In this document: in pieces, positions 1-64,000 of the stretch
How positions within the stretch are numbered: the first letter of the stretch is position 1
Layout: every line of letters begins with the position of its first letter
NCBI GenBank assembly: GCA_016788165.1
Contig: JAEUTH010000021.1
Coordinates: 72,496 to 136,495 of the forward strand
Origin: Bacteroidia bacterium
GTDB lineage: Bacteria > Bacteroidota > Bacteroidia > AKYH767-A > OLB10
Reading direction: 5' to 3'
DNA: 64,000 nt
The notes under the pieces: generated by a model
Databases searched by the model: none
What the model saw: the letters and a program-made list of their open reading frames with translations, nothing else
What the model was told of the DNA's origin: nothing
Program-made: the position numbers and the translations under genes

Positions 1-68
1 TTCATCGCCCGGAAATGGCTGCAAAATTATAGCTAAAGGAAAACTTACTTGATTTTAATTGTTGTTAT

Positions 69-722
69 ATGAAAAAGATTAAAATAATTATTGTTGAGGA
101 CGATAAAGATATCAGGGAACTGGCAGCGGCTATACTTGATGCCGAACATGATATGGAAGTAGTAAAAACATTTCCTAATGGCGAAACTTTTATAAAGGCA
201 TGGGAAAATATTGAGTGTAATGTTGTGGTAATGGATATAAACATGCCAGGCAAAAACGGTATTGAATGCATAGCATTGGCCAAACCTAATAAACCGCAAG
301 TGCAATTTTTAATAAGTACGGTTTTCGAAAATCCACAATATATTTTTCAGGCTTTATGTAATGGGGCAACAGGCTATATGCTTAAAAATAATACCAGCGA
401 TAAATTAATTGCCGCTGTTAGAGATATTGCAGCGGGTGGTTCGCCTATGAATGCAAATATTGCACGATTGGTTGTTGATTCATTTTCGCAGAAACAAACC
501 CATGCCATTCACAATGAGCTTTTAACAGCCCGTGAAAAAGAAATACTTGATTTGTTAGCTCAAGGATTGATGTATAAAGAAATTGCTTTTAGGAAGGAAA
601 TTGCAGTGGAAACCGTGCGTAAGCATGTTTATAATATTTATGAAAAATTGCAGGTTGACACACGTACAGAAGCGATTAACAAAGTGTATGGGAGTCATCT
701 CAATTCGCAAACATCAACTTGA
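69..722 (+). CDS. Two-component response regulator, NarL/FixJ (LuxR-type HTH) family; no adjacent histidine kinase in the window
   Basis: N-terminal receiver (IIIVEDD...VVVMDINMPGKNGIE) and C-terminal LuxR HTH (LTAREKEILDLLAQGLMYKEIA...SVETVRKHVYNIYEKLQV). Confidence 0.9.
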   Translation: MKKIKIIIVEDDKDIRELAAAILDAEHDMEVVKTFPNGETFIKAWENIECNVVVMDINMPGKNGIECIALAKPNKPQVQFLISTVFENPQYIFQALCNGATGYMLKNNTSDKLIAAVRDIAAGGSPMNANIARLVVDSFSQKQTHAIHNELLTAREKEILDLLAQGLMYKEIAFRKEIAVETVRKHVYNIYEKLQVDTRTEAINKVYGSHLNSQTST

Positions 723-859
723 AATACACAAATTACTGTCTGGTATTAATCCATACGTGCATGTTGTATGCTAACACTTTAATGGTATTTCAACACCATT
801 GATGTGAAGGTAAGTTTGCATGATAATTTTTAAATCATTTTCATGACAAGCAAATCAAC

Positions 860-1132
860 ATGCATGCTTACGCCATTTTGCAAAAAGACAAAATAATTTA
901 TTCAGGCTTTATAGAACAGGAAGTTGTAGCAACAGCACAAAATTCAGGTTATAACTTTAGCGGCATTCACAGGCCGCCAAATGATAAAGATACTTGCACG
1001 TTAAGCTATGCCGAGTTTGTTGTGCCATTGGCTAAAGCGGTGCAAGAGGTATCAGAACAAAACACTGCATTATTGCATAAAATAGAATTAGTAGAAATAA
1101 AATATGGCCTATTGGATAAACGAATTAAGTAA
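860..1132 (+). CDS. Short ORF matching only the C-terminal half of a tail-fibre / peptidase-S74 intramolecular-chaperone domain; possible gene remnant
   Basis: GFIEQEV...LSYAEFVVPLAKAVQEV...LLHKIELVE resembles the (I/L)AQEVEKV...YxxLIPxLIEAxKEL core of Bacteroidota tail fibre domain-containing proteins. The N-terminal half of the domain (SDxRLKKNI...) is absent. The reading frame opens only 33 nt upstream (stop at 824-826). Confidence 0.5.
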   Translation: MHAYAILQKDKIIYSGFIEQEVVATAQNSGYNFSGIHRPPNDKDTCTLSYAEFVVPLAKAVQEVSEQNTALLHKIELVEIKYGLLDKRIK

Positions 1133-1402
1133 CATGCTGCATTTAAAAATTCTGGCTGCACTTGCAGATTTTCGGACGCTTTTCGTTAAAGAACCCTGCC
1201 GCAAAAAAAAACCGCAATCAATAGTTTTGGTTGATTATGCAACCATTATTGTTTCCTTACAAGCACATCTGGACGAAATTTTTAGCAGTTAAAAACCAAC
1301 ATTTTTTAGCGTTTGAAAAACATCACATCGTTGTTTTATAATAAGGAGTAAGCTGATTTTTAAAATGGATTGATTTATGAATAATTAATAAAATTAAATC
1401 AA

Positions 1403-1777
1403 TCAGGACTCACAAATTATAAATTCCATGGTTTTACTTATGTGTGGTTCCTGGGTAATACCTTTGGCATATTTAGCATTATGAGCGCTGTTGTATTTAT
1501 TAAGATATGCCTCGTTTATTTTATCCTTTAAAATATAATTGTCGGCAGGTATGTTTGCTTTAATACTGTAAATAGTTTCGCCACATTTTATTTGACCTAA
1601 GGGGTCTTGTAAAAAACTATTATACCAACTTTTTTCTGCCATTCCCCATGACCGCGCAAACATTCTGTTATCAACCACTACCATCCAGATTTCTAAAAAT
1701 GCTGTTCTGTCATTACCTGCTTTAATTCCAATCAGGCTGTGGGTGTTTATATATTTAAGTAAGGCTTCTTTATGCAT
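1403..1777 (-). CDS. DUF2255 family protein
   Basis: ~124 aa; IWMVVVDNRMFARSWGMAEKSWYNSF...AYLNKYNS pattern typical of DUF2255. Confidence 0.7.
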   Translation of the reverse strand: MHKEALLKYINTHSLIGIKAGNDRTAFLEIWMVVVDNRMFARSWGMAEKSWYNSFLQDPLGQIKCGETIYSIKANIPADNYILKDKINEAYLNKYNSAHNAKYAKGITQEPHISKTMEFIICES

Positions 1778-1990
1778 AAACTACAATGGTTATTGTAATA
1801 ATTTTAGGGCAGTAACTATTCGATATGTAAGTAGGTAAACAGTATGTATGATTTTGCGCAAGCTATTGATACTAAAAATGTTTTAACCGCTCTTGATAAA
1901 CTACTGAAGTGGGACTTGGCTGATAGTTGTACGTTTTAGTTCTTCAATTTTATAGTTTGAAAGCACAAGCTTTATTTTGATATTTATTTA

Positions 1991-2019
1991 ATTATAAAAA
2001 GCAGTGTTAAGCAATGCTT
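1991..2019 (-). terminator. Probable intrinsic terminator downstream of the DHFR-family gene (imperfect hairpin plus T-run on the minus strand)
   Basis: aagcagtg/cattgctt stem with one mismatch, flanked by aaaaa on the plus strand (T-run on minus). Confidence 0.45.
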
Positions 2020-2047
2020 AGTTAATTTTTCTGTCTTTAATACGAAA

Positions 2048-2596
2048 TTATTTTTGGGGTTTGTAACTATGTACCATTGCACCTGATAAAAGTATTTTTG
2101 TATTAAGCAATATAAATTCATTTCTGGCTTTTACATTTTCAAATAACGGTATGCCATTGCCTGTAACTACGGGGTGTATGCACAGTTGTAATTCGTCTAA
2201 TAGATTATAATTTAATGCCTGAGTAATTAAACTCCGGCTTCCAATAAAAATGTTTTTTCCTGTTTGTTGTTTGAGTAAACTAATTTCGGTTTCAAAAGAT
2301 GTTGAAGCCATTATAGCACTTTGCCAACCGGTGCTTTGCAATGTATTTGAAAAAACAATTTTTTGAATTTTATCAATTGCAATTGCAAAATCATCCATTG
2401 ATTTTTGGCCCGAAGGATTTTCAATTAATGATTGCCAAAACTGCATTAACTGATAGGTTTTACGACCATACAAAATAACACCTGCATTAGTTAGTAATGT
2501 GGCATAGTGCTGATGCAATTCTTCATCGGCATTAATTGCTGTATGGTCGCAATAGCCATCGAGTGTCATGTTTATGGCAGCAATAACTTTTCTCAT
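2048..2596 (-). CDS. Dihydrofolate reductase family protein (RibD C-terminal domain / YwjB-like)
   Basis: MRKVIAAINMTLDGY...ILYGRKTYQ...NIFIGSRSLI..LLDELQLCIHPVV.G.G.PLF signature of the RibD_C / DHFR-like family. Confidence 0.85.
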   Translation of the reverse strand: MRKVIAAINMTLDGYCDHTAINADEELHQHYATLLTNAGVILYGRKTYQLMQFWQSLIENPSGQKSMDDFAIAIDKIQKIVFSNTLQSTGWQSAIMASTSFETEISLLKQQTGKNIFIGSRSLITQALNYNLLDELQLCIHPVVTGNGIPLFENVKARNEFILLNTKILLSGAMVHSYKPQK

Positions 2597-2645
2597 AAAT
2601 AAATAATTAAGTATTTAAATGGAGCGATGTTTAAATGGAATGTAA

Positions 2646-3209
2646 TTAATCTGTTATAACAATATCGTACTTATTTAATAACCCCACGATTCCGGATTGT
2701 GAAAATTTTGCTTTTTTAATTTGATTGATATCCGGGTCAATGATGTAATTGTAAGCTGTAGTAAAATTTACTTTGTTGAGTATGGTTTCATCAAACACAG
2801 CATGCAACATATTACAGTTGTCGAAAAAACCTTCAGTTAAATCACATTCAGTAAAATCTACTTCTTGTAATATTGTATTTTTAAAAATAGCTCTTTTAAT
2901 TTTTGTTTTATAAAATGAACTATGATTTAACTGGCAAGCATCAAATGAAAAAGAAAGGCCGAAGTCATTACAAGTTTCAAACTTAAGCCCCAACATTTTG
3001 CAATCAATAAATTTTACTACCCTAAAAGCCGTATTGTTTAATTTGGCTAAGCTTAGGTTACAACTATTAAAAGTACAGTCAATGAAAATAAAGTTCGAAA
3101 TATCATTGCTTTCAAAATTGCAATTTATAAATGTGCAGTTTTCATATTCGCCTTTTTGTAAAGCAGTTTCGTTTTTAATAGTAGTATCCTGAATAAATAA
3201 ATTTTGCAT
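2646..3209 (-). CDS. Pentapeptide-repeat protein (Qnr/MfpA-like fold); start revised to the internal ATG at 3209
   Basis: Continuous A(D/N)LxF-type pentapeptide repeats (CTFINCNFESNDISNFIFIDCTFNSCNLSLAKLNNTAF...). The ORF-track start at 3290 is an upstream extension with no repeats. Confidence 0.85.
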   Translation of the reverse strand: MQNLFIQDTTIKNETALQKGEYENCTFINCNFESNDISNFIFIDCTFNSCNLSLAKLNNTAFRVVKFIDCKMLGLKFETCNDFGLSFSFDACQLNHSSFYKTKIKRAIFKNTILQEVDFTECDLTEGFFDNCNMLHAVFDETILNKVNFTTAYNYIIDPDINQIKKAKFSQSGIVGLLNKYDIVITD

Positions 3210-3391
3210 AAGGTATTTGTAAATTATTGATACAAAGTAATTGTTATTTAGATGCCTTTGGCTAAGTTTATTATATACACAAAGCAACATATTTATGGGT
3301 TTATTTTTAAGTTAAGCTTGCATTGTTGTTCAATATATGCCTTTTTTACTTTCTTATATTTGGCAGATAATAAATTATAAATTGTATTAAT

Positions 3392-3802
3392 ATGGGAAAA
3401 TTGATAGTTAACCGATTGGATTATGCACGCATAAAGAAGTGCATTAAGGATGCCAAACAATTTAAATCAATTACAGCAACAGAGGCTGCAAAATTGGTTA
3501 ATGAGCTAGATTCGGCCAAAATAGTCGAGCCCAAAGCCATACCGGCTGATGTGGTTACAATGAATTCAATTGTGAAGTTGAGTTTCCTGAATACGAATAA
3601 AAAAATTCAGTTTCAAATTGTTTACCCTGATAAGGCTGAAATAAAAGAAAATAAAATTTCAATTTTTTCGCCCATTGCAACGGCATTAATCGGTTACAAG
3701 GTTAATGATGAAATTGAGTGGATAGTACCGGCAGGATTAACAAAAATTAAAATTGATAAAATAATTTATCAGCCGGAAGCCGCAGGCGATTACGATATAT
3801 AA
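3392..3802 (+). CDS. GreA/GreB-family protein (Rnk / nucleoside-diphosphate-kinase-regulator-like)
   Basis: C-terminal FKBP-like Gre domain ISIFSPIATALIGYKVNDEIEWIVPAG; N-terminal helical region. Confidence 0.8.
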   Translation: MGKLIVNRLDYARIKKCIKDAKQFKSITATEAAKLVNELDSAKIVEPKAIPADVVTMNSIVKLSFLNTNKKIQFQIVYPDKAEIKENKISIFSPIATALIGYKVNDEIEWIVPAGLTKIKIDKIIYQPEAAGDYDI

Positions 3803-4082
3803 ACACAGACATTTTAAATTTTTTGTAGTAGTAATGACTGTGAGTTTGGGATAAATCAAACGGCAATTATTACTGTTTTTACATTAACGAAGTTGTATGG
3901 GTACAGTGATTAGGCGTAATGCGTTTTTATTAAGACACGGTAACGAGTTATTATAAGTGATTAATCAATCAACTATAAATTTAGTTGCATTAATCAAGTA
4001 ATATTCCGTATAAAATATGTATCGTTTGTTTGCACACATCATTTGCACGCTACATTTTATACAGCCTTTAATGCAGCACTTA

Positions 4083-5252
4083 CTAAAGGTTTGATTTTTT
4101 ATTTAGTAAGCCTCCGAAAATTAAAACAAAAGCTGTTAACAAAACCATTTGAATTAGCAGCGTTTTATTTATTAAAGGCAATTGACTGGTTATTGGTACA
4201 GAAAGGAAAAGTAAAATAGTGATTAAGCCACGCGGAGCTACAAATAAAACCGGTACCAAAGGTAGTTTGTAAAGATGAAGTAAAACAGCCCGTGATAAAA
4301 ATATAAGTACAACAAATGCGATAGAATAGGGCAATTCAGTTGTACTTATCAATTCATCTAAATTTAAACTAAAACCAAATAGCGTAAAAAATAAAATGCG
4401 TATTAAAAAGGTGGCTTCAATAACTAAGTCGGTAAACGAATTTACTTCGGCATTAAAATTATCGAAACGTACTTTTTTAAATATTTTAAATTTATTAAAC
4501 ATACTTGCATTGCTAAAAACCAAACCTAAAATCAGTATGTAAATTAAACCCGGCAAATGCAACAATTTGGTTATAGCATATACAAGTAAAATTAATGCGA
4601 GCAAAGGTACATGCTTAACATGCGTATTAATTTTATAAAGCAAAACTGCCGATGCTATGGTGCTTAGGCATGTAATTATCAGGATAAAAATTAGGTCAGA
4701 TGTAAATTTTAATCCGGCTGTTAAATTTATAATTTCAGTAGTAACAAAGAAGTTGAATAGGACAACGCCAATAATGTCGCTAAAACTACTTTCGTAAACC
4801 ACAAACTCTTTATTTATTTCGTTAAACGATTTGGCACTTGGTATAGCTATAGCACTGCTAATAATGCAAAGTGGCATCAGGTTAACTATACTATCATTAA
4901 TGGAGTAATTGAAAACATAGTAACACCAACTTACGGTAATTACTGCTAAAATTAATATAGCAAGCCATGACACCCAAAATGCTTTTTTTATTAATGGTAT
5001 TTTGGTTGCATCAATTTTAAGTTCCAACGCACCTTCGAGCACAATTAAAACCAATCCAACGGTACCTACTAAAGGTAAAATACGTGATACATCGGGTATG
5101 GCAATATTTAATAACTGAAGGCTATATTTAATTGCAAAACCAAAAGTTAATAGCAGCACCACCGATGGCACTTTAATTTTAGCCGAAAAAACATCAATCA
5201 GGTATGCAATTAAAACTACACCACATAAAATCAGTAATATGTTAGCAATCAT
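4083..5252 (-). CDS. Cation:proton antiporter (Na+/H+ exchanger, CPA family)
   Basis: ~12 predicted TM helices. The N terminus MIANILLILCGVVLIAYLIDVFSAKIKVPSVVLLLTFGFAIK is typical of sodium:proton antiporters. Confidence 0.85.
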   Translation of the reverse strand: MIANILLILCGVVLIAYLIDVFSAKIKVPSVVLLLTFGFAIKYSLQLLNIAIPDVSRILPLVGTVGLVLIVLEGALELKIDATKIPLIKKAFWVSWLAILILAVITVSWCYYVFNYSINDSIVNLMPLCIISSAIAIPSAKSFNEINKEFVVYESSFSDIIGVVLFNFFVTTEIINLTAGLKFTSDLIFILIITCLSTIASAVLLYKINTHVKHVPLLALILLVYAITKLLHLPGLIYILILGLVFSNASMFNKFKIFKKVRFDNFNAEVNSFTDLVIEATFLIRILFFTLFGFSLNLDELISTTELPYSIAFVVLIFLSRAVLLHLYKLPLVPVLFVAPRGLITILLFLSVPITSQLPLINKTLLIQMVLLTAFVLIFGGLLNKKSNL

Positions 5253-5297
5253 AATATAGTTTTAAAGTGCCGGCCAATACTATTACAGATGTTGAAA

Positions 5298-6557
5298 TTA
5301 AGTTTTTTGTTTTTTCTTTTTGGCAGCCGGAAACAATACATTATTTAAAATTAAACGAAAGCCCGGTGAATTTGGATGCAGGTTTAAATCGGTTGGCGGG
5401 TCGCCTACCATGTGTTGATAATCTTCCGGATCGTGTCCGCCATAAAATGTCCAGGTGCCTTTGCCATGTTCGCCATGTATGTATTTGGCAAAACCCCCTG
5501 ATTTGTTTTCGCCCATCACAATTACATTGCTCTTAATATAACGACTATCAAAAGCCGTTGTTTGTCCCATAAAACCAGCAATAACTTGTTCGTGGTTTTG
5601 GCATAACATGGTGGGTACCGGATCCCATTTAGCCGAAAACTCAAAAAGTGTAAACACATCGTTATCGCGCGATACGCCACGTTGTTGCGGGTTAACATCA
5701 ATGTTGCTAAACTCATACTCAACCGGATTGGTACTCAGTTTAAAGTTTTCGAAAGCAAAAGTTTTTGCAAAATCTAATTTGTTGTTGTAGTTGATGGTGG
5801 TTCCATCGCCATCATAAATTTTATCGGCAATGTCAAGGTCTTGCGCTGCCAATGCAATGTCATACGAGTCGGTGCCTGAGCACATAGTAAATAAAAAGCC
5901 TCCACCAATTGTAAACTCTTCAATTTTTTTTGCAACACCCAATTTAAGCTGTGATACTTTGCTAAAGCCTAATTTTTTTGCCATAGCTTCGTTAGTGCGC
6001 ACTTGTTCCTGATACCAAGGAGCGTTATGGTACATAGAATAAAACTTGCCGTATTGGCCTGTAAAATCTTCGTGATGGAGGTGCAGCCAATCGTACAGAG
6101 GAAGTTTACCGGTTATTATTTCCTCATCATACACTATGTCATATTTTATCTCGGCATATTTTAATACCATGGTTACGGCATCGTCCCAGGGTAATTTGTT
6201 TTTAGGCGTGTAAACTGCAATGCGTGGGGCCTTTTCTAATTTCACCACATCCATATTTACTTCTGGGTTTGCAATTTCCTGAATTATGGCATCGGCCTGG
6301 CCATCGGCAATAATGGTGTAGGATACACCGCGTACCTTACATTCGTTTTCTATGGCCGAAATTTGTTTAATCATAAAACTACCGCCACGGTAATTGAGCA
6401 ACCAGTTTATATCTACCTCTTGTGTAAGTACCCAATAAGCAATGCCGTATGCTTTAAGGTGATTTTTTTGAGATTCGTCCATAGGTATAAGTATGTACGA
6501 TGCCTGTATTTTAAAGCTAACAACAAGTAAAGCGATGATAATTTTTAAACTCTTCAT
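5298..6557 (-). CDS. Secreted conserved hypothetical protein (signal peptide; function unknown)
   Basis: N-terminal signal peptide MKSLKIIIALLVVSFKIQA, 419 aa, lysine-rich C-terminal tail. No motif I can assign confidently. Confidence 0.6.
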   Translation of the reverse strand: MKSLKIIIALLVVSFKIQASYILIPMDESQKNHLKAYGIAYWVLTQEVDINWLLNYRGGSFMIKQISAIENECKVRGVSYTIIADGQADAIIQEIANPEVNMDVVKLEKAPRIAVYTPKNKLPWDDAVTMVLKYAEIKYDIVYDEEIITGKLPLYDWLHLHHEDFTGQYGKFYSMYHNAPWYQEQVRTNEAMAKKLGFSKVSQLKLGVAKKIEEFTIGGGFLFTMCSGTDSYDIALAAQDLDIADKIYDGDGTTINYNNKLDFAKTFAFENFKLSTNPVEYEFSNIDVNPQQRGVSRDNDVFTLFEFSAKWDPVPTMLCQNHEQVIAGFMGQTTAFDSRYIKSNVIVMGENKSGGFAKYIHGEHGKGTWTFYGGHDPEDYQHMVGDPPTDLNLHPNSPGFRLILNNVLFPAAKKKKQKT

Positions 6558-6596
6558 TTTTTTTACTTTATAAATGAAACGGTATTTACTTCAAAG

Positions 6597-8696
6597 TTAT
6601 TTCCAGCTCATATTTAAATTATACATTAAAAAACTGTAAACATCAGTTTGTTCGGCAATTTGTTTTTTTACAGGTTTTCCAGCGCCATGGCCTGCATTGC
6701 TGTCAATACGTATAAGGGTAGGGTTGGTGCCTGTATTATGCGCCTGTAATGCCGCTGCAAATTTATAGGAGTGGGCGGGTACCACGCGGTCGTCATGGTC
6801 GGCTGTGGTAATTAATGTAGCCGGGTATGCAGCATCTTTTGTACAATGGAGTGGTGAGTATTTTATTAAAGCTTCAAACTCTTTTTCATTTTCACTTGTT
6901 CCGTAATCGTTAGCCCAAGCCCATCCAATAGTAAATTTATGATAACGTAACATATCCATTACGCCTACCGAAGGTAAGGCTACTTTAAACAAATCGGGCC
7001 GCTGTGTAATGCATGCACCTACCAATAAACCACCATTACTACCACCGTTGATTGCTAATTTTTCGGCACTCGTGTATTTACTGTCAATTAAATATTGGGC
7101 TGCAGCAATAAAATCGTCAAACACATTTTGCTTGTTTAGTTTTGTACCGGCTTTATGCCAGGCATCACCAAACTCGCCACCACCGCGCAAGTTGGGCATT
7201 GCAAATATGCCCCCTTGTTCTAAAAATAGTAAACGCTCGGCTCTGAATTCAGGTGTTTTACTAATATTAAATCCGCCATAGCCATGTAGCAGTGTTGGGT
7301 TGTTACCATTTAATTGCAGGTTCTTTTTATGTACAATAAACATGGGTATTTCAGTACCGTCTTTGCTCTTATACGTAACTTGTTTGGTAATATAATCGTC
7401 TTTTCTAAATGCTATTTTTTTTGTGGGGTCGTAGCCATCTATCATACTTCGGCCATTTTTAGCATAACCCATATAAACCGTTGTAGGTATAGTAAATGAT
7501 GTTATGTTGTAAAAGAAAACACTATCGTTTACCGAACTGTTTATTTCGTTAACGGTGCATAAGCCCGGCAGTTTTACTTCATATAAAAATTTGCCGGTAT
7601 TACTGTAGCCTAATATTTTATTACTGGCCATGTGCATATATTTTACAAGATAGTTTTTATCAGCCTGATGCACTTCTTGCATTACATCAGCACTTTCGGG
7701 TATGATGGTGGTCCAGTTTTTTTTATCAATGTTATTAATATCAATACTTATCAGTCGCCCTTTTTTTGCTTCGTCATTGGTTTGTACTATCAGTTTTTGA
7801 TTAATGATATCAACCACTTTGTAGCTGTGGTTAAAGTCGCTAACTATGGTAATAAACGGACTGTTTGAATGACTTAAATCTTTAATAATTATATTGTTAC
7901 CACTGGTACTTTCGGCCCCGTTAATAATTAAATATCGCTCGTCAGAACTGGTTTGGCAACGGAATGTGCATTTAGGTTTGGTTGGGTCGCTATATACAAG
8001 CAAATCGGTTTGTTGCGGTAAACCTACACGATGGTAATAAACTTTGTGATTGGTATTTTGTGCTTTAAATTTATCGCCATCTACCGGGGCATCATATCTG
8101 GAATAAAAGAAGCCTGAATCTTTCCAAGCTATCTGACTAAACTTTACCCAGTCAATTGAGTCGGCAAGGGTGCGCGATTTTTTTATATCCTTAATTCTTA
8201 TTTGTTGCCAGTCGCTACCTGCCCGCGAAACATTAAAAGCAATAAATGCCCCATTCTTATTTCCACTAAATCCACTTAAAGAAGTTAAGCCTGTTGTATC
8301 AACGGTATTGGGGTCTAAAAATAACATACCTACAAAGTCTAATCCGCGCTTATAATAAAGTACATCTTGATTTTGTAATCCATTATTGCGTAAATAAAAG
8401 TAGGCGCTACCTACTTTAAATGATGGCCGATAGCGTGGAAAATTCCATAGTTTTTCTAATTTGTTTTGTACGCTATCGCGAAATGGTATTTGATTTAAAT
8501 ACGTATGCGTTACATTATTTTCATCGGCAATCCATTGCTTGGTATCTACATCATCGGTTTCTAACCAGCGATATGGGTCGGCAACGGTTTGCCCAAAATA
8601 TACATCGGTTTGATTGGTTTTTTTTGCAACCGGATATTGCAATTGTGCAAATACTTGGCCTGTTATGCCAATAAGTAATAACAAGATGTTTTTCAT
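6597..8696 (-). CDS. Prolyl oligopeptidase (S9A family serine peptidase), secreted
   Basis: DPYRWLETDD...QWI..EN N-terminal propeller signature; catalytic domain GGSNGGLLVGA (Ser) ... DHDDRV (Asp) ... GHG (His). Confidence 0.92.
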   Translation of the reverse strand: MKNILLLLIGITGQVFAQLQYPVAKKTNQTDVYFGQTVADPYRWLETDDVDTKQWIADENNVTHTYLNQIPFRDSVQNKLEKLWNFPRYRPSFKVGSAYFYLRNNGLQNQDVLYYKRGLDFVGMLFLDPNTVDTTGLTSLSGFSGNKNGAFIAFNVSRAGSDWQQIRIKDIKKSRTLADSIDWVKFSQIAWKDSGFFYSRYDAPVDGDKFKAQNTNHKVYYHRVGLPQQTDLLVYSDPTKPKCTFRCQTSSDERYLIINGAESTSGNNIIIKDLSHSNSPFITIVSDFNHSYKVVDIINQKLIVQTNDEAKKGRLISIDINNIDKKNWTTIIPESADVMQEVHQADKNYLVKYMHMASNKILGYSNTGKFLYEVKLPGLCTVNEINSSVNDSVFFYNITSFTIPTTVYMGYAKNGRSMIDGYDPTKKIAFRKDDYITKQVTYKSKDGTEIPMFIVHKKNLQLNGNNPTLLHGYGGFNISKTPEFRAERLLFLEQGGIFAMPNLRGGGEFGDAWHKAGTKLNKQNVFDDFIAAAQYLIDSKYTSAEKLAINGGSNGGLLVGACITQRPDLFKVALPSVGVMDMLRYHKFTIGWAWANDYGTSENEKEFEALIKYSPLHCTKDAAYPATLITTADHDDRVVPAHSYKFAAALQAHNTGTNPTLIRIDSNAGHGAGKPVKKQIAEQTDVYSFLMYNLNMSWK

Positions 8697-8793
8697 AGTT
8701 TATTTATAGAAAGGCGCACAAAGTTAAAAACCCTGAAACGGGTTACAGTTATAATTTGGTGAACATAAATTGATGTTCCTTTTAAAAAACAAA

Positions 8794-9594
8794 TTATAAA
8801 AGCTTTGGTTTGCTACATTTAATGGCATACATCATGGGTAACACACCTTGCAGGTTTTTTATCTGGTATTTCCCATTATCAATTTGCACGGTATTTTTAA
8901 AACAGTTGTAGTTGCTGTAGTCAAACTCGCTAAACTTTTCCAGTTTTAAGCCGTTATCAATAAGCGCAGTAATAATATCAGACAGGCTATGGTTCCATCC
9001 GATGTTAGTGGTTTTAATTACAGCATTTCTGTCGGCATAACTACCCAAATTAGTTTCAATAATTGGGTCAACGTTAAAGTAGGGGTATTGCAGCATTTTC
9101 ATTTCATTATCCAACATCCATAGCACCGGATGAAAATCAATAATTAAAAACGTACCCCCTGGTTTTAAACATTGTGCAACAACAGCAGCCCATTTATTTA
9201 AATCAGGCAACCAGCCAATAGTACCATAGGATGTATAAACAATATCAAAGGTTTTATTCAAATGCTTACACGTATCATACACGTTACAACAAATAAACTC
9301 GGCAGGTAAATTCAATTCTTCGGCTAAGGATTTGGCGTAAGCAATAGCCTGATCGGCAAAGTCAATACCTGTGCATTGTGCGCCTTTATGTTGCCATGAT
9401 AAGGTATCCTGTCCGAAATGACATTGTAAGTGGAGCAGCGATTTGCCATGCACATCACCAAGCCACATTTGTTCTGTATCGCAAAGTGAATTAAGCGTAA
9501 GTTTAAAAGTATCGTTTGCATAAAATGCGCTGTTTATGTTAACCTGAGTTAATGTATTCCAGTGATGCTGATTTTGTTTAAAAAAGTCTTCCAT
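8794..9594 (-). CDS. Class I SAM-dependent methyltransferase; start placed at ATG 9594 (ORF track shows a GTG extension to 9624)
   Basis: SAM-binding region VHGKSLLHLQCHFGQDTLSW...GIDFADQAI and motif LKPGGTFLIID. Confidence 0.8.
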   Translation of the reverse strand: MEDFFKQNQHHWNTLTQVNINSAFYANDTFKLTLNSLCDTEQMWLGDVHGKSLLHLQCHFGQDTLSWQHKGAQCTGIDFADQAIAYAKSLAEELNLPAEFICCNVYDTCKHLNKTFDIVYTSYGTIGWLPDLNKWAAVVAQCLKPGGTFLIIDFHPVLWMLDNEMKMLQYPYFNVDPIIETNLGSYADRNAVIKTTNIGWNHSLSDIITALIDNGLKLEKFSEFDYSNYNCFKNTVQIDNGKYQIKNLQGVLPMMYAIKCSKPKLL

Positions 9595-9702
9595 TATAAT
9601 TGATTCATAATTTTTTAAAAACACTTGTGCATTCGCTTCAGATAACCGTAAAACCTAAGGTTGTTTGGTTATTTTCGCAGCCACACAATAAACATATTTT
9701 AT

Positions 9703-11088
9703 ATGAAGTACGATGTTATAATTATAGGCAGTGGCCCGGGTGGTTACGTAGCAGCTATCAGAGCTTCGCAACTGGGTTTTAAAGTTGCTGTTGTAGAGCG
9801 CGAAAATTTAGGTGGCATTTGTTTAAATTGGGGATGCATACCTACAAAAGCATTATTAAAAAGTGCACAGGTTTTTGAATATTTAAATCATGCAGCAGAT
9901 TACGGTATTGAGGTAAATAATGGCAAAGCCGATTTTGCCAAAGTAATTGCACGCAGCCGTAGTGTTGCCGATGGTATGAGTAAAGGTGTTCAGTTTTTAA
10001 TGAAGAAGAATAAAATAGATGTAATTAATGGAGTTGGTAAACTTTTGGCAGGCAAAAAGGTAAGCGTAACCTTAGATGGTGCTGAAACCATTTATGAAGC
10101 CAATCACATTATTTTAGCAACCGGTGCACGCTCGCGCCAATTACCTAATATTAAGCAAGACGGTGTGAAGGTGTTTGGCTACCGCGAAGCAATGACATTG
10201 CCCAAGCAGCCTGCTTCATTGGTGGTAATTGGTAGTGGCGCAATTGGTAGCGAGTTTGCATATTTTTATAACGCCATGGGCACAAAGGTTACCATTGTAG
10301 AGTTTATGCCACGTATTGTGCCTGTAGAGGACGAAGAAGTATCGAAACAAATGGAACGCTCTTTTAAAAAACAAGGCATTAATATTTTTACCGATTCAAG
10401 TGTTGAGTCAGTTGATACATCGGGAGCCTTATGTAAGGTGCAGATTAAAACCAAAAAGGGTATGGAGGTGATTGAGGCCGAATCTGTATTGAGCGCTGCC
10501 GGTGTTGTTGCCAATATCGAAAACTTAGGTCTTGAAGAATTGGGCATTGTTACCGACAAAGGCAAGGTAGTGGTAAATGATTATTCTCAAACCAATATGC
10601 CCGGTATTTATGCAATTGGCGATATAACAAAAGGCCAGGCATTGGCACACGTTGCATCGGCAGAAGGTATTTTATGTGTCGAAAAAATTGCCGGCTTAGA
10701 TGTGCATCCTATTAACTACAACAATATACCCGGTTGTACCTATACCACACCCGAAATTGCATCAGTTGGTTATACCGAAGCTGCTGCAAAAGAAGCAGGC
10801 TATGAATTAAAAATTGGCAAATTCCCGTTTAGTGCATCGGGCAAAGCAAAAGCAGCAGGTGCTGCCGATGGTTTTGTAAAAGTAATTTACGATGCTAAAT
10901 ATGGCGAATTATTGGGCGCCCATTTAATAGGATATAATGTAACCGAAATGATTGCCGAAATAGTAGTAGCACGAAATTTAGAAACTACAGGCCATGAAAT
11001 ATTAAAATCAATTCATCCGCACCCAACCATTAGCGAAGCAATAATGGAGGCTACTGCTGCTGCTTACGGTGAGGTTATTCACATGTAA
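9703..11088 (+). CDS. lpdA: Dihydrolipoyl dehydrogenase (E3 component)
   Basis: MKYDVIIIGSGPGGYVAAIRASQLG FAD motif, redox-active disulfide GGICLNWGCIPTK, NAD motif VVIGSGAIGSEFA, C-terminal dimerisation HAHPT.SE. The ORF-track start at 9661 is a TTG extension. Confidence 0.95.
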   Translation: MKYDVIIIGSGPGGYVAAIRASQLGFKVAVVERENLGGICLNWGCIPTKALLKSAQVFEYLNHAADYGIEVNNGKADFAKVIARSRSVADGMSKGVQFLMKKNKIDVINGVGKLLAGKKVSVTLDGAETIYEANHIILATGARSRQLPNIKQDGVKVFGYREAMTLPKQPASLVVIGSGAIGSEFAYFYNAMGTKVTIVEFMPRIVPVEDEEVSKQMERSFKKQGINIFTDSSVESVDTSGALCKVQIKTKKGMEVIEAESVLSAAGVVANIENLGLEELGIVTDKGKVVVNDYSQTNMPGIYAIGDITKGQALAHVASAEGILCVEKIAGLDVHPINYNNIPGCTYTTPEIASVGYTEAAAKEAGYELKIGKFPFSASGKAKAAGAADGFVKVIYDAKYGELLGAHLIGYNVTEMIAEIVVARNLETTGHEILKSIHPHPTISEAIMEATAAAYGEVIHM

Positions 11089-11146
11089 TTGATTAAAAAA
11101 TAAATTTAATTAAAAACTGCTTTGCCCAAATGGTAATGCAGTTTTT

Positions 11147-12466
11147 TTATGATTTACCGCTAATAATAAATGTGGTACCAACACCAATAGTACTCGTTAC
11201 AGCTATGTTTAGTTGATGGTAATTGGCAATGGTTTTAACAATGGACAAACCCAAGCCATGACTATTGGCATCTTTCTGATGTAATCTGGTAAAACGATCG
11301 AATATAATGGCAATTTGCTCGGGCTCAATACCTAAACCAGTGTCGGAAATGGCAATTTCAAAATCATTATTAATTAATTTGCTGGTAATGGTTACGTTGC
11401 CTCCATGTTTATTGTATTTGAGGGCATTGATAAGCAAATTATTAAAAAGCATTTGTAACAATGAAGTATTGCTTTTTGCTAAAATAATTTGGTGTTCCAT
11501 ATCATTTATCATGGTAACTTCTTTATGTGCACAACGATCTTGCAGCTCTTCAATAATTTCGCTAATAAGGTCGTTTAAATTGGTAACCTCACTTTTGTCA
11601 AACTGTTCGTTTTCTACTTTTGATATTGTTAGCAATGCTTTAATAATTCGACTTAACCGGCTCAATATTTTTTGTGAGTCAATAAGTTTTAAGGCGGTAT
11701 CGTGATCGGTTTTTTGATCGGTGATTATATTTTCGAAACGGTTTTGTAATATCGATATGGGTGTTTGTAATTCGTGTGATACATTGGCAATAAATGCTTT
11801 TTCATGATTAAAGTCGTCTTTAATTTTAAGCATTAAGTTTTCGAAAGCCTGATCGAGATAGGTAAACTCAGCAGTAGAACTATTAACCGGATTCGATTTG
11901 AATTTTATAGGGTTATCAACTGCTTTAAGCTTGTTTAGTATTTTATTAAAAGGCAAAAGCAACATACCGATAAAGCCAAAGTCGCTTGCAATACTTATTA
12001 AAACCACCACCACCATTAACCAAATTGTAAATCGTGTAAAGGCCTTATCTAATTGTTCGATAGTGCTCAACCCTTCGCCTATATTGAGTGCATACATTTG
12101 ATTATCGTACATAAAACTGCGGTGTAGTACCCGGTGTTTTAATTCTTCTGTATCTAAAATCCAGGTTTCGATATCGATGCTATCAACGGTACTAAACGTA
12201 CTTGCATCGGTTATGGGTTCAATTTTTATAAATTCCTCTTTAAAAATTGTATGATCTGCATAGCTACAATCTTGCTCATGTTTAATATCATCTAAACCAC
12301 CTTGTTTCACCATCGACATAGCTCTGTCGGCATTGGCGCGTAAACGGTTATCAATATGACTAAACACAACCCTTTCAACAATAACCGGAAGGAGCAAACC
12401 AAATGCTGCAATAATTAATGCTTTAGAAATGGCATTATAAATAGCAAACTTTACTTTTAAGCGCAT
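11147..12466 (-). CDS. Membrane sensor histidine kinase (2 TM, HisKA + HATPase_c)
   Basis: H-box SHELQTPISIL. N/G boxes NLLINALKYNKHGG...ISDTGLGI...GLGLSIV. Two hydrophobic segments flank a periplasmic region. Confidence 0.9.
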   Translation of the reverse strand: MRLKVKFAIYNAISKALIIAAFGLLLPVIVERVVFSHIDNRLRANADRAMSMVKQGGLDDIKHEQDCSYADHTIFKEEFIKIEPITDASTFSTVDSIDIETWILDTEELKHRVLHRSFMYDNQMYALNIGEGLSTIEQLDKAFTRFTIWLMVVVVLISIASDFGFIGMLLLPFNKILNKLKAVDNPIKFKSNPVNSSTAEFTYLDQAFENLMLKIKDDFNHEKAFIANVSHELQTPISILQNRFENIITDQKTDHDTALKLIDSQKILSRLSRIIKALLTISKVENEQFDKSEVTNLNDLISEIIEELQDRCAHKEVTMINDMEHQIILAKSNTSLLQMLFNNLLINALKYNKHGGNVTITSKLINNDFEIAISDTGLGIEPEQIAIIFDRFTRLHQKDANSHGLGLSIVKTIANYHQLNIAVTSTIGVGTTFIISGKS

Positions 12467-12533
12467 GGCAATAAATTAAATAAAGCATGCAAAATTAAAA
12501 GCATTGCATGATAGTGCCATGAAACGCCTGATT

Positions 12534-12938
12534 TTATATGACATTGGTATGTTTTAAATGTGTTACCAAATCGTCAATTGAAAGTGGTTTTAAAAATAAG
12601 GCTTTTACCAAACTGCTGGCCTTAGCCCTGCTGTTATCTGTAAAATTTAGTGATGATGATACCATTACAATATGTATCTTATCAACTATTGGTTTTGGTA
12701 AGTTTTCGAATGCAGCTAAAAATTCAAAACCATCCATACCGGGCATTTGAATATCCAGTAAAATCAAATCAGGGCATGTTTGCTCATTACATGTTTTAAG
12801 GTACTCAATGGCTTCGATTGGATTAATGTATTTTAGAACAGAATGTGAAAAGCCTCGGATATTTATTAGTTTTTCGAGTAAAAATAAATCGATGCCATTG
12901 TCATCAATAAGCATTACTTGAATTCGTTTGTCCATCAT
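12534..12938 (-). CDS. Single-domain response regulator (receiver only, no output domain)
   Basis: VMLIDDN...LILLDIQMPGMDGFEF...IVMVSSS receiver motifs; 134 aa. Start overlaps the stop of the upstream REC-kinase gene. Confidence 0.85.
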   Translation of the reverse strand: MMDKRIQVMLIDDNGIDLFLLEKLINIRGFSHSVLKYINPIEAIEYLKTCNEQTCPDLILLDIQMPGMDGFEFLAAFENLPKPIVDKIHIVMVSSSLNFTDNSRAKASSLVKALFLKPLSIDDLVTHLKHTNVI

Positions 12939-14026
12939 TTTGGATTTTTATTAGGAATAAAAATATTGAATGTCGTGCCTATTTCACTGGTTGATTTAAC
13001 TTTTATAGAACCGTTAATTTTTTCTAATGCTTCTTTTACAATGAAAAGACCTATACCTGAACCTTGCTTTTTACTGGTGGTTGGTGTTCTGAAAAATAGT
13101 TGAAATATATTTTCGATATAGATTTGTGGAATACCAATACCATTGTCGCTTATTTCGATTTCTGCGCCTTGTAAATTTGTATTTACAGTAACGGTAACAC
13201 AATGCTTGGGTGTATTCGGGTTGTTATATTTAATGGCATTAGATATCAGATTATTAAGTATAACCCTTATGCGAAAATCGTCTGAAATAAAATTTGTGGT
13301 TTGATTTATGGTAACATTAAATACAACACTCGGTTCCAGATTGCTTAATGATTCTACACAGTCGCTTACTAAGATTTTAAAATCAATTACATCATTAATT
13401 TCTTCCAGGCGCGAGTTTTGATAATATTCAATAATGCGTTTGGTGTAATTATCAAGTTTTAAAATACTGCTTTCAATAACCTTAAAGTATTCTTCGGCTA
13501 CCAACATTTCAGGCTCCATTCTGGCATATTGAACTATACCTAAAACTGACATTAATGGCGAGCGTAAGTCATGCGATGCACTATAAACAAACCTGTTAAG
13601 TTCATCGTTTGTTTTCTCGAGCTGTGCATTTTTTTCGGCTAATTGTATGCGCGATCGGTATAAATCAGCACAATATTCCAGGGTTAATGTAAACTTATCC
13701 CAATCCCATGGTTTTTGTATGTATTTACTAATTTGTCCGGTATTAATGGCTTCAATTACGGTATCAATATCCGTTTGGCCAGTTATAAGCAGCCTGATAG
13801 TATTTGGATAGGTTTCGATAGTTTGTGCCAAAAACTGAATACCGGTACAACCGGGCATTCGTTGGTCGGAAATAATAATACCCATTTCATTGTTTTCAAT
13901 AATCTGCAAAGCTTCTTGGGCACTTATTGCTGTATATACTTTATACAATTTGCGGAACATTGATTTAAATGAAATCAGGTTGTTTTCCTCGTCATCAACA
14001 TAAAGTACTTTAAGTTGGTTTTCCAT
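12935..14026 (-). CDS. Receiver-fused histidine kinase (REC-HisKA-HATPase) with no sensor domain; phosphorelay intermediate
   Basis: N-terminal receiver VLYVDDEENNL...ISDQRMPGCTG...LITGQTD...KPWD, then H-box SASHDLRSPL and ATPase motifs NLISNAIKYN...DNGIGI...GSGIGL. Confidence 0.9.
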   Translation of the reverse strand: MENQLKVLYVDDEENNLISFKSMFRKLYKVYTAISAQEALQIIENNEMGIIISDQRMPGCTGIQFLAQTIETYPNTIRLLITGQTDIDTVIEAINTGQISKYIQKPWDWDKFTLTLEYCADLYRSRIQLAEKNAQLEKTNDELNRFVYSASHDLRSPLMSVLGIVQYARMEPEMLVAEEYFKVIESSILKLDNYTKRIIEYYQNSRLEEINDVIDFKILVSDCVESLSNLEPSVVFNVTINQTTNFISDDFRIRVILNNLISNAIKYNNPNTPKHCVTVTVNTNLQGAEIEISDNGIGIPQIYIENIFQLFFRTPTTSKKQGSGIGLFIVKEALEKINGSIKVKSTSEIGTTFNIFIPNKNPK

Positions 14027-14052
14027 ACTGTACCTGTAAATTATTGCGTCTT

Positions 14053-16194
14053 TTATCTTTTTAATCGTAACGGTAAATATAACATTACTTCACTGCCTTG
14101 ATTGGGTGCCGATTCAATTTCAATCCTTCCGTGGTGGCTTTCGATAATTGAATATACAATAGACATTCCCAAACCGGTACCTTCGCCCACGTCTTTGGTT
14201 GTAAAAAAGGGTTCGAAAATTTTAGACTTCACTTTTTCATCCATCCCTACACCGGTGTCTGCTACGGTAATTTTAATAAAATCATTATCTAATATAGATG
14301 TAATGGTGAGTACATGATTTTTTTGCTGATTGTTTTTTTCGATAGCTTGTAGTGCGTTATTAAGTACATTCATAAACACCTGATTAAGTTTACCCGGGTA
14401 ACATTCGATATTGGGCAATACGTTCAGATTTTTAATAAGTGTTAGGCTTTTTGGCATTGAGTTTCGTAATAAAACCAGCGTTGATTCTATTCCTTCATTA
14501 AGGTTCGCTTCTTTAATATCACTTTCATCTAAACGAGAGAAATTTTTTAAGCCTTTTACAATTTCTGCTGTGCGTTTGGCTCCATCTTCAATGCCATTAA
14601 TTAAAATATTTATTTCATGTTTTAAGTAATCGAAATCAATTTCTTTTTTATAAGCTTCAATGTCAGTTTTAGATTGGTCAAAGTCAGCGGCATTATTTAA
14701 TGCATCGTATTTTTCAATTATCAATAAAATATCGTTTATATCCAGTTGTAATGGTCTGATGTTGGCGCTTACAAAATTAATTGGGTTGTTTATTTCATGC
14801 GCTATACCAGCAGTTAGTTGCCCTAATGATGCCATTTTTTCGGCATTAACTAATTGGGCTTGTGCATCTTTTAAATTTTTTAAAGTAATACCCAGTTCTG
14901 TATTGGCAATTTGGAGTTCTTGCGTTCGTTCGTTTACTTTTTGTTCAAGCATTAGATTCTGCTCAGAAATCAGTTTTTCCTTTTCGCGTAAAGCTGCCAT
15001 GGTTTCAGCTTGCGATTCCTCTTTTTCCTTTTTTAAAATATTAATCCGGTCGGCTAATGCAAATGAAAGCAGCACCACTTCGGCAGCCGAACCTAATGGC
15101 ATCATGTAAAGTGTATAATTATTGTAAGGTAGTATGCTAAAATCTTTTAATACATAAACCGTTACACCTATCAGGAAAACAGTCCATGCTAATAAAAAAT
15201 AGCCGGCAGGTCTAAATCCCTTTTTATAAATAAGGTAGCCAACATAAAGCATGTACAGCGATACCAGCGTTGCAATTAATTCGATTAAGATAAAACTAAC
15301 TTTAAACAGACCGAATAATGAAAATGCCGATGCGCATACGTATGCAAACATGAAAATTATAAACCCTTTATTATGGCTTGGATAAAAGAATTTTACATGC
15401 AAAAATTCACGCATAAAAACCATGCTGGCAATGCCAACTAAAGTTGGGAAAATGAATGAACTATAAACAGCCAATAATGGGATATTGGGCCATAGTACCA
15501 TAAAGGTATATCCATGAATACTTGCTTGCGTAAGCAGTACGGTGGCTAAATAAATTACATAGTATAAATATACTTTATCTTTTATTGTTACGTATAAGAA
15601 GGCATTGTAGAAAAACATTACCAGCATTATACCGATGTATATGCCAACGGCTAAATTTCTTTTTTTGTTTGATTCGCTAATCCGATCCGGAGTACCAATA
15701 AATATGGGTATTTGGATGTTTTCCCGGGCACTTACTTGTAGCAGTATGGTAGTTATTTTATGCGAAGGTAACTGCAAGTTGAAGATATAATCCGGATCGC
15801 GTATTACCCTGTGGTTAAAACTATTATACTCGCCTGAGTGTGCTTCAGAAAAAATGGTGTCATCATTAATCTGATAGCAACTAATTTTATCTAAACCCGG
15901 ATGTGAAACCTGTAACAAAAAATCACCTACGTTGGTTTGATTGGAAATTTTTAACTTAAGCCAGAAAACAGAATTGCTTATGCCGAAGTTGGGTACATCG
16001 GTGGTAATTCTGTTAAAGTTATTAAGTTGTTTTACTTCATTAATTGTTAGTTTTTGAGTTTTATCTTCGTAGTAAACAACTTGGTTGCTAACACTTATTT
16101 TGTAATCGCTGCTAACTATAGGAATTATTTGGGCCCGGGTTATACCGGCCAACAGCAGCAAACTTATTAGTGTAAATTGTTTAATTAAAAACAC
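14053..16194 (-). CDS. 7TMR-DISM sensor histidine kinase (7TMR-DISMED2 extracellular domain, 7TM, coiled coil, HisKA, HATPase)
   Basis: Signal peptide plus beta-rich extracytoplasmic domain (FWLKLKISNQT...), seven consecutive TM helices, H-box AHEINNPINFV, N/G boxes MNVLNNALQA...DTGVGM...GTGLGMSIV. Confidence 0.9.
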   Translation of the reverse strand: MFLIKQFTLISLLLLAGITRAQIIPIVSSDYKISVSNQVVYYEDKTQKLTINEVKQLNNFNRITTDVPNFGISNSVFWLKLKISNQTNVGDFLLQVSHPGLDKISCYQINDDTIFSEAHSGEYNSFNHRVIRDPDYIFNLQLPSHKITTILLQVSARENIQIPIFIGTPDRISESNKKRNLAVGIYIGIMLVMFFYNAFLYVTIKDKVYLYYVIYLATVLLTQASIHGYTFMVLWPNIPLLAVYSSFIFPTLVGIASMVFMREFLHVKFFYPSHNKGFIIFMFAYVCASAFSLFGLFKVSFILIELIATLVSLYMLYVGYLIYKKGFRPAGYFLLAWTVFLIGVTVYVLKDFSILPYNNYTLYMMPLGSAAEVVLLSFALADRINILKKEKEESQAETMAALREKEKLISEQNLMLEQKVNERTQELQIANTELGITLKNLKDAQAQLVNAEKMASLGQLTAGIAHEINNPINFVSANIRPLQLDINDILLIIEKYDALNNAADFDQSKTDIEAYKKEIDFDYLKHEINILINGIEDGAKRTAEIVKGLKNFSRLDESDIKEANLNEGIESTLVLLRNSMPKSLTLIKNLNVLPNIECYPGKLNQVFMNVLNNALQAIEKNNQQKNHVLTITSILDNDFIKITVADTGVGMDEKVKSKIFEPFFTTKDVGEGTGLGMSIVYSIIESHHGRIEIESAPNQGSEVMLYLPLRLKR

Positions 16195-16196
16195 AG

Positions 16197-16880
16197 TTAA
16201 TTGGGCAAAAACAGTTGGTAATTTATTTCAATAGAGCCCTTAGCGCCCATTTCAGTATATTTTTGATTCGGGCTGTTTCGCAAGCTTAACATGCGTTCGC
16301 GGTCATAGGGTTGTGAGGTGCCCAAATCTTTGGCATTTAAAATTCCTAATACCCGCGCAATATAGTTTTCGTTTGGATAAACAAATTGACCGTTGTCGCC
16401 TAACGAATCATCAACCACAAAACCAACACGCCTGAACATAGGCATGGTATAATCGGCACAAATGCCCATTAATGTTTTGCATTTAATTTGATTAACAATA
16501 CTGATGCCTGCACGGGTTAGTAATAAACTTAAACCTTTGCCAGCAACTACTTTGGCATTCCAAAGAGCGCAAAGTTCGCCTACACCTGTATTGATATATC
16601 CATTAACAATCTGATGTATGTTGGGGTCCATTTTTCCAATTGCTTTTTCAACGGGTAGCATATTAATGCCATCGGCAATTTGTACTCTTATGCCGCCCAC
16701 CAAAACGCCATCATCGCGTTCGGCAACAATGCCGTAAACGCAATTCCATGTCATCCATTCTTGGTTATTGGAAGTTATATTTGTTATGCCATAGTCTTTT
16801 AAAACGTTTACATGGCCTTCTAAATATTTAGCACTGGTTTCAGTATCGGTGGGGGCATGAAAAATTCTGAATCTGTACAT
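16197..16880 (-). CDS. GNAT-fold acyltransferase-like protein (function unresolved; acetyltransferase versus N-acyl-amino-acid / autoinducer-synthase-like)
   Basis: Acyl-CoA-binding-like motif LWNAKVVAGKGLSLLL. Size (227 aa) and secondary-structure pattern fit GNAT. Start lies 1 nt after the upstream gene stop. Confidence 0.5.
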   Translation of the reverse strand: MYRFRIFHAPTDTETSAKYLEGHVNVLKDYGITNITSNNQEWMTWNCVYGIVAERDDGVLVGGIRVQIADGINMLPVEKAIGKMDPNIHQIVNGYINTGVGELCALWNAKVVAGKGLSLLLTRAGISIVNQIKCKTLMGICADYTMPMFRRVGFVVDDSLGDNGQFVYPNENYIARVLGILNAKDLGTSQPYDRERMLSLRNSPNQKYTEMGAKGSIEINYQLFLPN

Positions 16881-16881
16881 T

Positions 16882-19131
16882 TTAAATCATAGTAAAACTG
16901 TTTTCTAAAGGTTTTCGTAGTGCAATAGTTGTAGGTGTTTGTGCATACATAACTCTAAACAAAAATGTATCTCTTAATGCAGGAAGAGACTCAAATATAT
17001 GCTCAAATTTAATTTGTTGTTTGTTTAGTTCGGCAATTTCGTTTTCGGAAAAGTGATGTATGCCTTGCAGTTTATTAAAATAAAATACCGGTGCACTAAT
17101 GGGTTGCAGGTGTAAACCTTGTGCGATAGCTGCCAGCCAAAAGCGTTGCACGCAAGCACCTGCATCAAGTACATTTAAATTTTTATCAACACTTAGCAGT
17201 GCTATTGCTGATGCACTTTTTATAGCATTAGATGTAATTTTTTTTAGTGCATCACCGCCTTTCCATTCGCTAACTTTTTCGATAACGGCCGGGTCGGAAG
17301 CTACTTTGAGGCCCGTAAAATCTATTTGGCTAAGTTCTAAAGTAGCTATATCTAATCCATCGCATGTTTTTTTTGCTTGTACGGTATCCCATCTAATTTC
17401 TTTATTAAAAAATTCGTCATGCCCATAAGGATTTAAAAACCTGATTTTTTCAACCGAAGCAACAATATCAGCCAGTGCAAAAATACTATCCTTATCATGT
17501 TTCCAACGTATGGTTGCAGGTTTGGCAACAATATCTAAATTGGTGGTTATGGTTGCATTAATGGGATGCCCGTTGCCGTGTTTGCGATTGGTGCAGCGTA
17601 CTTTAATTGCATTAAACAAAATTGAGTTGCCTGATTCTTTTGTTTTTGAAAAAGTTAATGCTGCTAAACAAAACGGATGTGATAAATGTTTAATTTCAAC
17701 GGCATAACCATCCATACCAGCTGTAAGTGATATATTTTCAATAGCAGCCCCCAAAGCCAGATGCGCTAAGTTGCCATCGGTATCGCTCCAGCAATAAGAC
17801 AGTGTGGCATTGTGTATTACAAATAGTACATCGTTTTTAAATACCCAATGCCATGGTTGGTTATTACCGGCTGACGGAGCTTTAATTGCAAATTGCAACC
17901 AACTTTCAATTCGGTTACCTATAACATCTTTACCTTTTATTTGATAATTAAGTGCAAAGTTTATTGCATCTTCCAATTTAAAAGTAGGGTGCTTTTTAAA
18001 TGCATTATCAGGTTTGGTTTCGGGTTGGTTCCCAATAATATTTTCAACATCAACATAATACCGGCCCGAGCTGTTAAACTGTCCCAATAAAACCCTTCTT
18101 GCAACATCGGCAGTTATGCCGCCACCCATTGTAACTGCACTGGCAAGCTGTGGCCATGTATTTATGCTTTGTTCAATTTCAATCATAGATGCTTTAAGTC
18201 TGACACTTGACGTATCAATACCTAAAACATCCATCATATAAGGTATTTTATCTTCCGTTGTTTTTAGTTGTTTTAGTTTTTCTATATTCAAATGTTCAAC
18301 CAGACCATGTAAAATGGGGCGCTCAGGTTCTAAATCAAATCGTTCAACATCAACCATACACTTATCGCTTGCTTCCATAAGTACGGGTATGCCATGTTTA
18401 CGCGCGGCATATCGGCTAATAATTTTTATATCAAAACCATCCGACTCTTCAATCAATAAGTCCATTTTACCGCCATTATAAAAAAATGCTTCTAAATTGT
18501 TTTCAGTAATTCCTTCAGGATAACATGTGATATTTATGTAAGGATCTATTTCGGCAATTTCGCGTGCAACGCTATATACTTTTGGTAAACCAATATTATG
18601 TATGCCGGTTCGTATGCGGTTTAAATTATTAAGTTCTAATGTGTCGAAATCGGCTAAATGTATATGGTTACTTATACGCTCCATAGCTATGGTAACCGCT
18701 ACCGATTGACCTACTGATAAGCCGATAATACCTATCTTTTTTTTCTGAAGGATAAGCTGTTCTTCCGGTGTAATTTTATATTGATTGCGGCTGGTGCGTA
18801 CTTTAATAAACTCTGCTTCGGGCAAGGTTCTTACCAAACGTTTACTCCAGGGATAATAAATCCACATACCATAATTATTCATAGTAAATGGATGGATGTA
18901 AGCTTCGGCTTTTTGCTTTAAAATAGCATCTGCAAACTTTTGCGAAGGATTACAGGTTTTTATAAATTCTTTTAATTGTTCAAACAAAGTATCAAACTTT
19001 TCAACTTGATTCTGTGTTGTAATTTGTTCAATTTCTTTTTCGTCAGATGCACAGCTAAATATTATTGGTTTGTAATTGTTAAAAGCACTTTGCATGTTTA
19101 TGTCAAGGTGATTGGAAATGTGTAAACTCAT
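16882..19131 (-). CDS. Rv1355c-family protein: E1-like (ThiF/MoeB-type) adenylation domain fused to a double nitroreductase (SagB-type, FMN) domain
   Basis: E1 Rossmann start KKIGIIGLSVGQSVAVTIAM plus ADFDTLELNNLNRI (ThiF D.D.VE.SNLNRQ motif) at about aa 130-175. Nitroreductase signatures APSAGNNQPWHWVF (about aa 418) and a second half VRCTNRKHG (about aa 510). Confidence 0.8.
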   Translation of the reverse strand: MSLHISNHLDINMQSAFNNYKPIIFSCASDEKEIEQITTQNQVEKFDTLFEQLKEFIKTCNPSQKFADAILKQKAEAYIHPFTMNNYGMWIYYPWSKRLVRTLPEAEFIKVRTSRNQYKITPEEQLILQKKKIGIIGLSVGQSVAVTIAMERISNHIHLADFDTLELNNLNRIRTGIHNIGLPKVYSVAREIAEIDPYINITCYPEGITENNLEAFFYNGGKMDLLIEESDGFDIKIISRYAARKHGIPVLMEASDKCMVDVERFDLEPERPILHGLVEHLNIEKLKQLKTTEDKIPYMMDVLGIDTSSVRLKASMIEIEQSINTWPQLASAVTMGGGITADVARRVLLGQFNSSGRYYVDVENIIGNQPETKPDNAFKKHPTFKLEDAINFALNYQIKGKDVIGNRIESWLQFAIKAPSAGNNQPWHWVFKNDVLFVIHNATLSYCWSDTDGNLAHLALGAAIENISLTAGMDGYAVEIKHLSHPFCLAALTFSKTKESGNSILFNAIKVRCTNRKHGNGHPINATITTNLDIVAKPATIRWKHDKDSIFALADIVASVEKIRFLNPYGHDEFFNKEIRWDTVQAKKTCDGLDIATLELSQIDFTGLKVASDPAVIEKVSEWKGGDALKKITSNAIKSASAIALLSVDKNLNVLDAGACVQRFWLAAIAQGLHLQPISAPVFYFNKLQGIHHFSENEIAELNKQQIKFEHIFESLPALRDTFLFRVMYAQTPTTIALRKPLENSFTMI

Positions 19132-19338
19132 GAATTAAAAATAGGGGAATGAGCAGGCAAGTTTAGTTTAATTTTATAATTTTGTAGCAACTTATCATTT
19201 TGATAGTTTGGTGTTATTTTGATTCTCAATTTTAATTTTTTTCAGTTTCTTTTTGATTGCCTGCAGGGTTTGATTATTTGTTCTGTTAGTTTTCAATTTG
19301 CAAATGTTACATAAGCTGTAATTAATACACTTTTTAGT

Positions 19339-19806
19339 ATGGAAGATTTGTCGATAATTAAGGTTCTTTATGTTGATGACGAAGCGCATAATTTAAATGC
19401 GTTTAAAGCAAGTTTTAGGCGTGTATTTACTGTGTTTATTGCACTTTCGGCCGATGAAGCCAAGCAAATAATGTCCGAAAATGAGATACACGTTTTAATT
19501 ACCGATCAACGTATGCCTGGTACACCGGGTACTGAATTATTAGCCTATGCCGTAAAAGATAAGCCCGACCAGATACGGATTTTACTTACCGGTTTTAGCG
19601 ATATGGATGCCTTACAAGATGCCGTAAATCGCGGCCACATTTATCGCTACTTACAAAAACCCTGGGATGATGAAATTTTGCGTCAAACCATTATTGAAGC
19701 CTACCAGATTTATGCCTTAAAACTGGAACGCGAAGCATTAACTCAAAAGCTACAACAAAACAACGAGCAACTTGAATTTTATTTAAGACATAAATTATTG
19801 TCTTAG
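19339..19806 (+). CDS. Single-domain response regulator (receiver only), divergent from the operon above; its receiver is paralogous to that of the REC-kinase
   Basis: VLYVDDEAHNL...ITDQRMPGTPG...LLTGFSD...YLQKPWD aligns almost motif-for-motif with the receiver of the 12935..14026 protein. Confidence 0.85.
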   Translation: MEDLSIIKVLYVDDEAHNLNAFKASFRRVFTVFIALSADEAKQIMSENEIHVLITDQRMPGTPGTELLAYAVKDKPDQIRILLTGFSDMDALQDAVNRGHIYRYLQKPWDDEILRQTIIEAYQIYALKLEREALTQKLQQNNEQLEFYLRHKLLS

Positions 19807-19914
19807 TAAAATTTTAGGCTTAAATAGCCAATTATTGTGTGTAAATAAGCAAAACAGGTATTATCCTTTTTTGAAATAAAATTACTTTTGGCAGCTCAAA
19901 ATAAATAAGATTGT

Positions 19915-22131
19915 ATGCACACAACTGTTGATGACGCCAAAGCATTAGGCTTATTACCCGAAGAGTTCGATAAAATAACTGAAATTTTAGGCCGCAATCC
20001 TAATTTTACCGAGCTAAGCATTTATTCAGTAATGTGGAGCGAGCATTGCTCATATAAAAATTCAATTACCTGGCTAAAAACTTTACCCAAAGACGGGCCT
20101 CACATGTTAGCCAAAGCAGGCGAAGAGAATGCGGGCTTAGTTGCCATTGATGATGAAACCGGTTGCGCATTTAAAATTGAGTCACATAATCATCCTTCGG
20201 CTATCGAACCCTATCAAGGTGCTGCTACCGGTGTGGGTGGCATTAATCGCGATATATTTACAATGGGTGCACGACCCATTGCACAATTAAACTCACTGCG
20301 TTTTGGTAATATTAACTCCGACCGTACTAAATGGTTGGTTAAAGGTGTAGTTAAAGGAATTGGCGATTATGGCAATGCCTTTGGCATACCCACCGTTGGT
20401 GGCGAAGTTTACTTTGACGATTGCTATAACATCAACATCTTGGTAAATGCCATGAGTGCCGGTATTGTTAAGAAAAACAAAGTGGTTTCGGCCACATCTT
20501 ATGGCGTAGGTAACCCGGTATTTATTGTTGGTTCGGCAACAGGCAAAGACGGAATTCATGGTGCAGCTTTTGCCTCAAAAAATATTACCGAAGACTCGGC
20601 CGATGATTTGCCATCAGTACAGGTTGGCGACCCGTTTCAGGAAAAACTTTTAATGGAAGCATCGTTAGAATTAATTGATACCGGTGCCATCATTGGTATG
20701 CAGGATATGGGTGCAGCCGGCATCATTTGTTCGAATAGCGAGATGAGTGCAAAGGGCAAGCATGGTATGCGTATTGATTTAGACAAGGTACCCACGCGCC
20801 AAAAAAACATGAAAGATTGGGAGATTTTACTAAGCGAATCGCAAGAGCGTATGTTGGTAGTGGCCAAAAAAGGCATGGAAGAAACCGTTTATAAAGTTTT
20901 CGATAAATGGGATTTAAACTGTACACAGATTGGCGAAGTTACGGCTGATGGTTATCTTGAATATTTTATGAATGGTGTACAGGTAGCGTATGTACCGGCC
21001 CAATCGCTGGTATTAGGTGGTGGCGCACCGGTTTATACACGCACCTACACAGCCCCGGTTTATTTAAAAGATATTGAGGCTTACAATATTGATAATGTAA
21101 CCATACCTGAAGATTTAAAACAAGTAGCATTATTTTTAATCAATCATCCAAACATAGCCAGCAAACGATGGGTATATACGCAGTACGATAGCATGGTTGG
21201 TACCGTTAACAGAAGTACCAATACCTGTACCGATGCTGCCATTGTTAATTTAAAAGATTCGAAAAAAGCGTTGGCATTAACCGTTGACTGTAACTCACGT
21301 TATGTATTTGCGAATCCCGAAACGGGTTGTGCAATTGCCGTTGCCGAAGCAGCCCGTAATATAACCTGCAGTGGTGGCCAACCCAGTGCTATTACCAATT
21401 GCTTAAACTTTGGTAACCCCTACGACCCCGAAGCTTATTGGCAATTTGTACATGCAATTAAAGGAATGGGTAAAGCTTGTTTAAAGTTTAATACACCCGT
21501 TACCGGTGGTAATGTTAGTTTTTACAATCAAAGCGAAGTCGAAAACCATACCGTACCGGTTTTTCCTACGCCAACCATTGGCATGTTGGGAATTTTAGCT
21601 GATAAAAACCGCACAATGACCTATAATTTTAAGCAAGCAGGTCATCATATTTATTTGCTAGGTTCTTCACAAAATTGTATCAGCTCATCGCAATATCTGG
21701 CACATTTTCATCAAATAAAATTTTCGCCTGCCCCTTATTTTAGTTTAGATGAAGAGTATGACTTACATCAACTAATTAAGCAACTTATAAATGCCGATTT
21801 AATTCAATCGGCACACGATTGCTCAGAAGGTGGTTTGTGGGTTGCCTTAGCCGAATCGGGCTTTAATAATCAATTAGGATTTAACATTATTACTGATGCA
21901 GATATCCGTAAAGATGCATTTTTGTTTGGCGAAGCACAGGGTAGGGTAGTAGTTTCGATAAGCCCTGAACAATTTGATTTGTTTATAGAAACAGTTGTTG
22001 CAAGTGGCATTGATTTTAGCCACTTAGGTGACGTTACAACAGGCGAAATTAAAATTGATGGCAACTATTGGACTTCAATTGTTGATTTACAAAACCAATA
22101 CGATACAGCCATTGAAAAAGCCTTGTTGTAA
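19915..22131 (+). CDS. purL: Phosphoribosylformylglycinamidine synthase subunit PurL
   Basis: LSIYSVMWSEHCSYKNS, ESHNHPSAIEPYQGAATGVGGI.RD and duplicated AIRS-like domains; 738 aa. Confidence 0.95.
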   Translation: MHTTVDDAKALGLLPEEFDKITEILGRNPNFTELSIYSVMWSEHCSYKNSITWLKTLPKDGPHMLAKAGEENAGLVAIDDETGCAFKIESHNHPSAIEPYQGAATGVGGINRDIFTMGARPIAQLNSLRFGNINSDRTKWLVKGVVKGIGDYGNAFGIPTVGGEVYFDDCYNINILVNAMSAGIVKKNKVVSATSYGVGNPVFIVGSATGKDGIHGAAFASKNITEDSADDLPSVQVGDPFQEKLLMEASLELIDTGAIIGMQDMGAAGIICSNSEMSAKGKHGMRIDLDKVPTRQKNMKDWEILLSESQERMLVVAKKGMEETVYKVFDKWDLNCTQIGEVTADGYLEYFMNGVQVAYVPAQSLVLGGGAPVYTRTYTAPVYLKDIEAYNIDNVTIPEDLKQVALFLINHPNIASKRWVYTQYDSMVGTVNRSTNTCTDAAIVNLKDSKKALALTVDCNSRYVFANPETGCAIAVAEAARNITCSGGQPSAITNCLNFGNPYDPEAYWQFVHAIKGMGKACLKFNTPVTGGNVSFYNQSEVENHTVPVFPTPTIGMLGILADKNRTMTYNFKQAGHHIYLLGSSQNCISSSQYLAHFHQIKFSPAPYFSLDEEYDLHQLIKQLINADLIQSAHDCSEGGLWVALAESGFNNQLGFNIITDADIRKDAFLFGEAQGRVVVSISPEQFDLFIETVVASGIDFSHLGDVTTGEIKIDGNYWTSIVDLQNQYDTAIEKALL

Positions 22132-22139
22132 GTACAAAG

Positions 22140-23051
22140 ATGTTAAAGGCCATAGTAAAACCATTTTATAAAACAGCACACGATTTATTGTATGCAACTG
22201 CATACTACAATCCGCTTTTTAAAAAACAACATCATAATAAAAAAGTGACAAAAGGTTTTATTGGTGATGAACATTTACAAAATCCGATTTTGGATGATGA
22301 ACTGTTTAAAGAATTGCAAGAGCAAAAAATTGCAACTTCAACTTATCAAATTTCTGTTGATGGATATAATGCCTATATGAAGCAAGCCGGTTATCCGGTG
22401 ACCTATTACGGAGGCGGAAAAGACTTAAAGCAAAATTTTATTCAAAAAACTTTAGAGCACTATGTATCACAAACATTATTTACACTTACTGTAAATGATG
22501 TTTTTTTAGATGTTGCAGCTTGCAATTCGCCATTTTCGCAAATTATACAAAACCAAACCGGAGCTAAAGTATATCAGCAGGATTTAATTTATAAACCCGG
22601 CATAAACGGCAAGTACATTGGTGGTTATGGCCATCAAACCAACCTGCCGGCAAATAGCATTAAGGCTATTACCCTGCACTGTTCGTTAGAACATTTTGAG
22701 CACGATACCGACATTCAGTTTTTTAAAGAGGTAAACCGGATTTTAATACTGGGTGGCAAAGCCATTATACTTCCATTTTATTTTGCACATACTTACACCA
22801 TACACATTGACCCAGCATTTAATTTGTTACGAAACCACCACCCAATAATTGATAACGAGGCCGATTTGCGCTATTGTAACTGGTATCAATTTCATAGCAG
22901 GCATTATGATATTAATCAATTACAAAAACGAATTGTAGCAAGCTTACCTCAATGCAAAGTAAAACTACATCGCGTTAGCAATTTTACAGCAATACAACCC
23001 GCTGGTTATTTACGATGGATACTAGAAATAACAAAGGAAGCAACTAATTAA
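22140..23051 (+). CDS. Hypothetical protein with degenerate class I SAM-methyltransferase-like motifs; co-transcribed between purL and mtgA
   Basis: VFLDVAACNSPF (motif I-like) and ITLHCSLEHFEHD...VNRILILGGKAIIL (motif II/III-like). 8-nt gap after purL, 1-nt gap before mtgA. Confidence 0.5.
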   Translation: MLKAIVKPFYKTAHDLLYATAYYNPLFKKQHHNKKVTKGFIGDEHLQNPILDDELFKELQEQKIATSTYQISVDGYNAYMKQAGYPVTYYGGGKDLKQNFIQKTLEHYVSQTLFTLTVNDVFLDVAACNSPFSQIIQNQTGAKVYQQDLIYKPGINGKYIGGYGHQTNLPANSIKAITLHCSLEHFEHDTDIQFFKEVNRILILGGKAIILPFYFAHTYTIHIDPAFNLLRNHHPIIDNEADLRYCNWYQFHSRHYDINQLQKRIVASLPQCKVKLHRVSNFTAIQPAGYLRWILEITKEATN

Positions 23052-23052
23052 A

Positions 23053-23751
23053 ATGCTTAAAATACTTGTACTTTTTTTATGGAAATGGATTAAGCGTTTG
23101 GCTTTGTTTTTTATTATAAGCACTGTAGTTGCGGTAATACTTTATAAGTGGATACCCATACCCTACACGCCATTAATGATAATCAGATGCTTTGAGCAAA
23201 AAGCAGCGGGTAAACCAATTAAACTTGAAAAAGACTGGGTTCCACTTTCGCAAATATCAGCACGGTTGCCCGAAGCCGTAATAGCCAGCGAAGACCAAAA
23301 ATTTGAAGAACACTTTGGCTTTGATATCGAAGCAATTGAAAAAGCGCAACAATACAATGCACGCATGAAAGGCAAACGTGTAAGAGGTGCCAGTACGATA
23401 ACACAACAAACAGCAAAAAATGTTTTTCTAACGCAATCGCGCACCTATTGGCGTAAAGCACTGGAGGTTTACTTCTCGTTTTTAATTGAAGTATGCTGGA
23501 GCAAAGAGCGCATTATGGAAGTATATTTAAATGTGATTGAAATGGGTGATGGTATATATGGTGCCGAAGCGGCTGCACAGGCATATTTTAATAAAAGTGC
23601 ATTAAAGCTTACTGCTAAAGAAGCATCGTTAATAGCAGCCTGCTTACCCAATCCCCGCATTTATATTGCAAATAAACCATCGAGATATATTGAACGTAAA
23701 TCGGTTTGGATAATGCGTGCTATGCGCAGATTAGATTACAAAAATTTTTAA
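23053..23751 (+). CDS. mtgA: Monofunctional biosynthetic peptidoglycan transglycosylase (GT51)
   Basis: N-terminal TM anchor; GT51 motifs ASEDQKFEEHFGFD, RGASTITQQ, EVYLN.IE.G.GIYG. Confidence 0.9.
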   Translation: MLKILVLFLWKWIKRLALFFIISTVVAVILYKWIPIPYTPLMIIRCFEQKAAGKPIKLEKDWVPLSQISARLPEAVIASEDQKFEEHFGFDIEAIEKAQQYNARMKGKRVRGASTITQQTAKNVFLTQSRTYWRKALEVYFSFLIEVCWSKERIMEVYLNVIEMGDGIYGAEAAAQAYFNKSALKLTAKEASLIAACLPNPRIYIANKPSRYIERKSVWIMRAMRRLDYKNF

Positions 23752-23795
23752 TTTAAATAAATTGCATTCGTTTTAAATTATTAAATACAATATAA

Positions 23796-24446
23796 ATGAG
23801 TCATATAGTTGCACCCAGCATTCTTTCGGCCGATTTTGGTAACCTCCAGGCCGATTGCGAATTTGTTAATGCCTCAGCGGCCGATTGGTTTCATGTAGAT
23901 ATTATGGATGGTGTTTTTGTTCCCAATATATCGTTTGGTTTTCCGGTATTAAAAGCCATACAAAAGCATGCAACCAAACCGTTAGATGTGCACTTAATGA
24001 TTGTTGAGCCTGATAAATTTGTGCAACAGTTTGCCCAACATGGTGCATCGGTTATAACTGTGCATTATGAAGCATGCCAGCATTTGCATAGAAGCATTCA
24101 ATTAATCAGAAGTACGGGAGCAAAACCGGGAGTTGCACTAAACCCGCATACACCTGTACATCTATTAACAGATATAATTACGGATGTTGATTTGGTTTGT
24201 TTAATGAGTGTAAATCCGGGTTTTGGAGGTCAACAGTTTATTGAAAATACCTATCAAAAGGTTACGACACTTAAAGAAATGATAGTTCGTAAAAGTAGCG
24301 CAGCACTTATTGAAATAGATGGTGGCGTTACACTTGACAATTACCAGAAACTGCTTCAATGCGGTGCCGATGTGTTAGTTGCAGGCAACACGGTGTTTAA
24401 TGCAGCTAATAGGTTTGAGATGGTAAAAACACTGAAACAAAATTAA
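23796..24446 (+). CDS. rpe: Ribulose-phosphate 3-epimerase
   Basis: APSILSADF..L......ADW.H.DIMDG.FVPN.SFG, LDVHLM, SVNPGFGGQ.F motifs. Confidence 0.95.
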   Translation: MSHIVAPSILSADFGNLQADCEFVNASAADWFHVDIMDGVFVPNISFGFPVLKAIQKHATKPLDVHLMIVEPDKFVQQFAQHGASVITVHYEACQHLHRSIQLIRSTGAKPGVALNPHTPVHLLTDIITDVDLVCLMSVNPGFGGQQFIENTYQKVTTLKEMIVRKSSAALIEIDGGVTLDNYQKLLQCGADVLVAGNTVFNAANRFEMVKTLKQN

Positions 24447-25648
24447 GTCGCATAATCTTGCAAGTATTGATAACGCTTGGTTAGCTTGCCATTTTTAGTT
24501 ATCGAAGCTCTTAGTATCAAATCATTATTAGGCTCATTAATCAATAAGGGCAATACTTTTTCAATTAACTCCTGTCCAAAGTTTTCGCTTGCATCGCGTG
24601 GCAATGAGCATGGTAAATTATCAACTGCCATGGTAGTGATAGTATGCTCATGCAGGCCGTTTTCGGCTAATTTAGTTTGCGGATTGTAATCCATGTATGG
24701 GTTTTCGATGGTGGTTGCTCTTGTGGTTGATGGTATGCTGCCATCAATATCGCAAGTTATATCACCAATAACTTTAATTTTAAATTTTGGGTCGGCCATT
24801 TCGTCTAAACTAAACAGCTTTGGTGCTTTCGGATTCCAGTAAGCGCAATGCAACAGCACATCACATTTTTCGGTAAACTTTCTGAAAGCTGAAGCATATT
24901 GCTCGGCATGATTGTGAAAGTGTTCGTTTACCCATCCGGTTTTGTTGGGATGATAATGGTAATCGCTGCTATGCAATTGGGCATAAACCGGCTCGTTAAA
25001 CGGAAACATTAAAAACTCATAAGGTGTAACGCGTCTTATTTTCATGGTGCCCATTATTTCAATAGCACCGTTGGCAACGCGGCCGCCACCAGTTATAAGT
25101 ATTTTAAGGTTGGGTAGTTTGGCCTTTTTAAGCTCACGTTCTAATTCAGCTTTATGTTCGCAATCTTGAGCAGGTTTAATTTTAAATTTTTTATATTTCA
25201 AACCATAAGCCCTAATGGTGTTGTATGCGCCAACCAAACCGGCATATCTGCCAAAACCAATAATGCGGTTTTCTTTATCATCAACTAAACATTCATAATC
25301 TATCATTTGAATTTTTTGTGCTATAAATGCCAACATCAGTTTTTTATTATGCTGTTGTTTTTTAATGGTATGCGAAAAAAATAAATATTGTTTTCCTTCA
25401 ATTAATTCAGCAACCGGTACTTCTTTAATGCCTAAAAAAATATCGCCATCGGCAATAGCATCTGTAACTTTTATACCGGCAACTTCATACTCAACATCGG
25501 GTATGGAACGCCACGGACTTGGTTGAACAAGCACTTCAATTTGCGGATACATTTTTTGCAAACTCACTATTTGCATAGGTGCCAAGGGTACGCGTTTATC
25601 ATGTGGTATTTTACCCTCGCGTATTACAATAATTTTGAGCTTTTTCAT
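24443..25648 (-). CDS. Alanine dehydrogenase/PNT-domain NAD(P)-dependent oxidoreductase (saccharopine dehydrogenase-like)
   Basis: AlaDh/PNT N- and C-domain architecture; NAD-binding ILITGGGRVANGA. Overlaps the rpe stop by 4 nt (convergent). Confidence 0.7.
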   Translation of the reverse strand: MKKLKIIVIREGKIPHDKRVPLAPMQIVSLQKMYPQIEVLVQPSPWRSIPDVEYEVAGIKVTDAIADGDIFLGIKEVPVAELIEGKQYLFFSHTIKKQQHNKKLMLAFIAQKIQMIDYECLVDDKENRIIGFGRYAGLVGAYNTIRAYGLKYKKFKIKPAQDCEHKAELERELKKAKLPNLKILITGGGRVANGAIEIMGTMKIRRVTPYEFLMFPFNEPVYAQLHSSDYHYHPNKTGWVNEHFHNHAEQYASAFRKFTEKCDVLLHCAYWNPKAPKLFSLDEMADPKFKIKVIGDITCDIDGSIPSTTRATTIENPYMDYNPQTKLAENGLHEHTITTMAVDNLPCSLPRDASENFGQELIEKVLPLLINEPNNDLILRASITKNGKLTKRYQYLQDYAT

Positions 25649-25674
25649 TTCCTTAATAATCTAGTATCAGTTTG

Positions 25675-26919
25675 CTAATTAATAAACAACAAACTGCAAT
25701 GTTTTTTAGTGTCAAATATTTCATGCGCAACGTTTAATAGTTGTGCGCTGGTTATAGCTTCAATTTTTTCTTGCAATTGTTTTAAGGTATCAACCTTACC
25801 GTGATTAAGCATGCTGCGGCCAAGCCCAATCATTACCGAAGCTTTGTTTTCTTGCGCCAATGCAATTTGTCCTAAAAGTTGTTGCTTGTATTGTTTTAAC
25901 TGTTGTTTTGATATGGCCTGCTGGCATAATTTGTCTAATTCAATATGGGCTAATTTTATGGTTTTATCGAGCAGTTTTTTATCGGTAGCCAGATATAAAC
26001 TAAAAATACCGGTATCGCTATACGCATTATAATTCGACTCAATATTATAAGTGTAACCGTACTTTTCGCGTATTGATAAATTAAGCCGCGAATTCATACC
26101 CGGGCCTCCTAAAATATTGTTTAGTAATACCAACTCTATTCGTTGTTTATCTTTAAACGAATAGGCTTTACCACCTAAAATAAAATGAGCTTGCTCTGTA
26201 GCTTTTTTAACTATTACCTGCGTTGGCTTGTATTTAGTAAAAGCATTTCGTTTTACAGTTGTTGTTGTTGCTTTTATGGTATGCAAATGTTTTTCGATGG
26301 TAGCAACCACTGTTTCGAACTGATAGTTTCCAACTACACTTATTACCATTTTATCAGTAGTGTAATTTTGTTTCGTAAAATGGCTGATATCTTTTTGAGT
26401 AAACGCAGATACACTTTCAATAGTGCCCAGCACATGACTGCCTAATGGATGTTTGGCAAACACCTGACTTTCGAAATCATCAAAAATCTGTTCAGCCGGT
26501 GTATCTAAATAAGTTCGTATCTCATCTATTACTACTTCTTGTTCCTTAATAATTTCTTTAGGCGGAAAAACAGCATTAAAAACAATGTCAATCATCAATT
26601 CCATGGCCCTTTCGAAATAGGGTGTAAGATAGGAAGCGTGAATACAGGTTTCTTCCTTGGTAGTATATGCGTTTAACTCGCCACCAACCACTTCCAGTCG
26701 GTTTAGTATATGTATGCTTTTTCGCTTTTTAGTTCCTTTAAAAAGTACATGCTCAATAAAGTGAGCTAAACCTTCTTTGTCAGTGTTTTCATCACGGGTA
26801 CCGGCATTTACTAAAATAGCACTATGGCCTACAAATGAATCGTTGAATTGAAAAATAAGTTTAATACCATTTTTAAAAGTATGCGTTTGATAGGCGGTTT
26901 CGGTTAACATAGCCTGCAA
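25675..26919 (-). CDS. M16-family zinc peptidase (insulinase/pitrilysin-like)
   Basis: Inverted zinc motif GLAHFIEHVLFKGT (HxxEH), downstream Glu (ELNAYT), inactive-looking C-terminal half. Confidence 0.9.
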   Translation of the reverse strand: MQAMLTETAYQTHTFKNGIKLIFQFNDSFVGHSAILVNAGTRDENTDKEGLAHFIEHVLFKGTKKRKSIHILNRLEVVGGELNAYTTKEETCIHASYLTPYFERAMELMIDIVFNAVFPPKEIIKEQEVVIDEIRTYLDTPAEQIFDDFESQVFAKHPLGSHVLGTIESVSAFTQKDISHFTKQNYTTDKMVISVVGNYQFETVVATIEKHLHTIKATTTTVKRNAFTKYKPTQVIVKKATEQAHFILGGKAYSFKDKQRIELVLLNNILGGPGMNSRLNLSIREKYGYTYNIESNYNAYSDTGIFSLYLATDKKLLDKTIKLAHIELDKLCQQAISKQQLKQYKQQLLGQIALAQENKASVMIGLGRSMLNHGKVDTLKQLQEKIEAITSAQLLNVAHEIFDTKKHCSLLFIN

Positions 26920-27130
26920 GATTTGTTTTTTAAAATATATAAAACAAGTTTGAAATGATTAGCACGCAATTTTTAGTAAAAATTTGTTGCTATAAATTAT
27001 TAAAAGCTTGTTGCACACGGTTTATTATAATGGCCTTTAAAAGGAGCAGAAGCACAGTTTGTTGCTAGTTTTTAAAATAAGAGGTAAGAAATTAATTAGT
27101 TAAATCCATTTTTCAAATTTCATTTGCAAT

Positions 27131-28330
27131 ATGATTAGTAACAGGCAATTGTTTTTAAATCACTTGGCACCAACAAGCCCTGCGCCTATGATACTTGAAA
27201 TTGAAGCAGCCCAAGGTTGTTTTATGATTGACGTTAACGGCAAAAAGTATATAGACTTTATTTCGGGTATTGCAGTAAGCGGTGTAGGGCACAGGCATCC
27301 AAAAATTGTTGATGCAATTAAGCGGCAAACTGATAAATATTTGCATTTAATGGTTTATGGCGAGTATGTTCAAAGCCCACAAGTAGCTTATGCACATGTA
27401 TTGGCGCAACACTTACCACCCAATTTGCAGTCGTGTTATTTTGTCAACTCAGGCAGCGAAGCCATTGAAGGAGCATTAAAATTAGCTAAAAGGGTTACAG
27501 GCCGCAGTCAAATAATAGCATTTAATGGCGCATATCATGGTAGTACACATGGTGCACTGAGCCTTATGAGCGATACATATTTTACTTCGGCATTCAGGCC
27601 GCTACTACCTGATATTACTTTTATTGATTGGAATAATTTAAATCAACTGAAGTTAATTACATCAAAAACTGCATGCGTTGTAACCGAGGTAGTGCGTGCC
27701 GAAAGTGGCGCCATTACACCTCAAAAAGGTTTTTTACAAGCCTTACAAGCACAATGCAATGCTGTGGGGGCTTTATTAATTTGTGATGAAATACAAACCG
27801 GTTTCGGACGTACTGGCCCGTTGTTTGGTTTTATGGATTACAACATCCAACCAGATATTATTTGCTTAGGTAAAGGTATGGCAGGAGGTATGCCATTGGG
27901 TGCGTTTATAGCTTCAAATGAAAGAATGAATTGTTTATCACATAACCCGGTATTAGGGCATATTACCACATTTGGTGGCCATCCTGTTAGTTGTGCTGCA
28001 GCAATAGCTAACCTGGAAGTGATAAAAAGTTTAGATACAGAGAAAACCATTCCGGAAAAAGAAAAAATTATCAGAACCCATTTAAAACATAAGGCAATAC
28101 AATCAATTTCAGGCAAAGGATTAATGCTGGCTGTTAGCTTTAAAGATGAAACATTTAATAAATCAGTAATAAAATATTGTATCGAAAATGGAGTAGTAGT
28201 AGATTGGTTTTTATTTGCTGATAATAAATTACGAATAGCACCGCCATTAATAATTGAAAATGATTTATTGGAAAAAGCTTGTTTTACAATATTAGATGGA
28301 ATTGAATATACTTATAGAAAACTTAATTAA
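27131..28330 (+). CDS. Class III (acetylornithine/ornithine-type) PLP-dependent aminotransferase
   Basis: DFISGIAVSGVGHRHP, NSGSEA.E.A.KLA, DEIQTGFGRTG, PLP-lysine context LGKGMAGGMPLGA. Confidence 0.9.
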   Translation: MISNRQLFLNHLAPTSPAPMILEIEAAQGCFMIDVNGKKYIDFISGIAVSGVGHRHPKIVDAIKRQTDKYLHLMVYGEYVQSPQVAYAHVLAQHLPPNLQSCYFVNSGSEAIEGALKLAKRVTGRSQIIAFNGAYHGSTHGALSLMSDTYFTSAFRPLLPDITFIDWNNLNQLKLITSKTACVVTEVVRAESGAITPQKGFLQALQAQCNAVGALLICDEIQTGFGRTGPLFGFMDYNIQPDIICLGKGMAGGMPLGAFIASNERMNCLSHNPVLGHITTFGGHPVSCAAAIANLEVIKSLDTEKTIPEKEKIIRTHLKHKAIQSISGKGLMLAVSFKDETFNKSVIKYCIENGVVVDWFLFADNKLRIAPPLIIENDLLEKACFTILDGIEYTYRKLN

Positions 28331-28346
28331 CTTAAAACCTAAAACA

Positions 28347-29024
28347 ATGACAGTACTAATTGTAGAAGACGAAAAAAGCCTATCGCATGAAATAGAAATA
28401 TTTTTGACCAAACAAGGTTATAACTGTGATGTAGCATTTAACGCCAAAAGTGGTGTTGATAAAGCCAGTAGTAACGGCTATGATTTTATATTGCTTGATA
28501 TTGGTTTGCCCGATGGAAATGGCTTTGATGTTTTAACTCAGGTAAAATCAAATGGTGTTGAAAGCAGTATTATTATTTTAACTGCCAGAGGCGAAGTGGA
28601 CGACAAAATTTTAGGCCTTCAATCAGGTGCAGATGATTATCTGGCAAAGCCATTTTCATTACCCGAACTTTTTGCGCGTATGCAAGCTATAACACGCAGA
28701 AAACATGGATTAAAAAATACGGTAATTAAAATTTACGATTTTGATATGGATGTAAACAACCGTACTGTATCGCATAACAGTAATTTAATTAATTTAACCA
28801 AAAAGGAGTTTGATTTACTGTATTACATGACCTTAAATAAAAACCGTGTGCTTACCCGATTACAACTTACCGAGCATATATGGGGTGATGTTATTGACGA
28901 TGACAATGAAAGCAATTACATAGATGTGCATATAAAAAATTTGCGAAAAAAACTATCCACACAGGCAAATGCCGAATTTATTGAAACCGTTAGAGGTTTA
29001 GGTTACCGTGTTAATATGCAATAA
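28347..29024 (+). CDS. OmpR/PhoB-family response regulator (receiver + winged helix); no histidine kinase adjacent
   Basis: MTVLIVEDEKSL...ILLDIGLPDGNGFD...ILTARGEV...AGADDYLAKPFSL.EL.AR; winged helix LTKKEFDLLYYM...GYRV. Start is 16 nt after the aminotransferase stop. The ORF-track start at 28296 is an extension. Confidence 0.9.
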   Translation: MTVLIVEDEKSLSHEIEIFLTKQGYNCDVAFNAKSGVDKASSNGYDFILLDIGLPDGNGFDVLTQVKSNGVESSIIILTARGEVDDKILGLQSGADDYLAKPFSLPELFARMQAITRRKHGLKNTVIKIYDFDMDVNNRTVSHNSNLINLTKKEFDLLYYMTLNKNRVLTRLQLTEHIWGDVIDDDNESNYIDVHIKNLRKKLSTQANAEFIETVRGLGYRVNMQ

Positions 29025-29028
29025 AAAA

Positions 29029-29051
29029 GCGCACTTTGCAGTGCGCTTTTT
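29029..29051 (+). terminator. Intrinsic terminator: 7-bp GC-rich stem gcgcact/agtgcgc, loop ttgc, then TTTTT (A-run upstream, so potentially bidirectional)
   Basis: Read directly from sequence 29023-29051: aaaaaagcgcactttgcagtgcgcttttt. Confidence 0.85.
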
Positions 29052-29083
29052 AAAAAGTGCATTGTAAAAAATACTTTTGTTGC

Positions 29084-30385
29084 ATGGTGCAAATATTATG
29101 GGCCTTACCCATTGTTATTTTTATAAATTATATAATCGGCAAATCCGATTTCTTTTACCATCGCAGAGTACACCCTTTGTTGTTTCGATTTGCATTTATG
29201 GTAAAAGTAACAGCCGGATTTATTCTCACTTTAATTTATACGCACTACTATACCGATAGAAGTACAGCAGACATATTTAAGTATTTCGATGACAGTAAAA
29301 TAATGTATGATTTATGCTGGGTTGATTTTGAATTGTTTTTAAAAATGCTTTTCGGTTTTAATGATGTAGCACTTGCAGCTTATTATAACCAAATGATTGC
29401 CTGGTATGATTCCGATTTTATTTACAACGACAACCGACTAATGATTAAGCTCAATTGCTTAATGCGTTTCGTTTCATTTGGCAACTACTATATTCATGTA
29501 GTGCTTATCTGCTTCATTGTTTTTTATGGCTTAACATGTTTGTTTAAACTGTTTGCTTCTGAGTTAAAATCAAAATTTTCAGGCATTTATTTTTGCGCCT
29601 TTTTTATACCATCTGTTGTTTTTTGGACCAGTGCTGTGTTAAAGGATGCAGCAATACTGTTTGCGCTATCTGTTTTCCTATTTAATTATAACAAAATACT
29701 TATTAATGCAGCTTCAGTTAAGAGTTATATTTTGCTATTGCTGGCAATACTTCTTTTATTAACTATTAAGGTATATGTTTTTGTACTGGTGTTACCCGGT
29801 TTGATAATAGTTACCTTATTGAAACGCAAATTTTTAATTAATTATAATCAGTTTGCTGTTTGGGTAGTAACGTATTTTATATACGCAGTTGTAATTTTTT
29901 CGCTTAAATATTTTACACCTTACAATATAGTTGAGCAAATTGCAATCAAGCAACATCAATTTTTAAAACTTGCCTACCAGGTTCATAGTGGCAGTATTTT
30001 AAAAGCGTACGAACTTAGCACCTCTGTTAGCTTAATTAAGGCAATGCCGTTGGCATTTTGTAATACATTTTTACAACCTTATGTAGGTAATTTTAAATCG
30101 GCTGTTATTACATTAGCCTCAATCGAAAATGCCTTGTGTCTTTTAGCTTTAATTTTTGTTGCTTTTCATAGCAGGTTAAAGAATGCATTTATTACACCGT
30201 GGTTCTTCTTTTCTTTGTTTTTTGTTTTATCGCTTTATTCATTAATAGGTCTAATTGTTCCGGTTGCAGGCGCTTTGGTTAGATACAAAACTATTGCTAT
30301 GCCTTTTTTTGCATTCATATTATTAATTATTGCCGACACCGAAAAAATTAAAGCAACTTTCAGAAAATTAAAAATCCTAAACTGA
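29084..30385 (+). CDS. Polytopic integral membrane protein, function unknown (tandem paralog 1)
   Basis: At least 10 predicted TM helices. Start moved to ATG 29084 because the ORF-track start at 29057 lies inside the upstream terminator hairpin. Shares conserved blocks with the next gene (NDNxxMIxLxxLxxF...Y.xH.V; C-terminal TxPVxGxLVRYKxxxMP). Confidence 0.7.
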   Translation: MVQILWALPIVIFINYIIGKSDFFYHRRVHPLLFRFAFMVKVTAGFILTLIYTHYYTDRSTADIFKYFDDSKIMYDLCWVDFELFLKMLFGFNDVALAAYYNQMIAWYDSDFIYNDNRLMIKLNCLMRFVSFGNYYIHVVLICFIVFYGLTCLFKLFASELKSKFSGIYFCAFFIPSVVFWTSAVLKDAAILFALSVFLFNYNKILINAASVKSYILLLLAILLLLTIKVYVFVLVLPGLIIVTLLKRKFLINYNQFAVWVVTYFIYAVVIFSLKYFTPYNIVEQIAIKQHQFLKLAYQVHSGSILKAYELSTSVSLIKAMPLAFCNTFLQPYVGNFKSAVITLASIENALCLLALIFVAFHSRLKNAFITPWFFFSLFFVLSLYSLIGLIVPVAGALVRYKTIAMPFFAFILLIIADTEKIKATFRKLKILN

Positions 30386-31641
30386 TGTGGGTGCAATGCC
30401 TCGTTTTCTTCCTCCATTTTGCTTTAGCACTCGTGCTTATTTATAAAATGCACTTTTTTAAATGCGGTTATGCATGGCAGTGGTTGGTTTTTTTTTTCAT
30501 AACTAAAGTAGGGGTTGGGTTGCTTCAATATTTTTTGATGCTGCAATTTAGTTTTGGGGGTGATGCTATATCGTTTTTTAATACGGGTTTATACTTAAAC
30601 CAGATTGCATTCGAAAACCCATGGCTATTTATAAAGGTAATGTCAGGCTTAGGTTTTGATGTGGAAACTGTATTTACACCTCAAATGTATTGGACTAATG
30701 CAGATATACTTTTTAACGATAATCAAACCATGATACGATTGCATGCATTACTCGCTTTTTTTTCGATGTGTTCATATATAGTGCACACAGTTTGGTTTTC
30801 GTTCTTAAGCTTAATAGGTTTTGTTGCAATGATTAAAACCATGCAATTGTTTTTTGGTAAAAAACTGTTGCATACGTTGCTATTAACCTGTATTCCTTCG
30901 ACATTTTTTTGGTGTGCTGGTTGCTCAAAAGAAGCTGTATTGATCGCTTTTTTAGGTTTGTTTTTATGGGCATTAGCAAATGCAATTAAGCAGTTACGTA
31001 TTACCTTCACATTGCTTGGTAGTTGTGCTTTATTGTTTCTTATCAAATCTTATATAGCACTGGCCTTAATTCCGGCATTACTTAGCTGGTGCATTGCTTT
31101 TTATTTGAAAAAAAACAATTGGCTGACCTTTGCAGTGGTATACGCATTTACAATAATATTTCTTTTTACTATGCCGGCTTTTGATTTTATGGGGTACTTA
31201 ATTTTTAAACAACATAGTTTTCAGTATTTAGCTGAGTGGTCAGGTGCAGGAAGTGTATTGCCACTTTTAGAAATTAAATCGCCTTGGCTAATGGTACCCA
31301 ACTATTTACAAGCTTTAGAACACATTTTTTTTAGACCCCATATTTTCGAAATCAAAAATATGCAATGGCTTTTTGCTGCCATCGAAAATTATGTACTGCT
31401 GTTGCTGTTAGTGGTATTTGTTTTAGGTAATCAGAAATTTAAAGGTCAATCGGCAACATGCTTTTTATTGTTTTTTACTGTCAGTTTGTTTGTTTTAATA
31501 GGCATAACCACACCAGTATTAGGCAGTTTGGTTAGATATAAAGCACCACTAATGCCACTATTTTTTATAGCGTTAGTATGGCAATTTAATTATGTTGTTT
31601 TGAAACAGCGGCTGAACTATTTGTTTAGTTTAATTAAATAA
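30385..31641 (+). CDS. Polytopic integral membrane protein, function unknown (tandem paralog 2); start overlaps the stop of paralog 1 by 1 nt
   Basis: ctgATGtgg: TGA stop of the upstream gene at 30383-30385, ATG at 30385-30387. Same block order as paralog 1. Confidence 0.7.
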   Translation: MWVQCLVFFLHFALALVLIYKMHFFKCGYAWQWLVFFFITKVGVGLLQYFLMLQFSFGGDAISFFNTGLYLNQIAFENPWLFIKVMSGLGFDVETVFTPQMYWTNADILFNDNQTMIRLHALLAFFSMCSYIVHTVWFSFLSLIGFVAMIKTMQLFFGKKLLHTLLLTCIPSTFFWCAGCSKEAVLIAFLGLFLWALANAIKQLRITFTLLGSCALLFLIKSYIALALIPALLSWCIAFYLKKNNWLTFAVVYAFTIIFLFTMPAFDFMGYLIFKQHSFQYLAEWSGAGSVLPLLEIKSPWLMVPNYLQALEHIFFRPHIFEIKNMQWLFAAIENYVLLLLLVVFVLGNQKFKGQSATCFLLFFTVSLFVLIGITTPVLGSLVRYKAPLMPLFFIALVWQFNYVVLKQRLNYLFSLIK

Positions 31642-31844
31642 GTTTTTCATTTTAAACTCATGTTAATTTTTTGCATGCGCAAAATAATTTCTATCATTAC
31701 CAAAATTAATTCACACAAACACGCAATTCACTTCAAAAAGCAACGTTATTTTAAAATATTGCTTTAGAGTATTGCCCCTAAAATTAACTCGTATAGCCCA
31801 CATCTACCTTTAAAGTTTTTATTTATTTACTTAAACGGTACGCT

Positions 31845-32426
31845 ATGCAACATTTAATTTCAGACAACGAATTAATATCCCTTTATTTATCCGGAAACGA
31901 ACAAGGTCTTGGCGAATTGGTACATCGTCATAAAACACGCATTTTTACCTCAATATATGTTCTTGTAAAAGATGAGGAATTGGCAAACGATATTTTTCAG
32001 GATACGTTTATCAAAGTGATAAACACGTTGCGCTCGGGTAACTATCATGAAGAAGGAAAGTTTTTGCCATGGGTTTTACGTATAGCCCACAATTTAGTAA
32101 TTGATCATTTTAGACGAAGCAAACGAATGCCAATGCTTCATGATACTGATGAGGATTCGGTTTTTCGAACCATGAAATCGGACGAATACAATATTGAAGA
32201 AGTATTGGTTACAAAGCAAATACATAAAGATGTAAGAATGCTTATAAATAAGTTGCCTGACGAGCAACGCGATGTGGTAATGATGCGCCATTACGCTAAT
32301 TTAAGTTTTAAGGAAATTGCCGATGCCATGGATTGCAGTGTAAACACGGCATTGGGGCGTATGCGCTATGCATTACTTAACATGCGAAAATTAATGGATG
32401 AAAATAAAATATCGCTGCAACGTTAG
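31845..32426 (+). CDS. ECF-type RNA polymerase sigma-70 factor (sigma-24 family); no anti-sigma gene follows
   Basis: Region 2 FQDTFIKV...WVLRIAHNLVIDHFRR and region 4 EQRDVVMMRHYANLSFKEIADAMDCSVNTALGRMRYAL. Confidence 0.9.
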   Translation: MQHLISDNELISLYLSGNEQGLGELVHRHKTRIFTSIYVLVKDEELANDIFQDTFIKVINTLRSGNYHEEGKFLPWVLRIAHNLVIDHFRRSKRMPMLHDTDEDSVFRTMKSDEYNIEEVLVTKQIHKDVRMLINKLPDEQRDVVMMRHYANLSFKEIADAMDCSVNTALGRMRYALLNMRKLMDENKISLQR

Positions 32427-32436
32427 CTATTAAAAA

Positions 32437-32467
32437 AACCGCTCTGTTTTAATCGAGCGGTTTTTTT
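32437..32467 (+). terminator. Intrinsic terminator after the ECF sigma gene: stem aaccgctc/gagcggtt, 10-nt loop, TTTTTTT
   Basis: Sequence 32431-32467: taaaaaaaccgctctgttttaatcgagcggttttttt. Confidence 0.8.
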
Positions 32468-32722
32468 ATACTATTTAATCAGATAAACAATATCAGTAAT
32501 TTAATGGCGTTATCCATCAAATAAAATACAAATAGCGTATGGCCAAAACAATTACTCAAAAACATCAAGTTACAAAAAACATGCAGGGTACAAAAAGTCG
32601 CAGTAAGCCTAGCGGAAATCAAACATTGTTGCATCCAATTGCACCCAGTACTGAAAGTGTTGAAATTATAATGTGCTATTCGGCATTAACCAAACACTTA
32701 CGAAAAAAGTAACTTTAAAAAA

Positions 32723-32752
32723 GCCTGCTGTAGAAAACAGCAGGCTTTTTTA
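32723..32752 (+). terminator. Second intrinsic terminator, 250 nt downstream of the first: 9-bp stem agcctgctg/cagcaggct, loop tagaaaa, TTTTT
   Basis: Sequence 32717-32752: ttaaaaaagcctgctgtagaaaacagcaggcttttt. Confidence 0.8.
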
Positions 32753-32797
32753 TTTTTATTGCTTTACTTTTAACCAAGTAATTAGCAACACAATTTT

Positions 32798-33439
32798 ATG
32801 CTACGAAACGAAAGGTTTGCTGGTGTATTAAAATACTTTGAAATACATTTTCCGGAAGCTGAAACCGAACTGTGCTATAACAATGCATACGAACTTTTAG
32901 TTGCTGTAATTTTATCGGCCCAGTGTACCGATAAGCGTGTAAACCTAACTACGCCTTCATTATTTAAAGCATATCCAACAGCTGTTGATTTGATGGACGC
33001 CCAAGTGGATGATGTTTTTGCTTTAATAAAAAGCATCAGTTATCCTAATAATAAGGCTAAGCATTTGGTTGCTATGGCAAATCGCTTAGTAAAGGTTTAT
33101 AATGGCATTGTGCCTAATACTATTGAAGCCTTGGTAACTTTGCCGGGTGTAGGTCGTAAAACGGCTAATGTTATTGCATCGGTAGTTTATAATTTGCCCA
33201 GCATGGCAGTTGATACACATGTATTTAGGGTATCTGCACGGATTGGGCTTACCGTAAAAGCAAATACGCCTTTAACTGCCGAAAGGCAGCTGGTTAAATA
33301 TATTCCTGAATCTAAAATTCATATAGCACATCATTGGCTGATTTTGCATGGGCGGTATGTATGTGTTGCCCGTAATCCAAAATGTAACGAATGTGGCATT
33401 TCGTCTTTTTGCAAGTATTATTCTGCTATCAAAAAGTAG
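32798..33439 (+). CDS. nth: Endonuclease III (DNA glycosylase/AP lyase)
   Basis: HhH-GPD motif LVTLPGVGRKTANVI, catalytic Lys/Asp context, C-terminal 4Fe-4S cluster loop C-x6-C-x2-C-x5-C (CVARNPKCNECGISSFC). Confidence 0.95.
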   Translation: MLRNERFAGVLKYFEIHFPEAETELCYNNAYELLVAVILSAQCTDKRVNLTTPSLFKAYPTAVDLMDAQVDDVFALIKSISYPNNKAKHLVAMANRLVKVYNGIVPNTIEALVTLPGVGRKTANVIASVVYNLPSMAVDTHVFRVSARIGLTVKANTPLTAERQLVKYIPESKIHIAHHWLILHGRYVCVARNPKCNECGISSFCKYYSAIKK

Positions 33440-33442
33440 TAC

Positions 33443-33985
33443 CTATTTTTTCCATTTGCCTGAAGCATAATCATCAATTGCTTGTTGTATAATTTGATAG
33501 GCATGCGCTGCATTCAGTATTTCATTAACAATTACGATTTCATTGTTTTCTAATTTCGAGTACTCCTCAAAAAAATGACGCAGTTCTTTTAAGAAATGTT
33601 TTGGCAAATCGTCAATATCATTTACATGAGCTACACTCATATCATTTGCAGCAACTGCTAAAATTTTGTCATCAATTGCATCATTATCTTTCATTCTTAA
33701 AACGCCAATTACTTTTGCTTCAACTATGCTCAAAGGCTGCAAGTCAATTTGTGACAAAACCAAAATATCTAACGGATCGTTATCGCCTGCATAAGTTTGT
33801 GGTATAAAGCCATAGTTAGCAGGATAGTAAACAGCCGAATATAAAACCCTGTCTAATTTTAATAATCCTGATGTTTTATCAACTTCATATTTGGCGCGGC
33901 TGCCTCGTTGTATTTCTATTAAGGCAGTTACCTTTTGCGGAGCTAAATGGCCAAAGTGTACATTATGCCAAGGATGAATTTGCAT
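33443..33985 (-). CDS. ppa: Inorganic pyrophosphatase (family I); start moved to the internal ATG at 33985
   Basis: [38 protein letters not shown] family-I signatures. The 181-aa product fits the family size; the ORF-track N-terminal extension has no homology. Confidence 0.9.
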
Positions 33986-34121
33986 AAAAGATTCGTTTTT
34001 TAATTGTTGATGTTTTGCTTGATGCAAGTTATGGTTGGATGTTTTTTCGAAAACTAAATTGATTGCCATTAAAATAAAAAAAGCTGCATGTTTAAAGTGC
34101 AGCTTTTTTGTAATGTCAATA

Positions 34122-35216
34122 TTACAGATTTCCTCTAATTGCTTGTTCGCGTTCTATGGCTTCGAATAATGCTTTAAAATTTCCTTTGCCAAAACTACGC
34201 GCACCTTTACGCTGAATTATTTCATAAAACACAGTAGGCCTGTCTTCGACCGGTTTGGTAAAAATTTGTAACAAATAACCTTCATCATCCCGATCTACTA
34301 AAATGCCTAAATTTTTTAATGACTCAATATCCTCATCAATTTTGCCTACACGTTTTTCTAAATCCTCATAATAAGTTGAAGGTACTTTTAAAAAGTCAAC
34401 TCCACGTTGTTGTAATTTGGTAACAGTACTAATTACATCTTGCGTAAGCAAAGCCATATGTTGTACACCGGCCCCATGATAAAACTCTAAATACTCATCA
34501 ATTTGCGATTTCTTTTTACCCTCAGCCGGTTCATTTATCGGAAACTTAACAAAGCCATTTCCGTTAGAAACAACTTTACTCATCAATGCTGAATATTCAG
34601 TAGAAATATCTTCATCATCAAAGGTGATAATCATTTTAAAACCTAAAACATCTTCATAAAACTTTACCCATTCATTCATTTTACCTAATTCAACATTTCC
34701 TACACAATGGTCAACCACTTCTAAGCCTACCGATTCAACAGGTATGGTAGAAGTAGCCGGTTTATAACCGGGCATAAAAGCACCTTTGTAATTTTTTCGT
34801 TCGATAAATTTATGTATGGTATCGCCATAGGTGTGTATGGCAGCAATTTTTACTTCGCCAAATTCATCACTGATAACCGTAGGTTCCGTATGTGCTTTGG
34901 CACCACGCGACATGGTTTCATAAAAAGATTTTTCGGCATCATCCACTGAAAGCGCAAGCACTTTTACACCATCGCCATGTAGGGCAACGTGTTCGCTGAT
35001 TTCGCCTTTTGGATGTATGGCTGTAGTTAAAACGAATTTAATTTTTCCTTGTTCCAAAACATAAGAAGCGCGATCGCGCACACCGGTTTCGGGACCTGAA
35101 TATGCTGTAAGCTTAAACCCAAAAGCCGATTGGTAATAATAAGAGGCTTGCTTGGCATTACCCACATAAAATTCAATATGATCGGTGCCATTTAAAGGAA
35201 GAAAATCTTGTGTCAT
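34122..35216 (-). CDS. hppD: 4-hydroxyphenylpyruvate dioxygenase
   Basis: Two VOC modules; N terminus [17 protein letters not shown], iron ligands in HIAL/HMAL contexts, C-terminal [14 protein letters not shown]. Confidence 0.92.
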
Positions 35217-35369
35217 TGCTTAATAAATTTGATTATTTATAGGGGTGCAAATATATTTTATTTAATAAATATTGCGCGCTATTACTGATACACTAAACTT
35301 AAATAACTGATAATATTTGAGGCTACTTAAGCCAAAATTAAATTACGTTTGCTGTAGTTTAATTGAATT

Positions 35370-35981
35370 ATGACTTTACTAATTGTTTTAGTTACCATAT
35401 TGATTTCGTTTGCCGCTTTTAATAATCCAACATTAAAATCAAAACTCATATTTAATGCATACTTAGTAGCCCAGCGAAAGCAGTGGTATCGTATGTTCAG
35501 TTATGGGTTTATACATGCCGACTGGATACATTTAGCTTTTAACATGCTTGCGCTTTATAGTTTTGGCAATATTGTAGCATCTTATTATACTTATTATTTT
35601 GGTTTTACAGAGGGCAACTTATTTTTTATATTTCTATACATGTCATGTTTGTTTTTAGCAACCGTGGCCGATTTGTTAAAACACAAAACAAACCATTGGT
35701 ATAATGCTTTGGGTGCATCAGGTGCTGTAAGCGGTGTGCTGTTTGCAAGTATTTTAATTGACCCATGGATTAGTATTACCATTTTCCCGATACCATTGCC
35801 TGTGCCCGGTTTAATTTTTGGGCCCTTGTTTTTAATTTTCTCTCAATACATGGCAAAAAAAGGAGGCGATAATATTGGGCATAATGCCCATTTTTATGGA
35901 GCGGTTTCAGGTGTGGTACTTTCTATTTTAATACGACCTGTACTATTTACTGAGTTTATTGAAAAAATACAAAACCATTAA
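35370..35981 (+). CDS. Rhomboid-family intramembrane serine protease
   Basis: HLAFNMLALYSFG and catalytic GASGAVSGVLFA (GxSG); His in GHNAHFYGAVSG; 6 TM. Confidence 0.85.
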   Translation: MTLLIVLVTILISFAAFNNPTLKSKLIFNAYLVAQRKQWYRMFSYGFIHADWIHLAFNMLALYSFGNIVASYYTYYFGFTEGNLFFIFLYMSCLFLATVADLLKHKTNHWYNALGASGAVSGVLFASILIDPWISITIFPIPLPVPGLIFGPLFLIFSQYMAKKGGDNIGHNAHFYGAVSGVVLSILIRPVLFTEFIEKIQNH

Positions 35982-35984
35982 TGT

Positions 35985-36767
35985 ATGCAATGGCTTTTTA
36001 ATGATGCTGTTTGGCAGATTTCAGATAATGATTGGTTTAATTCTAGATTAATTTATGGAGATGGTTTTTTTGAATCAATGATTTATCGTGATGGCAAATT
36101 ATTATATTATGATTTGCATTTATTAAGAATAAGTAAGGCCTTAAAAATTTTGCAATTAGAAACTGAAATGGATGTTGATGTTGTATTAAATAAAGCAATA
36201 CGTGGTGTGCCATTTAAAAATGGAAGGTTACGTGTTTTATTTTATCGCCAGTCAGGAGGTTTTTATTTGCCAACAACTAATAATGCTGATATAGTTGTTA
36301 CTGCTGTAGAAAGTTACCAGCATACATATAAGCTTAATTCAGGTAAATTAACGATGGGTTACTATTCTGATAATTTCAAACCAATGGGCTTATTATCTAA
36401 CATAAAAACATGTAATGGTTTAATTAGCGTAATGGCAGCAAAGCATGCCGCTGAAAATGGTTTTGACGATTGTTTTATTTCCAATGGTTTAAATTATATT
36501 GAAACCAGTAATGCCAATTTGTTTTTGTGGTTAGATGGCAAATTAAAAACACCTGATTTAAATCAAGGTTGTGTTGCAGGCATTATGCGCCAAGTTTGTA
36601 TTAACTATGCTATACAGCAAAATGTAGAAGTGGTTGAATCATTACTAACACTTACAGATTTTGAACTGGCTGATGATATTATTTTAACAAACGTGGGTAG
36701 CATAAGAAGTGTAAAACAAAGTAAACTTGCGTTTACTGATAATTTTATCGCTTTTCTAAACAAATAA
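35985..36767 (+). CDS. Class IV aminotransferase-fold protein (aminodeoxychorismate lyase / branched-chain aminotransferase-like)
   Basis: Fold-type IV pattern (GDGFFESMIY...; NANLFLW.DGKL.TP; GIMRQ). Confidence 0.7.
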   Translation: MQWLFNDAVWQISDNDWFNSRLIYGDGFFESMIYRDGKLLYYDLHLLRISKALKILQLETEMDVDVVLNKAIRGVPFKNGRLRVLFYRQSGGFYLPTTNNADIVVTAVESYQHTYKLNSGKLTMGYYSDNFKPMGLLSNIKTCNGLISVMAAKHAAENGFDDCFISNGLNYIETSNANLFLWLDGKLKTPDLNQGCVAGIMRQVCINYAIQQNVEVVESLLTLTDFELADDIILTNVGSIRSVKQSKLAFTDNFIAFLNK

Positions 36768-36774
36768 TTTTAAG

Positions 36775-37692
36775 CTAATCGTTAGTGTAAAAACGATTGG
36801 GCATTAACCAGCACGAAAAGTATATCCATTCATTATCAAAAGTGTTTACTCCAAAAATTTTATCCTGTTGGATGCTCACTGCAAAATCAAACTGTGCAGC
36901 TTCGGTTACGCCACGTCCGCAATCTATTATTTCTGATTGCTCATTAACGAAGTCTTCGGTTATAAGTTTTAATGAACGGTCGAAGTAAGTAGCCCTTTTT
37001 GTTGTATCATCTATCAATAATATTTTTGACTTATTGTTTATTAAATCACTAAACCATAAATCTTTTTTCTTTAATCCTTCATAAGTTCTTTTATCGCCAA
37101 TTCGTTTAATAAAATTGAAATTGGTTTGATATAATAAACCGGTGGTATAGCTCAGGTATAAGTTATATCCATAGGCAAAACGGGTAAAATACGACTCCTG
37201 AATATAATTTGGATTATAGTAATATGCCGGTATCGAACTTAAATCGAAACGGCTAAAATATTTGTTGATGTTGTAATACCAGTCTTCGGGTTTGTTATAA
37301 GATAGCTTTTCGAAATTATGGCCGGGTAGGTTTAACCGATAAATACAGCTCTCGCTATTTTCTATAATTAGCAACCGGTTATACTCATCAAAATCAAACT
37401 GACGAACACAATTGGTAAAGGGCAATGCTATACTATCTATTAACACGCCTGTTGTATCGAAAATAAATACTACATTTTTATTACAGCACACAAAAGCTAA
37501 CTGCCCGTTGTTAGCAGCAGCCATTTTAAAAACAACAGGCCCATTGCCGGTTAGTTGTTGTCGTGGCAATTTAAATAGATAGCGTTGCTCAAGTGTACAC
37601 GGTGTCTTAATTTGAGCAGATGCATCACCACTAATAATAAGTAGGCTACATATTAATTTAAGTATAACATGCAGGTTATGGGTTAGCCTCAT
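36775..37692 (-). CDS. Secreted hypothetical protein (signal peptide), function unknown
   Basis: Signal peptide LLIISGDASAQ; Tyr/Asn-rich beta-type composition; no recognisable motif. Confidence 0.55.
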   Translation of the reverse strand: MRLTHNLHVILKLICSLLIISGDASAQIKTPCTLEQRYLFKLPRQQLTGNGPVVFKMAAANNGQLAFVCCNKNVVFIFDTTGVLIDSIALPFTNCVRQFDFDEYNRLLIIENSESCIYRLNLPGHNFEKLSYNKPEDWYYNINKYFSRFDLSSIPAYYYNPNYIQESYFTRFAYGYNLYLSYTTGLLYQTNFNFIKRIGDKRTYEGLKKKDLWFSDLINNKSKILLIDDTTKRATYFDRSLKLITEDFVNEQSEIIDCGRGVTEAAQFDFAVSIQQDKIFGVNTFDNEWIYFSCWLMPNRFYTND

Positions 37693-39023
37693 TATTTACT
37701 TAAGTAGTTTGTTTGTAAAGTTTCGAACGATGGTATATCATACTTATGCCACATATTTACAACCACACCATTCTTTAACAATACCAAACCCGGATTACTG
37801 CGGACAATGGTTTTAAGTGGTGTTTCATCAGAAGTATAAAACGGAAAAGCGGCTTGCAACTCATGGCGTAATGGGTCGGCATTCATATCGGCACCATATA
37901 CGCAGTAAAATGCAAACCCGGCTTGTTGTACTTTATTTGATAAGGGCACAATGCTGCGTTTAAATACTTCTAAGTCGGTTTCGCTTAGGTGATAAGCCAC
38001 TACCATAAATGAATAATCAGGGTCGCTTAGTAATGAATCGGTTAAATCGTTATCGGTATCACTAATAAAAAAGCCATCTATTTTAGCAGGAATGCCGGGG
38101 TCTAATATTTTTTCTTTTCTGTCAACAAATTCATACTCATCAGTTATATTACCCAGCTCATCCATTTTAAATTCTTTTTCCTGTTGTGTCTTGGTGTTTT
38201 TGTAAATAAACACAAAGTCGGTTATGGCAGGCTTTTGTGCTACACGCAATTCACGAATATTGTTACCAATTTTATAAGGTCTGAAATCAACTATAGGTAA
38301 TCCCCACAAATAATTAGAAAAACTAAACAGCAATGATATAACTGCAAAACACACGGTAAGCAGGGTAGTGGTTCGGTTTTTAAAAAGGGGTTGTATTTGT
38401 GCCACACCAATTACCAGAATAAAAATTAGTACATCTAAAACGATATCTTTCCAAAAGGTTTGGTAAGGTTGTAGTTTTATAAAATCACCGAAACAACCGC
38501 AATCAGTAACTTTCATTTTTGTTTTATCAAAGGCGCATGTCAATAAGTTATCGGTGCCGGCAATCAATCCAACATATACCAGTAATACCAAGGCTGTAAA
38601 TGCTGCAATTTTTTTTCCATGGGTTGTATGCCATTTGCAAGCTGTAACAATTATAAGCGTTACCAGTGCAACAGAGAAAAATGCAAAAAGTGCATTGGGG
38701 CAAAAGCCCGATAAATAAGTAAAGCCTGTTAATACCGTAAAAAATAACGTCATTAAAAACAGTAACCAAACTGTAAAGCGGTTAGACCAACCTATAAGTA
38801 AAGCAAAGCCTGCTATCATTTCTAAAACAATCATAATAACAGAAATACTTATTGAAAAGGTATCCATCATGTGCCAAAATGCAGGCCAACCGGTTGCTGC
38901 AAAAGCCGAGAAGTAGTCGTGCATTTTATAACTGGTGCCTAATGGGTCTATAGCTTTTACCACACCTGAAAAAATAAAGAGGCAGCCAACCAATACCCTA
39001 ATAATCTGAACTAGATATTTCAT
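37692..39023 (-). CDS. DoxX-family membrane protein fused to a C-terminal thioredoxin-like (TlpA/AhpC-fold) domain (BT_3928-like architecture)
   Basis: N-terminal 4-TM DoxX-like region (RVLVGCLFIFSGVVKAIDPLG), a further TM block, soluble C-terminal ~160 aa. Overlaps the downstream gene by 1 nt. Confidence 0.65.
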   Translation of the reverse strand: MKYLVQIIRVLVGCLFIFSGVVKAIDPLGTSYKMHDYFSAFAATGWPAFWHMMDTFSISISVIMIVLEMIAGFALLIGWSNRFTVWLLFLMTLFFTVLTGFTYLSGFCPNALFAFFSVALVTLIIVTACKWHTTHGKKIAAFTALVLLVYVGLIAGTDNLLTCAFDKTKMKVTDCGCFGDFIKLQPYQTFWKDIVLDVLIFILVIGVAQIQPLFKNRTTTLLTVCFAVISLLFSFSNYLWGLPIVDFRPYKIGNNIRELRVAQKPAITDFVFIYKNTKTQQEKEFKMDELGNITDEYEFVDRKEKILDPGIPAKIDGFFISDTDNDLTDSLLSDPDYSFMVVAYHLSETDLEVFKRSIVPLSNKVQQAGFAFYCVYGADMNADPLRHELQAAFPFYTSDETPLKTIVRSNPGLVLLKNGVVVNMWHKYDIPSFETLQTNYLSK

Positions 39024-39120
39024 GTTTTTTAAAAAATTATAAGTGGCGAATTTGCGTTAATAAATAATGCATGCAAAGTGATTAACAACATTTATAATTG
39101 CGTGATTACAAAATGAATAC

Positions 39121-39951
39121 ATGAAAAACTATTTGCTTAACTGTGGCGGCAAATTACTGAGTTTAGAAATGCCGGTTGTAATGGGTGTTATTAATATTAC
39201 CGATAACTCGTTTTACGAAGGAAGCCGGTATGTTTCACCTATCAGCGTGAAGCAGCAAATAAATAAAATGTTAAGTGAGGGTTCTTCAATTATTGATATT
39301 GGCGCTTCGTCAAGTAAGCCCGGTTCAAAATCCGTAGATGTTCAAACTGAAATGAAACATGTGCTAATGGCGCTTGAAATAGCAAAAACGTGTAACGATT
39401 CAATTCCTGTTTCAATAGATACTACACATGCAATTATAGCTGATGCTGCCTTGCGAAATGGAGCACATATTATAAATGATATTAGCGGTGGTACCAATGA
39501 AATGTATGAAGTGGTAAAAAAATATAATGCAACTTATGTTTTAATGCATATACAAGGGGTGCCGGAAACCATGCAGCAAAATCCACAATATGATGATGTA
39601 GTTGCTGAGGTGATGGACTATTTTTCTCAGAAATTAGCCCTTCTTAAAAGCTATAATATAGATGTGATTTTAGATGTAGGTTTTGGTTTCGGCAAAACGG
39701 TGGCGCACAATTATAGTTTGCTTAAATCATTACCCTGCTTTAGTATTTTTGATAAACCACTATTGGCAGGTATTTCGCGAAAATCTATGATTACACGTGT
39801 ACTTGAGGTGGCTCCAAAGGATGCATTACATGGTACAGGTGTGTTACACACTTTGGCATTAATGCAAGGTGCTTGTATTTTACGTGCACATGATGTAGCT
39901 GAAGCAAATCAATGTATTAGCCTCTACAATCAGTTTATAAAGGCCGATTAA
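39121..39951 (+). CDS. folP: Dihydropteroate synthase
   Basis: PVVMGVINITDNSFYEGSRY (pterin-binding VMGILNVTPDSFSDGG equivalent), DIGASSSKPG, GVPETMQ. Confidence 0.9.
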   Translation: MKNYLLNCGGKLLSLEMPVVMGVINITDNSFYEGSRYVSPISVKQQINKMLSEGSSIIDIGASSSKPGSKSVDVQTEMKHVLMALEIAKTCNDSIPVSIDTTHAIIADAALRNGAHIINDISGGTNEMYEVVKKYNATYVLMHIQGVPETMQQNPQYDDVVAEVMDYFSQKLALLKSYNIDVILDVGFGFGKTVAHNYSLLKSLPCFSIFDKPLLAGISRKSMITRVLEVAPKDALHGTGVLHTLALMQGACILRAHDVAEANQCISLYNQFIKAD

Positions 39952-40362
39952 TCAGGGTGTAAATACCTGACAAATTTGATGATACACTTCATCAATGGGC
40001 TCCCACAATTCGATTTTATTATTTTCTAAATCGAGTATGTGCATAAATTTGCCGTATTCAAAGGTTTCGATTTCGTCTAATACGGTTACGCCTTCATTAA
40101 TAAGTTTTTCGCGCAATGCTACTAAATCATCAACCCTAAAGTTTATCATAAATGGTTTGGTTGATGGCGCAAAATAACTGCTGTCTTTTTTAAAAACACT
40201 CCATTGTGTGTGCCCAATTTTTTTGCTGTCTGTAGTTAGCCATTGAAAGGTTGTGCCATAGGTATCGGTATTAAAACCCAAATGTTTTTGATACCAATTT
40301 TTTGCATTTTCAACATCATTACATTTTATAAAAACGCCTCCAATACCTGTAACTTTTGCCAT
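39952..40362 (-). CDS. VOC-family protein (glyoxalase/bleomycin-resistance fold)
   Basis: 136 aa; GIGGVFIKCNDVENAKNWYQKHLGF; paired beta-alpha-beta-beta-beta module. Confidence 0.8.
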   Translation of the reverse strand: MAKVTGIGGVFIKCNDVENAKNWYQKHLGFNTDTYGTTFQWLTTDSKKIGHTQWSVFKKDSSYFAPSTKPFMINFRVDDLVALREKLINEGVTVLDEIETFEYGKFMHILDLENNKIELWEPIDEVYHQICQVFTP

Positions 40363-43300
40363 TAGTTTTTTACAAATTTATGTACACTTTTTTGTGTGCC
40401 ATTATTGTGGGAAATTATAAGTTGATAAATTCCATTTCCTAATTTTTCTAAATCAATGCTAAGTAGATTTGAGCCTGCAACACATTCAGCAGTTGTTTGT
40501 AACTGTTGTTTGCCAATCATATCATATACACCAACAGTTACATTGGCATCTTGAGTTAAATCAAAACTTAAACCTAACGTACTTATTACAGGATTTGGTT
40601 GTATGCTTATGTTACCCCAAAAATTATTATAACCAAACGATTCCTTGCAATTAATAACAACTTTAAATGCATTGCTTTTTCGGGTGCAGCCATTTACATC
40701 GGTAACAATAACTATATAATTGCCGGCACTTTTTGCAACGTAGGCAGATGAAGTGGCGCCTGTAATATTTACATTGTTTTTCTTCCATTGATAAGCGTAA
40801 GTGCCCTGTGGATTTGTACAGCTTATAACCACACTATCATTACTGCAAAAAGTAAGCGGACCATCGGCAGCTATTGTATAGACAGGACTTAACAATACCT
40901 GAATGGTATTTGACTTGCCAATACAACCAGCTTGGTTTGTTTGCAATAAAAAGCTGCCCGACTGAGAAGCCGTATAGCTTGTTGCATTAGCACCACTAAT
41001 GGGTTTGCCATTTCTTTTCCAGGTAAGTAATGTGTTTGCGGTGTTGGTTCCAGTAAGTATAACACTATCGTTAAAACAAATGGGCATATTTTTATTGCTG
41101 GTAATTTGTGGAATTACGGCACGTTGTGCTATTACTTTTGTTGCAGTACCGGTACAGCCATTGATATCTGTAACACTTACACTATACGAAGCTGCTTCGT
41201 TAACCTGTTGTGTTTGTGTACCTACACCATTTATTAATGTACCGTTTTTAAACCATTTATAGGAACTGGCATTTGAAACATTGCAATCAAGGGTTGTGTT
41301 TTGAGTATTACAAATAGTATCTATTGTTGCAACAATACTGTTGTTAGCATAGCCGCCAACCGTTATTAAACCTGATTTTGTTACAGAGTCAGCCCCTTCG
41401 GGGTTTGTAACTACCAATTTTACATTATAGGTACCGGGTGTATGGTAAGTTATGGTTGGAGATTTTATATAAGAAATAGACGGAGTGCCTCCATTGGTAA
41501 TCCATTTATAGGTTGATGCAACGGTCGAACTGTCAATAAGTGTAATGCTGCTACCTTTGCAAATGGTTGTATTGCTTGTTGCAATTTTTGCTTTAGGCTT
41601 ACTGCAAGCAGGGTATAGCTTAACCGTGTCAGTATTGGATAAGCCTAATGGATCGGTTACACGTAAAATTATAGCATAATAAAATATCTCGTTGTTGCAT
41701 CCCTCAGGGTCTAAAATTGCAGAGGTTATTTTATCGTTATCAATAGGTCCGGGGTGATAGTGATTGTTGTGATTAAGTACTACTTGCCAGCCATAAGTTA
41801 ATGTTGAGTCGTGATGTTCATTATCAATTACAACAGATTCTAAATTTACTACACTTTGATAGGATGTGGCGTAATAGTCGTTGTCGTTTAAACTACTAAT
41901 TGATACTTGAGGGGGCGTGTTGTTTACAAAAATCAACATAGAGTCGGTTTTGCTTAATCCCAAACTGTCGGTTACTTTTAACGATACCCAAAACGATGAA
42001 GGTACACCGTTGGGCACAACAAAAGTATGGCCTGCAATTTTTCCGGTACTCGAGTATCCATCACCAAACTTCCATAAATAACTCAGGTTAACGCGTGTTT
42101 CAAAGTCATAGGACTTGCTGGCATTAAATACAATCGAAACAGGCGATGGGCCATATCTTTTATCCACACTTATAACAGGTACGGGTGGGTTGTTTATATA
42201 CTGGGTATAGCAAATTTTTCTAATTTCATTGGTTTGATATGCAATGTAATTAAGGCATCCATCTTTAGGATTTACTGTTACAAATGATGATTTATTCATT
42301 TCAGTATAAAAACTGTCAATGGCTAATAAGTTATTATCGGTGTCAAAGTTCATACGTTTCATCCATTGTGAACCGTAATCTAAATGAAAGTATTTGCCCT
42401 GATATTCAACAGGCATTCTGTTATCATTATACCACACACCTGCTAAAGATGCATTACCGGCAAATGACACACCCTGCACGGTGGCATTGCTATCGCCCAG
42501 GTTAATGGTTGATGCATTATTGCCTACATAGGAGCCTGTTCGGGTTTGATTGGTGTTATGCCTGTAATCAATTATGGGACGTGTATGATACCAGGTTGGA
42601 TGTTGATTAAGTGGTAAATTTGAATTACACGGGTTTACAAAAGTGTCGTTTACATCTAAGGTAGCTTGCTTTAGTAATTCTTTGTACATGAAGTATGGGC
42701 GCATGCAACTCGAACCATTATAAAGTGGGTTGGCTGCATCCAGGTTTTGTACACTTAAATTTAAGTAATCGGGGTTTGTAACCAACCCTTCAAATATGGG
42801 CCAGCCAAAATTTTCGCCACCTATTTTAGAAATATTGAGTTCTTCATAATTAAACCAACCCACATCGCCAATAAATAAAACACCGGGATCACCGGCTGTT
42901 ATATCATTACTACCACTGTTGGGTTTTATTGCCATCCTAAACGGATTTCGTAAACCGGTACACCATATTTTTGACTTAACCGAATTGGGGTTTAATGTTT
43001 CAAAGTATGGATTACTTGATAAACCTAAGCCGGTAATTGGGTCAATACGTAATACTTTACCATTATAGCTACTAAGCATTTGTGCTTTAAAAGCGCCTAC
43101 ATTATTGGCAGTGGTAAGCATGGTATCTTGCAATGCTTGATATGCAAATGAATTAACACTACTACCTGAATCAATGCCATTAAAACTGGCACCATCACCT
43201 GTAGAAATTAACAAACTGGTATCGGCACCAAAAAGCAAAGTTCCGCCACTGTGCGAAGTATGTGTTATAACAATGCCATTTTTTTTATCAGCACCAATAA

Positions 43301-43832
43301 GTATCAATTTGCTGTTTGGAACTATGGTGTTGCCCCCGGCAGCCATATCAACCGTAAATCGAACTACACGTGCTATAGTGGCACTGCCATATTCATTTTT
43401 ATTCGATTTATATGCAGGTGTACCGTAGTTTAATAAGTAATGCCTGTCAACGGTGTAAAAACAATAGATGTAACCATTGTTTAAAAAATTAGGATGCAAA
43501 GCAAAACTGTTTAGACCATGATCAACCCAATTGCCTACCTCTTCGTGTAAATCAAGTAACGGGGTTGCAGCTTTGTTACCATTTGTATCTACTATCCAAA
43601 CGTAGCCGGCTTTTTCCCATACATACAACTTTTTATTTTTATCAAAAGCAATACCTAAAGGCTGATTCCAATTATTGCTTACCAAGGCATCGTTAAAAAA
43701 AGGCGGAAGCACTTGCGCACATATTTTTTGACAGGGACTAAAAAGCAGTACTAATAGAAGTGCATTTAATTTTTTTAACCATTGTGTATTCAGATTTTTA
43801 ATTACGTAATACATCGCAAAAGTTTTATTCAA
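40362..43832 (-). CDS. Large secreted multidomain protein: PQQ-type glucose/sorbosone-dehydrogenase-like beta-propeller, PKD domain, 3 Ig-like repeats, T9SS C-terminal sorting domain (tandem paralog A, 1156 aa)
   Basis: Signal peptide. GSDH-like N-terminal block (LYVWEKAGYVWIVDTNG...GLNSFALHPNFLNNGYIYCFYT). PKD block (TYHTPGTYNVKLVVTN). Three ~76-aa repeats (C...Y.WKKNG..I.GA....Y.A..SG.Y...VTD.NGC). C terminus VGVYDMIGKQQ...GIYQLIISHNNGTQKSVHKFVKN is a Por/T9SS CTD. Confidence 0.85.
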   Translation of the reverse strand: MNKTFAMYYVIKNLNTQWLKKLNALLLVLLFSPCQKICAQVLPPFFNDALVSNNWNQPLGIAFDKNKKLYVWEKAGYVWIVDTNGNKAATPLLDLHEEVGNWVDHGLNSFALHPNFLNNGYIYCFYTVDRHYLLNYGTPAYKSNKNEYGSATIARVVRFTVDMAAGGNTIVPNSKLILIGADKKNGIVITHTSHSGGTLLFGADTSLLISTGDGASFNGIDSGSSVNSFAYQALQDTMLTTANNVGAFKAQMLSSYNGKVLRIDPITGLGLSSNPYFETLNPNSVKSKIWCTGLRNPFRMAIKPNSGSNDITAGDPGVLFIGDVGWFNYEELNISKIGGENFGWPIFEGLVTNPDYLNLSVQNLDAANPLYNGSSCMRPYFMYKELLKQATLDVNDTFVNPCNSNLPLNQHPTWYHTRPIIDYRHNTNQTRTGSYVGNNASTINLGDSNATVQGVSFAGNASLAGVWYNDNRMPVEYQGKYFHLDYGSQWMKRMNFDTDNNLLAIDSFYTEMNKSSFVTVNPKDGCLNYIAYQTNEIRKICYTQYINNPPVPVISVDKRYGPSPVSIVFNASKSYDFETRVNLSYLWKFGDGYSSTGKIAGHTFVVPNGVPSSFWVSLKVTDSLGLSKTDSMLIFVNNTPPQVSISSLNDNDYYATSYQSVVNLESVVIDNEHHDSTLTYGWQVVLNHNNHYHPGPIDNDKITSAILDPEGCNNEIFYYAIILRVTDPLGLSNTDTVKLYPACSKPKAKIATSNTTICKGSSITLIDSSTVASTYKWITNGGTPSISYIKSPTITYHTPGTYNVKLVVTNPEGADSVTKSGLITVGGYANNSIVATIDTICNTQNTTLDCNVSNASSYKWFKNGTLINGVGTQTQQVNEAASYSVSVTDINGCTGTATKVIAQRAVIPQITSNKNMPICFNDSVILTGTNTANTLLTWKRNGKPISGANATSYTASQSGSFLLQTNQAGCIGKSNTIQVLLSPVYTIAADGPLTFCSNDSVVISCTNPQGTYAYQWKKNNVNITGATSSAYVAKSAGNYIVIVTDVNGCTRKSNAFKVVINCKESFGYNNFWGNISIQPNPVISTLGLSFDLTQDANVTVGVYDMIGKQQLQTTAECVAGSNLLSIDLEKLGNGIYQLIISHNNGTQKSVHKFVKN
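40650..41350 (-). repeat. Three tandem Ig-like ~76-aa domain repeats inside the 1156-aa T9SS protein (coordinates approximate)
   Basis: Repeated Cys...YKW(F/K)KNG...GC...K pattern seen in translation at about aa 825-1057. Confidence 0.5.
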
Positions 43833-46284
43833 TTATTAGTTTACCGAATATGGTTTTATGGTTAATAATGGTTTTTATAAAGTAAATTCCAGATGCCAAA
43901 TCATTAACTGAGAATGTAACATCCGTATATTTTGGCGTAGCTGTGGTGGTCTGTTTTTTACTTAAAATTTCTTTTCCGTCAATACTTAATAACGATACGT
44001 TAACCGTACCATAACTATCGCCAAACAATCTGATAGTTGTTTGATTTTTTGCCGGATTGGGCATTGCCAACATTAATATTTTTTGGCCATCATCATTTAT
44101 TCCTGCATTGCATAAGGGATACACATCTACAAAATCAGTAGCCGATAAACCTAAAGGATCGGTTACAGTTAACGATATACGGTAAAAATAAGTTTCGCCA
44201 TCGCATCCAATCGGTGATAAAATAGTATAAGTTACCGAGTCGGCATCAATAGCTTCGGGGTGTGTATGGGCGTTATGGTATAAAGTAGTTTGCCAGGCAT
44301 ATTTTAAACTATCGTTCGGACTTTCGGCATCGCTAACGGCAGCTTGCAGTAACAAGTTAGTTTGTGCTGTTATTGAATATTGTGTACCTGTGGGTATTGA
44401 TGTAATATTTACACTTGGAGGACTATCGTTTAAATATATTTTGACATTGCTTATACCGGTGTATGATGAATCGTCAGTTACCAATAAAGATGCAGTATAT
44501 ACAGTTGGTACACCCGCAACGGCAGTGTAGGTATGGGTGGGTGTGGTTACAGTACTTGAATTTCCATCTCCAAAATTCCAACTGTATTGAAGCGGCTGGC
44601 TTTCGGGGTCGGTTGATTGGCTGCCATCAAAGTTAACTGTCAGTGGAGACGAACCATATATAGTATCTGTTACAATTACAGAAGTTGGCGGATAATTTAC
44701 CTGACCTGTATAGCAAATTTGACGGATATCGTTTTGATAGGAGATGTACATTAAACAACCATTTTTTGGGTTTTGGGTTAAAAAAACAAGTTTGCCAAAA
44801 CCAAGGGCCGTATCAAATGGTAATACTTGTTTTAGATTGTAGTTGTTATCTAAACGGAAGTTATTTATCCAGCCTGCGCCATAGTCTAAATGAAAGTAAG
44901 TGTTTTTATATGCAAACGGAAAATTGTTTCCTGTGTAATAAACACCACCTAATGATGCACTTCCATCAAACATGTCTCCAAAAACGGTACTGTTGGGATT
45001 GGCAATTTGCATAACACTGGCTGTGTTGCCTGTAAATGTTGGTATGCGTGTAATTTTTTGTCCATGTCGCCAATCTAAGTCGGGTCGGGTATGAATAGCC
45101 TTTAAGCTATCCGGAATTTGTATTGTCGAGTCGCACAAATTTGGGTAAGATATTATTCCATTGGCTGTTGGTTGTTTAAGCACATCGGCAAATGTAAAAT
45201 AGGGTTGTGTGCAAGCACCAATATTGTACAATGGGTTTGGAGCCTCTACATTGGGGATATTAGCTGACGAATATTTGTTTTCACGATTTAGTCCTTCAAA
45301 AATGGGCCACCCATAATTACCACCACCTGATTTTATAATATTAAATTCTTCCCAGGTATTCCAACCAACTTCGCCCACTAATAAAATACCGGGATTACCG
45401 GCTGTTATATCTGTACTACCGGTACCCGGTATAATGGTTATACGGTAGGGATTGCGAAAACCTAATGCATACGTTCTGGATTTTGGGGAGCGCACATCAG
45501 TTGAATCGAAAAATGGGTTGCTGTTTAATCCATTACCTGTATGTCTGTCTAAACGTAAAATTTTTCCATTTAAACTACCTTTTAAAAGCGATCGTAATGC
45601 ACCTACATTATGCCCTGCGGGTATTATACTGTCGTTTAATGCTTGTAGCCAATAAGTTGTGGGAACACTGCCCGTATCTAAATCGCCATAAGATGCGCCA
45701 TCGCTGGTAGATACTATAAGGGAAGTATCGCTGCCAAAAAGTAAAGTACCACCGGTATGTGCAGGATATAAAACCGGCACGCCTGTTTTTTTGTCCTCAC
45801 CCAATAATACCAACCTACTGTTGGGTACAATTGTATGAAAGTTGGTGCTACTATCGGCTGTATATCGTGTTAAGCGGCAAATTGTAGCTTGATATTGTTC
45901 GCTGGCAGTTGAGTCGTAAAGTGGCGTTCCAAAGTAGAGTAGGTGATGCCTGTCAACCGTATAAAAAATATAGAAATAGCCATTGTTTAAAAATTCAGGG
46001 TCTAAAACAAAACCTGTAAGGCCATTGTCGCCAAATACACCTACCTCTTCATTAATATCAAGCAGTGGTGTGGTTAACCGTACATTATTAGTATCCACAA
46101 TCCATATCCTGCCTTTTTTTTCAACTACATATTGTTGTCCGTTTTTATCAAATTCGAAACAAACTACGCTTTGCCAATTTGAAGAATATACGGTATCAAT
46201 AAATCCTACCGGTAATACTTGAGCAGTTAAAACTTTACTTTTAAAAAACAGAAATAAAATAACTATGCCAAACTTAAAACGCAT
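43825..46284 (-). CDS. Secreted GSDH-like beta-propeller + PKD + T9SS C-terminal-domain protein (tandem paralog B, 819 aa); its stop overlaps the start of paralog A by 8 nt
   Basis: The N-terminal 130 aa align closely with paralog A (QVLP..F.D......NW.Q......DKN...YV.EK.G..WIVDTN......PLLD..EEVG...D.GL..F.L.P.FLNNGY.Y.FYTVDRH.LL..GTP.Y). CTD GIYFIKTIINHKTIFGKLIIE. Confidence 0.85.
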   Translation of the reverse strand: MRFKFGIVILFLFFKSKVLTAQVLPVGFIDTVYSSNWQSVVCFEFDKNGQQYVVEKKGRIWIVDTNNVRLTTPLLDINEEVGVFGDNGLTGFVLDPEFLNNGYFYIFYTVDRHHLLYFGTPLYDSTASEQYQATICRLTRYTADSSTNFHTIVPNSRLVLLGEDKKTGVPVLYPAHTGGTLLFGSDTSLIVSTSDGASYGDLDTGSVPTTYWLQALNDSIIPAGHNVGALRSLLKGSLNGKILRLDRHTGNGLNSNPFFDSTDVRSPKSRTYALGFRNPYRITIIPGTGSTDITAGNPGILLVGEVGWNTWEEFNIIKSGGGNYGWPIFEGLNRENKYSSANIPNVEAPNPLYNIGACTQPYFTFADVLKQPTANGIISYPNLCDSTIQIPDSLKAIHTRPDLDWRHGQKITRIPTFTGNTASVMQIANPNSTVFGDMFDGSASLGGVYYTGNNFPFAYKNTYFHLDYGAGWINNFRLDNNYNLKQVLPFDTALGFGKLVFLTQNPKNGCLMYISYQNDIRQICYTGQVNYPPTSVIVTDTIYGSSPLTVNFDGSQSTDPESQPLQYSWNFGDGNSSTVTTPTHTYTAVAGVPTVYTASLLVTDDSSYTGISNVKIYLNDSPPSVNITSIPTGTQYSITAQTNLLLQAAVSDAESPNDSLKYAWQTTLYHNAHTHPEAIDADSVTYTILSPIGCDGETYFYRISLTVTDPLGLSATDFVDVYPLCNAGINDDGQKILMLAMPNPAKNQTTIRLFGDSYGTVNVSLLSIDGKEILSKKQTTTATPKYTDVTFSVNDLASGIYFIKTIINHKTIFGKLIIE

Positions 46285-46313
46285 GATTTAAAATCAGATA
46301 AAAATAACGTCAG

Positions 46314-46321
46314 CAAAAGTA
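46314..46321 (-). promoter_or_regulatory. Candidate Bacteroidota -7 promoter element TAnnTTTG (TACTTTTG on the minus strand), 30 nt upstream of the paralog-B start
   Basis: Plus-strand caaaagta at 46314-46321; no well-spaced -33 TTG found. Confidence 0.3.
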
Positions 46322-46401
46322 ACCAAAAAAGCAAGCTATACCTTTATATATCGCCTATGCGTCAATAGTTTTACATAGGATTATGTTAAAAACCATTGGA
46401 A

Positions 46402-47316
46402 TTATTCAATTACATAAGTTTTTCCTTCTTCAGCTAATTGTACTTGTTTAAAAACAGGGATTGCTTCCTGAAGTAACAGATCTAAATTTTTATAACGGGC
46501 CGAAAAGTGACCAAGTAACAGCTGTTTTACTTGCGCTTGTTTTGCTATGGAAGCAGCTTGTGCTGCCGTACTGTGAAATGTAGCTTTTGCACGTTCGATA
46601 AGTGTACTGTCAAATGTGGCTTCGTGATATAGTAGTGTTATCTGTTTAAGCTGCGGTACCATATCCGGCAGGTAACATGTGTCGCTGCAATATGCATAAC
46701 TGCGTAATGTTTTTTGTGGGATGGTTAATATATTGTTTTCTATGGTCTTTCCTTTATCGGTTACATAAGGCAAGCCATTTTTTATATCGTTATAAAACGA
46801 AATTGGAATTTTGTATTTCTTTAATGCCTTGATGTCTAAATTTTTTAAACGTTTTTTTTCACGAAACAAAAATCCGGTGCATGGTATGCGGTGACTTAAA
46901 ATAACCGTACTAATTTCTAATTCGCCATCATCATAAATTATTTGTGATTGAAAATGTTGTAATGGATGAAATACAAGTGCATACCGTAAGGTAGTGCTTG
47001 ATACTTTTAATTGCATTTCGATTATATCCATCAACTCGGGCTGACCGTACAGGTGAAGTTCTTCGGTTCGGCCATTGAGGTTCATGGTAGATATTAACCC
47101 CATTAAGCCCAAATAATGATCGCCATGTAGGTGGGATATTAAAATATGTTTAATTTTTTGATGCTTAAAATTGTAGCGCAACATTTGAATTTGAGTGCCT
47201 TCGCCACAATCAATTAAAAAAAAACGCTCGTGATAGTTTAGTATCTGAGCGCTTGGAAATCTATTAATTTGTGGCGTTGCCGAACCACAACCTAAAATAG
47301 TTACTTCAAATGTCAT
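46402..47316 (-). CDS. rnz: Ribonuclease Z (tRNA 3'-processing endonuclease, MBL fold)
   Basis: LGCGSATP...IDCGEGTQ...ISHLHGDHYLGL (HxHxDH) and C-terminal HFS motif. Confidence 0.92.
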   Translation of the reverse strand: MTFEVTILGCGSATPQINRFPSAQILNYHERFFLIDCGEGTQIQMLRYNFKHQKIKHILISHLHGDHYLGLMGLISTMNLNGRTEELHLYGQPELMDIIEMQLKVSSTTLRYALVFHPLQHFQSQIIYDDGELEISTVILSHRIPCTGFLFREKKRLKNLDIKALKKYKIPISFYNDIKNGLPYVTDKGKTIENNILTIPQKTLRSYAYCSDTCYLPDMVPQLKQITLLYHEATFDSTLIERAKATFHSTAAQAASIAKQAQVKQLLLGHFSARYKNLDLLLQEAIPVFKQVQLAEEGKTYVIE

Positions 47317-48065
47317 TAACGTTTTGAGCTTATCATTTTTCGGGTGTAGGTACTTATGCCATCAGATAAGGTGTACATGTAAATGCCCGATGGCCATTCG
47401 GCTGTTTCTAACCTGTAAATATTTTTGCCGGCCGATCCTTTAATTTGTCTCGACAAAATTTCTTTTCCTATTAAGTTAAAAAGCTTTAGCGTTACTATTT
47501 TTTCAATAGGCGATGTAAATATGATATTGGTATAATTATTAAAAGGATTTGGTTCATTTGGTAACAACGCAAATCGGTTTGTGTTAGGGTTTAAAATTCC
47601 CGATGTTGATGCAATATTAATTGTGTAATAATCTACGGTATCAATTTGTGTAATGGGTATTAAACCGGCTACCTTACCTTTTGTTGATATTATGGCGATA
47701 GGCATAAATGTGCCGGCTTGTGTGGGTGTACCTGCTAACAATACGCATCCGTTGCTACCACCTACAAATTTGCATGTAGGCGGGTTGCATGCATAACTTA
47801 ATCCGGGAGGTAAATTTGAAAAAGATAGTAAGGTTATTGAATCAATATTTACCGTAGCCTGGCCTAAGGGTGTTTGGGCAACCGTATCTAAGGGAACTTT
47901 AATTTGAATTACCTCGTTATAGGGCGTACTTACAAAACCACCTGCTAGGCCCGTTGCACTATCGGGGTATATGCCCGGGTTTACAATTGAAGTATTGGGC
48001 ACACATTGGGCCCATATATAGTTGCACAAAATTATGGCTACAAATGTTAGTATGTGTTTTTTCAT
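47316..48065 (-). CDS. Secreted protein with T9SS C-terminal sorting domain, function unknown
   Basis: Signal peptide MKKHILTFVAIILCNYIWAQ; C-terminal ~80 aa (VTLKLFNLIGKEILSRQ...GIYMYTLSDGISTYTRKMI) fits the Por_Secre_tail pattern. Confidence 0.75.
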   Translation of the reverse strand: MKKHILTFVAIILCNYIWAQCVPNTSIVNPGIYPDSATGLAGGFVSTPYNEVIQIKVPLDTVAQTPLGQATVNIDSITLLSFSNLPPGLSYACNPPTCKFVGGSNGCVLLAGTPTQAGTFMPIAIISTKGKVAGLIPITQIDTVDYYTINIASTSGILNPNTNRFALLPNEPNPFNNYTNIIFTSPIEKIVTLKLFNLIGKEILSRQIKGSAGKNIYRLETAEWPSGIYMYTLSDGISTYTRKMISSKR

Positions 48066-48130
48066 GCGAGGGCGATTTTATGGAAGGGTAATTTTAGTAA
48101 AAATTTATCCGGCACCAAGATGTAAATTTT

Positions 48131-48898
48131 TTAGGATGTTGTTTCAAATAAATCGGCAATGTTTATGGAATAAAAATGTGGCATGGTATGATTGTTATTT
48201 ATCACCACGCTAGCCCAGTAATCATCAACTGAAAAGGTGTAAAAATCAAATTTATCGGCAAAGGCACCTGCAATAAATGTTTCGGTTTGTATGTATGGGC
48301 TAAGGCCTGTTGTGTCAACTGCTTTTAAATTACCAAAAACGCCAATACCCACTGCCTTAAGCCAGGCTTCTTTACGACTCCAATACTTAAAAAAATGTGA
48401 TAATGGTGCTGCACTTTTTGCAATATCACTTATCTCATTGGCTGCATAATTTCTTTCCATAAAGTCGTCAATTTTAAAAGCCGGACGAATTTGTTCTATA
48501 TCAACACCAATTTCATGATGTGAACTAAATCCAATTAAAATTTTACTGCCCGAATGCGATAGATTAAAAAATAAATTGCCGAAACAAATTTCTATGCATG
48601 GTTTTTTGGTTATGGATTCGGTAAAAGTAATCGTTTCGGGTTTTTGATTGAGATACCTGCCAACTAATAACCGCAATGCGCCCCGTCCGAATACAAAACG
48701 CGTTTTGTCATCTTGTTGTTTAAACCGGCTTAAGCGTTCCAACTCATCTTGATTTAGCAACTTAACTAAGGGATTATACAGTGCTGTATTATTCGTATCA
48801 ATTAACCAAACCTGTAAATCAAATTCATTAAAATTAGGTATGGCTTGTTGCCATTGTGGCTGTAAAATATCATGTACACAAAATGAAAACCGTTGCAT
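48131..48898 (-). CDS. 4'-phosphopantetheinyl transferase, Sfp/EntD type
   Basis: FNLSHSG...IGVDIE (motif 2) and FFKYWSRKEAWLKAVGIG (motif 3, W..KEA..K). Start lies 2 nt after the NRPS stop. Confidence 0.85.
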   Translation of the reverse strand: MQRFSFCVHDILQPQWQQAIPNFNEFDLQVWLIDTNNTALYNPLVKLLNQDELERLSRFKQQDDKTRFVFGRGALRLLVGRYLNQKPETITFTESITKKPCIEICFGNLFFNLSHSGSKILIGFSSHHEIGVDIEQIRPAFKIDDFMERNYAANEISDIAKSAAPLSHFFKYWSRKEAWLKAVGIGVFGNLKAVDTTGLSPYIQTETFIAGAFADKFDFYTFSVDDYWASVVINNNHTMPHFYSINIADLFETTS

Positions 48899-48900
48899 CT

Positions 48901-51900
48901 CTAGTTAAGTTGTTTTTTATTAGCGTAGTATGCATTTATTTGTTTCATGAGTTGGTTTGCAAGTTCAATTACATTGGGTTGATCGAATATAGAGTTGTGA
49001 TTTCCGGGTGTGCTTACAACTTCAAGTTTACCTTTTGCAAAGTAGCCCCATCCCAAATCATTTTCATATTCAATTGGCGAGTAAAATCCGTTTTTGGCCC
49101 TGAATAAAATGCAATGAAAATTTGAACTGTTGATATGATAGTTTTTTAAGGCTTTGTAACAGTTTTCTTCAACGTTGTTAAAGTAATCGGCCGAAACGGT
49201 ACCATATTTTTCAGCTATCAATTCTTTTTCAAGCCATTCGTCTATTTGCTTTTTACGAATATCAACTTGTGGATTTTTATTGTTGATTTTATTTTTCAAA
49301 TACACCAACTTATCATCCATGCTTTGATTTGCTAATAGTTTTAATCGTGAAACAACACGTTGTGATTTTAATTTAAGTTCTACAATTTGCTTTTCAACAC
49401 CTTCTAATGCCTCTGATTTGGTGGCGGCTTCTACATCAAATAAAGCCACAAAACCAATTTCCTTTCCCATTGCCGAAAGTTGGCAGGCAATTTCATAGGC
49501 TAACGTTCCGCCAAATGATCCACCGCCTAAAAAGTATGGTCCATCGGGTTGCATTTTTAAAATTTCTGAGGTATGGTAAGCAGCCATTTCTACTAAATCG
49601 CTAAAGGGTTTGTCTAAACCATTTAGGCCACGTGCTTGCAAACCATAAGAAGGTGTGTTATTATCTAACAATTTGCCTAATGTGTGGTACTTAAATACAT
49701 TGCCGCTTACACCATGTGCAAAATATACCGGTGCATGATTGCCGCCTTCGCGTATGGGTATTATCGATTTCCAAAGTTCGCCCGATGCTTCATTGTCAAT
49801 TACCTGTGCCAATTGTACTAATGTTGGATTTGTAAACAGCACTGCCAATGGCAATCTTATTTTTTTTAAATATTCAATTTCAATCATTAACCGAACAGCA
49901 ATAATGCTATGCCCGCCTAATTCGAAAAAATTATCATTTAAACTTACATCGTTAATATTTAATAATTTTTCCCAAACCTGTGCAAGCATTTTTTCGGTTT
50001 CAGTTGTGGGCGCTACTTGTAATTGGCTACCTTTTCGTACTTCAAATTCAATTTCGGGCAATGCGTTTCTGTCAATCTTACCATTGTTAGTTAATGGCAT
50101 TTTGGGCAATACTTTATATGCAACTGGTAGCATATAATGTGGTAGTGATTTTTCGAGATGTTGTTTTATTTTATTGATGAGTTCCTGATTCTCATCCACT
50201 TTATAGGGTGCGTTTGCCGCTTGTTGTAATGCACTTAGTGCTACGTTTAAAGTAAGATAGCGTGGCATGGTATTGCATAATAGCTGATAATTTGTTTTAG
50301 GTATAAATGCCACATCAATACTGCTTTGGCCTATGCGGTCTGTCCAATAAATTTCAGCTTCAAAGCCGGCTTCTGTTGCCAGCTCAAATAAATCCTGAGG
50401 GTCGATGGCATCGGGTAGGTTAAAAAGCTGCTCAATAATAATTCCGCAGTTTAAGTCATCCGTACTGTGCCTAATTAAATCGAGTGCTGTTTTGTCTTTT
50501 AAAAGTCGTTTGTTTGGTATGTTTTTAAAACCAAATGGTTGTTGTTGTTTGAATAACTCGTCTAATTCGGTTAAATCGGTTTCATTGCCAAAGGGCTGAT
50601 AATTAATTTGAATGGTTTCGGGTTTGGCATCCTTAAACAATACAACATCATAATGGTATTTGGTGGTTTCGTTAAAGATGCGGCCTTTGCGCATTAAGTA
50701 TTTTGCAAAGTTGTATGCAGGATATTTTAAACAAAGTGCTTCAAAAAATTCAATGTCAACGGCTAATTCCAACTCATTTAAAACACGATTTTGAATAAGC
50801 CTTCGTAAACGCGCAACAGGTTGCCTGATATCAATACGGTGCAATTGTTCATGCGTATGATGCATTTCTATGAGCATATTGCTTTGCACATCGCCAATAA
50901 ATACGCATCCACCGGGTGCAAGTGCATCGAGGCATTTTGCCAATACATCTTCTAAATAAGCAGCATTAGGAAAGTATTGAACTACTGAGTTAATAATAAT
51001 ACAATCAAAACTGCCGGGTGTTATGCCTGAAAAATCATCGGCAGTAGCCAAACTAAAAGCTACTTTATTTTGAAGTGTATCATCGTTTGTAATTTTAAGT
51101 TGTAATTCGTCTAAAGCAGCTTGTGCATAATCAGTTGCCAGATAATATTCGCTTATGGGCGCAATTTGAAACAGTACCTGTCCGGCACCGCAACCAATTT
51201 CATAAACACGCTTGGGTTGTAAATGTTTTATGCGTTCTATGGTTTGATCCAACCATTCATTAACTTCAACTTCAATGGCTTCGTTTCCGCTAATTTGTTG
51301 TGCTATGGCTGTATCTAATTTTCTGTCTTTTATGGTTTGATTTTCGATGGCTTTCATACCTGCATCATAAATCAAGTCCCATTTTTCGCGCCAGTTACTC
51401 ACATGATTGTTGCCATTGTTATTTTGTTGTTCATGTACGGTAATGTATGCCAACAATTGGTTTTCGTGGTTTTTGTCTGGCATGGTTACAACAGCTGTAT
51501 TGCTTACTTCAGGTATTTGGCTGATAGCAGTTTCTATTTCGCCTAATTCAATTCTAAAGCCGCGTACCTTTACCTGATAGTCGCTGCGCCCCGTACATTC
51601 TAACAATCCATTTTTATTGTAACGGCCTAAGTCGCCAGTTTTGTAAATGTATGCGCTTTGTGCGTCAGCAAATGGAGTAGATAAAAATCGCTCTTGTGTT
51701 AAATCATCTCGGTTTAAATAGCCTTTAGCCAAACCTGCACCACCTATGTAAATATCCCCTTCGATACCAATAGGCACTTGTTGCAAATTATTATCCAGTA
51801 TATAAAACGTTGTATTAGCTATGGGTTGGCCAATTTTTACACCCTGGTTTTGTAATACCTGTGCTTCAGGTAATTTATAACAACTGCTCCATACGGTTGT

Positions 51901-54189
51901 TTCTGTAGGGCCATATACGTTGTAAACGTCTTTGCTGCGTTGTTGCAACTGAAGAGCTAATTCTAAAGGCAGGCCTTCGCCACCGCACAATATTTTAATG
52001 TCAGATTTTTGCCAGCCTGCATCTACCAACATGCGCCAGGTTGCCGGTGTTGCCTGCATAAAAGTTATGTTACCCGTTGCCAGATATTTTAATAAAACAC
52101 GTGGGTCGGCTGTTTCATCTTTTAATGCAATTTCAACTTTACCGCCTGTAAGTAAGGGCAAAAAGAGTTCGAGTTCGGCAATGTCAAATGAAATGGTTGT
52201 TATAGCAAGTAAAGTATCGTTGGCATTAAAACCGGTAATTTCAATAAAGCTGTGTATCAGATTTACCAAAGCAGCATTATGTACCATTACGCCTTTTGGC
52301 AAACCGGTTGAGCCTGATGTGTATAGGATATAAGCTAAGGCGTTTTCATCGTATTTGATAACCGGTTTACTAGTAACGGCAGGTAATGTATTTTGCCAAT
52401 TATCGGTTACTAAAATATTTGATATACTGAAGCGATGTTTTTTTAAAATCTCTTGCTCTGTAATCATGTTTTGCAAGCCGGCATTGCTAATCATGTATTC
52501 AATTCTATCGGCCGGAAAATCGGGGTCTATAGGCAGGTAAACGCCTCCGGCTTTTAGTATGCCCAACATAGCAAAAACTATATTTGCCGACCTATTTACG
52601 CATAAGCCAACCACTTGACCGCGTTTTAATCCATTACCCACCAGGTAATTGGCAATGCGATTAGCCATTGCTTCGGTTTGTGCGTAAGTATGGCTGTTAT
52701 TACCGCACGTTATGGCGGTATTTTGTGGCGTTAAACTTACTTGTTTTTCGAACCAACTTTGAATGGTTCCTGATAAATAATCCGGGTGGTTGGTATTATT
52801 CCATTGTTTAATAATTTCAACTTCGTTAATGGGTGTAAGTTGTACGTTATTAATTTTTGTTTTCATATCGGCAGCAAGTTGTTCCAATACAAAAACAAAT
52901 TCATGCAAACGGTTATGCATCAAATCATTGTCATACAAATCGGTGTTAAAAGTACATTCAATGGCCAGGTTGTTTTGTTGGCCTGAGATATTGAAAAAAA
53001 TTTCGAAGTTTTCGTAGTTACGCGGATTCGAAAATAACTCCAGTTGCAGTTTTTCGAATGCAACACCATCGGCCAAGCCTAAGTCGGCATTAAATGCAAC
53101 AGGTACTAACGGAATACGTGATGGGTCGCGTGGTACGTTTAGCTTTTTTATAAGTGTACCAAATGTGTAACGTTGATTTTCGAATGCATCGAACAAGGTT
53201 TTTTTACGTGCCACCAGGTAATCGCTAAAAGAAGTATTACCGTCAACACGTGTTTTAAGTGGCAATAAATTTACGCAATGACCTACTAATGAGTAGTTAT
53301 CGGTAACAGATTGGCCGGCAGATGGCAGACCCAAAATAATGTTTGGCTGTTTGGTAAGTTTAAATAAAAAAACTTCATATGCGGCAATAAGTGTATTTAC
53401 CAAACTGCAACCCAATTGTGCACCAGCTTTTTTAATTTGTGTAATAACATCATTGGGTAAAGGGCAGTCAATACGTTTGGCATTATAACTGCGCAAAGCG
53501 GGCCGCGGTTTATCAGTTGGCAACTCAAAAACCTGATTATAATCTTTATAAAGGTTAAGCCAATATTGAGCAGTTGTTTCGTAAGCAGTACTTGCTTCGA
53601 ATGCAATTTCATCGGCTACGTAATCATCAAACTGAATTGCCGGTTGCAATACAGCAGGTTGCCCGGTAACATGTTGGTTGTAAAAGGCACTTAAATCCTG
53701 CATAACTATACCCATACTCCAACCATCGCATACAATGTGATGCGCTGTAATAATTACATAATGTAATTGCGCTGCCAGCTTTATAACCTTAACATCAAAC
53801 AAAGGGCCGTTGGGTAAATCAAATGGGGCCGATACATCTTCGGTAATAATTTCGTTTAAATGTGCTTGTTGTTCGGCTGTGGCAATATTACTGATGTCAA
53901 TTAGTGGTACATCTATAGTAGTATTATCTGCAATTCGCATTTTTACACCTTCTTCGATAAAAGTAGCACGCAATGAGCCATGACGTGCAACTACAGCATT
54001 GGCCGCTTTTACAATAGCATCGTAAACAAAAGGGCCGGTAAGTTTTAAGGTTAGCGATTCGTTATAGGCGCAATTGGCAGCATCGTTTCCAAATTTTACG
54101 GAGCCTAAAATTTCGCGCTGTGGTTCGGAAGTAGGAATAATTTTATCAAGGTCTTTAAACGGGTCAAAGTCAACAGGAGTAAGATTCAT
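48901..54189 (-). CDS. Single-module non-ribosomal peptide synthetase: C - A (with methyltransferase inserted between A8 and A9) - PCP - TE, 1762 aa
   Basis: C: HHIVCDGWS (aa 149-157). A: LAYILYTSGSTGLPKG (A3), NVYGPTE (A5), YKTGDLGR (A7), GRSDYQVKVRGFRIELGEIE (A8), LPHYMLP / NGKIDR (A9/A10, aa 1349-1374). MT: VYEIGCGAGQ (aa 995-1004) ... LAPGGCVFIGDV. PCP: FFELGGHSII (Ser ~1428). TE: GGSFGG (Ser ~1558). Confidence 0.93.
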   Translation of the reverse strand: MNLTPVDFDPFKDLDKIIPTSEPQREILGSVKFGNDAANCAYNESLTLKLTGPFVYDAIVKAANAVVARHGSLRATFIEEGVKMRIADNTTIDVPLIDISNIATAEQQAHLNEIITEDVSAPFDLPNGPLFDVKVIKLAAQLHYVIITAHHIVCDGWSMGIVMQDLSAFYNQHVTGQPAVLQPAIQFDDYVADEIAFEASTAYETTAQYWLNLYKDYNQVFELPTDKPRPALRSYNAKRIDCPLPNDVITQIKKAGAQLGCSLVNTLIAAYEVFLFKLTKQPNIILGLPSAGQSVTDNYSLVGHCVNLLPLKTRVDGNTSFSDYLVARKKTLFDAFENQRYTFGTLIKKLNVPRDPSRIPLVPVAFNADLGLADGVAFEKLQLELFSNPRNYENFEIFFNISGQQNNLAIECTFNTDLYDNDLMHNRLHEFVFVLEQLAADMKTKINNVQLTPINEVEIIKQWNNTNHPDYLSGTIQSWFEKQVSLTPQNTAITCGNNSHTYAQTEAMANRIANYLVGNGLKRGQVVGLCVNRSANIVFAMLGILKAGGVYLPIDPDFPADRIEYMISNAGLQNMITEQEILKKHRFSISNILVTDNWQNTLPAVTSKPVIKYDENALAYILYTSGSTGLPKGVMVHNAALVNLIHSFIEITGFNANDTLLAITTISFDIAELELFLPLLTGGKVEIALKDETADPRVLLKYLATGNITFMQATPATWRMLVDAGWQKSDIKILCGGEGLPLELALQLQQRSKDVYNVYGPTETTVWSSCYKLPEAQVLQNQGVKIGQPIANTTFYILDNNLQQVPIGIEGDIYIGGAGLAKGYLNRDDLTQERFLSTPFADAQSAYIYKTGDLGRYNKNGLLECTGRSDYQVKVRGFRIELGEIETAISQIPEVSNTAVVTMPDKNHENQLLAYITVHEQQNNNGNNHVSNWREKWDLIYDAGMKAIENQTIKDRKLDTAIAQQISGNEAIEVEVNEWLDQTIERIKHLQPKRVYEIGCGAGQVLFQIAPISEYYLATDYAQAALDELQLKITNDDTLQNKVAFSLATADDFSGITPGSFDCIIINSVVQYFPNAAYLEDVLAKCLDALAPGGCVFIGDVQSNMLIEMHHTHEQLHRIDIRQPVARLRRLIQNRVLNELELAVDIEFFEALCLKYPAYNFAKYLMRKGRIFNETTKYHYDVVLFKDAKPETIQINYQPFGNETDLTELDELFKQQQPFGFKNIPNKRLLKDKTALDLIRHSTDDLNCGIIIEQLFNLPDAIDPQDLFELATEAGFEAEIYWTDRIGQSSIDVAFIPKTNYQLLCNTMPRYLTLNVALSALQQAANAPYKVDENQELINKIKQHLEKSLPHYMLPVAYKVLPKMPLTNNGKIDRNALPEIEFEVRKGSQLQVAPTTETEKMLAQVWEKLLNINDVSLNDNFFELGGHSIIAVRLMIEIEYLKKIRLPLAVLFTNPTLVQLAQVIDNEASGELWKSIIPIREGGNHAPVYFAHGVSGNVFKYHTLGKLLDNNTPSYGLQARGLNGLDKPFSDLVEMAAYHTSEILKMQPDGPYFLGGGSFGGTLAYEIACQLSAMGKEIGFVALFDVEAATKSEALEGVEKQIVELKLKSQRVVSRLKLLANQSMDDKLVYLKNKINNKNPQVDIRKKQIDEWLEKELIAEKYGTVSADYFNNVEENCYKALKNYHINSSNFHCILFRAKNGFYSPIEYENDLGWGYFAKGKLEVVSTPGNHNSIFDQPNVIELANQLMKQINAYYANKKQLN

Positions 54190-54514
54190 TATTTAAATAT
54201 CAGATATACAACAACTTAATTTTTAAATGCAACAGGCTTATGCCAAGGTGCAAATATAGGTCTTTAAGGTTATTTATGGCATAGATGAACTTGAACTATT
54301 TTTACGCTAAGACACGCTAATTGAAGCATAGAGAAAGGGTTTTTAAAAATATATTTTGGTTTACATTACTTAATCAGATTACGATATAAAAGTTTATTTG
54401 CGCAGCTAAAATCCTTTTTCTTTTTTTGACGCAACCACGATTTCGAATTTTAAATTGTAAAACCATTACACACTTTATAAAACCGGCAAATGTTTAATTA
54501 TATAAAAAAGTTTT

Positions 54515-56218
54515 ATGAAAAAAGGTTATCTGTTATGGTTAGCAATGGTTTATGCAACGTGCAGCATTGCGCAAGTTAATTTTTACGTATCGCCTACGGG
54601 CAGTAATTCAAATCCGGGTACTATTACCCAACCCTGGAAAACGTTTCAAAAAGCATGTGATGCAGCAACACCAGGTAGTACGGTGTTCTTAAGAGGTGGT
54701 ACCTATGCCAAAGCGGTTTTAAATGTAAATGGCACCTCGGGCAACTACATTACTTTTACAAATTATCCGGGCGAAACAGCCGTAATAGATGGCGGTAATG
54801 CAAAACGTACACTCTTTTATGCGAAGAATAAAAGTTACATAAAAGTAGTTGGCCTTGAGTTTAGAAATGCAGTTGGTAATTATTCGATAGGAATTGAATT
54901 TGAAGGCAAATGCAGTTATATTGAAATTTTAAATAATAGGATACATGATATTCATTTTAATGTAAATCCGGCTGCTGTTGCTAATTCAAATAAAAATACC
55001 AATCCATTGGTAATTTATGGAACCGATTCATTGATTGCCGCAAACCATATTTTAATATCAGGTAATACCATTTACAATTGCCGCACAGGCTATAGCGAAG
55101 CTTGTACAGTAAATGGAAATGTTGATGGATGGGAAATTATTAATAACACCATTCATGATATAACCAATATTGGAATTGATGCAAGTGGTGGTTATAAAGT
55201 ATCGAAAAATGTAGCATTAGATGTGGCCCGAAATGGCGTTATCAGGGGCAATGTGGTTTACAACTGCAAATCGCCTTATGCATCAGCTGCCGGCATTTAT
55301 GCCGATGGTGCAGATGATGTTTTAATTGAACGCAATATTTGTTATAACAATCAGTATGGTTTTGAAATAGGTTGCGAAGAAAAAAACAGTATTGCAAGTG
55401 GTATTATTATGCGCGAAAACATTGCCTATAATAATGATGAAGCCGGTATTGCTTTGGGTGGTTATAATTATCCGAATACAGGTAAGGTGGATGATTGTTA
55501 CATAAACAATAACACTTTTTACAATAATGATTTAACGCAAAAGGGCCAAGGCGAATTGGTACTTACACATTTAGAAAACAGTGTATTTATTAATAACATA
55601 ATGCATGGTGGCAACAAACGCCTTTTATTTAACTCGGCCATTGGCAACTTACTGGGCAATACTTTTGATTATAATAACTGGTTTACCATTGACACAGACA
55701 GTACCAAGCCCATGTTTAAAATTAATGGTTCTAACTATAAAACTTTTGCTGACTATGTAGGTTCGGCATTGGGGTGGGACAGCCATTCGGTTTTTGGCAA
55801 TCCTAATTTTGTTTCAGGTGCTGATTTTCATTTAACCACAGGCTCGTTTGCATATAACCTGGGCGACCCTGCATTTGTTGCCGGTTTAGGCGAAACCGAT
55901 TTTGATTTGGCCCCAAGGAAATATGATAACCGCGTTGATGCAGGCGCATACGAATCGCAGGTACCTTTGCGCTCAACTGTTAGTACGTATGAAAGCAAAA
56001 TACTTACTGTTTATCCCAATCCCTGTACAACAGTTTTAAATATTAGTTGTGATGCCGAAGTACAAAAAATTCGTGTATTAAACTTGAGTGGTAATGAAGT
56101 GATTGTTTTACCGCCCATACAAATTTTAAATATCGAGAATTTTACAAGCGGATTTTACATTTTGGAAGTCATAACTTCAGATCAAACCATTTTAAGGAAA
56201 ACTTTTATAAAAAGGTAA
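54515..56218 (+). CDS. Secreted right-handed parallel beta-helix (pectin-lyase-fold) protein with T9SS C-terminal sorting domain
   Basis: Signal peptide; repeated NN.I.. / G..V.NC beta-helix rungs (IHDIHFN, ISGNTIYNC, IRGNVVYNC, IERNICYNN, MRENIAYNN, INNNTFYNN). C terminus TVYPNPCTTVLNI...GFYILEVITSDQTILRKTFIKR. Confidence 0.8.
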   Translation: MKKGYLLWLAMVYATCSIAQVNFYVSPTGSNSNPGTITQPWKTFQKACDAATPGSTVFLRGGTYAKAVLNVNGTSGNYITFTNYPGETAVIDGGNAKRTLFYAKNKSYIKVVGLEFRNAVGNYSIGIEFEGKCSYIEILNNRIHDIHFNVNPAAVANSNKNTNPLVIYGTDSLIAANHILISGNTIYNCRTGYSEACTVNGNVDGWEIINNTIHDITNIGIDASGGYKVSKNVALDVARNGVIRGNVVYNCKSPYASAAGIYADGADDVLIERNICYNNQYGFEIGCEEKNSIASGIIMRENIAYNNDEAGIALGGYNYPNTGKVDDCYINNNTFYNNDLTQKGQGELVLTHLENSVFINNIMHGGNKRLLFNSAIGNLLGNTFDYNNWFTIDTDSTKPMFKINGSNYKTFADYVGSALGWDSHSVFGNPNFVSGADFHLTTGSFAYNLGDPAFVAGLGETDFDLAPRKYDNRVDAGAYESQVPLRSTVSTYESKILTVYPNPCTTVLNISCDAEVQKIRVLNLSGNEVIVLPPIQILNIENFTSGFYILEVITSDQTILRKTFIKR

Positions 56219-56246
56219 AATCCTAATGCTTGAATTAAGGCTTTAA

Positions 56247-56285
56247 TAAAAACACGCTATGCAATTGCATAGCGTGTTTTATTTT
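56247..56285. terminator. Bidirectional intrinsic terminator between the convergent beta-helix gene and valS: 11-bp stem acacgctatgc/gcatagcgtgt, loop aatt, A-run upstream and T-run downstream
   Basis: Sequence 56247-56285: aaaaacacgctatgcaattgcatagcgtgttttatttt. Confidence 0.85.
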
Positions 56286-56356
56286 GGTAGCAGCCATTTA
56301 ATCACGGCCACATATTATTCATAAAAAAACTTGTATCAACTTCTCGGTAAGTCCGA

Positions 56357-59032
56357 TTAAAATGTTGCCAATTGTTGTTGTAGTAACTGTATTTTTTGCT
56401 CCGTATCGGCTTTCTTCTTCTGTTCCATTACAAGCACTTCGGGCTTTGCTTTAGCTGTAAAATTGTTGTTGTTAAGTTTAGCATCTACCGATTTTAAAAA
56501 TCCAATCAGGTAATTTATTTCTGCTTGCAATTTTTCTTTTTCGGCTGCTGTATCAATTTTGTTGGCTAATAAAATAAAGTGTTCAACTTCACCTACCAGA
56601 AACGATGTTGCCTGCGCCACTGTTGTATCGGTAAAGGCTATTTGGCTCAGGTTACCCAGTTTTATTATTAAAGGACTAAACGGATTTTCAGTTGGTTTTT
56701 GTTTAATAAATAGAGGCAATGTTTCTTTAGGTGAAATGCCTTTCGATGCCCGAATGTTTCTGATTTGAGTAACCGTTTCGGCAAACAATTCAAACTGGTT
56801 ATTAATAGATTCATTAACAGCAGCCAGTACAGGCCAGTTTGCAACAATTATACAATCGGCAGGATTACGTTCTGTAATTAAATGCCACAACTCTTCGGTG
56901 ATAAATGGCATCCAAGGGTGCATTACTTTTAATATGTTTTCGAAGTAATGCATGGTTACGTCATATACTTTCTGGCTAATTGGTGCGCCAAAAGCTGGTT
57001 TAATCATTTCTAAATACCAGGCACAAAAGTCGTCCCAAACTAACTTATATGTAGCCATTAATGCATCGCTCATCCGGTACTTATCGTAATGCAGATTTAT
57101 ATCGGCTAACGACTTATTAAATTTATTTTCGAACCATTGCATAGCAATATTTTCACCAGCAGTAGGTTGCAGGTCTGCATCGGTAGTCCATCCTTGCGTT
57201 AGCCGGAATGCATTCCAAACCTTATTAGCAAAATTACGACCTTGTTCGCACAGGGCTTCGTCAAAGGGCAAATCGTTGCCTGCAGGCGAACTAAGCAACA
57301 TACCAACACGCACACCATCGGCACTGTATTTTTCAATAAGTTCAATCGGGTCGGGCGAGTTGCCTAAGCTCTTACTCATTTTTCGTCCTAATTTATCGCG
57401 CACAATGCCTGTTAGATATACATTGGTAAATGGCTTTTGGCCTCTATACTCATAACCGGCTATAAGCATACGTGCTACCCAAAAAAATAAAATTTCAGGT
57501 GCTGTAATTAAATCGTTGGTCGGGTAGTAGTAGTTAATGTCTTTGTTATCCGGATCTTTAAATCCATCAAATACACTTATGGGCCATAACCAGGAGCTAA
57601 ACCAGGTATCTAAAACATCTTCGTCTTGTGTAATTTCTATGTTTTCGACTGATAAATTTAGTTTAGTCGCAAGTTGTTTCTTTGCTTCATTTTCGGTTTT
57701 GGCAACAACAAAATTTCCATGCTTGTCATACCAGGCAGGTATGCGTTGCCCCCACCACAGTTGGCGGCTAATACACCAGTCGTGTACATTTTCCATCCAA
57801 TGCTTGTAGGTATTTATAAATTTATCGGGTATCAGTTTTACATCACCGTTAATAACAGCTTCTAATGCAGGTTTGCTTATGGTATCCATTTTTAAAAACC
57901 ATTGCATGCTTAAACGCGGTTCAATAACGGCATCGGTACGCTCACTGTATCCTACTTTGTTTTTATAATCTTCGGTTTTAAGCAGGTGTCCTGCATTTTG
58001 CAAATCGGCAACAATTTGTTTACGAACCGCAAAACGATCCATACCAATATAAAACTGCGCAGCATCACTCATGGTTCCATTAGCTGCAATGGTGTCAATT
58101 ACTTCTAAATTGTGCTTAACGCCTAAGTTGTAATCATTTATATCGTGTGCAGGTGTAACTTTTAATGCACCGGTACCAAAATCCATGGTAATGTAATCGT
58201 CAAGTATGATAGGCACTTTGCGGTTTACAAATGGTATTACGGCAAATTTACCATGTAAATGTTTGTATCGTTCGTCATCAGGATGCACGCAAACAGCGGT
58301 ATCGCCTAAAATAGTCTCGGGCCTAACTGTGGCAATGGTTATAGTGTGGCCTTGTTGTTGTTTGTTTTTAATCCATGCTTCAGTTATTTCATCATCAGCA
58401 TCAGCAATGGGATAACTTACATAGTAAAGTTTTGAATTAACTTCTTTGTGTATTACTTCTTCATCACTAACGGCAGTTAGTCCTTTCGGATCCCAATTTA
58501 CCATGCGCACACCGCGATAAATATGACCTTTATTATGCAAATCAATAAACACATCAATAACGGCTTCGCTAAGGTCGTCTTCCATTGTAAATCTGGTGCG
58601 GTCCCAATCGCATGAAGCACCTAATTTTTCTAATTGTTTTAAAATGATGCCACCATATTTTTCTTTCCAGGCCCAGGCATGTTTTAAAAATTCATCACGC
58701 GTTAAATTGTTCTTTTCAATGCCCTGTTCTTTAAGCAGTGCAACAACTTTTGCTTCGGTGGCAATAGATGCATGGTCGGTACCGGGTACCCAGCAGGCAT
58801 TAAAGCCTTGCATGCGTTTCAAGCGGATTAATGCATCTTGAATGGTATTGTTTAGCATGTGGCCCATGTGTAGTACACCGGTTACATTGGGTGGCGGTAT
58901 AACTATCGTATAGGGTGTACGTTGGTCGGGTATTGATTTAAAAAAACCTTGTTGCAACCAATGTGCATACCATTTGTTTTCTACGGTTTGCGGATTGTAT
59001 TTGGTTTCGATAGTTGATAGCTTGTTTGACAT
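56357..59032 (-). CDS. valS: Valine--tRNA ligase
   Basis: HMGH (HIGH-type) motif PPPNVTGVLHMGHMLN, KMSKS motif (GRKMSKSLGN), C-terminal coiled coil; 891 aa. Confidence 0.97.
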   Translation of the reverse strand: MSNKLSTIETKYNPQTVENKWYAHWLQQGFFKSIPDQRTPYTIVIPPPNVTGVLHMGHMLNNTIQDALIRLKRMQGFNACWVPGTDHASIATEAKVVALLKEQGIEKNNLTRDEFLKHAWAWKEKYGGIILKQLEKLGASCDWDRTRFTMEDDLSEAVIDVFIDLHNKGHIYRGVRMVNWDPKGLTAVSDEEVIHKEVNSKLYYVSYPIADADDEITEAWIKNKQQQGHTITIATVRPETILGDTAVCVHPDDERYKHLHGKFAVIPFVNRKVPIILDDYITMDFGTGALKVTPAHDINDYNLGVKHNLEVIDTIAANGTMSDAAQFYIGMDRFAVRKQIVADLQNAGHLLKTEDYKNKVGYSERTDAVIEPRLSMQWFLKMDTISKPALEAVINGDVKLIPDKFINTYKHWMENVHDWCISRQLWWGQRIPAWYDKHGNFVVAKTENEAKKQLATKLNLSVENIEITQDEDVLDTWFSSWLWPISVFDGFKDPDNKDINYYYPTNDLITAPEILFFWVARMLIAGYEYRGQKPFTNVYLTGIVRDKLGRKMSKSLGNSPDPIELIEKYSADGVRVGMLLSSPAGNDLPFDEALCEQGRNFANKVWNAFRLTQGWTTDADLQPTAGENIAMQWFENKFNKSLADINLHYDKYRMSDALMATYKLVWDDFCAWYLEMIKPAFGAPISQKVYDVTMHYFENILKVMHPWMPFITEELWHLITERNPADCIIVANWPVLAAVNESINNQFELFAETVTQIRNIRASKGISPKETLPLFIKQKPTENPFSPLIIKLGNLSQIAFTDTTVAQATSFLVGEVEHFILLANKIDTAAEKEKLQAEINYLIGFLKSVDAKLNNNNFTAKAKPEVLVMEQKKKADTEQKIQLLQQQLATF

Positions 59033-59138
59033 ATAAAAGGCGTTAATGGGGCGAATATACTTTTTGAATTAATGAATTTGTTGCAGCGTTTGTAGTTAAG
59101 GGCTTTAATATAATACAGCCTGTTAATGTTTTTAATCC

Positions 59139-60074
59139 TTAATAAACCAGCACTTCTATTTTGTTTTTAAAATGCGATTGTAGGTGGCTGCCATCGCCAT
59201 GATGTGTAATTATATACCGAGGTTGTGTTTGGCTAATAACATTTAATATGTCATACCAATCGGCATGGTCGCTGAGGTATAGTTCCATATCGGCCCCGTG
59301 TTGCAGTTGTTTCCAGCCCGATGCAAATGCCTTTATAGCACCAATGGTATTGTAATAATATTTGTATGTAACCGGAGGTACAACATAAACTGCATTGCTG
59401 TTTGATTTAAAAAACTTTTTATGATATGGTAACCAGTTGCCTAATTGAATATTATGTTTTTTATATACTTTATGAAAGCCGGCAATTTGATGATGTATTA
59501 AAACAGGGCGGTTTTGTTGTTGTGTGAGTAGGGCAGTTAACCGTTGTGCTTTGCCTAATGAATAACATCCTAAAAGAATGCGGTTGTTTAGGTGTTGATT
59601 AAATTGGTTAAGCTGCGAATCAACCGTTGGGTGTTTTATTTGTGGATTGGCAAAGGTGCTTTCGGTAATAAGCACATCGGCTTTACAAAACTGGTAAGGC
59701 GTACAACTGCTATCGGTTTGCAATTTAAAATCACCGGTAAATAAGTATCGTGTGTTATTATAGGTGATTAGTATTTGTGCCGAACCAAGCATGTGACCTG
59801 CCGGCAAAAACTCAATAGCTATACCGTTTAGCGTAAATGGTTGATTGTACGGATAACAGTGGAATTGTGTGCCATTGTTTTTTTTATATCTGTGTAAAAA
59901 CAAATCAGCAGTTGCATAATGTGTATAAACATGTTGGTTTGCTTTTACAATATGGTCGGCATGTGCATGCGTGGTAACTGCATGCATAACGGGCTTTTTA
60001 GGATCAATGTAAAAGTTGCCGGGCTTAAATAAAATGCCATTATCATTGAATATTAAATTATCTGTCATACTCAA
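59139..60074 (-). CDS. MBL-fold exonuclease of the ligase-associated DNA-damage-response exonuclease family; no ligase or helicase partner nearby
   Basis: HAVTTHAHADH (HxHxDH), LPAGHMLGSAQI, FTGDFK pattern as in DNA-ligase-associated MBL exonucleases. Confidence 0.7.
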   Translation of the reverse strand: MSMTDNLIFNDNGILFKPGNFYIDPKKPVMHAVTTHAHADHIVKANQHVYTHYATADLFLHRYKKNNGTQFHCYPYNQPFTLNGIAIEFLPAGHMLGSAQILITYNNTRYLFTGDFKLQTDSSCTPYQFCKADVLITESTFANPQIKHPTVDSQLNQFNQHLNNRILLGCYSLGKAQRLTALLTQQQNRPVLIHHQIAGFHKVYKKHNIQLGNWLPYHKKFFKSNSNAVYVVPPVTYKYYYNTIGAIKAFASGWKQLQHGADMELYLSDHADWYDILNVISQTQPRYIITHHGDGSHLQSHFKNKIEVLVY

Positions 60075-60085
60075 ATATTATAACA

Positions 60086-60688
60086 TCAGGTATTATCTTT
60101 TATCAAATCAAAACCACGTTTTAAAATTTTTTGATGTATGTTGAGTACTTGTGGAATAATGGCTTGTTGATAGTTTTGAATTAAGTAATCGGACCTGCGC
60201 ATTTTTTCAGCTTCAGGCATTTGTTTAGCTTCTATGGCTTTTACCATTTGTTCGGTTCGGTTATCGCGCTGCATCACACGTTGAAGTCTGATATGCGATG
60301 GTGCATGCACACAAATAATTTTATCTAATAGCGCATGGCTTTGCGCTTCAAACAATAAGGCAGCCTCTTTTAAAACATAGGGTGCATGTTGCTGCGAAAA
60401 CCAAATTTCGAAATGTTGCGTTACAGCAGGGTGTACTATGGCATTAATTTGAAGCCTTAATGCATCATTATTAAACATTGCTTCTGCCAATGCTGTTTTA
60501 TTAAGCACATCACCATTATAAATTTGATTATGGGTTGCGGCAATTATTTTTTGTTTGATTTCAGGCAACGTCATTAATGCCGCTGCTTCTTTATCGGCAA
60601 AATAAACAGGTATGCCTAATGCTTCAAAAACCAATGCTACCGTGCTTTTGCCACTACCAATATTGCCTGTTATACCGATGCGAACCAT
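60086..60688 (-). CDS. coaE: Dephospho-CoA kinase
   Basis: P-loop GITGNIGSGKST, 200 aa, standard CoaE layout. Confidence 0.92.
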   Translation of the reverse strand: MVRIGITGNIGSGKSTVALVFEALGIPVYFADKEAAALMTLPEIKQKIIAATHNQIYNGDVLNKTALAEAMFNNDALRLQINAIVHPAVTQHFEIWFSQQHAPYVLKEAALLFEAQSHALLDKIICVHAPSHIRLQRVMQRDNRTEQMVKAIEAKQMPEAEKMRRSDYLIQNYQQAIIPQVLNIHQKILKRGFDLIKDNT

Positions 60689-60689
60689 T

Positions 60690-60947
60690 TCAGAAACTAA
60701 CGGATAGTGGTTTAAACGAAAGATATTTAATATGTTCGTTAACGGGTAGGTTATTACGTATATAGCTTTCGGTATCGCTTATAGACTTTGCTTGCACTTG
60801 AATACGTTTGTGGGCAAGTTTTTCTTTTAACAATTCAAAGCCTTTTCCTTGCACTTGAACCACTATACTTCTTTTGGTTTTATTTGCGTATAAAGTATAG
60901 GTTAGTGTTGTATCATACGTATTGTTTAATGCAATTAATAACCACAA
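60690..60947 (-). CDS. Small hypothetical protein (85 aa), weak call
   Basis: The ORF's stop lies 1 nt after the coaE start. No motif; 126 nt of non-coding sequence separates it from yajC. Confidence 0.35.
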   Translation of the reverse strand: MWLLIALNNTYDTTLTYTLYANKTKRSIVVQVQGKGFELLKEKLAHKRIQVQAKSISDTESYIRNNLPVNEHIKYLSFKPLSVSF

Positions 60948-61073
60948 AGTGCAGGCAGCAACAAAGCTCCAAATAAGTATTACAATGCGATAATTAATTT
61001 TTGCTTTACTTACCTGTGTGCCGGTGGCCTTGTTTGTATTTTTGTAGTAAGCCAGAACAATGGGATTTTAAAA

Positions 61074-61406
61074 TTATTTTTTATCGGCTTGTACAACAGT
61101 AGTTTGTTGTTGATAAGCTTTTGTAGCTTCGGCCGAAATAGCTTTCTTTTCTACTTTAAGGGTAACGTTTTTATCAACTTCAAGCATAATGGTGTTGTCG
61201 TTCATTTCTACAATCTTACCATGTATGCCACCTAAGGTTACTACTTTACTGCCTTTTTCAATTGATTCAATAAATTTTTTTTCGTCTTTGGCTTTTTTCA
61301 TTTGTGGTCTTATCATAAAGAAATACATAATGGCTACAACGGATGCCATCATAATTAAATTTGAATAAGGCGAGCCACTATCGGCTTGTAATAAAATGGA
61401 TAACAT
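61074..61406 (-). CDS. yajC: Preprotein translocase subunit YajC
   Basis: Single TM (IMMASVVAIMYFFMIRPQMKKAKD) then KGSKVVTLGGIHGKIVE, the canonical YajC core. Confidence 0.88.
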   Translation of the reverse strand: MLSILLQADSGSPYSNLIMMASVVAIMYFFMIRPQMKKAKDEKKFIESIEKGSKVVTLGGIHGKIVEMNDNTIMLEVDKNVTLKVEKKAISAEATKAYQQQTTVVQADKK

Positions 61407-61426
61407 GAATTTGAAATATTTTAGTT

Positions 61427-61864
61427 TTAATTAATTTCTGCACTGATGGTTAAAACGCGTGTTCCGGGTTTAGCATTACTCATTACACTTATGGTTTTAC
61501 TTTGCATACCTGTTTTGCCTTCGGTATTAAAAGTAACTTTAATCGAACCTTCTTCGCCCGGTTTTATGGGTTCTTTATTCCATTCGGGTACGGTACATCC
61601 ACACGATGCCGATACGGTTGCTAATATTAAATCAGCGTTGCCTGTATTGGTAAACTTAAAGGTGTGATTTATTTTTTCGCCTTGTTTTACTTCGCCAAAG
61701 TGATAACGGGTTTCTTCAAAGTCTAATTCAGGTAGTTGATTGTTTGTGTTATTACCTGCCGTGCTGGGATTGCTGATTAAACTGGGTGATAGTGTGCCTT
61801 TTTTTGATTTGTCGGTACAACTAAATAAAAGTATCAGTATCGTTAGAATGTAAATTGATTTCAT
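61427..61864 (-). CDS. DUF1573-domain lipoprotein
   Basis: Lipobox LLFSC, then FKFTNTGNADLIL...ASCGCT..EW motif typical of DUF1573. Conserved position between nusB and yajC in Bacteroidota. Confidence 0.8.
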   Translation of the reverse strand: MKSIYILTILILLFSCTDKSKKGTLSPSLISNPSTAGNNTNNQLPELDFEETRYHFGEVKQGEKINHTFKFTNTGNADLILATVSASCGCTVPEWNKEPIKPGEEGSIKVTFNTEGKTGMQSKTISVMSNAKPGTRVLTISAEIN

Positions 61865-61866
61865 TT

Positions 61867-62808
61867 TTATTTATCAATTAAGCCGCGACCGCGTTTTTGA
61901 ATTTTATCGGTCTGTTTTAAATCAACCACCAACTTGTCAATTATGCCATTAATAAATACTTTACTTTTTGGCGTGCTATATACCTTCGATATATCCAAGT
62001 ATTCGTTTATGGTTACTTTAACCGGAATGCTTTCGAAACACGTTACTTCGGCAAGTGCCATTTTTAGCATAATAACATCCATAATAGCAATTCGCTCAAC
62101 TTCCCAGTTTTTTGTTTTGTCGGCAATTAATTGGGTAAACCATTCGTTGTGCTTTATTGTTTCGCTAAAAAGTTTGCGCATAAAGTCAATGTCATCATCC
62201 TTATCTCTGTACATAGGCATTATTTCGAGTGATGCATTTTTTTCATCAAAATCAGTAACCGACTTAATTACCATTTGACTAATCAACTCAAAACTCTCAG
62301 CCCAAAACACATTTTTATCCTCCATTTCATGTGTAAATGCTTCATTGGTAAAAATGTGCTGGTTATAAAAGTGAATTACAAAATCAACTTGCTTTTTAAC
62401 AGTCAATTCTTTATCGGATATATATTGTAGGTATTCATCGCTCATCCGAAAACTAAGAAAAATACGACTTAACAAGTCCGTATCTTTCGACCACGACAGT
62501 CCCCTTTTTTTTAGCTTGTCGTTAAAACCCAGGTTGCTGTTAAGATACTTTACAATAATGTTTTCATCGAGTTTGTTTACAATTTCATTCGATTTGGCAA
62601 TATGTTTTTTCGGAGCATCTTTAATGTACATGGTTTCATGATGCGCCATTTCGGGTAGCAGGTTCAGCAATTGCAGGTATAAATCATAAACGCGTTCTGC
62701 TGATGCCAGCAATTCTTTTTGTGCAATCCATACATCGCCATTTTCTTGTTGAAAAAAAGCATACAAAGCTTGCAAAACGCGCACGCGCAACTGTCTTCGT
62801 GAGAGCAT
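61867..62808 (-). CDS. nusB: Transcription antitermination factor NusB (long Bacteroidota form)
   Basis: MLSRRQLRVRVLQALYAF N terminus and C-terminal NusB fold block (AIMDVIMLKMALAEV...ESIPVKVTINEYLDISKVYS). Confidence 0.85.
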   Translation of the reverse strand: MLSRRQLRVRVLQALYAFFQQENGDVWIAQKELLASAERVYDLYLQLLNLLPEMAHHETMYIKDAPKKHIAKSNEIVNKLDENIIVKYLNSNLGFNDKLKKRGLSWSKDTDLLSRIFLSFRMSDEYLQYISDKELTVKKQVDFVIHFYNQHIFTNEAFTHEMEDKNVFWAESFELISQMVIKSVTDFDEKNASLEIMPMYRDKDDDIDFMRKLFSETIKHNEWFTQLIADKTKNWEVERIAIMDVIMLKMALAEVTCFESIPVKVTINEYLDISKVYSTPKSKVFINGIIDKLVVDLKQTDKIQKRGRGLIDK

Positions 62809-62884
62809 GAAATAAATATTTATCAGATAATGTTGTTGGAAGCAATTTTGTAAACCAACAGCATTAGCTTACTAATCATTAAAA

Positions 62885-63976
62885 TTAACGGCTTGCTTTG
62901 GCATCACTGATGCGTTTTTCGGCCATGTGTTTGGCAGCATCAACTGTTGGGATGTTGTTTGCTTTCGAATTTTTAAAGATATCTAAGGTTACATTAAAAA
63001 TATGTTGTGTTGCTTGCATGGCTTTGTCGCGATTGTAGCCTTGTATTTCGCTATAAACATTTATTAAGCCACCGGCATTAATTAAAAAATCGGGTGCGTA
63101 CAAAATACCTTTTTGCATAAGCAATTGGCCATGTATTACCTCATCTTCTAATTGATTATTGGCAGCACCGGCTACAATACTGCATTTTAACTTGGCAATA
63201 TTTACACTGTTTAAAGTGGCTCCTAAAGCGCAGGGTGCATATATATCAACATCTAAATCATATACGGCATCTTTATCTACTATGGTTGGGTTGTACATTT
63301 TAACCTTATCCAAATTTTCCTGATGTATATCGGTTACAAAAACATTACCGCCATCCTCGGTAACTAAGCGAACCAAGTTTTGTCCCACATGTCCACAACC
63401 CTGTATCGAAACTTTACGGCCCGATAAGCTATCAGATCCATACATTTCTTTTGCCGCTGCTTTCATACCCATAAAAACACCATAAGCAGTAACAGGCGAA
63501 GGATCACCACCGCCACCTTGGTTTTCGGGTAGGCCGGTTACGTGTTTGGTTGATTTGCTCACATTAACCATATCATTGGTGCTTGTGCCAACATCTTCGG
63601 CTGTAATATATTTGCCGCTAAGGCTATTTACAAACTCACCAAATCTTTGAAACAATTTATCGGTTTTGTCTTTTTTACTATCACCAATAATTACTGCTTT
63701 ACCACCACCTAAATTTAAGCCGCTTATCGAAGCCTTATAGGTCATACCACGCGATAAACGTAATACATCATTAAGCGCATCACTCTCATTATTATACATC
63801 CACATACGGGTTCCACCTAAAGCTGGGCCTAAGGTGGTGTTGTGTATAGCAATAATTGCTTTTAAGCCTGCTTCTTTATCTTGACAAAAAACTACTTGCT
63901 CGTGGCCTAAATTTGACAATACTGAAAATAAATTGGTTTGAGGTACTACTTCTTTTATGTCTTTTACTTCAATCAT
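62885..63976 (-). CDS. Glu/Leu/Phe/Val dehydrogenase family, leucine/phenylalanine dehydrogenase-like
   Basis: Substrate-domain motif LGPALGGTRMW, catalytic Lys region GLNLGGGKAVIIGD, NAD-binding GCGHVGQNL. Confidence 0.88.
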   Translation of the reverse strand: MIEVKDIKEVVPQTNLFSVLSNLGHEQVVFCQDKEAGLKAIIAIHNTTLGPALGGTRMWMYNNESDALNDVLRLSRGMTYKASISGLNLGGGKAVIIGDSKKDKTDKLFQRFGEFVNSLSGKYITAEDVGTSTNDMVNVSKSTKHVTGLPENQGGGGDPSPVTAYGVFMGMKAAAKEMYGSDSLSGRKVSIQGCGHVGQNLVRLVTEDGGNVFVTDIHQENLDKVKMYNPTIVDKDAVYDLDVDIYAPCALGATLNSVNIAKLKCSIVAGAANNQLEDEVIHGQLLMQKGILYAPDFLINAGGLINVYSEIQGYNRDKAMQATQHIFNVTLDIFKNSKANNIPTVDAAKHMAEKRISDAKASR

Positions 63977-64000
63977 AATGCTATATTTTTAGTTGGGATT

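Follow-up and report, generated by a model that had tools for sequence, protein, structure and literature searches.

We found that a compact group of genes, conserved among related genomes and located in the window (the whole 64,000-nucleotide stretch of Bacteroidia DNA that was analysed), joins two predicted enzymes of N-acyl oxazolone synthesis to a 7TMR-DISM sensor kinase and to receiver proteins devoid of output domains, and this conserved cassette suggests that oxazolone lipids act as signals sensed by the cassette itself. In the explanation that we consider best, with a probability of about 45%, the cassette makes a lipid derived from an N-acyl amino acid and most likely perceives it, so that synthase and receptor would form an autoinducer-like system. 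An earlier note on this DNA had described the block as a module for signal production and perception, and we infer that this is still its best reading.

The ORF list reproduced the coordinates of all seven genes first described, six on the minus strand and one divergent on the plus strand. The minus-strand genes encode, in order of transcription, a 749-aa ThiF-oxidase fusion (16882-19131), a 227-aa protein with a GNAT fold, here called p227 (16197-16880), a 713-aa 7TMR-DISM sensor histidine kinase with a GTG start (14053-16194), a 363-aa REC-HisKA-HATPase protein, here called REC-kinase (12935-14026), a 134-aa receiver-only protein, REC134 (12534-12938), and a 439-aa sensor kinase, HK439 (11147-12466); the plus-strand gene encodes a 155-aa stand-alone receiver, REC155 (19339-19806), and is separated from the others by a 207-nt intergenic region (19132-19338). 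The junctions from the fusion to HK439 (1 nt, 2 nt, 26 nt, a 4-nt overlap of the REC134 start with the REC-kinase stop, and 67 nt) and the domain content of the ORFs (Pfam and NCBIfam) were as reported earlier. No HTH, GGDEF, CheB or other output domain was detected with Pfam and NCBIfam in the two-component proteins, as the earlier note had stated, and domain annotation with the same libraries disclosed no hidden DNA-binding regulator in the block. The enzyme pair, the 7TMR-DISM kinase and the output-less receivers are a real, conserved and tightly packed unit.

In the 749-aa protein, an adenylating domain of the ThiF/E1-like type at the N-terminus and a flavin-dependent oxidase of the nitroreductase superfamily at the C-terminus are joined in a single chain (Pfam ThiF at residues 119-351 and Nitroreductase at 624-681; an Acg-family FMN oxidoreductase model covers 412-682). 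It scored 707.5 bits, against a cutoff of 476, with the NCBIfam equivalog NF005901, "Rv1355c family", residues 15-745 aligning with positions 6-717 of the 722-position profile, which places it with the TrzS/OxzB group of ThiF-flavin oxidase oxazolone synthetases. Alignment with three actinobacterial Rv1355c-family proteins showed the GxGxxG segment (134-141), ADFD (160-163), E229/D231 and the oxidase residues R512, R516 and R564 to be invariant; no invariant Gln was seen among these four proteins. In TrzS of M. smegmatis the ATP-site Asp is D217 and the FMN-site Arg and Gln are R540 and Q651, residues that are not placed exactly in this alignment with three family members. From these sequence matches, the protein is predicted to be an oxazolone synthetase made up of a ThiF-like ATP-dependent cyclase and an FMN-dependent oxidase. 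The characterised member of the family acts on N-acyl tryptophan (PMC12856293). The gene was present in 71 of 71 loci, p227 adjoining it in every one.

For p227 no Pfam match was obtained and no curated family threshold was reached; Pfam PF21926 (FeeM) gave no match even at E = 1, and nine of 68 p227 relatives gave FeeM matches below threshold (best E 2.4e-4, 21 bits against a cutoff of 27). Its profile also found nothing significant by sequence among PDB chains, for which fold comparison alone was informative. The structure model has the GNAT fold of the AHL-synthase-like branch, with FeeM as the best structural match and AHL synthases next, the same structural neighbours as reported for TyzA (PMC10404671). 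In addition, hhalign aligned the p227 profile with a 252-aa protein, itself uncharacterised, that is encoded beside an Rv1355c-family gene of Rhodococcus qingshengii (probability 91.4%, E 9e-7, 167 columns). A ThiF-p227 fusion protein exists; the profile gave only a weak match (probability 40%) to the N-terminal part of a GNAT-like-ThiF protein from Kitasatospora, and no recognisable TrzA-like neighbour was found at two actinobacterial plasmid loci (L087 and L090). The p227 family is separate and undescribed, with about 590 clusters at 50% identity. Judged from its modelled fold, p227 is predicted to be the counterpart of OxzA/TrzA, N-acylating an amino acid.

The enzyme pair corresponds to the OxzAB/TrzAS N-acyl oxazolone pathway, characterised from 2020 to 2025 (bioRxiv 10.1101/2020.06.11.147165; PMC10404671; PMC12856293), so that the product class becomes predictable, namely an oxazolone formed from an N-acyl amino acid by cyclisation and desaturation, instead of the modified peptide that the earlier note had entertained. 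Its statement that no characterised system has this composition does not hold for the enzyme pair but appears to hold for the coupling to a kinase: our literature search found no paper that ties oxazolone or N-acyl amino acid genes to 7TMR-DISM receptors or histidine kinases, and this coupling is what appears to be new. The match of the fusion to the Rv1355c-family model is a likeness to OxzAB of Pseudoalteromonas rubra, TrzAS of M. tuberculosis (Rv1356c-Rv1355c) and TyzACB; moreover, the M. tuberculosis pair also adjoins signalling genes, those of c-di-GMP turnover (PMC12856293), and a Rhodococcus plasmid pair adjoins a gene for a GGDEF protein. In contrast to OxzAB/TrzAS, however, the genes stand in the opposite order, the synthetase lying upstream; the acyltransferase is too divergent for any curated model; the host belongs to Bacteroidota, a phylum other than the Pseudomonadota, Actinomycetota and Planctomycetota for which the pathway is on record (PMC12479983); some relatives of the cassette lack the oxidase or the whole ThiF gene; and translational coupling links the two enzymes to a 7TMR-DISM kinase network that is absent from the published descriptions found, those of TyzACB included. 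Oxazolones are AHL-like, labile compounds of unknown role (PMC12856293; bioRxiv 10.1101/2020.06.11.147165), and the physiological role that they play in bacteria is, in the words of the TrzAS authors, "a major unresolved question" (PMC12856293).

The proposed receptor of the cassette is the 713-aa kinase, in which a signal/anchor segment is followed by a periplasmic DISMED2 domain, a 7TM bundle, a coiled coil, a DHp domain and a catalytic domain, with TM segments predicted. Pfam matched 7TMR-DISMED2 (2.6e-28), 7TMR-DISM_7TM (3.5e-50) and HATPase_c (4e-23) above cutoffs and HisKA in part, and 75 orthologues conserve the H-box (AHEINNP) as well as the N, G1, F and G2 boxes. Its architecture recalls RetS and LadS of Pseudomonas aeruginosa, in which DISMED2 and a 7TM bundle likewise feed a histidine kinase, but those proteins are hybrids with C-terminal receivers and are not encoded beside a small-molecule synthase gene. 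RetS works by protein-protein contact with another kinase, not via a DNA-binding regulator, and the input of LadS is Ca2+. The known 7TMR-DISM inputs are glycans, catecholamines or Ca2+, not lipids, a point against the main reading.

We found that the tie between acyltransferase and receptor was the most persistent feature of the locus. Among 80 related genome loci with enough flanking sequence (denominators vary by gene), six families, those of the cassette, were conserved and no others, any further family being found in no more than 19 of the 80; in orthologues, too, the genes were separated by short junctions or overlapped. The synteny check proposed in the earlier note thus returned a neighbourhood conserved in related loci and in distant clades. 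The 7TMR-DISM gene, 2 nt from p227 here, directly followed p227 in 72 of 73 close loci, and in distant clades, where the stand-alone p227 is 27-40% identical, a 7TMR-DISM protein was encoded directly downstream of it in 9 of 9 cases, with an RpfG-type stand-alone receiver nearby, usually divergent. The adjacency persists in relatives that lack the oxidase domain (L085, L096 and L074), in one where the ThiF gene is wholly missing (L095) and in one where a GAF-containing transmitter replaces the plain kinase (L092), so that the invariant pair consists of the acyltransferase and the receptor module. Three multi-domain p227 fusions, with ThiF, TIR and LRR partners, had no 7TMR-DISM neighbour. Covariation, analysed in an exploratory manner over 42 loci with partial Mantel statistics from which shared phylogeny is incompletely removed, was highest with the 7TM region (p227 0.49, oxidase domain 0.46) and lower with DISMED2 (0.23 and 0.28, respectively); p227 covaried less with its partner enzyme than with the 7TM region.

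On the response side, the kinase core covaried most with REC155 (partial Mantel 0.68 over the same 42 loci), and REC155 distances covaried most strongly with the kinase core (r 0.82). REC155, in which Pfam recognises Response_reg only, was divergent in at least 64 of 68 loci, is also present in distant clades and conserves D56, T84 and K107; its cognate kinase is probably the 7TMR-DISM protein. The closest NCBIfam match of REC155 is to the first 139 positions of the NosR REC+HD-GYP family (152 bits), and both REC155 and the receiver of the REC-kinase matched receivers of REC+HD-GYP regulators best. In the AF2 model the last helix of REC155 runs on as a 44-residue helix, the tail of which is invariant (NEQLEFxLRxKLLS). 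The REC-kinase has REC, HisKA and HATPase_c domains (Pfam), with D54 and the H-box SHDLRSP conserved; no TM segments were predicted, and the protein is soluble. Its receiver and linker are 39% identical to REC155, from which the phospho-His segment is absent; by sequence, then, this receiver is a paralogue of REC155, and the kinase forms a second tier, one that is accessory to the core, being present in 59 of 71 loci. REC134, likewise Response_reg only, conserves D62 and K117 and was found in 52 of 69 loci, nearly always directly after the REC-kinase, of which it is the probable substrate. The phospho-acceptor His or Asp is conserved in all four signalling proteins of the cassette. To speak of a four-protein phosphorelay, as was done at first, is nevertheless too strong, because Pfam and NCBIfam detected no HPt or Spo0B-type phosphotransfer step in any of the seven proteins and the second His belongs to the H-box of a complete kinase; the arrangement is a two-tier kinase cascade.

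The conserved unit is also smaller than the six-gene operon initially proposed. HK439 had no counterpart beside the cassette in any of the 80 loci, and the unit therefore excludes it; furthermore, a Bacteroidetes-type -7 motif, TAATTTTG (12497-12490), precedes this gene. The motif, for which the background across the window is about 0.7 per kb per strand, lies on the minus strand in the 67-nt gap (12467-12533) together with a 7-bp hairpin (12510-12486), and the gap probably marks the edge of the conserved unit. HK439, a classical sensor kinase with two predicted TM segments, HisKA and HATPase_c, is PorY-like but below threshold (NF052314, 241.7 bits against a cutoff of 350; NCBIfam); only in this genome does it adjoin the cassette on the same strand, and the two are unrelated. 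The flanking purL-like, dihydrolipoyl-dehydrogenase-like and methyltransferase genes were rejected as members, none being conserved beside the cassette. REC155 and the enzyme-kinase operon are presumably both transcribed from promoters in the 207-nt region, which is AT-rich. A scan of this region for the Bacteroidetes -7 motif located TAnnTTTG at 19177 on the plus strand and none on the operon strand, and the small ORFs in it are AT-rich and of low complexity, none being credible. A k-mer search of 66 divergent intergenic regions returned only AT-rich or promoter-like words and no conserved operator, which counts against the main reading. Scans for sigma-70 promoters and intrinsic terminators gave 35 and 8 sites, with no excess over shuffled sequences and hence no information on signals inside the block (Bacteroidota promoters differ from this type), and no Rfam RNA family was matched within 10900-20100.

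A synthase gene followed by that of a membrane kinase is the hallmark of several quorum-sensing cassettes. In LuxM/LuxN, AinS/AinR and CqsA/CqsS of Vibrio and LqsA/LqsS/LqsR of Legionella, the synthase gene adjoins that of a polytopic membrane kinase, often upstream of it and in one operon; kinases of the LuxN, AinR, CqsS and LqsS type bind a lipophilic acylated signal in the transmembrane region, and the cognate regulator LqsR has no DNA-binding domain. The same coupling was found here at the level of the genes. It differs from the Vibrio and Legionella cassettes in using GNAT and ThiF-oxidase chemistry, not that of LuxM or CqsA, in having a 7TMR-DISM receptor and an extra soluble REC-kinase tier, and in lacking an HPt relay such as Vibrio LuxU. 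In the RpfF/RpfC/RpfG system of Xanthomonas (DSF), the synthase of a fatty-acid-derived signal is clustered with a membrane kinase and a regulator free of DNA-binding domains, and the receivers described here are of the RpfG type and similarly without DNA-binding output. Unlike RpfG, however, REC155 has no HD-GYP domain and ends in the single long helix of its AF2 model, and the kinase, unlike RpfC, is not a hybrid with REC and HPt.

According to the main reading, p227 would N-acylate an amino acid, by analogy probably an aromatic one, from acyl-CoA or acyl-ACP, and the ThiF-oxidase would adenylate the carboxylate, cyclise the compound to an oxazolone with ATP and desaturate it with FMN and O2; the enzyme assignment is backed by tested homology, and from it we infer the chemistry. 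Either the product, which is lipophilic and prone to hydrolysis, or the N-acyl compound that precedes it would reach the envelope, where the 7TMR-DISM kinase, translated together with the enzymes, may sense it, probably through its 7TM bundle. The kinase would phosphorylate the two paralogous RpfG-type receivers, REC155 and that of the REC-kinase, and the REC-kinase would then phosphorylate REC134, pairings to which gene order, conserved phospho-sites and covariation point. The output would be non-transcriptional, through protein-protein contacts of the receiver-only proteins, chiefly the invariant C-terminal helix of REC155. Further points count against this reading: actinobacterial tryptazolones were mainly intracellular (PMC12856293), a cassette with no DNA-binding protein has no obvious autoinduction loop, p227 falls short of every curated family threshold, some shared phylogeny is left in the covariation, and the three p227 fusions have no 7TMR-DISM neighbour. 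More tentatively, oxazolones or their N-acyl precursors may be the autoinducers of a cell-cell or self-signalling system, not recognised before, in Bacteroidota such as Pedobacter, Chitinophagaceae, Cytophagaceae and Sporocytophaga, received by the 7TM bundle of a 7TMR-DISM protein and answered by receiver-only proteins in place of transcription factors.

A rather unlikely alternative, though the strongest of the rivals, is that the 7TMR-DISM kinase responds to something outside the cell or in the envelope, such as a glycan, a cation or membrane stress, and that the receivers tune the enzymes or other targets post-translationally; the N-acyl oxazolone would then be an effector, either a stress-protective membrane lipid or an antimicrobial, and not the ligand. 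No part of the cassette evolves faster than the DISMED2 region (mean distance 1.51 among the loci), as expected for adaptation to an environmental ligand; DISMED2 domains have a fold of the carbohydrate-binding type, and mucin glycans and norepinephrine are reported as inputs of RetS. In addition, antibiotics induce oxazolone production in proteobacteria, and oxidative-stress sensitivity is seen in tyz mutants (bioRxiv 10.1101/2020.06.11.147165; PMC10404671; PMC12856293), and N-acyl tyrosine derivatives can be antimicrobial (PMC12856293). However, because enzymes and kinase share a transcript and the cassette encodes no DNA-binding regulator, any such control could only be post-translational, of which we saw no sign, and an external cue leaves unexplained both the acyltransferase-receptor adjacency that survives loss of ThiF or oxidase and change of transmitter, and the closer covariation of p227 with the 7TM region than with its partner enzyme.

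The adjacency and covariation data would suit a homeostatic monitor just as well, an improbable reading in which the 7TM bundle gauges the level of product in the inner membrane and balances synthesis against toxicity or supply, as feedback within a single cell instead of signalling between cells; the product would then be a membrane constituent or a reactive acyl donor, azlactones being able to acylate nucleophiles. Tryptazolones accumulate inside cells (PMC12856293), and the ThiF-only variants mentioned above would make a saturated, highly reactive oxazolone, but no feedback effector is encoded in the cassette. This reading and the autoinducer reading, which sequence by itself does not separate, share the receptor-ligand step and differ in where the ligand acts.

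That the enzymes modify a peptide or protein, as an E1-like adenylase with an FMN dehydrogenase (akin to azole RiPP pathways, in which such pairs occur) or as an E1-based defence or conjugation system, with the two-component genes regulating or sensing the modified product, is very improbable: the PADLOC matches, which might seem to favour it, were weak and generic to E1-E2 (best 38 bits), no YcaO, E2, JAB or ubiquitin-like gene is present, junctions of 1-26 nt and the low-complexity ORFs of the 207-nt region leave no room for a precursor gene, the fusion passes an equivalog whose characterised member uses N-acyl tryptophan (PMC12856293), and p227 folds like an N-acyl amino acid synthase. A defence system and a RiPP or precursor-peptide pathway were accordingly rejected as candidates.

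The autoinducer-like reading, if true, would give bacterial oxazolones a first physiological role, 7TMR-DISM receptors, most of which have no known signal, a first lipid ligand class, and a phylum without LuxI-type synthases a native acyl-signal system; if one of the rivals is right, the cassette is still the first regulatory context for the oxazolone pathway. It offers a concrete, testable answer on the role of oxazolones from a fourth phylum, in which the acyltransferase is almost never found apart from a dedicated seven-transmembrane receptor, and, because the response pathway ends in receiver-only proteins, identifying what REC155 acts on could bring a non-transcriptional output to light. 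The cassette was found in soil and freshwater Bacteroidota, including the cultured strains Pedobacter steynii DSM 19110, P. duraquae DSM 19034, Pedobacter sp. V48 and Nemorincola caseinilytica JCM 32105.

All coordinates in the earlier note were reproduced by the ORF table: on the minus strand, six genes extend from 19131 down to 11147, separated by gaps of 1 nt, 2 nt and 26 nt, a 4-nt overlap and a gap of 67 nt, and a divergent gene occupies 19339-19806 on the plus strand. The domain content claimed for the block was borne out by Pfam and NCBIfam. Specifically, the 749-aa protein (ThiF-oxidase, 16882-19131) combines a ThiF with a nitroreductase domain; the 713-aa protein (14053-16194) is a 7TMR-DISMED2/7TM/HisKA/HATPase kinase (7TMR-DISM kinase); the 363-aa protein (12935-14026) is a REC-HisKA-HATPase kinase (REC-kinase); the 134-aa protein (REC134, 12534-12938) and the divergently encoded 155-aa protein (REC155) are receiver-only; and the 439-aa protein (11147-12466) is a kinase with two predicted TM segments. 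HTH, GGDEF, HD-GYP, CheB and other output domains were absent from all block proteins in both databases, as had been proposed. HPt domains were likewise not found in these proteins, so that a two-tier kinase cascade fits better than the phosphorelay named in the note. The 227-aa protein (p227, 16197-16880) had no Pfam or NCBIfam match, and its proposed GNAT fold therefore needed separate testing.

Scanning of a p227 alignment against one genome per species (185,579 species) revealed 405 encoded relatives, and the loci of the best 80 were fetched, from Pedobacter, Chitinophagaceae, Flavipsychrobacter, Nemorincola, Sporocytophaga, Cytophagaceae and Flavobacteriales MAGs. By tblastn mapping and all-against-all ORF clustering, exactly six gene families were kept around p227 in these best 80 of the 405. 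Counted over loci with enough flank, the ThiF-oxidase was present in 71/71, the 7TMR-DISM kinase in 72/73, the divergent 155-aa receiver in at least 64 of 68, the REC-kinase in 59 of 71 and REC134 in 52 of 69; the next commonest neighbour family occurred at only 19 of the 80 loci, and the 439-aa kinase, a purL-like gene and the other window flanks were conserved in none. The six-gene operon of the earlier note is thus a tight conserved unit from which the 439-aa kinase, a neighbour and not a member, has to be removed; this boundary is drawn from the family counts and from the 67-nt gap (12467-12533), which holds a hairpin and a Bacteroidetes-type -7 promoter motif. In the conserved unit, REC155 is divergent from ThiF-oxidase, p227 and the 7TMR-DISM kinase, behind which the REC-kinase and REC134 usually lie.

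Several variants of the cassette were observed. Pedobacter has two tandem 155-aa receiver paralogues, not one, upstream of the enzyme operon (about 6400-7600 in L008, L017, L020-L023, L027, L028, L030, L036, L037, L048, L049, L051, L058, L061 and L070). At L065, L069, L078 (6500-13400) and L071 the cassette is rearranged, with all genes on one strand: the REC-kinase precedes ThiF-oxidase, and a receiver resembling REC155 comes after the 7TMR-DISM kinase. In a Chitinophagaceae MAG (L029, 2239-5844), ThiF-oxidase and p227 are about 3.6 kb apart, suggesting an insertion into an otherwise tight junction, and two tandem p227 paralogues precede a single 7TMR-DISM kinase in one MAG (L057, 9234-10684), the upstream one sharing 36% identity with the window protein; two acylated products may here share one receptor. 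Typical Bacteroidota cassettes in MAGs labelled Candidatus Saccharibacteria and Burkholderiales (L003, L053) are probably on mis-binned contigs. The 439-aa kinase resembles the T9SS kinase PorY but, with 241.7 bits, stays under the cutoff of 350; it has no adjacent partner regulator, as its downstream neighbour is convergent.

The 749-aa protein clears the NCBI full-length equivalog model of the Rv1355c family with 707.5 bits (cutoff 476). Rv1355c is TrzS, now a characterised enzyme whose partner TrzA (Rv1356c) performs the N-acylation (PMC12856293), and the same logic is found in OxzAB of Pseudoalteromonas rubra (bioRxiv 10.1101/2020.06.11.147165) and TyzACB of M. tuberculosis (PMC10404671). 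When the window protein was aligned with three Bacteroidota orthologues and with three Rv1355c-family proteins of actinobacteria, the nucleotide-binding GxGxxG, ADFD and the E229/D231 'ECD' motif were invariant, as were the oxidase-domain arginines R512, R516 and R564; the published catalytic residues are D217, R540 and Q651 in M. smegmatis numbering. These homology tests place the window protein among the OxzB/TrzS-family synthetases.

For p227, an AlphaFold model with 34 homologues as input was confident (pLDDT 88.6, pTM 0.89). The family is marginally GNAT-like in sequence, with weak Acetyltransf_1 matches in 29 and weak FeeM matches in 9 of 68 diverse relatives; the window protein matched neither. 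By hhalign, the profile of the family aligned at 91% probability (E 9e-7) with an uncharacterised 252-aa protein encoded on a plasmid of Rhodococcus qingshengii, and a natural ThiF-p227 fusion was found (P0248; L091, 6409-8307). Homology tests show p227 to be a NAS-fold acyltransferase; its family is separate, previously undescribed and made up of about 590 clusters at 50% identity. Because of the confident model, the weak GNAT and FeeM matches, the Rhodococcus profile alignment and the fusion, we read p227 as the putative counterpart of OxzA/TrzA. On the Rhodococcus plasmid (pdjl-6-4; L089, 1482-5630), an Rv1355c-family gene has as neighbours a GGDEF gene and the divergent gene for the p227-like 252-aa protein, which recalls how c-di-GMP genes flank trzAS in M. 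tuberculosis; a tie between this pathway and signalling genes may be general. The p227 domain is also fused to TIR (P0203; L098, 269-1981) and to leucine-rich repeats (P0186; L099, 1670-3658), suggesting a second, unrelated use of the fold, possibly in conflict systems.

Homology tests also showed that the 7TMR-DISM kinase, the REC-kinase and both receivers are intact and that their linkage is tight and conserved. Orthologues of the 7TMR-DISM kinase keep its H-box (AHEINNP) as well as its N, G1, F and G2 boxes. Also conserved across orthologues are D54 and the H-box SHDLRSP in the REC-kinase and the receiver phospho-sites D56 (REC155) and D62 (REC134). REC155 homologues, nearly all exactly 155 aa and 66-88% identical, have a receiver of the RpfG/NosR type, which is usually coupled to HD-GYP or another enzymatic output. 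Up to the H-box, REC155 shares 39% identity with the REC-kinase receiver and linker. In its model the last receiver helix runs on as one 44-residue helix, and its C-terminal 14 residues (NEQLEFxLRxKLLS), invariant across homologues, align with the REC-kinase region around the H-box, the phospho-His segment being deleted. To judge from the alignment, this tail resembles a kinase dimerisation helix cut down to a His-less stub, and it is a putative docking element.

Gene contexts were compared for twelve distant representatives of p227 that share 27-40% identity with the window protein. A 7TMR-DISM protein (26-43% identical to the window kinase) directly follows p227 in 9/9 that stand alone; the neighbour is absent at the other three, all multi-domain fusions (ThiF-p227, TIR-p227 and LRR-p227). 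The adjacency is kept at loci whose ThiF protein has no oxidase domain (L085/L086, L096 and, in a complete genome, L074), at one with no ThiF gene between the divergent receiver and p227 (L095, 7001-11311), and at one where the receptor has a GAF domain after the 7TM bundle and no plain kinase core (L092). Since it outlasts changes of enzyme and transmitter, the stable pair is the acyltransferase and the receptor module, mostly with a divergent 155-aa receiver upstream. The ThiF-only proteins, of about 370 aa without a flavin-oxidase domain (L085/L086, L096, L074 at 8889-9998, and L091), and the ThiF-less variant should stop at a saturated oxazolone or at the N-acyl amino acid, so that signal chemistry may differ among lineages.

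We infer that p227 would make an N-acyl amino acid, which the fusion enzyme would cyclise and desaturate to an oxazolone, and that the co-translated receptor would sense either this lipophilic compound or its precursor, the probable site being the 7TM bundle. Phosphate would then pass to REC155 and to the receiver of the REC-kinase, and from the REC-kinase to REC134, with output through protein-protein contacts. This signal-and-receptor reading is plausible, at a probability of roughly 0.45. The interpretation of the earlier note is thereby supported in part and sharpened; the enzyme identity is well supported. In exploratory comparisons of pairwise distance matrices over 42 loci, in which partial Mantel tests leave some shared ancestry in place, the kinase core and REC155 showed the strongest covariation (r 0.82, partial 0.68), which would fit a cognate pair. 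The 7TM region was the best partner of p227 (partial Mantel 0.49) and of the oxidase domain (0.46); values were lower for DISMED2 (p227 0.23, oxidase domain 0.28) and between p227 and the oxidase domain (0.20). Such a pattern is expected of ligand-receptor co-adaptation, and is kept as a lead only because of the residual ancestry. Alternatively, the kinase may sense an outside cue and the lipid may be an effector; the inputs known for 7TMR-DISM receptors are glycans, catecholamines and Ca2+. The receptor may also gauge how much of the product made by its own cell is in the membrane. Action of the enzymes on a peptide is unlikely, as no precursor gene, YcaO or E2 was found at the locus.

A synthase gene followed by a polytopic sensor kinase gene is the arrangement of luxMN, ainSR, cqsAS and the Legionella lqs cluster; the cassette shares this gene order, and its RpfG-type receiver recalls the DSF system. 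What is new here is a known biosynthetic pair in a synthase-receptor arrangement, with an unusual output lacking transcription factors; the enzyme chemistry itself is already known in kind. Full-text literature searches found no link of this oxazolone pathway to histidine kinases or 7TMR-DISM receptors. The combination of NAS, ThiF and nitroreductase is known from Pseudomonadota, Actinomycetota and Planctomycetota (PMC12479983), and Bacteroidota would be the fourth phylum. The TrzAS authors regard the physiological role of oxazolones as a major unresolved question and point to their resemblance to AHLs and to the neighbouring c-di-GMP genes (PMC12856293); with the cassette present in cultured Pedobacter strains, that question becomes directly testable. 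In addition, a Kitasatospora sp. NBC_00070 plasmid (L088, 4233-9219) and Streptomyces plasmids (H13-H15) encode a 616-aa 'ThiF family adenylyltransferase', the ThiF part of which is 42% identical to the window enzyme, closer than Rv1355c-family proteins, and the N-terminal region of which faintly resembles GNAT proteins. The next gene encodes a ketoacyl-ACP synthase III and another one nearby a LuxR-type regulator, and this locus may represent a related acyl-signal pathway in actinomycetes.

Follow-up and report, generated by a model that had tools for sequence, protein, structure and literature searches.

The locus examined here raises a question of enzyme identity: within a window of 64,000 nucleotides of Bacteroidia DNA (the whole stretch that was analysed), a 227-aa gene lies between a gene for an E1/nitroreductase fusion protein and a gene for a membrane sensor kinase, and its product, P0001, may be an ordinary acetyltransferase or a synthase supplying a signal. 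The first-pass annotation placed this ORF 1 nt after the stop of the 749-aa fusion and 2 nt before the kinase start, and these coordinates agree with ours, on the minus strand. P0001 starts at an ATG at 16880 and its stop codon occupies 16197-16199; a single nucleotide (16881) separates the ATG from the stop of the 749-aa ORF (16882..19131, stop included), and two nucleotides separate the P0001 stop from the GTG start of the kinase (16194). The features of the enzyme pair are as follows.

16197..16880, minus strand: P0001, 227-aa GNAT-fold protein, predicted to be a TrzA/OxzA/FeeM-type N-acyl amino acid synthase (ORF, translation, AF2 model, hhalign).
16518..16559, minus strand: P0001 motif NAKVVAGKGLSLLL, residues 108-121, presumed CoA/phosphopantetheine pyrophosphate-binding site with G-x-G (sequence and model secondary structure).
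16575..16577, minus strand: codon of P0001 Glu102, candidate general base (invariant in 78 relatives).
16882..19131, minus strand: P0002, 749-aa ThiF and Nitroreductase protein of the Rv1355c family (NF005901, Pfam).

P0001 belongs to a family that numbers 503 matches (E up to 0.001) in a 90%-identity database, or 475 representatives at 50% identity, for which the source names shown are all 'hypothetical protein' with the exception of one JGI record, a 69%-identical relative named 'N-acyl-L-homoserine lactone synthetase'. The members with names are Bacteroidota (Pedobacter, Sphingobacterium, Chitinophagaceae, Cytophagales and Flavipsychrobacter). Established models gave little purchase on the window protein itself: Pfam-A yielded no match at E up to 1, FeeM (PF21926) and Autoind_synth included, NCBIfam a single match at chance level (E 0.16), PADLOC no match, and P0001 alone as a sequence query found no match in the PDB. 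The first-pass annotation had seen no LuxI signature, which holds for P0001 as well as for the 78 family members of our alignment A1, where Autoind_synth (PF00765, LuxI) is matched by 0/78 at E up to 0.1. The acetyltransferase and N-acyl amino acid synthase models, which it had also put forward for comparison, are reached by relatives and not by P0001: Acetyltransf_1 is weakly matched by 31/78 (best E 1.7e-5) and the FeeM model PF21926 by 4/78 (best E 0.0012). Additionally, the A1 profile weakly matches plant serotonin N-acetyltransferase (E 0.003). Within A1, columns G63 and E102 are invariant, and H23, W42, R65, W107, Y168, P169 and Y221 are nearly so.

The motif NAKVVAGKGLSLLL, read in the first-pass annotation as a GNAT-like acyl-CoA-binding motif, does lie at the GNAT loop position of the structural model, where it forms the beta4-alpha3 loop after strand 100-108 and runs into helix 117-131; this is where a GNAT pyrophosphate-binding loop usually sits. 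Compared with GNAT motif A (Q/R-x-x-G-x-G/A), residues 111-116 read V-V-A-G-K-G, so that G-x-G is kept and the first position is Val rather than Gln/Arg. Over the family the consensus at this motif is WNSxxxxGxGxS, with GxGxS kept (alignment A1).

At the structural level, the AF2 (AlphaFold) model of P0001, built with A1, reaches a pLDDT of 95.8 and a pTM of 0.92 and is a GNAT fold, with a mixed beta-sheet, flanking helices and the beta4-alpha3 cofactor loop. The PDB was searched with Foldseek and, as a Foldseek-independent second search, with VIA-align, which returned 238 chains at Z of 8 or more, all listed ones being GNAT. The N-acyl amino acid synthase FeeM (2g0b) ranked first in VIA-align (Z 17.4, rmsd 2.6 Å, 175/188 residues aligned), ahead of the acyl-CoA N-acyltransferase 1xeb (Z 16.6) and the acyl-homoserine lactone (AHL) synthases RpaI, LasI and TofI (Z 15.7-16.1), with the other GNAT acetyltransferases at Z 15.6 or less, mostly 12.6-14.7 over about 145 residues; the lead of FeeM and the AHL synthases over generic GNATs is just about 1-3 Z units for this model. 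Foldseek, which assigns a probability of 1.00 to many GNATs, placed the AHL synthase BjaI first and FeeM second (TM 0.76 on target). These two are the same pair that was published as the closest structural homologues of TyzA, namely FeeM (2G0B) and BjaI (5W8C) (PMC10404671).

A second line of evidence is the partner enzyme. The first-pass reading of the upstream ORF as an E1/nitroreductase fusion is borne out by Pfam (ThiF and Nitroreductase domains) and by a full-length match of P0002 to NF005901, 'Rv1355c family protein', at 707.5 bits against a cut-off of 476 and over HMM positions 6-717 of 722; PADLOC returned just generic E1 matches for this protein. Nine homologues drawn from three phyla, comprising Bacteroidota, actinobacterial plasmids (Actinomycetota) and one Caldilineaceae-labelled genome (Chloroflexota-labelled), all keep Asp231 of the ThiF core and Arg512, Arg516 and Arg564 of the oxidase half. 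By position only, we infer that D231 and R564 are the counterparts of TrzS D217 and R540, i.e. of the ATP-site Asp and the FMN-site Arg. Rv1355c is TrzS, which cyclises and desaturates the N-acyl-Trp supplied by the adjacent TrzA (Rv1356c), an enzyme that uses short acyl-CoAs to N-acylate L-tryptophan (PMC12856293); OxzB acts likewise on the products of OxzA in proteobacteria (bioRxiv 10.1101/2020.06.11.147165), and TyzA/B/C of M. tuberculosis follow the same pathway logic (PMC10404671). More broadly, the characterised members of the E1 clade to which P0002 belongs act on small molecules (PMC12596934). A natural ThiF-GNAT fusion protein, P0262, also occurs.

A further line of evidence is remote homology to the genes that stand in the position of trzA in Actinomycetota. 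A tblastn search of PLSDB with P0002 recovered Rv1355c-family genes in Mycobacterium, Mycolicibacterium, Nocardia and Rhodococcus records. In a Nocardia farcinica record, a 249-aa ORF occupies the trzA position, directly upstream of the Rv1355c-family gene and on its strand, and in Rhodococcus qingshengii a 252-aa hypothetical protein adjoins the Rv1355c-family gene in divergent orientation, with a GGDEF gene alongside; the two proteins are 44% identical, and Pfam matched neither. In hhalign, the A1 profile matched the Nocardia ORF at 95.5% (E 1.4e-8, 168 columns), the Rhodococcus protein at 86.7% (E 4e-6) and a two-sequence profile made from both at 95.9% (E 6e-9). The profile-profile alignments pair the actinobacterial GG.R, E...W and YP with G63/R65, E102/W107 and Y168/P169 of the P0001 family, so that E102 falls on a conserved Glu of the trzA-position proteins. 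No relation to A1 was found by hhalign for the ORF that lies downstream of the Rv1355c gene in the Caldilineaceae-labelled genome or for the Mycolicibacterium plasmid neighbour. The comparison was made with these unannotated or hypothetical actinobacterial neighbours, as distinct from the characterised Rv1356c, Rv2336 or P. rubra OxzA. Because the profile matches are accompanied by aligned invariant residues, the P0001 family is, as judged from sequence profiles, a remote homologue of genes in the trzA position, which goes beyond structural analogy.

Altogether, these observations make it likely that P0001 functions in the cytoplasm as a GNAT-fold N-acyl amino acid synthase, is a divergent member of the TrzA/OxzA type and feeds oxazolone synthesis by the Rv1355c-family enzyme; since the partner is an OxzB/TrzS-type enzyme, such a role is preferred over that of a LuxI-type AHL synthase. 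This reading builds on the fold, the partner family, the remote trzA-position homology and the gene linkage as observed, and the chemistry, substrates and catalytic residue given here are predictions drawn from them. P0001 would hold the pyrophosphate of an acyl-CoA (or acyl-ACP) donor in loop 109-116 and would move the acyl group onto the alpha-amino group of a free L-amino acid, probably an aromatic one by analogy with the known systems, with the invariant Glu102 as the likely general base. The resulting N-acyl amino acid, its carboxylate free, would be handed to P0002, whose ThiF domain would adenylate the carboxylate and close the oxazol-5-one ring, and whose flavin oxidase domain would carry out the C-alpha/C-beta desaturation that leads to an N-acyl oxazolone, as in OxzAB, TyzACB and TrzAS.

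Comparison with the known systems shows how far this resemblance extends. The closest parallel is TrzA/TrzS, the pathway to N-acyl tryptazolones in Mycobacterium, Rhodococcus and relatives, in which, as here, a small GNAT-type acyltransferase lies beside a single-polypeptide ThiF-cyclase/flavin-oxidase (PMC12856293); furthermore, the actinobacterial trzA-position proteins and P0001 share the lack of a Pfam model. The two differ in that P0001 has only about 20-24% identity to the actinobacterial proteins, in that the window pair sits among the genes of a histidine-kinase phosphorelay and the M. tuberculosis pair beside c-di-GMP genes, and in gene order: the window acyltransferase is downstream of the synthetase, although about 15 of 80 Bacteroidota loci place the acyltransferase first, the order of oxzAB and trzAS. 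OxzA/OxzB of Pseudoalteromonas rubra and other proteobacteria, set beside P0001 by description, likewise combine an N-acyltransferase with a ThiF-nitroreductase di-domain protein in two genes, and their products were proposed as stress-related signals (bioRxiv 10.1101/2020.06.11.147165; Nat Chem Biol 2021); however, OxzB homologues have been reported from alpha-, beta- and gammaproteobacteria only, and no kinase linkage has been reported. TyzA/TyzB/TyzC share with P0001 the nearest solved structures and the predicted chemistry (PMC10404671), but the Tyz cyclase and oxidase are separate proteins and TyzA has 322 aa. FeeM (soil eDNA, PDB 2G0B, PF21926), an N-acyl amino acid synthase and the best structural match of P0001, is only 11% identical to it, uses acyl-ACP and has no ThiF partner.

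The distribution of the gene was surveyed in an even sample of the class, anchored on P0001 and comprising 401 genomes of 200 genera. A family member occurs in 84 of these genomes and in 44 genera, always in one copy, and in 0/8 other genomes of the window's own family. When the survey was anchored on the ThiF-oxidase gene instead, a P0001-family gene was adjacent in 78 of 80 Bacteroidota-type loci, one of the two exceptions being at a contig edge and the other a different cluster type in the Caldilineaceae-labelled genome; a search of genome contigs with the partner profile (A2) yielded Bacteroidota-type loci only. Carriers include the cultivable genera Pedobacter, Mucilaginibacter, Daejeonella, Cryomorpha and Arcticibacter, with Pedobacter glucosidilyticus DSM 23534 and Daejeonella lutea DSM 22385 among the strains.

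The tailoring partner, by comparison, is variable. Among 51 loci from about 48 genera, fetched with flanks of 7-8 kb, the partner is ThiF with oxidase in 25, ThiF alone in 19, a methyltransferase in five and absent in two. The five methyltransferases comprise two ICMT/PEMT-family membrane enzymes and three of class I (assigned with Pfam for three and tblastn for two). An oxidase-domain profile found no match within the ThiF-only, methyltransferase or partner-less loci, and a whole-genome search with NF005901 in two ThiF-only genomes, which judging by contig number and coordinates are apparently those of two of the loci, recovered the ThiF half only. With ThiF but no detectable oxidase in 19 of the 51 loci, the end product is therefore not an unsaturated oxazolone everywhere. 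ICMT-type enzymes are carboxyl methyltransferases acting on lipidated amino acids, and methyltransferase partners of the ICMT/PEMT type or of class I fit an N-acyl amino acid substrate whose carboxylate is free; in these loci the carboxylate would be esterified, and in the two partner-less loci it would be left free.

Across a maximum-likelihood tree built from 52 GNAT-like proteins, at least 16 switches of partner type occur, and well-supported branches alone require at least five changes of the ThiF-plus-oxidase label; the nearest relative of the window protein on this tree, at 76% identity, comes from another taxonomic family. Together with the patchy distribution, these partner switches and the cross-family relationship suggest that the cassette has spread horizontally. 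The GC profile of the window carries no island signature, and scans of the window for sigma-70 promoters and terminators gave counts at or below shuffle expectation, with a promoter tool that does not cover Bacteroidota. As a side observation, the window DNA is present in activated-sludge and bioreactor metagenomes of eight studies, most of which may be its source; no RNA run is listed among the sequencing runs that contain it.

Another key aspect of the locus is its regulatory neighbourhood. The first-pass annotation had named a 7TMR-DISM kinase downstream of P0001, and the Pfam domains support this identification; the phosphorelay genes of the window are the following.

14053..16194, minus strand: 713-aa 7TMR-DISM sensor histidine kinase (Pfam 7TMR-DISMED2, 7TMR-DISM_7TM, HisKA, HATPase_c; GTG start).
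12935..14026, minus strand: 363-aa receiver-HisKA-HATPase hybrid kinase (Pfam), which follows the sensor kinase at most loci.
12534..12938, minus strand: 134-aa receiver-only response regulator (Pfam Response_reg).
11147..12466, minus strand: 439-aa histidine kinase, the last gene in the same-strand run (Pfam HisKA, HATPase_c).
19339..19806, plus strand: 155-aa receiver-only regulator, transcribed away from the enzyme genes (Pfam), with a divergent homologue in most loci.

Linkage between the acyltransferase and the sensor kinase is invariant in our samples: the 7TMR-DISM kinase is the next gene on the same strand in 51/51 fetched loci, and a P0001-family gene stands beside such a kinase in 83/83 sampled genomes of 44 genera. 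The reciprocal search took residues 1-390 of the kinase, its sensor half, as query in the same 400 genomes that had been searched for the P0001 family. Its best 74 matches all fall in genomes with a GNAT-like gene, and each adjoins that gene, as judged by eye from the coordinates; the remaining nine GNAT-positive genomes have an adjacent kinase too, at a weaker score, and the first genome without a GNAT-like gene comes at E 1.4e-55. Because the kinase always adjoins while the tailoring enzyme varies, the constant core of the cassette is the acyltransferase together with this kinase subfamily, and not the oxazolone synthetase.

Such constancy bears on what the lipid may do. In the LuxM/LuxN, CqsA/CqsS and LqsA/LqsS systems, a synthase gene lies beside the gene of a polytopic membrane histidine kinase. 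The present locus resembles them in that the gene of a putative small-molecule synthase adjoins a membrane kinase gene, and differs in that their enzyme and receptor families are unrelated to its own. Since an acyltransferase gene that always accompanies the gene of a polytopic kinase recalls these synthase-receptor pairs, a signalling role of the lipid is plausible from gene context only. The lipid or a derivative might then serve as the ligand or cue of the co-transcribed 7TMR-DISM phosphorelay, which is a further step of inference. [quoted passage not shown]

Several other explanations need to be weighed. The one that survives best accepts the enzyme activity as proposed but takes the product to be a stress-related, antimicrobial or membrane lipid, with the phosphorelay sensing something else, and we regard it as possible, though short of probable. 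It accords with the mostly cell-associated state of the oxazolones of M. tuberculosis and Rhodococcus, with the induction of oxazolones by antibiotics in proteobacteria (PMC12856293; bioRxiv 10.1101/2020.06.11.147165) and with the composition of the cassette, since no exporter or DNA-binding regulator was seen among the window neighbours with Pfam; yet it has to contend with the kinase adjacency across all 83 genomes and 44 genera, with the GNAT linkage of all of the best 74 sensor-half matches in 400 genomes, and with an acyltransferase-kinase pairing that outlasts repeated exchange of the tailoring enzyme.

A different possibility is that P0001 targets or binds proteins of the phosphorelay, for instance through acylation of a lysine in the kinase or a regulator, either alone or with the E1-like domain as a protein-modification module. 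The invariable adjacency to the kinase would suit such a role, as would the classical activity of E1-like enzymes, which adenylate protein C-termini, and the metagenomic protein P0267, a truncated GNAT-like domain fused to HATPase_c; however, P0267 forms a cluster of one, has neither HisKA nor the membrane part and may be a deletion product, the cassette contains no ubiquitin-like or small carrier protein, and the characterised enzymes of this E1 clade use small molecules (PMC12596934), so that we consider this explanation improbable.

It is very unlikely that P0001 is a LuxI-type AHL synthase using SAM and acyl-ACP or acyl-CoA: BjaI, RpaI, LasI, TofI and EsaI do appear among its best structural matches, and the single JGI relative bears an AHL synthetase name, but PF00765 finds none of the 78 family members, the conserved partners activate or methylate a carboxylate that an AHL does not have free, and the remote sequence homology leads to the trzA-position genes. 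We give equally little credence to an ordinary N-acetyltransferase for small molecules or proteins, such as one of the RimI, aminoglycoside or arylalkylamine type, which the Z scores of 13-15 for generic GNATs and the weak profile match to serotonin N-acetyltransferase might suggest, but which is at odds with the absence of any Pfam or NCBIfam acetyltransferase match to P0001, with a patchy occurrence (84/401 genomes, 0/8 others of its own family) and with a gene tied to one cassette. The preference of the first-pass annotation for a signal-synthase-like acyltransferase over a plain acetyltransferase is thereby supported: FeeM ranks first and the AHL synthases follow, above the generic acetyltransferases, no housekeeping acetyltransferase HMM is matched, and the gene context is kept in every genome examined.

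Returning to the N-acyl amino acid synthase reading, both the enzyme type and the oxazolone pathway are already known, whereas the Bacteroidota family, for which no model exists, is uncharacterised. The published surveys consulted describe OxzB homologues in proteobacteria and a TrzS cluster mostly in Actinomycetota, with kinases unmentioned, and a full-text literature search combining oxazolone, histidine kinase and Bacteroidetes returned nothing relevant. What is new here is the profile link to the trzA-position genes, the 83/83 linkage, the acyltransferase-kinase core and the repeated exchange of tailoring enzymes. The analysis also names a family of more than 500 matches, whose listed names are, with one exception, all 'hypothetical protein'.

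Oxazolone lipids were discovered between 2020 and 2025, and their function is the main open question according to their authors, who raised the idea of a signal from the chemical resemblance to AHLs. The Bacteroidota family provides a concrete handle on that function, because an acyltransferase locked to one kinase subfamily, with its tailoring enzyme exchanged, is the pattern expected of a signal synthase and its receptor. Moreover, the cassette occurs in cultivable genera, and the signal idea is therefore testable at the bench. To our knowledge, Bacteroidota have no well-defined native small-molecule quorum signal. If the synthase and the kinase do form a signal-receptor pair, their product would belong to a chemical class that is new among bacterial signals, whether cell-cell or autocrine, and would give oxazolones their first physiological role.

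Among the 51 cassettes that carry a relative of P0001, the 227-aa GNAT-fold protein predicted to be an N-acyl amino acid synthase, the enzyme accompanying the GNAT-like gene varies, and with it the expected end product. A ThiF-only enzyme of approximately 370 aa, with no flavin oxidase detectable in the locus, is present in 19 of them, and here either the chemistry differs or the pathway should end at a reactive, saturated oxazol-5(4H)-one. In five further cassettes the position between the kinase and the GNAT-like gene is occupied by a methyltransferase rather than a ThiF enzyme (two of the ICMT/PEMT membrane type, three of class I), and this replacement suggests N-acyl amino acid methyl esters as products.

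Cassette variants, by related locus
ThiF-only: L024, L025, L027, L030, L166, L170-L175, L177, L179, L186, L191, L192, L194, L195
Methyltransferase: L019, 8723-9361
Methyltransferase: L022, 7237-7878
Methyltransferase: L021, 8791-9552
Methyltransferase: L169
Methyltransferase: L178

Fusions of the GNAT-like domain were also encountered in the P0001 family search, and are rare. Examples include an N-terminal TIR domain whose sequence matches defence-system TIR models (P0209), leucine-rich repeats (P0216), a ThiF domain in a protein named 'Rv1355c family' by NCBI (P0262), a HATPase_c domain (P0267), and a second stretch matching P0001, in a protein for which Pfam returns only a weak HTH_33 match (P0146).

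A Caldilineaceae-labelled 14-Mb contig (L057, 3873-9316) encodes an Rv1355c-family protein with 42% identity to P0002, the 749-aa ThiF-flavin oxidase partner of P0001; no P0001-type gene was found beside it at this locus, where its neighbours are genes for a DUF6875 protein and an O-methyltransferase and an unassigned 335-aa ORF, the cluster is flanked by two HTH-NACHT-TPR proteins, and the same genome holds a second Rv1355c-family copy. On a Kitasatospora plasmid (L131, 4233-7117), a 616-aa 'ThiF family adenylyltransferase' shares 42% identity, in its C-terminal part, with the ThiF half of P0002; next to it downstream comes a ketoacyl-ACP synthase III, with a LuxR-type regulator close by. Three Streptomyces plasmids carry comparable ThiF-only matches. 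On a Rhodococcus qingshengii plasmid (L130, 1982-6184), an Rv1355c-family gene and its trzA-like neighbour adjoin a GGDEF-domain gene, an arrangement reminiscent of Mycobacterium tuberculosis, where trzAS is flanked by c-di-GMP genes.

DNA identical to positions 14053-19131 of the window is present in activated-sludge and bioreactor metagenome runs from eight studies (2017 to 2025), with no RNA runs among those listed. The cassette (11147-19806) was not found in any of the eight other genomes sampled from the taxonomic family of the window, and the nearest GNAT-like relative of P0001 (76% identity) belongs to another family; together, these observations suggest that the cassette was acquired horizontally, despite uniform GC content.

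Follow-up and report, generated by a model that had tools for sequence, protein, structure and literature searches.

A Bacteroidota TrzS/OxzB-type oxazolone synthetase candidate encoded with an acyltransferase at the head of a sensor-kinase cassette

The main finding of this study is that the 749-aa open reading frame flagged by an earlier note in a 64,000-nucleotide stretch of Bacteroidota DNA (hereafter the window) probably encodes a TrzS/OxzB-type oxazolone synthetase, which would act in a two-enzyme pathway with the 227-aa acyltransferase encoded downstream. We put the probability of this reading at about 80%, judging the likeness to the characterised actinobacterial enzymes by HMM, primer-peptide and fold comparisons. 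As a Bacteroidota member of the TrzS/OxzB enzymes, the flagged gene is not an orphan, and since the chemistry of the family was solved between 2021 and 2025, the puzzle of an orphan E1-SagB fusion without YcaO is resolved. OxzB was reported in 2021 to convert N-acyl-tyrosine to an oxazolone (bioRxiv 10.1101/2020.06.11.147165). The remark in the earlier note that MoeY (Rv1355c) lacks a demonstrated function has been out of date since December 2025, when the protein proved to be the N-acyl tryptazolone synthase TrzS. This enzyme joins a ThiF-like ATP-dependent cyclase to an FMN oxidase and turns N-acyl-tryptophan into an oxazolone (JBC 2025; PMC12856293). Thus, the enzyme chemistry and the acylated-metabolite route have already been published, and the new part appears to be the linkage of the Bacteroidota pair to a sensor kinase, which seems to be unreported so far. 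The arrangement of the genes suggests that the pair and the kinase may form a signal synthase and sensor cassette.

The features of the locus are collected in Table 1. Both motif sets quoted in the earlier note were found in the regions given there, and the 749-aa ORF is confirmed to be real; public gene calls start it either at the same codon or at Met13, giving 737 aa. Residues 130-173 read KKIGIIGLSVGQ...ADFDTLELNNLNRI, residues 418-431 read APSAGNNQPWHWVF, and VRCTNRKHG lies at residues 511-519. Because these motifs are invariant or nearly so among 32 homologues, they are far beyond chance. In the ThiF/E1-like domain, GLSVGQS, LADFDxLExxNxNRIR and K184 are invariant columns of the same alignment, GLSVGQS being a family-invariant glycine-rich loop in place of the canonical GxGxxG, and the nearest solved structure is AclA (PDB 9egb). 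The C-terminal half carries APSAGNNQPW (418-427) and RxTNR (512-516), matches the Pfam Nitroreductase family at residues 624-681, and finds its best match in both structure and sequence in Acg (the M. smegmatis homologue, PDB 2ymv). Membership of the Rv1355c family was borne out by a full-length match to NCBIfam NF005901 (707.5 bits against a cutoff of 476), in which residues 15-745 align with profile positions 6-717 of 722. The fusion of an E1-like protein to a double nitroreductase therefore holds as far as it concerns an E1/ThiF domain joined to a pseudo-dimeric nitroreductase-fold flavoprotein, whereas the label SagB-type does not, the flavin domain being of the FDO/Acg type instead.

Table 1. 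Coordinates of the features at the locus, numbered along the window
Feature	Position	Strand	Basis
TrzS/OxzB-type bifunctional oxazolone synthetase candidate, 749 aa	16882..19131	-	N-terminal domain + ThiF-like cyclase + FMN oxidase (FDO)
ThiF/E1-like adenylating (cyclase) domain, aa 119-351	18079..18777	-	Pfam PF00899, 5.8e-18
FDO domain, nitroreductase superfamily, aa about 400-749	16885..17934	-	Acg-like pseudo-dimer
Asp231 codon, TrzS(Msmeg) Asp217 equivalent	18439..18441	-	primer-peptide match
Arg564 codon, TrzS(Msmeg) Arg540 equivalent	17440..17442	-	primer-peptide match
Gln676 codon, TrzS(Msmeg) Gln651 equivalent	17104..17106	-	primer-peptide match
FeeM/AHL-synthase-like GNAT-fold acyltransferase, 227 aa, presumed N-acyl amino acid synthase	16197..16880	-	structure prediction
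7TMR-DISM sensor histidine kinase (DISMED2 periplasmic domain, 7 TM helices, HisKA, HATPase)	14053..16194	-	PF07696, PF07695, PF02518
Hybrid receiver + histidine kinase (REC-HisKA-HATPase)	12935..14026	-	Pfam
Single-domain response regulator (REC only)	12534..12938	-	Pfam PF00072; 4-nt overlap with upstream gene
PorY-like histidine kinase	11147..12466	-	NF052314, 1.5e-71, below cutoff
Divergent single-domain response regulator, 155 aa (REC + short tail)	19339..19806	+	PF00072
Divergent intergenic region, 207 bp, presumed promoter region	19132..19338	.	gene spacing

The catalytic residues of TrzS could be placed on the window protein by decoding the published mutagenic primers, which give the local TrzS(Msmeg) sequence around three mutated residues. 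Local alignment of the Ala-substituted peptides gave ambiguous placement, whereas ungapped scanning with the native residue restored gave unique, collinear matches at monotonic offsets of +14, +24 and +25. For Asp231 the comparison is DVVVEEC[D]SLDA with DLLIEES[D231]GFDI (score 31; next best 17), for Arg564 RRTDRI[R]YLTP with ASVEKI[R564]FLNP (25; next best 14) and for Gln676 QQHGVSV[Q]PVSP with IAQGLHL[Q676]PISA (21; next best 16). D231 and R564 are invariant among the 32 Bacteroidota homologues, and the family position of Gln676 holds Gln or His. In TrzS(Msmeg), D217A abolishes all cyclase activity, R540A no longer retains FMN and builds up the cyclised saturated intermediate, and a phenotype has likewise been demonstrated for Q651A (PMC12856293).

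The pathway that can be proposed from these correspondences follows the order seen with TrzS in vitro, where ATP-dependent cyclisation precedes O2-dependent desaturation (PMC12856293). In the ThiF domain Asp231 would lie at the phosphate/Mg site, and attack by the amide oxygen would close the 5(4H)-oxazolone ring; YcaO would not be needed because the ThiF domain itself is the cyclodehydratase. In the third step, by homology, the Acg-like FMN domain with Arg564 and Gln676 would desaturate the C-alpha/C-beta bond, passing the electrons to O2. This would give a conjugated N-acyl oxazolone, from which hydrolysis may yield an N-acyl dehydro-amino acid. The acyl chain length and the amino acid used are not predictable from the sequence. 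Two suggestions of the earlier note agree with the published family mechanism, namely that oxidation can proceed without a canonical cyclodehydratase, the ThiF domain itself cyclising (PMC12856293), and that the adjacent GNAT protein supplies the substrate as an acylated metabolite (PMC12856293; bioRxiv 10.1101/2020.06.11.147165).

That neighbour does appear to be a GNAT-fold acyltransferase, an identity that rests on structure prediction because sequence searches gave no named family. The 227-aa protein has no Pfam match even at E<=10, FeeM and Autoind_synth included, and none in NCBIfam; its family profile recovers from the PDB sequences a chance match alone (E 1.7). Of the family, only distant members reach the FeeM-type model PF21926, at 2.4e-4 and with a score of 21.3 bits where the cutoff is 27. 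FeeM is the nearest structure to the predicted model, followed by AHL synthases; the model shows the FeeM/LuxI variant of the GNAT fold, at only 9-12% identity to FeeM (PDB 2g0b) and the LuxI-type LasI, TofI and RpaI. An invariant AGxGxS loop (113-118) falls at the strand-helix junction that forms the GNAT pantetheine-pyrophosphate site, and about 40 residues at the C-terminus, folded as a hairpin and a helix, are extra relative to FeeM/LuxI-type synthases. TyzA has likewise been reported as nearest to FeeM and an AHL synthase, BjaI. The family comprises 589 clusters at 50% identity and was previously unannotated. The TrzS-like gene and the acyltransferase gene are adjacent in 80 of 80 Bacteroidota genomes, in two gene orders, and one metagenomic protein has the N-terminal region and ThiF domain fused directly to the acyltransferase.

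Comparison with characterised systems places the window pair close to TrzS/TrzA (Rv1355c/Rv1356c of M. tuberculosis and the homologues of M. smegmatis and R. jostii RHA1). The synthetases belong to the same NCBIfam family and share the N-terminal region, the ThiF domain, the Acg-like FDO and the equivalents of D217, R540 and Q651, and in both operons a FeeM/AHL-synthase-like acyltransferase gene is adjacent (PMC12856293). Signalling genes adjoin both, c-di-GMP turnover genes flanking trzAS in M. tuberculosis (PMC12856293) and kinase genes lying at the window locus. However, TrzS/TrzA are from Actinomycetota and the window pair is from Bacteroidota; the acyltransferase gene is upstream in trzAS and oxzAB but downstream in the window; the window acyltransferase, unlike TrzA, belongs to a compact family without a Pfam match; and the window pair, unlike trzAS, is co-transcribed with a 7TMR-DISM kinase phosphorelay. 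OxzB/OxzA of Pseudoalteromonas rubra, the tyrazolone/phenazolone synthetase, has the same combination of a ThiF-nitroreductase di-domain protein and an N-acyltransferase (bioRxiv 10.1101/2020.06.11.147165), and makes its oxazolone from an N-acyl amino acid in an ATP-dependent reaction with no YcaO, as is predicted for the window pair. It differs in that OxzB falls in FDO subcluster A8 and Rv1355c in A4 (14,445 sequences), the window protein matching the Rv1355c model, and in that oxzA precedes oxzB and kinase linkage is not reported for oxzAB. An acyltransferase, a ThiF cyclase and an FDO desaturase are likewise combined in TyzA/TyzB/TyzC of M. tuberculosis (PMC10404671) and in the NAS/ThiF/nitroreductase clusters for stieleriacines, thalassotalic and kyonggic acids (PMC12479983), where ThiF and FDO are separate proteins, in contrast to their fusion in the window. 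In Planctomycetota and some Proteobacteria the pathways lead to N-acyl dehydrotyrosines and not to isolated oxazolones (PMC12479983). Acg (Rv2032) resembles the C-terminal half of the window protein in its monomeric pseudo-dimeric nitroreductase fold, but it is a stand-alone FDO-B of the dormancy regulon with neither a ThiF domain nor an acyltransferase partner.

The TrzS-like and acyltransferase genes head an operon that continues into the 7TMR-DISM kinase, the hybrid receiver-kinase and the receiver, with spacings from the TrzS-like gene onward of 1 nt (between its stop codon and the acyltransferase start), 2 nt, 26 nt and a 4-nt overlap; the 7TMR-DISM kinase has an alternative start at 16152 giving 699 aa. 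The divergent region is the sole sizeable non-coding gap of the cassette, and the REC domain of the regulator beyond it is of the NosR-family type (NF053512, 2.5e-44, profile positions 1-139 only). The 7TMR-DISM kinase follows the biosynthetic pair directly in all 70 testable genome loci, the hybrid kinase comes next in 62/69, the REC-only regulator is present in 47/62, and a divergent receiver lies within 1.5 kb in 57/73. When the search was reversed and started from the kinase sensor domain, an acyltransferase or TrzS-like gene was found in 58 of 59 loci and both in 55, counting metagenome loci with enough upstream DNA. The linkage is kept through the two gene orders and one rearrangement (L164), and is seen in culturable genera including Pedobacter, Mucilaginibacter, Daejeonella and Parapedobacter. 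Three loci have a different tailoring enzyme where the TrzS-like gene would stand, a FAD_binding_4 oxidase at L161 and L114 and a methyltransferase at L097, while the acyltransferase, kinase and divergent receiver are retained. Because the pair opens an operon running on into kinases and a receiver, lipid production and the phosphorelay are probably functionally coupled, in one direction or the other.

That a membrane sensor kinase is almost always co-transcribed with the pair hints at a signalling role for the product, and we tentatively consider that the Bacteroidota cassette could be a chemical signalling system, in which the product of a swappable tailoring enzyme would be sensed by the co-transcribed 7-TM kinase. 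Its parts would be the divergent receiver, the acyltransferase, the tailoring enzyme (usually TrzS-like), the 7TMR-DISM kinase, the hybrid kinase and the receiver. Regarding the product, it is possible, without being the outcome on which we would wager, that the tailored N-acyl amino acid, here an oxazolone, is a diffusible or membrane-resident signal, with the 7TMR-DISM kinase as its receptor at the top of a phosphorelay that runs via the hybrid kinase and the single-domain receivers. Such an explanation extends that of an oxazolone synthetase at the system level and is not exclusive of it. It accords with kinase linkage in both directions (70/70 forward and 58/59 reverse) that outlasts the two gene orders and the L164 rearrangement, with tailoring-enzyme swaps that look like signal diversification round a constant synthase-receptor core, and with the fold that the acyltransferase shares with FeeM and AHL synthases. 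In addition, divergence of the sensor domain follows that of the FDO (r = 0.76) and of the acyltransferase (0.70) more closely than does divergence of the kinase domain (0.47 and 0.57); this mirror-tree style correlation is not taken as decisive, since regions that evolve fast correlate best among themselves in any case, and shared fast evolutionary rates could explain that between sensor and synthase. The authors of the TrzS paper have independently proposed a signalling role (PMC12856293). On the other hand, the support is purely genomic, the cassette has no DNA-binding output domain, and tryptazolones in actinobacteria are mostly cell-associated (PMC12856293).

Adjacent genes for an autoinducer synthase and a membrane histidine-kinase receptor are familiar from LuxM/LuxN and CqsA/CqsS in Vibrio and RpfF/RpfC/RpfG in Xanthomonas. 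The window locus resembles these in having a gene for a small-lipid synthase beside one for a polytopic membrane sensor kinase with a phosphorelay, but the synthase, ligand and sensor-domain families are all distinct and the likeness is one of genes alone. Moreover, the usual prediction for a DISMED2 periplasmic domain is carbohydrate binding, which counts against a lipid signal as the ligand of the kinase.

A second explanation, somewhat doubtful in our judgement, is that the pathway makes a protective, antimicrobial or pigment lipid under regulation and that the phosphorelay senses an unrelated external cue through the periplasmic domain. The phosphorelay would then control the production or use of the oxazolone, and the lipid would be a stress protectant, an antibiotic or a membrane component. 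Oxazolone production in proteobacteria is induced by sub-inhibitory antibiotics, the tyz locus has been tied to oxidative-stress resistance, N-acyl tyrosine derivatives of Stieleria are antimicrobial, and specialised metabolites are commonly co-transcribed with regulators, all of which fit. However, mere operon regulators are rarely linked so nearly absolutely, and in both directions, across the orders of a phylum, and neither Pfam nor NCBIfam detects in the cassette a DNA-binding or transcription-factor output domain through which such control would be exerted. The kinase genes also sit downstream in the same operon, so the kinases are made together with the enzymes and not upstream of them.

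The remaining two readings concern the enzyme itself. TOMM-like peptide maturation without YcaO was the frame of the earlier note, and we regard it as very improbable; it would have the E1-like domain docking or adenylating a peptide of ribosomal origin, and azoline oxidation left to a dehydrogenase of the SagB type. TOMM/RiPP pathways do use ThiF-like proteins together with nitroreductase-fold ones (PMC12596934), and the same two superfamilies, E1/ThiF-like and nitroreductase-fold flavoprotein, there build and oxidise a five-membered heterocycle, but TOMM machinery acts on a peptide with YcaO, in contrast to ThiF-domain ATP-dependent cyclisation of a small N-acyl amino acid. The reading is contradicted by the Acg/FDO type of the flavin domain, by a conserved neighbour that is an acyltransferase and neither a peptide nor a protease, and by the lack of TOMM models, YcaO or a conserved peptide ORF. 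Neither of the profiles proposed earlier, TIGR03605 (SagB-type dehydrogenase) and TIGR03693 (ocin-ThiF-like docking protein), nor any other TOMM model is among the 18 NCBIfam matches at E<=0.01. No YcaO (PF02624) was found among the 40 window ORFs scanned with Pfam, which included all 31 of at least 300 aa and, among those of 100-300 aa, only ones at the locus, so the absence of YcaO claimed for the window holds at this sensitivity; nor was one found in the 10-kb flanks of the homologous loci listed with Pfam families. The operon contains no Cys/Ser/Thr-rich precursor-peptide gene, its intergenic gaps being at most 67 nt, and the only small ORF (64 aa, 19195..19389) was rejected as a precursor, being Lys/Asn-rich and not conserved. 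Taken as a whole, the earlier interpretation is partly supported. Finally, a molybdopterin/thiamin sulfur-carrier adenylyltransferase (after the older "MoeY"/MoeB-like annotation), or an Acg-like non-catalytic flavoprotein, is barely credible: weak matches to the ThiF and MoeB equivalog models and the JGI annotation "molybdopterin/thiamine biosynthesis adenylyltransferase" point that way, but the adenylyltransferase is contradicted by ThiF, MoeB and TcdA scores far under their cutoffs (e.g. 46 vs 266 and 61.6 vs 159 bits) and by missing carrier partners, with no MoaD/ThiS-like or rhodanese protein in the cassette by Pfam or NCBIfam, and the substrate of the characterised family member is a small molecule.

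The function of oxazolone lipids is named as the major unresolved question in the TrzS paper (PMC12856293), and the Bacteroidota loci offer a concrete handle on what these lipids are for. Our literature search found no report of oxazolones from Bacteroidota, and the predicted producers of oxazolones or N-acyl dehydro-amino acids are here extended to a fourth phylum. If the product is indeed a signal, this would be the first physiological role for oxazolones and a native Bacteroidota signal/receptor pair comparable to the AHL or CAI-1 systems. The near-obligatory two-way linkage, the culturable genera and the natural tailoring-enzyme variants make that hypothesis directly testable. The results also correct the misleading annotations "molybdopterin/thiamine adenylyltransferase", "tRNA t6A dehydratase" and "hypothetical protein".

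Some further observations concern the regulatory side of the locus. A scan for sigma-70 promoters and terminators gave counts under the shuffled expectation, with a model that does not apply to Bacteroidota promoters, and an Rfam search of the window returned no match. The PorY-like kinase gene was rejected as a part of the cassette; it is present at the same position only in the closest relative (L001/L002), all matches elsewhere were cross-hits to the hybrid kinase's kinase domain, and it is therefore taken as a lineage-specific addition to the operon. The receiver domains of the cassette resemble those of c-di-GMP phosphodiesterase regulators.

We report here a predicted oxazolone (N-acyl amino acid) pathway that is tied to a 7-TM sensor kinase phosphorelay and widespread in Bacteroidota, an association that seems to be new, whereas its enzyme, judged by sequence, appears to be a new phylum-level member, from Bacteroidota, of a family with known chemistry. 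All the motifs quoted in the earlier note are found in the window protein, KKIGIIGLSVGQ...ADFDTLELNNLNRI at aa 130-173, APSAGNNQPWHWVF at aa 418-431 and VRCTNRKHG at aa 511-519. Its description there as a ThiF and nitroreductase fusion of the Rv1355c family is borne out by Pfam matches to ThiF (aa 119-351, 5.8e-18) and Nitroreductase (aa 624-681), and by a full-length match (aa 15-745) to the NCBIfam model NF005901, "Rv1355c family protein", at 707.5 bits, the curated cutoff being 476 bits. An alignment of 32 homologues with 43-67% identity reveals that GLSVGQS, LADFDxLExxNxNRIR, K184, EExDGxDIK, APSxGNxQPW and RxTNR vary little or not at all; this is a genuine feature, maintained by selection. 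GLSVGQS, invariant in all 32, is the nucleotide-binding loop of the ThiF domain (aa 137-143), for which the MoeB/ThiF canonical form is GxGxxG. The C-terminal half matches the Acg/Rv3131 FMN oxidoreductase subfamily NF047509 (NCBIfam, 6.9e-33) instead of the proposed SagB type, and the TOMM models TIGR03605 and TIGR03693 are absent among the NCBIfam matches at E<=0.01. This half resembles M. smegmatis Acg, whose structure 2ymv is matched by the family profile at 7.5e-20.

The premise that Rv1355c/MoeY lacks a demonstrated function is outdated. In Pseudoalteromonas rubra, OxzB (a ThiF-nitroreductase) and OxzA (an N-acyltransferase) make tyrazolones and phenazolones from N-acyl amino acids in an ATP-dependent route (De Rond et al., bioRxiv 10.1101/2020.06.11.147165). 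Rv1355c has been assigned to FDO-A4, a subcluster of 14,445 sequences in which ThiF is fused to an FMN oxidase (FDO); the two are also fused in the window protein but unfused in the TyzA/TyzB/TyzC pathway of M. tuberculosis (Grigg et al. 2023, PMC10404671). Rv1356c/Rv1355c are now known as TrzA/TrzS: TrzA N-acylates tryptophan, and TrzS performs ATP-driven cyclisation of the product and then O2 desaturation to N-acyl tryptazolone (Kleetz et al., J Biol Chem, December 2025, PMC12856293). In TrzS, D217A abolishes all activity, R540A loses FMN and builds up the cyclised saturated intermediate, and Q651A is impaired (PMC12856293). The local sequence around these residues was decoded from the mutagenic primers in the supplement of that paper, and each peptide was scanned ungapped along the entire window protein, comparing best and next-best scores. 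DVVVEEC[D217]SLDA matches DLLIEES[D231]GFDI (31; next best 17), RRTDRI[R540]YLTP matches ASVEKI[R564]FLNP (25; 14) and QQHGVSV[Q651]PVSP matches IAQGLHL[Q676]PISA (21; 16). The three best matches are unique and their offsets collinear (+14, +24 and +25); D231 and R564 show no variation across the Bacteroidota alignment, and position 676 is Gln or His. As shown for homologues, the acyltransferase would form an N-acyl amino acid, the ThiF domain would adenylate its carboxylate, with the amide oxygen closing an oxazolone ring, and the FMN domain would desaturate the C-alpha/C-beta bond with O2. Because the ring is labile (PMC12856293), the pathway may end with the oxazolone itself or with a product of its hydrolysis.

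The adjacent 227-aa ORF returned zero matches in Pfam and NCBIfam at E<=10 and none in PDB sequences. It is highly conserved (59-87% identity, 36 sequences), and its family is compact, with 589 clusters at 50% identity in an exhaustive HMM search. Pfam FeeM (PF21926) is matched just under threshold, only by the more distant members, and the invariant loop AGxGxS (113-118) is sited where GNATs bind pantetheine pyrophosphate. In a metagenomic protein, P0369, the N-terminal and ThiF part (50% identical to window aa 47-387) is fused straight to the acyltransferase, and the FDO domain is absent. Based on fold and context, not on sequence homology to TrzA/OxzA, we conclude that this ORF is probably the N-acyl amino acid synthase partner. 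Other proteins from the representative library join the acyltransferase to a TIR domain (P0321) or leucine-rich repeats (P0304), which hints at other signalling or defence contexts.

A forward search with one genome per GTDB species found relatives in at least 566 genomes. The best 80 loci, which were analysed, are all from Bacteroidota (Pedobacter, Mucilaginibacter, Daejeonella, Parapedobacter, Flavipsychrobacter, Chitinophagaceae, Cryomorphaceae, Cytophaga) except a few evidently mislabelled MAGs. Among these, the acyltransferase adjoins the TrzS-like gene in 80/80 (62 loci with it downstream, 18 with it upstream), the 7TM kinase comes after the pair in all 70 with enough sequence, and the hybrid kinase and then the small receiver come next in 62 of 69 and 47 of 62 testable loci; the divergent receiver is present in 57 of 73 testable loci, and the PorY-like kinase is not conserved. 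In the reverse search, an alignment of the kinase sensor region was run against metagenome contigs and the 59 loci whose upstream DNA reached 3.2 kb or more were kept. The acyltransferase or TrzS-like gene lies just upstream in 58 of them (both in 55), and the remaining locus, L164, carries the pair on the other side of the kinase. Three loci (L161, L114 and L097) have another enzyme in place of the TrzS-like gene and retain the acyltransferase, divergent receiver and 7TMR-DISM kinase, suggesting that acyltransferase and kinase form a constant core while the tailoring enzyme varies. Our literature search found no report linking oxazolone genes to 7TMR-DISM kinases or to Bacteroidota; the N-acyl tyrosine producers in the stieleriacine paper belong to three other phyla only (PMC12479983).

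Features of the window and, in the last three rows, replacements of the TrzS-like gene in metagenome loci
Feature	Position	Strand	Remark
Divergent receiver	19339..19806	+	single-domain, upstream
TrzS-like ORF	16882..19131	-	749 aa
Acyltransferase	16197..16880	-	227 aa; begins 1 nt past TrzS-like stop codon
7TMR-DISM histidine kinase	14053..16194	-	downstream of pair
Receiver-kinase hybrid	12935..14026	-	downstream of pair
Small receiver	12534..12938	-	single-domain, downstream of pair
PorY-like kinase	11147..12466	-	downstream of pair
NRPS	48901..54189	-	1762 aa
ORFs beside NRPS	46402..48898	-	metallo-beta-lactamase-fold protein, two unannotated ORFs
Por_Secre_tail proteins	40362..46284; 54515..56218	-; +	three proteins
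Pfam-less ORFs	4083..6557; 29057..31641; 22140..23051; 36775..37692; 59139..60074	-; +; +; -; -	seven ORFs, 303-442 aa
L161 replacement	4271-5878		VAO-type FAD_binding_4 flavoprotein, ~500-535 aa
L114 replacement	2659-4170		VAO-type FAD_binding_4 flavoprotein, ~500-535 aa
L097 replacement	4144-4923		SAM methyltransferase

From this genomic context we infer that lipid production is coupled to the phosphorelay. The cassette lacks any transcription-factor output, which leaves room for two readings. The kinase may sense the pathway product, the two being a signal synthase and its receptor, to which we give about one chance in three; the linkage of kinase and pair in both directions and its persistence despite rearrangements, the exchanges of tailoring enzyme and an apparently AHL-synthase-like acyltransferase fold speak for it. 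Comparably probable is that the kinase senses another cue and controls a lipid with a protective or antimicrobial role. Distance matrices of the FDO domain and the acyltransferase agree better with that of the kinase sensor domain than with that of the kinase catalytic domain; rate effects could explain this. The cassette provides a testable route to the function of oxazolones. The receivers of the divergent ORF and the hybrid kinase match, at 147-152 bits, the N-terminal receiver part of NF053512, a NosR-family c-di-GMP phosphodiesterase response regulator, and both are without the phosphodiesterase domain; no output domain can be recognised in the cassette.

A TOMM-like pathway is rejected, since YcaO is absent from the 40 window ORFs scanned against Pfam (all 31 of >=300 aa included), as had been noted, and from the annotated flanks of homologous loci, the operon is tightly spaced (1, 2, 26, -4 and 67 nt), and the sole small ORF, which falls within the 207-bp divergent region, is rich in Lys and Asn and lacks conservation. 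In this family YcaO is not needed, because the ThiF domain is itself the cyclodehydratase. Of the earlier note, the observation stands, as apparently does its suggestion of an acylated metabolite from the adjacent GNAT, a small-molecule route already published for homologues, while the TOMM/SagB framing and the no-known-function premise fall.

Elsewhere in the window, seven ORFs lack a Pfam match at 1e-5 and include two adjacent pairs (389+419 and 442+418 aa). A single-module NRPS (condensation, adenylation with embedded methyltransferase, carrier and thioesterase) marks a separate small biosynthetic locus, ~30 kb from the TrzS-like gene. Three proteins, two of them large and glucose/sorbosone-dehydrogenase-like with PKD, carry a T9SS C-terminal sorting domain (Por_Secre_tail); this confirms that the host is a member of Bacteroidota and has type IX secretion.

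Follow-up and report, generated by a model that had tools for sequence, protein, structure and literature searches.

One-module nonribosomal peptide synthetases (NRPSs) with condensation, adenylation, thiolation and thioesterase domains (C-A-T-TE) are known with differing acyl donors. FrsA, the monomodular Cstarter-A-T-TE protein of FR900359 biosynthesis, makes an N-acyl amino acid by joining propionyl-CoA to Leu, and its TE decides the fate of the product; it depends on an MbtH-like protein, and its gene is part of a large NRPS cluster. AB3403 of A. baumannii, crystallised with glycine, and EntF have the same four domains and receive their donor from a stand-alone carrier protein, which is charged by a free-standing A domain; these partners are encoded in the same cluster. 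SwrW, the serrawettin W1 synthetase, and Pys (pyreudione) are minimal one-gene C-A-T-TE NRPSs that draw their donors from fatty acid metabolism and use Ser and Pro, respectively. The pys gene alone suffices for pyreudione production in heterologous Pseudomonas. In TioS A4-M4 (PDB 5WMM), a methyltransferase (MT) is inserted between motifs A8 and A9; this enzyme methylates Val and needs an MbtH-like partner. The C-A(Gly)-T tetramate modules of NcmB and TrdD are sited downstream of a PKS, lack both TE and MT, and have a separate Dieckmann cyclase. Finally, in MycA (mycosubtilin/iturin; AL-ACP-KS-AMT-T-C-A-T), and analogously in microcystin McyE, a C domain stands behind an aminotransferase (AMT).

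The locus studied here lies in a 64-kb stretch of DNA, all of which we refer to as the window. It encodes an NRPS identical to GenBank MBL7926548.1 (Bacteroidia bacterium MAG) and a 4'-phosphopantetheinyl transferase (PPTase) whose gene starts 2 nt past the NRPS stop codon. Its features, listed by window position with the basis of each assignment in brackets, are as follows:

46402-47316: RNase Z, flank gene (340 bits)
48131..48898, minus strand: Sfp/HetI-type PPTase, 255 aa (Pfam ACPS and AASDHPPT_N)
48901..54189, minus strand: single-module NRPS gene, C-A(MT)-T-TE, 1762 aa (ORF list, translation, Pfam domains)
48904..49731, minus strand: thioesterase domain, aa 1487-1762 (Pfam, family alignment, motif positions)
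49798..49986, minus strand: thiolation (carrier) domain, GGHS with Ser1427 (Pfam PP-binding aa 1402-1464, 45 bits; motif)
50065..50190, minus strand: C-terminal part of the A domain with A9 LPHYMLP and A10 NGKIDR (Pfam AMP-binding_C aa 1334-1371; motif positions)
50200..51387, minus strand: methyltransferase insert between A8 and A9, aa ~935-1330 (Pfam Methyltransf_12/25/11)
51415..52752, minus strand: adenylation core A1-A8, aa 480-925 (Pfam; code by motif anchoring)
52822..54087, minus strand: condensation domain, aa 35-456, LCL-like/hybrid type (Pfam, 263 bits)
54157..54174, minus strand: N-terminal VDFDPF motif, aa 6-11, putative docking element (invariance and distribution)
54190..54514, no strand: divergent intergenic region 5' of the NRPS gene (sequence)
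54251-54258, minus strand: candidate Bacteroidetes-type -7 element TATATTTG (sequence)
56357-59032: ValRS, flank gene

These ORF coordinates and the order of the Pfam domains bear out an initial annotation that had described a one-module C-A(MT)-T-TE synthetase with an Sfp-type PPTase 2 nt downstream. The two genes are almost certainly co-transcribed, and the genes that border them directly have housekeeping functions or encode T9SS cargo. Three comparisons found no other NRPS, PKS, ACP or ligase gene in the whole window: Pfam scans of ORFs from 100 aa upwards, synteny to the annotated locus L001, and a tblastn search that used a PKS/ACP/AMT query. This extends an absence first noted for about 10 kb on either side. 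The tblastn search matched nothing in the window beyond the NRPS and a class III aminotransferase of housekeeping type (27131-28330). No MbtH-like gene was seen at the window locus. We regard the candidate -7 element as weak evidence because the window contains 91 matches to its motif, which is common but less frequent than in shuffled sequence; a sigma-70 scan gave matches no more numerous than in shuffles.

The locus resembles FrsA in having one C-A-T-TE module and a donor supplied without an upstream module, and is set apart from it by C-domain type, predicted amino acid, MT insert and surroundings. AB3403 was among the better solved matches to the whole protein (551 bits), although neither AB3403 nor EntF carries an MT and their C-domain scores were modest (83 and 36 bits). 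Pys and SwrW, likewise without MT, are likened to the window protein by description rather than by sequence.

Catalytic motifs of the C, A, MT, T and TE domains are all intact. The C active-site motif HHIVCDGWS, kept in all homologues, had been read correctly but placed at aa 149-157, one residue off its actual position at aa 150-158. Within the A domain (Pfam AMP-binding aa 480-825, 275 bits) we found A3 YTSGSTGLPKGV, A4 FDIA, A5 NVYGPTE, A7 YKTGDL and A8 GRSDYQVKVRGFRIELGEIE, so that A3-A10 were all located and the worry that the core motifs might be incomplete is removed. The protein ends in a thioesterase, as initially described, with a Pfam Thioesterase match at aa 1487-1591 (62 bits), GGSFGG at aa 1556-1561, the triad Ser1558/Asp1585/His1731 and a long lid. 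Together, HHxxxDG, A3-A10, the carrier serine and the TE Ser/Asp/His are those of a C-A-T-TE termination module. A second worry, that the protein is a truncated fragment, falls away because its homologues have identical ends. Within the family, conservation is furthermore higher in the C domain than in the A domain (identities to P0001 of 82% and 69%, respectively, and to P0009 of 63% and 54%), from which it follows that the C domain is under selection. It is extremely improbable that the pair is merely left over from a larger cluster in decay and has lost its function. Loss of the cis PKS partner relative to sister lineages would fit decay, but the 5.3-kb ORF has remained intact, homologues of 47-82% identity all keep the catalytic motifs, the C domain outstrips the A domain in conservation, and the pair persists in several lineages.

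Motif anchoring to GrsA numbering gave the A-domain specificity code DILQLGVVWK. The initial annotation had considered the substrate unreadable before such a code was extracted. The form DILQLGV(V/I)WK was present in five of five close family members; the family pocket is identical at 8/8 positions to DILQLGVI, assigned to Gly in nocamycin NcmB, and the code is close to DILQLGMIWK of Gly-activating domains. Codes of the DILQLG type have been reported as Gly-activating (PMC12283262, PMC5466765). The A domain is accordingly predicted to activate glycine, and the loaded unit would therefore be sarcosine. The MT insert has a Pfam methyltransferase match at aa 982-1122 and a SAM motif, VYEIGCGAGQ, at aa 995-1004. 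Its best solved relative is the interrupted A domain of TioS (5WMM, 136 bits), to which the A-M-A region aligned with 393 bits overall, and it is precisely missing from homologues P0009 and P0015. Insertion between A8 and A9, a SAM GxGxG motif and homology to NRPS N-methyltransferases all characterise interrupted A domains, in agreement with the C-A(MT) architecture first proposed. We predict a backbone N-methyltransferase type, within which N- and O-/S-methylation are not separable by sequence.

The initial annotation had assumed starter-C logic, in which the C domain would N-acylate the loaded amino acid. Ranking against solved C domains, which is distinct from formal subtype classification, pointed the other way: LCL-type domains scored 146 to 103 bits (TycC6 146, Txo2 130, FscG 107), whereas starter or lipoinitiation types scored lower (SrfA-A 78, RzmA 54, CDA 50, EntF 36), and the domain did not group with these four in the ranking. 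The sequence LPTDKPRP at aa 223-230 fits the LPxDxxRP motif found after C4 in LCL domains (Rausch et al. 2007; PMC1894796), and thus both the top match to TycC6 and this motif are those of an LCL domain. In a neighbor-joining (NJ) tree the C domain nested, with 99% bootstrap, in a clade whose C domains are located at protein N-termini and preceded by a PKS-aminotransferase protein, with L012, L017, L019 and P0036 among its members; PKS-less C domains grouped together within it at only 54% support. The window domain is 40-49% identical to its relatives' protein-N-terminal C domains and less so to their internal C2. Bit-score ranking, LPTDKPRP motif and NJ placement led us to reject a classical starter C domain. 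The alternative raised initially, an elongation LCL domain with a partner encoded elsewhere, comes close to the picture given by C-domain type, NJ placement and the N-terminal docking-like motif (see below), but no partner was found in the window or next to the pair in its close homologues.

Since LCL-like C domains by type accept aminoacyl or peptidyl donors, copies of the module might instead donate to one another iteratively, yielding sarcosine oligomers or a diketopiperazine. Rhabdopeptide (RXP) systems, built of stand-alone C-A(MT)-T modules, show that iterative use of single modules is possible (PMC9872161). Such self-condensation is nevertheless very improbable here: a TE forms the C-terminal end of the protein, nothing there resembles the tail with which VDFDPF is paired in relatives (see below), and the closest relatives all take a PKS-derived donor.

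About eight genomic contexts share the NRPS-PPTase unit, some having the MT insert and some lacking it: L001-L004, L014-L016 and the window. No carrier or PKS partner adjoins the pair in any of them. Homologous C-A-(MT)-T-TE or C-A-T-C-A-T-TE proteins stand directly after A-T-KS-AT-ACP-AMT in 24 metagenome loci and in L007-L009, L092 and L094. In these relatives the loading A domain has a proline-type code (DVQFIAHVV), the AMT is MycA-type (416 bits to 6KFM), and the PKS always adjoins the NRPS or is fused to it. The position behind KS-AT-ACP-AMT, as at the MycA junction, and the MycA-like AMT suggest that the window C domain descends from C domains condensing a beta-aminoacyl group with an amino acid. 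In contrast to MycA, the window has no KS, AT, ACP or AMT gene and its one NRPS module closes with a TE, while its relatives load with a proline-type domain rather than a fatty-acyl ligase and usually keep PKS and NRPS as separate proteins, joined by a pair of terminal elements. The gene pair is probably the NRPS and PPTase remnant of a three-part cluster: A(Pro)-T-KS-AT-ACP-AMT, C-A(Gly)-T-TE and PPTase. This cluster type is widespread and occurs in metagenomes from soil and fresh water, with Bacteroidota and Myxococcota among its hosts; as far as our searches show, the combination of proline-loading PKS-aminotransferase, one-module glycine NRPS and PPTase is uncharacterised.

VDFDPF is invariant in seven PKS-less proteins, where its conservation is comparable to that of catalytic CDGWS and the C region has just six invariant runs of five or more residues, VDFDPF among them. 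In the C clade it is confined to the N-termini of proteins and never stands ahead of internal C domains. The tail PPxPGAxLGxDxxGxPxWFxxDxxxPGKYxQ closes every split PKS protein and xDFDPF opens every split NRPS, whereas five fused PKS-NRPS proteins have neither; this distribution indicates a docking pair, and we infer from it a docking role for VDFDPF. NJ placement and the xDFDPF element both put the window protein in the AMT-coupled clade, although no KS, AT, AMT-tail or ACP was found upstream or fused, in the window or beside close homologues. The two parts can be unlinked, as the tail-bearing ACP-AMT gene does not adjoin the VDFDPF-bearing NRPS in L092 and stands alone in a Bacteroidetes MAG in L093. 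None of the best 120 matches to an AMT-plus-tail profile was labelled as a 'Bacteroidia bacterium' MAG, and none of 10 accessions checked from the matches listed was near MBL79265xx.

Our leading explanation, although tentative, is that the pair forms the terminating half of a two-part line, with its own dedicated PPTase and a carrier-bound acyl donor encoded elsewhere. The A domain would activate glycine and load the T domain, as its code suggests, and the inserted MT, by homology to TioS-type interrupted A domains, would N-methylate it to sarcosyl-S-T; family members lacking the MT would use glycine itself. The C domain would then acylate the sarcosyl amine with a thioester donor not encoded at the locus, most likely held on a separate carrier protein docking at VDFDPF. 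By descent, this donor protein would be of ACP-aminotransferase or PKS type, encoded elsewhere in the genome and carrying a beta-amino or other beta-substituted acyl group. The TE would release X-CO-N(Me)-CH2-CO- by hydrolysis, by cyclisation via a beta-amino group or by passing it on to an acceptor. The N-acyl-N-methyl amino acid proposed initially is plausible as a product class, but its acyl group may be something other than a plain fatty acid.

Loss of the PKS gene combined with a change of donor fits as well as relocation, because the PKS is adjacent or fused in relatives and the PKS-less domains group together. If the PKS was lost, the pair would be an autonomous minimal synthetase whose C domain is supplied with an acyl thioester by primary metabolism, either acyl-CoA or 3-hydroxy-/3-keto-acyl-ACP of fatty acid synthesis, and whose TE releases N-acyl-sarcosine or, given a 3-ketoacyl donor and Dieckmann cyclisation, an N-methyl-3-acyl-tetramic acid. 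We consider this doubtful, although less so than the other alternatives. The conserved unit comprises exactly two genes in about eight differing neighbourhoods with housekeeping flanks and no nearby carrier, ligase or tail-bearing ORF; FrsA, Pys and SwrW set precedents for one-module C-A-T-TE proteins fed by CoA or primary-metabolism donors; and tetramates derived from glycine usually come from C-A(Gly)-T modules. However, the C domain lies outside the starter clade and descends from domains that dock carrier proteins, and its docking-like N-terminal motif is still invariant, which is unexpected without a protein partner. The more specific proposal that 3-substituted acyl thioesters from fatty acid synthesis are turned by the two genes into sarcosine-based amphiphiles is rather unlikely; these would be N-acyl-sarcosinates or, through TE Dieckmann cyclisation, N-methyl-3-acyl-tetramic acids, compounds known from marine sponges. 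If so, the surface of the cell might be where a sarcosine amphiphile acts, the lineage being one of gliding Bacteroidia with a T9SS. An autonomous pair would make N-methylated lipo-amino acids or tetramates by a very compact route.

A further proposal bears on product release alone and would fit either source of donor. In about 30 loci, a related TE (~35% identity) occurs in C-less A(Gly)-T-TE proteins inside Wzy/Wzx/glycosyltransferase operons, and several PKS-coupled relatives adjoin polysaccharide genes. The TE might likewise transfer the (acyl-)glycyl or sarcosyl group onto, for example, a surface glycan or lipid, giving no free metabolite, and the FrsA TE shows that intermolecular transfer by an NRPS TE is possible. 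This is improbable, because TE identity is low and neither the window pair nor its close homologues have a gene for a glycosyltransferase, Wzx or Wzy in their vicinity.

The locus is an uncharacterised representative of a known enzyme class and no new kind of system. Taken alone it is one more orphan NRPS in an uncultured bacterium, and its value is as an entry point to the cluster type. The family amounts to a natural docking experiment, in which split proteins carry tail and VDFDPF, fused proteins carry neither, and the window lineage retains the NRPS half only. The two-gene form poses the question of whether a hybrid-type C domain was re-used with a new donor after PKS loss or is still bound to an unlinked partner.

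The PPTase has the two lobes (AASDHPPT_N and ACPS) and both signatures of Sfp-type enzymes, (V/I)G(I/V)D and (F/W)(S/C/T)xKE(S/A)xxK, represented by GVDIE at 131 and WSRKEAWLKA at 173. It scored 115.8 bits against the HetI equivalog NCBIfam NF042922, for which the curated cut-off is 370 bits, and by this comparison is HetI-like but no HetI orthologue. In all related loci, the PPTase comes after the NRPS.

The 1762-residue nonribosomal peptide synthetase (NRPS), a C-A(MT)-T-TE protein, and the 255-residue phosphopantetheinyl transferase (PPTase) are laid out as follows.

Features of the gene pair and Pfam domains of the NRPS
48901..54189, minus strand: NRPS ORF, 1762 aa (ORF list and translation)
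aa 35-456 of NRPS: Condensation
aa 480-825 of NRPS: AMP-binding
aa ~982-1122 of NRPS: SAM methyltransferase
aa 1334-1371 of NRPS: AMP-binding_C
aa 1402-1464 of NRPS: PP-binding
aa 1487-1591 of NRPS: Thioesterase
48131..48898, minus strand: PPTase ORF, 255 aa (AASDHPPT_N and ACPS, Pfam)

The PPTase start codon lies 2 nt past the NRPS stop codon on the same strand. These ORFs, domains and motifs bear out the initial annotation, which had described a single-module NRPS with an Sfp-type PPTase 2 nt on. The GGSFGG motif that it reported in the thioesterase was found at aa 1556-1561, and HHIVCDGWS is also present, at aa 150-158, one residue off the numbering first given. The expected motifs are intact in both proteins and kept in homologues: A3-A10, the SAM motif, the carrier serine and the TE triad in the NRPS, and those of the Sfp type in the PPTase. 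The G+C content of the two genes (0.38 and 0.35) matches that of the window (0.36), and the NRPS protein is identical to MBL7926548.1 from an uncultured 'Bacteroidia bacterium' MAG, where its contig measures 339 kb.

Close homologues of the NRPS are few. The homologous protein P0001 is 79% identical and fully syntenic, P0002 is 59% identical with the MT present, and P0009 and P0015 (59% identity, 1367-1368 aa) precisely lack the MT insert. On each of these four contigs the PPTase directly follows the NRPS, while the remaining neighbours vary. The two-gene arrangement recurs in locus L011 (a copy with a frameshift, where the contig ends) and in a second lineage, loci L014/L015 and L016, whose C domain is 47-48% identical; the flanks of L014 are housekeeping genes. 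A scan of the species genomes in GTDB for the window protein gave only two matches, both irrelevant A-domain ones. Giant multi-module NRPSs, their scores summed over many C domains, dominated a HMMER search for the C domain, and the fragment P0357 was the only family member among the matches listed; those listed for a protein search with the T-TE region were mostly short fragments, close family members being rare. Conservation within the family is higher in the C domain than in the A domain (82% vs 69%, and 63% vs 54% identity), so the window NRPS is not a decaying fragment, and a pair without current function is unlikely. Domain content and homologue contexts establish the pair as a complete C-A(MT)-T-TE module plus PPTase, conserved as a unit.

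We compared the window C domain with those of solved structures.

Scores of the window C domain against solved structures
TycC6, LCL: 146 bits
Txo2, LCL: 130 bits
FscG, LCL: 107 bits
LgrA C2, LCL: 103 bits
PvdL, acyl-accepting or starter: 90 bits
SrfA-A, acyl-accepting or starter: 78 bits
RzmA, acyl-accepting or starter: 54 bits
CDA, acyl-accepting or starter: 50 bits
EntF, acyl-accepting or starter: 36 bits

LCL domains outscore starter C domains, and the LCL-typical LPxDxxRP motif (PMC1894796) is present, so the 'starter-C logic' initially proposed is unsupported as stated. By these comparisons the domain does not belong with the classical starter C domains and ranks instead with the elongation/hybrid type. 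An elongation-type C domain together with an upstream partner encoded elsewhere had been named as grounds against that proposal; the former was found, in this elongation/hybrid type, and no partner turned up in the searches described below. Two-module proteins in the homologue set share 40-45% identity with the window C domain in their N-terminal C1, and the internal C2 is less similar to it than C1 in all of these proteins but P0022.

In three related loci, L007 (Pedobacter foliorum), L008 (a Puia-like contig) and L009, a PKS-type gene lies directly upstream of the NRPS and encodes a protein of ~2200 aa, A-T-KS-AT-ACP plus a class III aminotransferase domain (AMT); in L007 and L008 the PPTase follows the NRPS. 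A metagenome scan with the family T-TE alignment returned 80 loci, 24 of which carry, by their domain maps, a single-module C-A-T-TE directly behind this kind of PKS-aminotransferase, usually with the PPTase next. In five of these 24 loci PKS and NRPS form a single fused polypeptide of ~3500 aa, and locus L022 has a C-A-MT-T-TE architecture. Among solved structures, the partner AMT best matches the aminotransferase domain of mycosubtilin synthase MycA (416 bits). The PKS-coupled relatives would therefore follow MycA/McyE logic, in which transamination of a beta-keto intermediate gives the beta-aminoacyl thioester that is handed to the C domain. The closest PKS-bearing loci (L012, L017 and L019; TE 46-48% identical to the window TE) pair a proline code, DVQFIAHVV, in the PKS loading domain with the canonical glycine code DILQLGLIW in the NRPS.

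We built a C-domain tree (NJ, 100 bootstraps) in which the PKS-less proteins were the window family and L014/L016. Their C domains nest among the PKS-coupled ones; the clade, which also holds L012/L017/L019 and P0036, has 99% support. The two PKS-less groups pair as sisters with just 54%. Given this nesting, the two-gene state is derived from the three-part cluster, and the tree shows the window module to descend from PKS-AMT-coupled modules. The window NRPS is an uncharacterised one-module termination NRPS of a known class with an instructive evolutionary history.

Two short elements recur at the split between PKS and NRPS. The motif x(V/I)(D/E)FDPF opens every split NRPS of the clade (VDFDPF, aa 6-11, in the window protein) and never stands ahead of an internal C domain, and every split PKS ends in a tail of ~35 aa, PPxPGA(R/K)LG(R/K)DxxGxP(A/G)WFxxDxxxPGKYxQ. 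The five fused proteins are without tail and xDFDPF, the AMT running straight into the C domain. In locus L092 the tail is on a separate ACP-AMT protein, not adjacent to the VDFDPF-bearing NRPS. This distribution fits a putative C-terminal/N-terminal docking pair. VDFDPF is invariant in all seven PKS-less proteins (the window protein and six others). Their C region has only six invariant stretches of 5 or more residues, and VDFDPF is among them, next to the catalytic CDGWS in rank. A Bacteroidetes MAG (L093:10001-12121; GCA_016714535.1, MBK8847650.1) encodes a 706-aa tail-bearing ACP-aminotransferase alone, with no KS, AT or NRPS within 10 kb either side, the mirror image of the window's orphan NRPS.

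Because the docking-like motif is retained and the components are unlinked in some loci, we tentatively favour a carrier-protein partner encoded elsewhere as the donor. Searching the window and family loci by tblastn with the PKS gave nothing relevant, and a six-frame regular-expression search found no tail motif in the window or the other PKS-less loci. An AMT+tail profile matched no 'Bacteroidia bacterium' MAG among the best 120 of >6000 matches, and of 10 accessions checked none falls near the window accession block MBL79265xx, a weak negative. The partner is strictly missing in ~8 contexts and the PKS-less proteins cluster together in the tree, as would be expected had the PKS been lost and the C domain switched to primary-metabolism thioesters. 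FrsA, Pys and SwrW are precedents for such a switch; we consider it the less likely of the two donor models. The initial annotation saw no second NRPS/PKS, ACP or ligase nearby, and this extends to the whole 64 kb, where neither Pfam scans nor tblastn with a PKS/ACP/AMT query turned up a further NRPS, PKS, carrier protein or acyl ligase. The donor that acylates the loaded unit would come in trans. The module is unlikely to act by iterative self-condensation.

Anchoring on motifs A4, A5 and A10, we read the specificity code DILQLGVVWK in the window NRPS and DILQLGV(V/I)WK family-wide, the window positions being those we take to correspond to GrsA numbering. In nocamycin NcmB the pocket that is assigned to glycine reads DILQLGVI, and Gly-activating domains carry DILQLGMIWK; this code class is reported as Gly-activating (PMC12283262, PMC5466765). 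One of the better matches of known structure to the window NRPS is AB3403, which was crystallised with glycine. The MT sits between A8 and A9 and by itself matches 5WMM, the interrupted A domain of TioS, at 136 bits; in the full-length search the alignment to 5WMM covers query aa 439-1381. We infer that the A domain loads glycine, which would then be N-methylated on the module; code and insert together predict sarcosine as the tethered unit, and glycine in MT-less members. The high full-length score to LgrA does not speak for an LgrA-like specificity, because it sums two A domains.

The TE would release the product, which could occur by hydrolysis, lactamisation via the beta-amine, Dieckmann cyclisation, or acceptor transfer. 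A clade of related TEs, carried by A(Gly)-T-TE proteins of polysaccharide operons, hints that acceptor transfer may lie within the TE repertoire; no polysaccharide-operon genes flank the window pair. These C-less proteins (~890 aa, code DILQLGMIW) occur in ~30 metagenome loci with the conserved order Wzy, hexapeptide acyltransferase, Wzx, GT1, GT2, [A-T-TE], GT2, GT2. They include L028 (L028:2313-13162), L029, L032, L042, L045, L049-L052, L057, L059, L067, L069, L080, L086 and L087. Such operons suggest a possible NRPS-like glycylation of polysaccharide.

Several PKS-coupled relatives, too, have Wzx, Wzy or GT genes as neighbours (L007, L008, L021, L022, L034, L037, L077 and L082). Their cluster type, in split and fused forms, runs from A(Pro-type code)-T-KS-AT-ACP-aminotransferase to a one-module C-A(Gly)-T-TE and an Sfp-type PPTase (L012:251-6985, L017:302-6973, L019:182-7003, L007:3405-9998 and ~20 further loci). 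It is widespread and seems to be undescribed: literature searches returned no description of a PKS-AMT + C-A-T-TE cluster type, nor of a Bacteroidetes single-module N-acyl-glycine NRPS.

In the window, the pair is flanked by RNase Z, ValRS and several T9SS cargo proteins. The cargo genes (Por_Secre_tail; 40362-48065 and 54515-56218) encode a 249-aa protein, two GSDH+PKD proteins and one beta-helix protein. In an unrelated context, L002:1300-9665, four tandem paralogues of T9SS cargo lie immediately upstream; this co-occurrence could be chance, such genes being common and clustered. Between ValRS and NRPS, the beta-helix gene (54515-56218) takes the place of an alpha/beta hydrolase gene in the 79%-identical relative (L001:8841-9788), their sole synteny break. 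A scan for sigma-70 promoters, which is not applicable to Bacteroidota, matched the sequence no more often than shuffled versions, and a TAnnTTTG element upstream of the NRPS was dropped as too common. Within the window, the partner AMT domain matches only a stand-alone class III aminotransferase (27131-28330, plus strand; 399 aa, 316 bits), which lies 20 kb from the NRPS, has no ACP or tail and looks like a housekeeping enzyme. Further off (16197-19131, minus strand), a 749-aa fusion of ThiF-like and nitroreductase domains adjoins a 227-aa ORF without a Pfam match, within a block of 7TMR-DISM sensor kinase, hybrid kinase and response-regulator genes.
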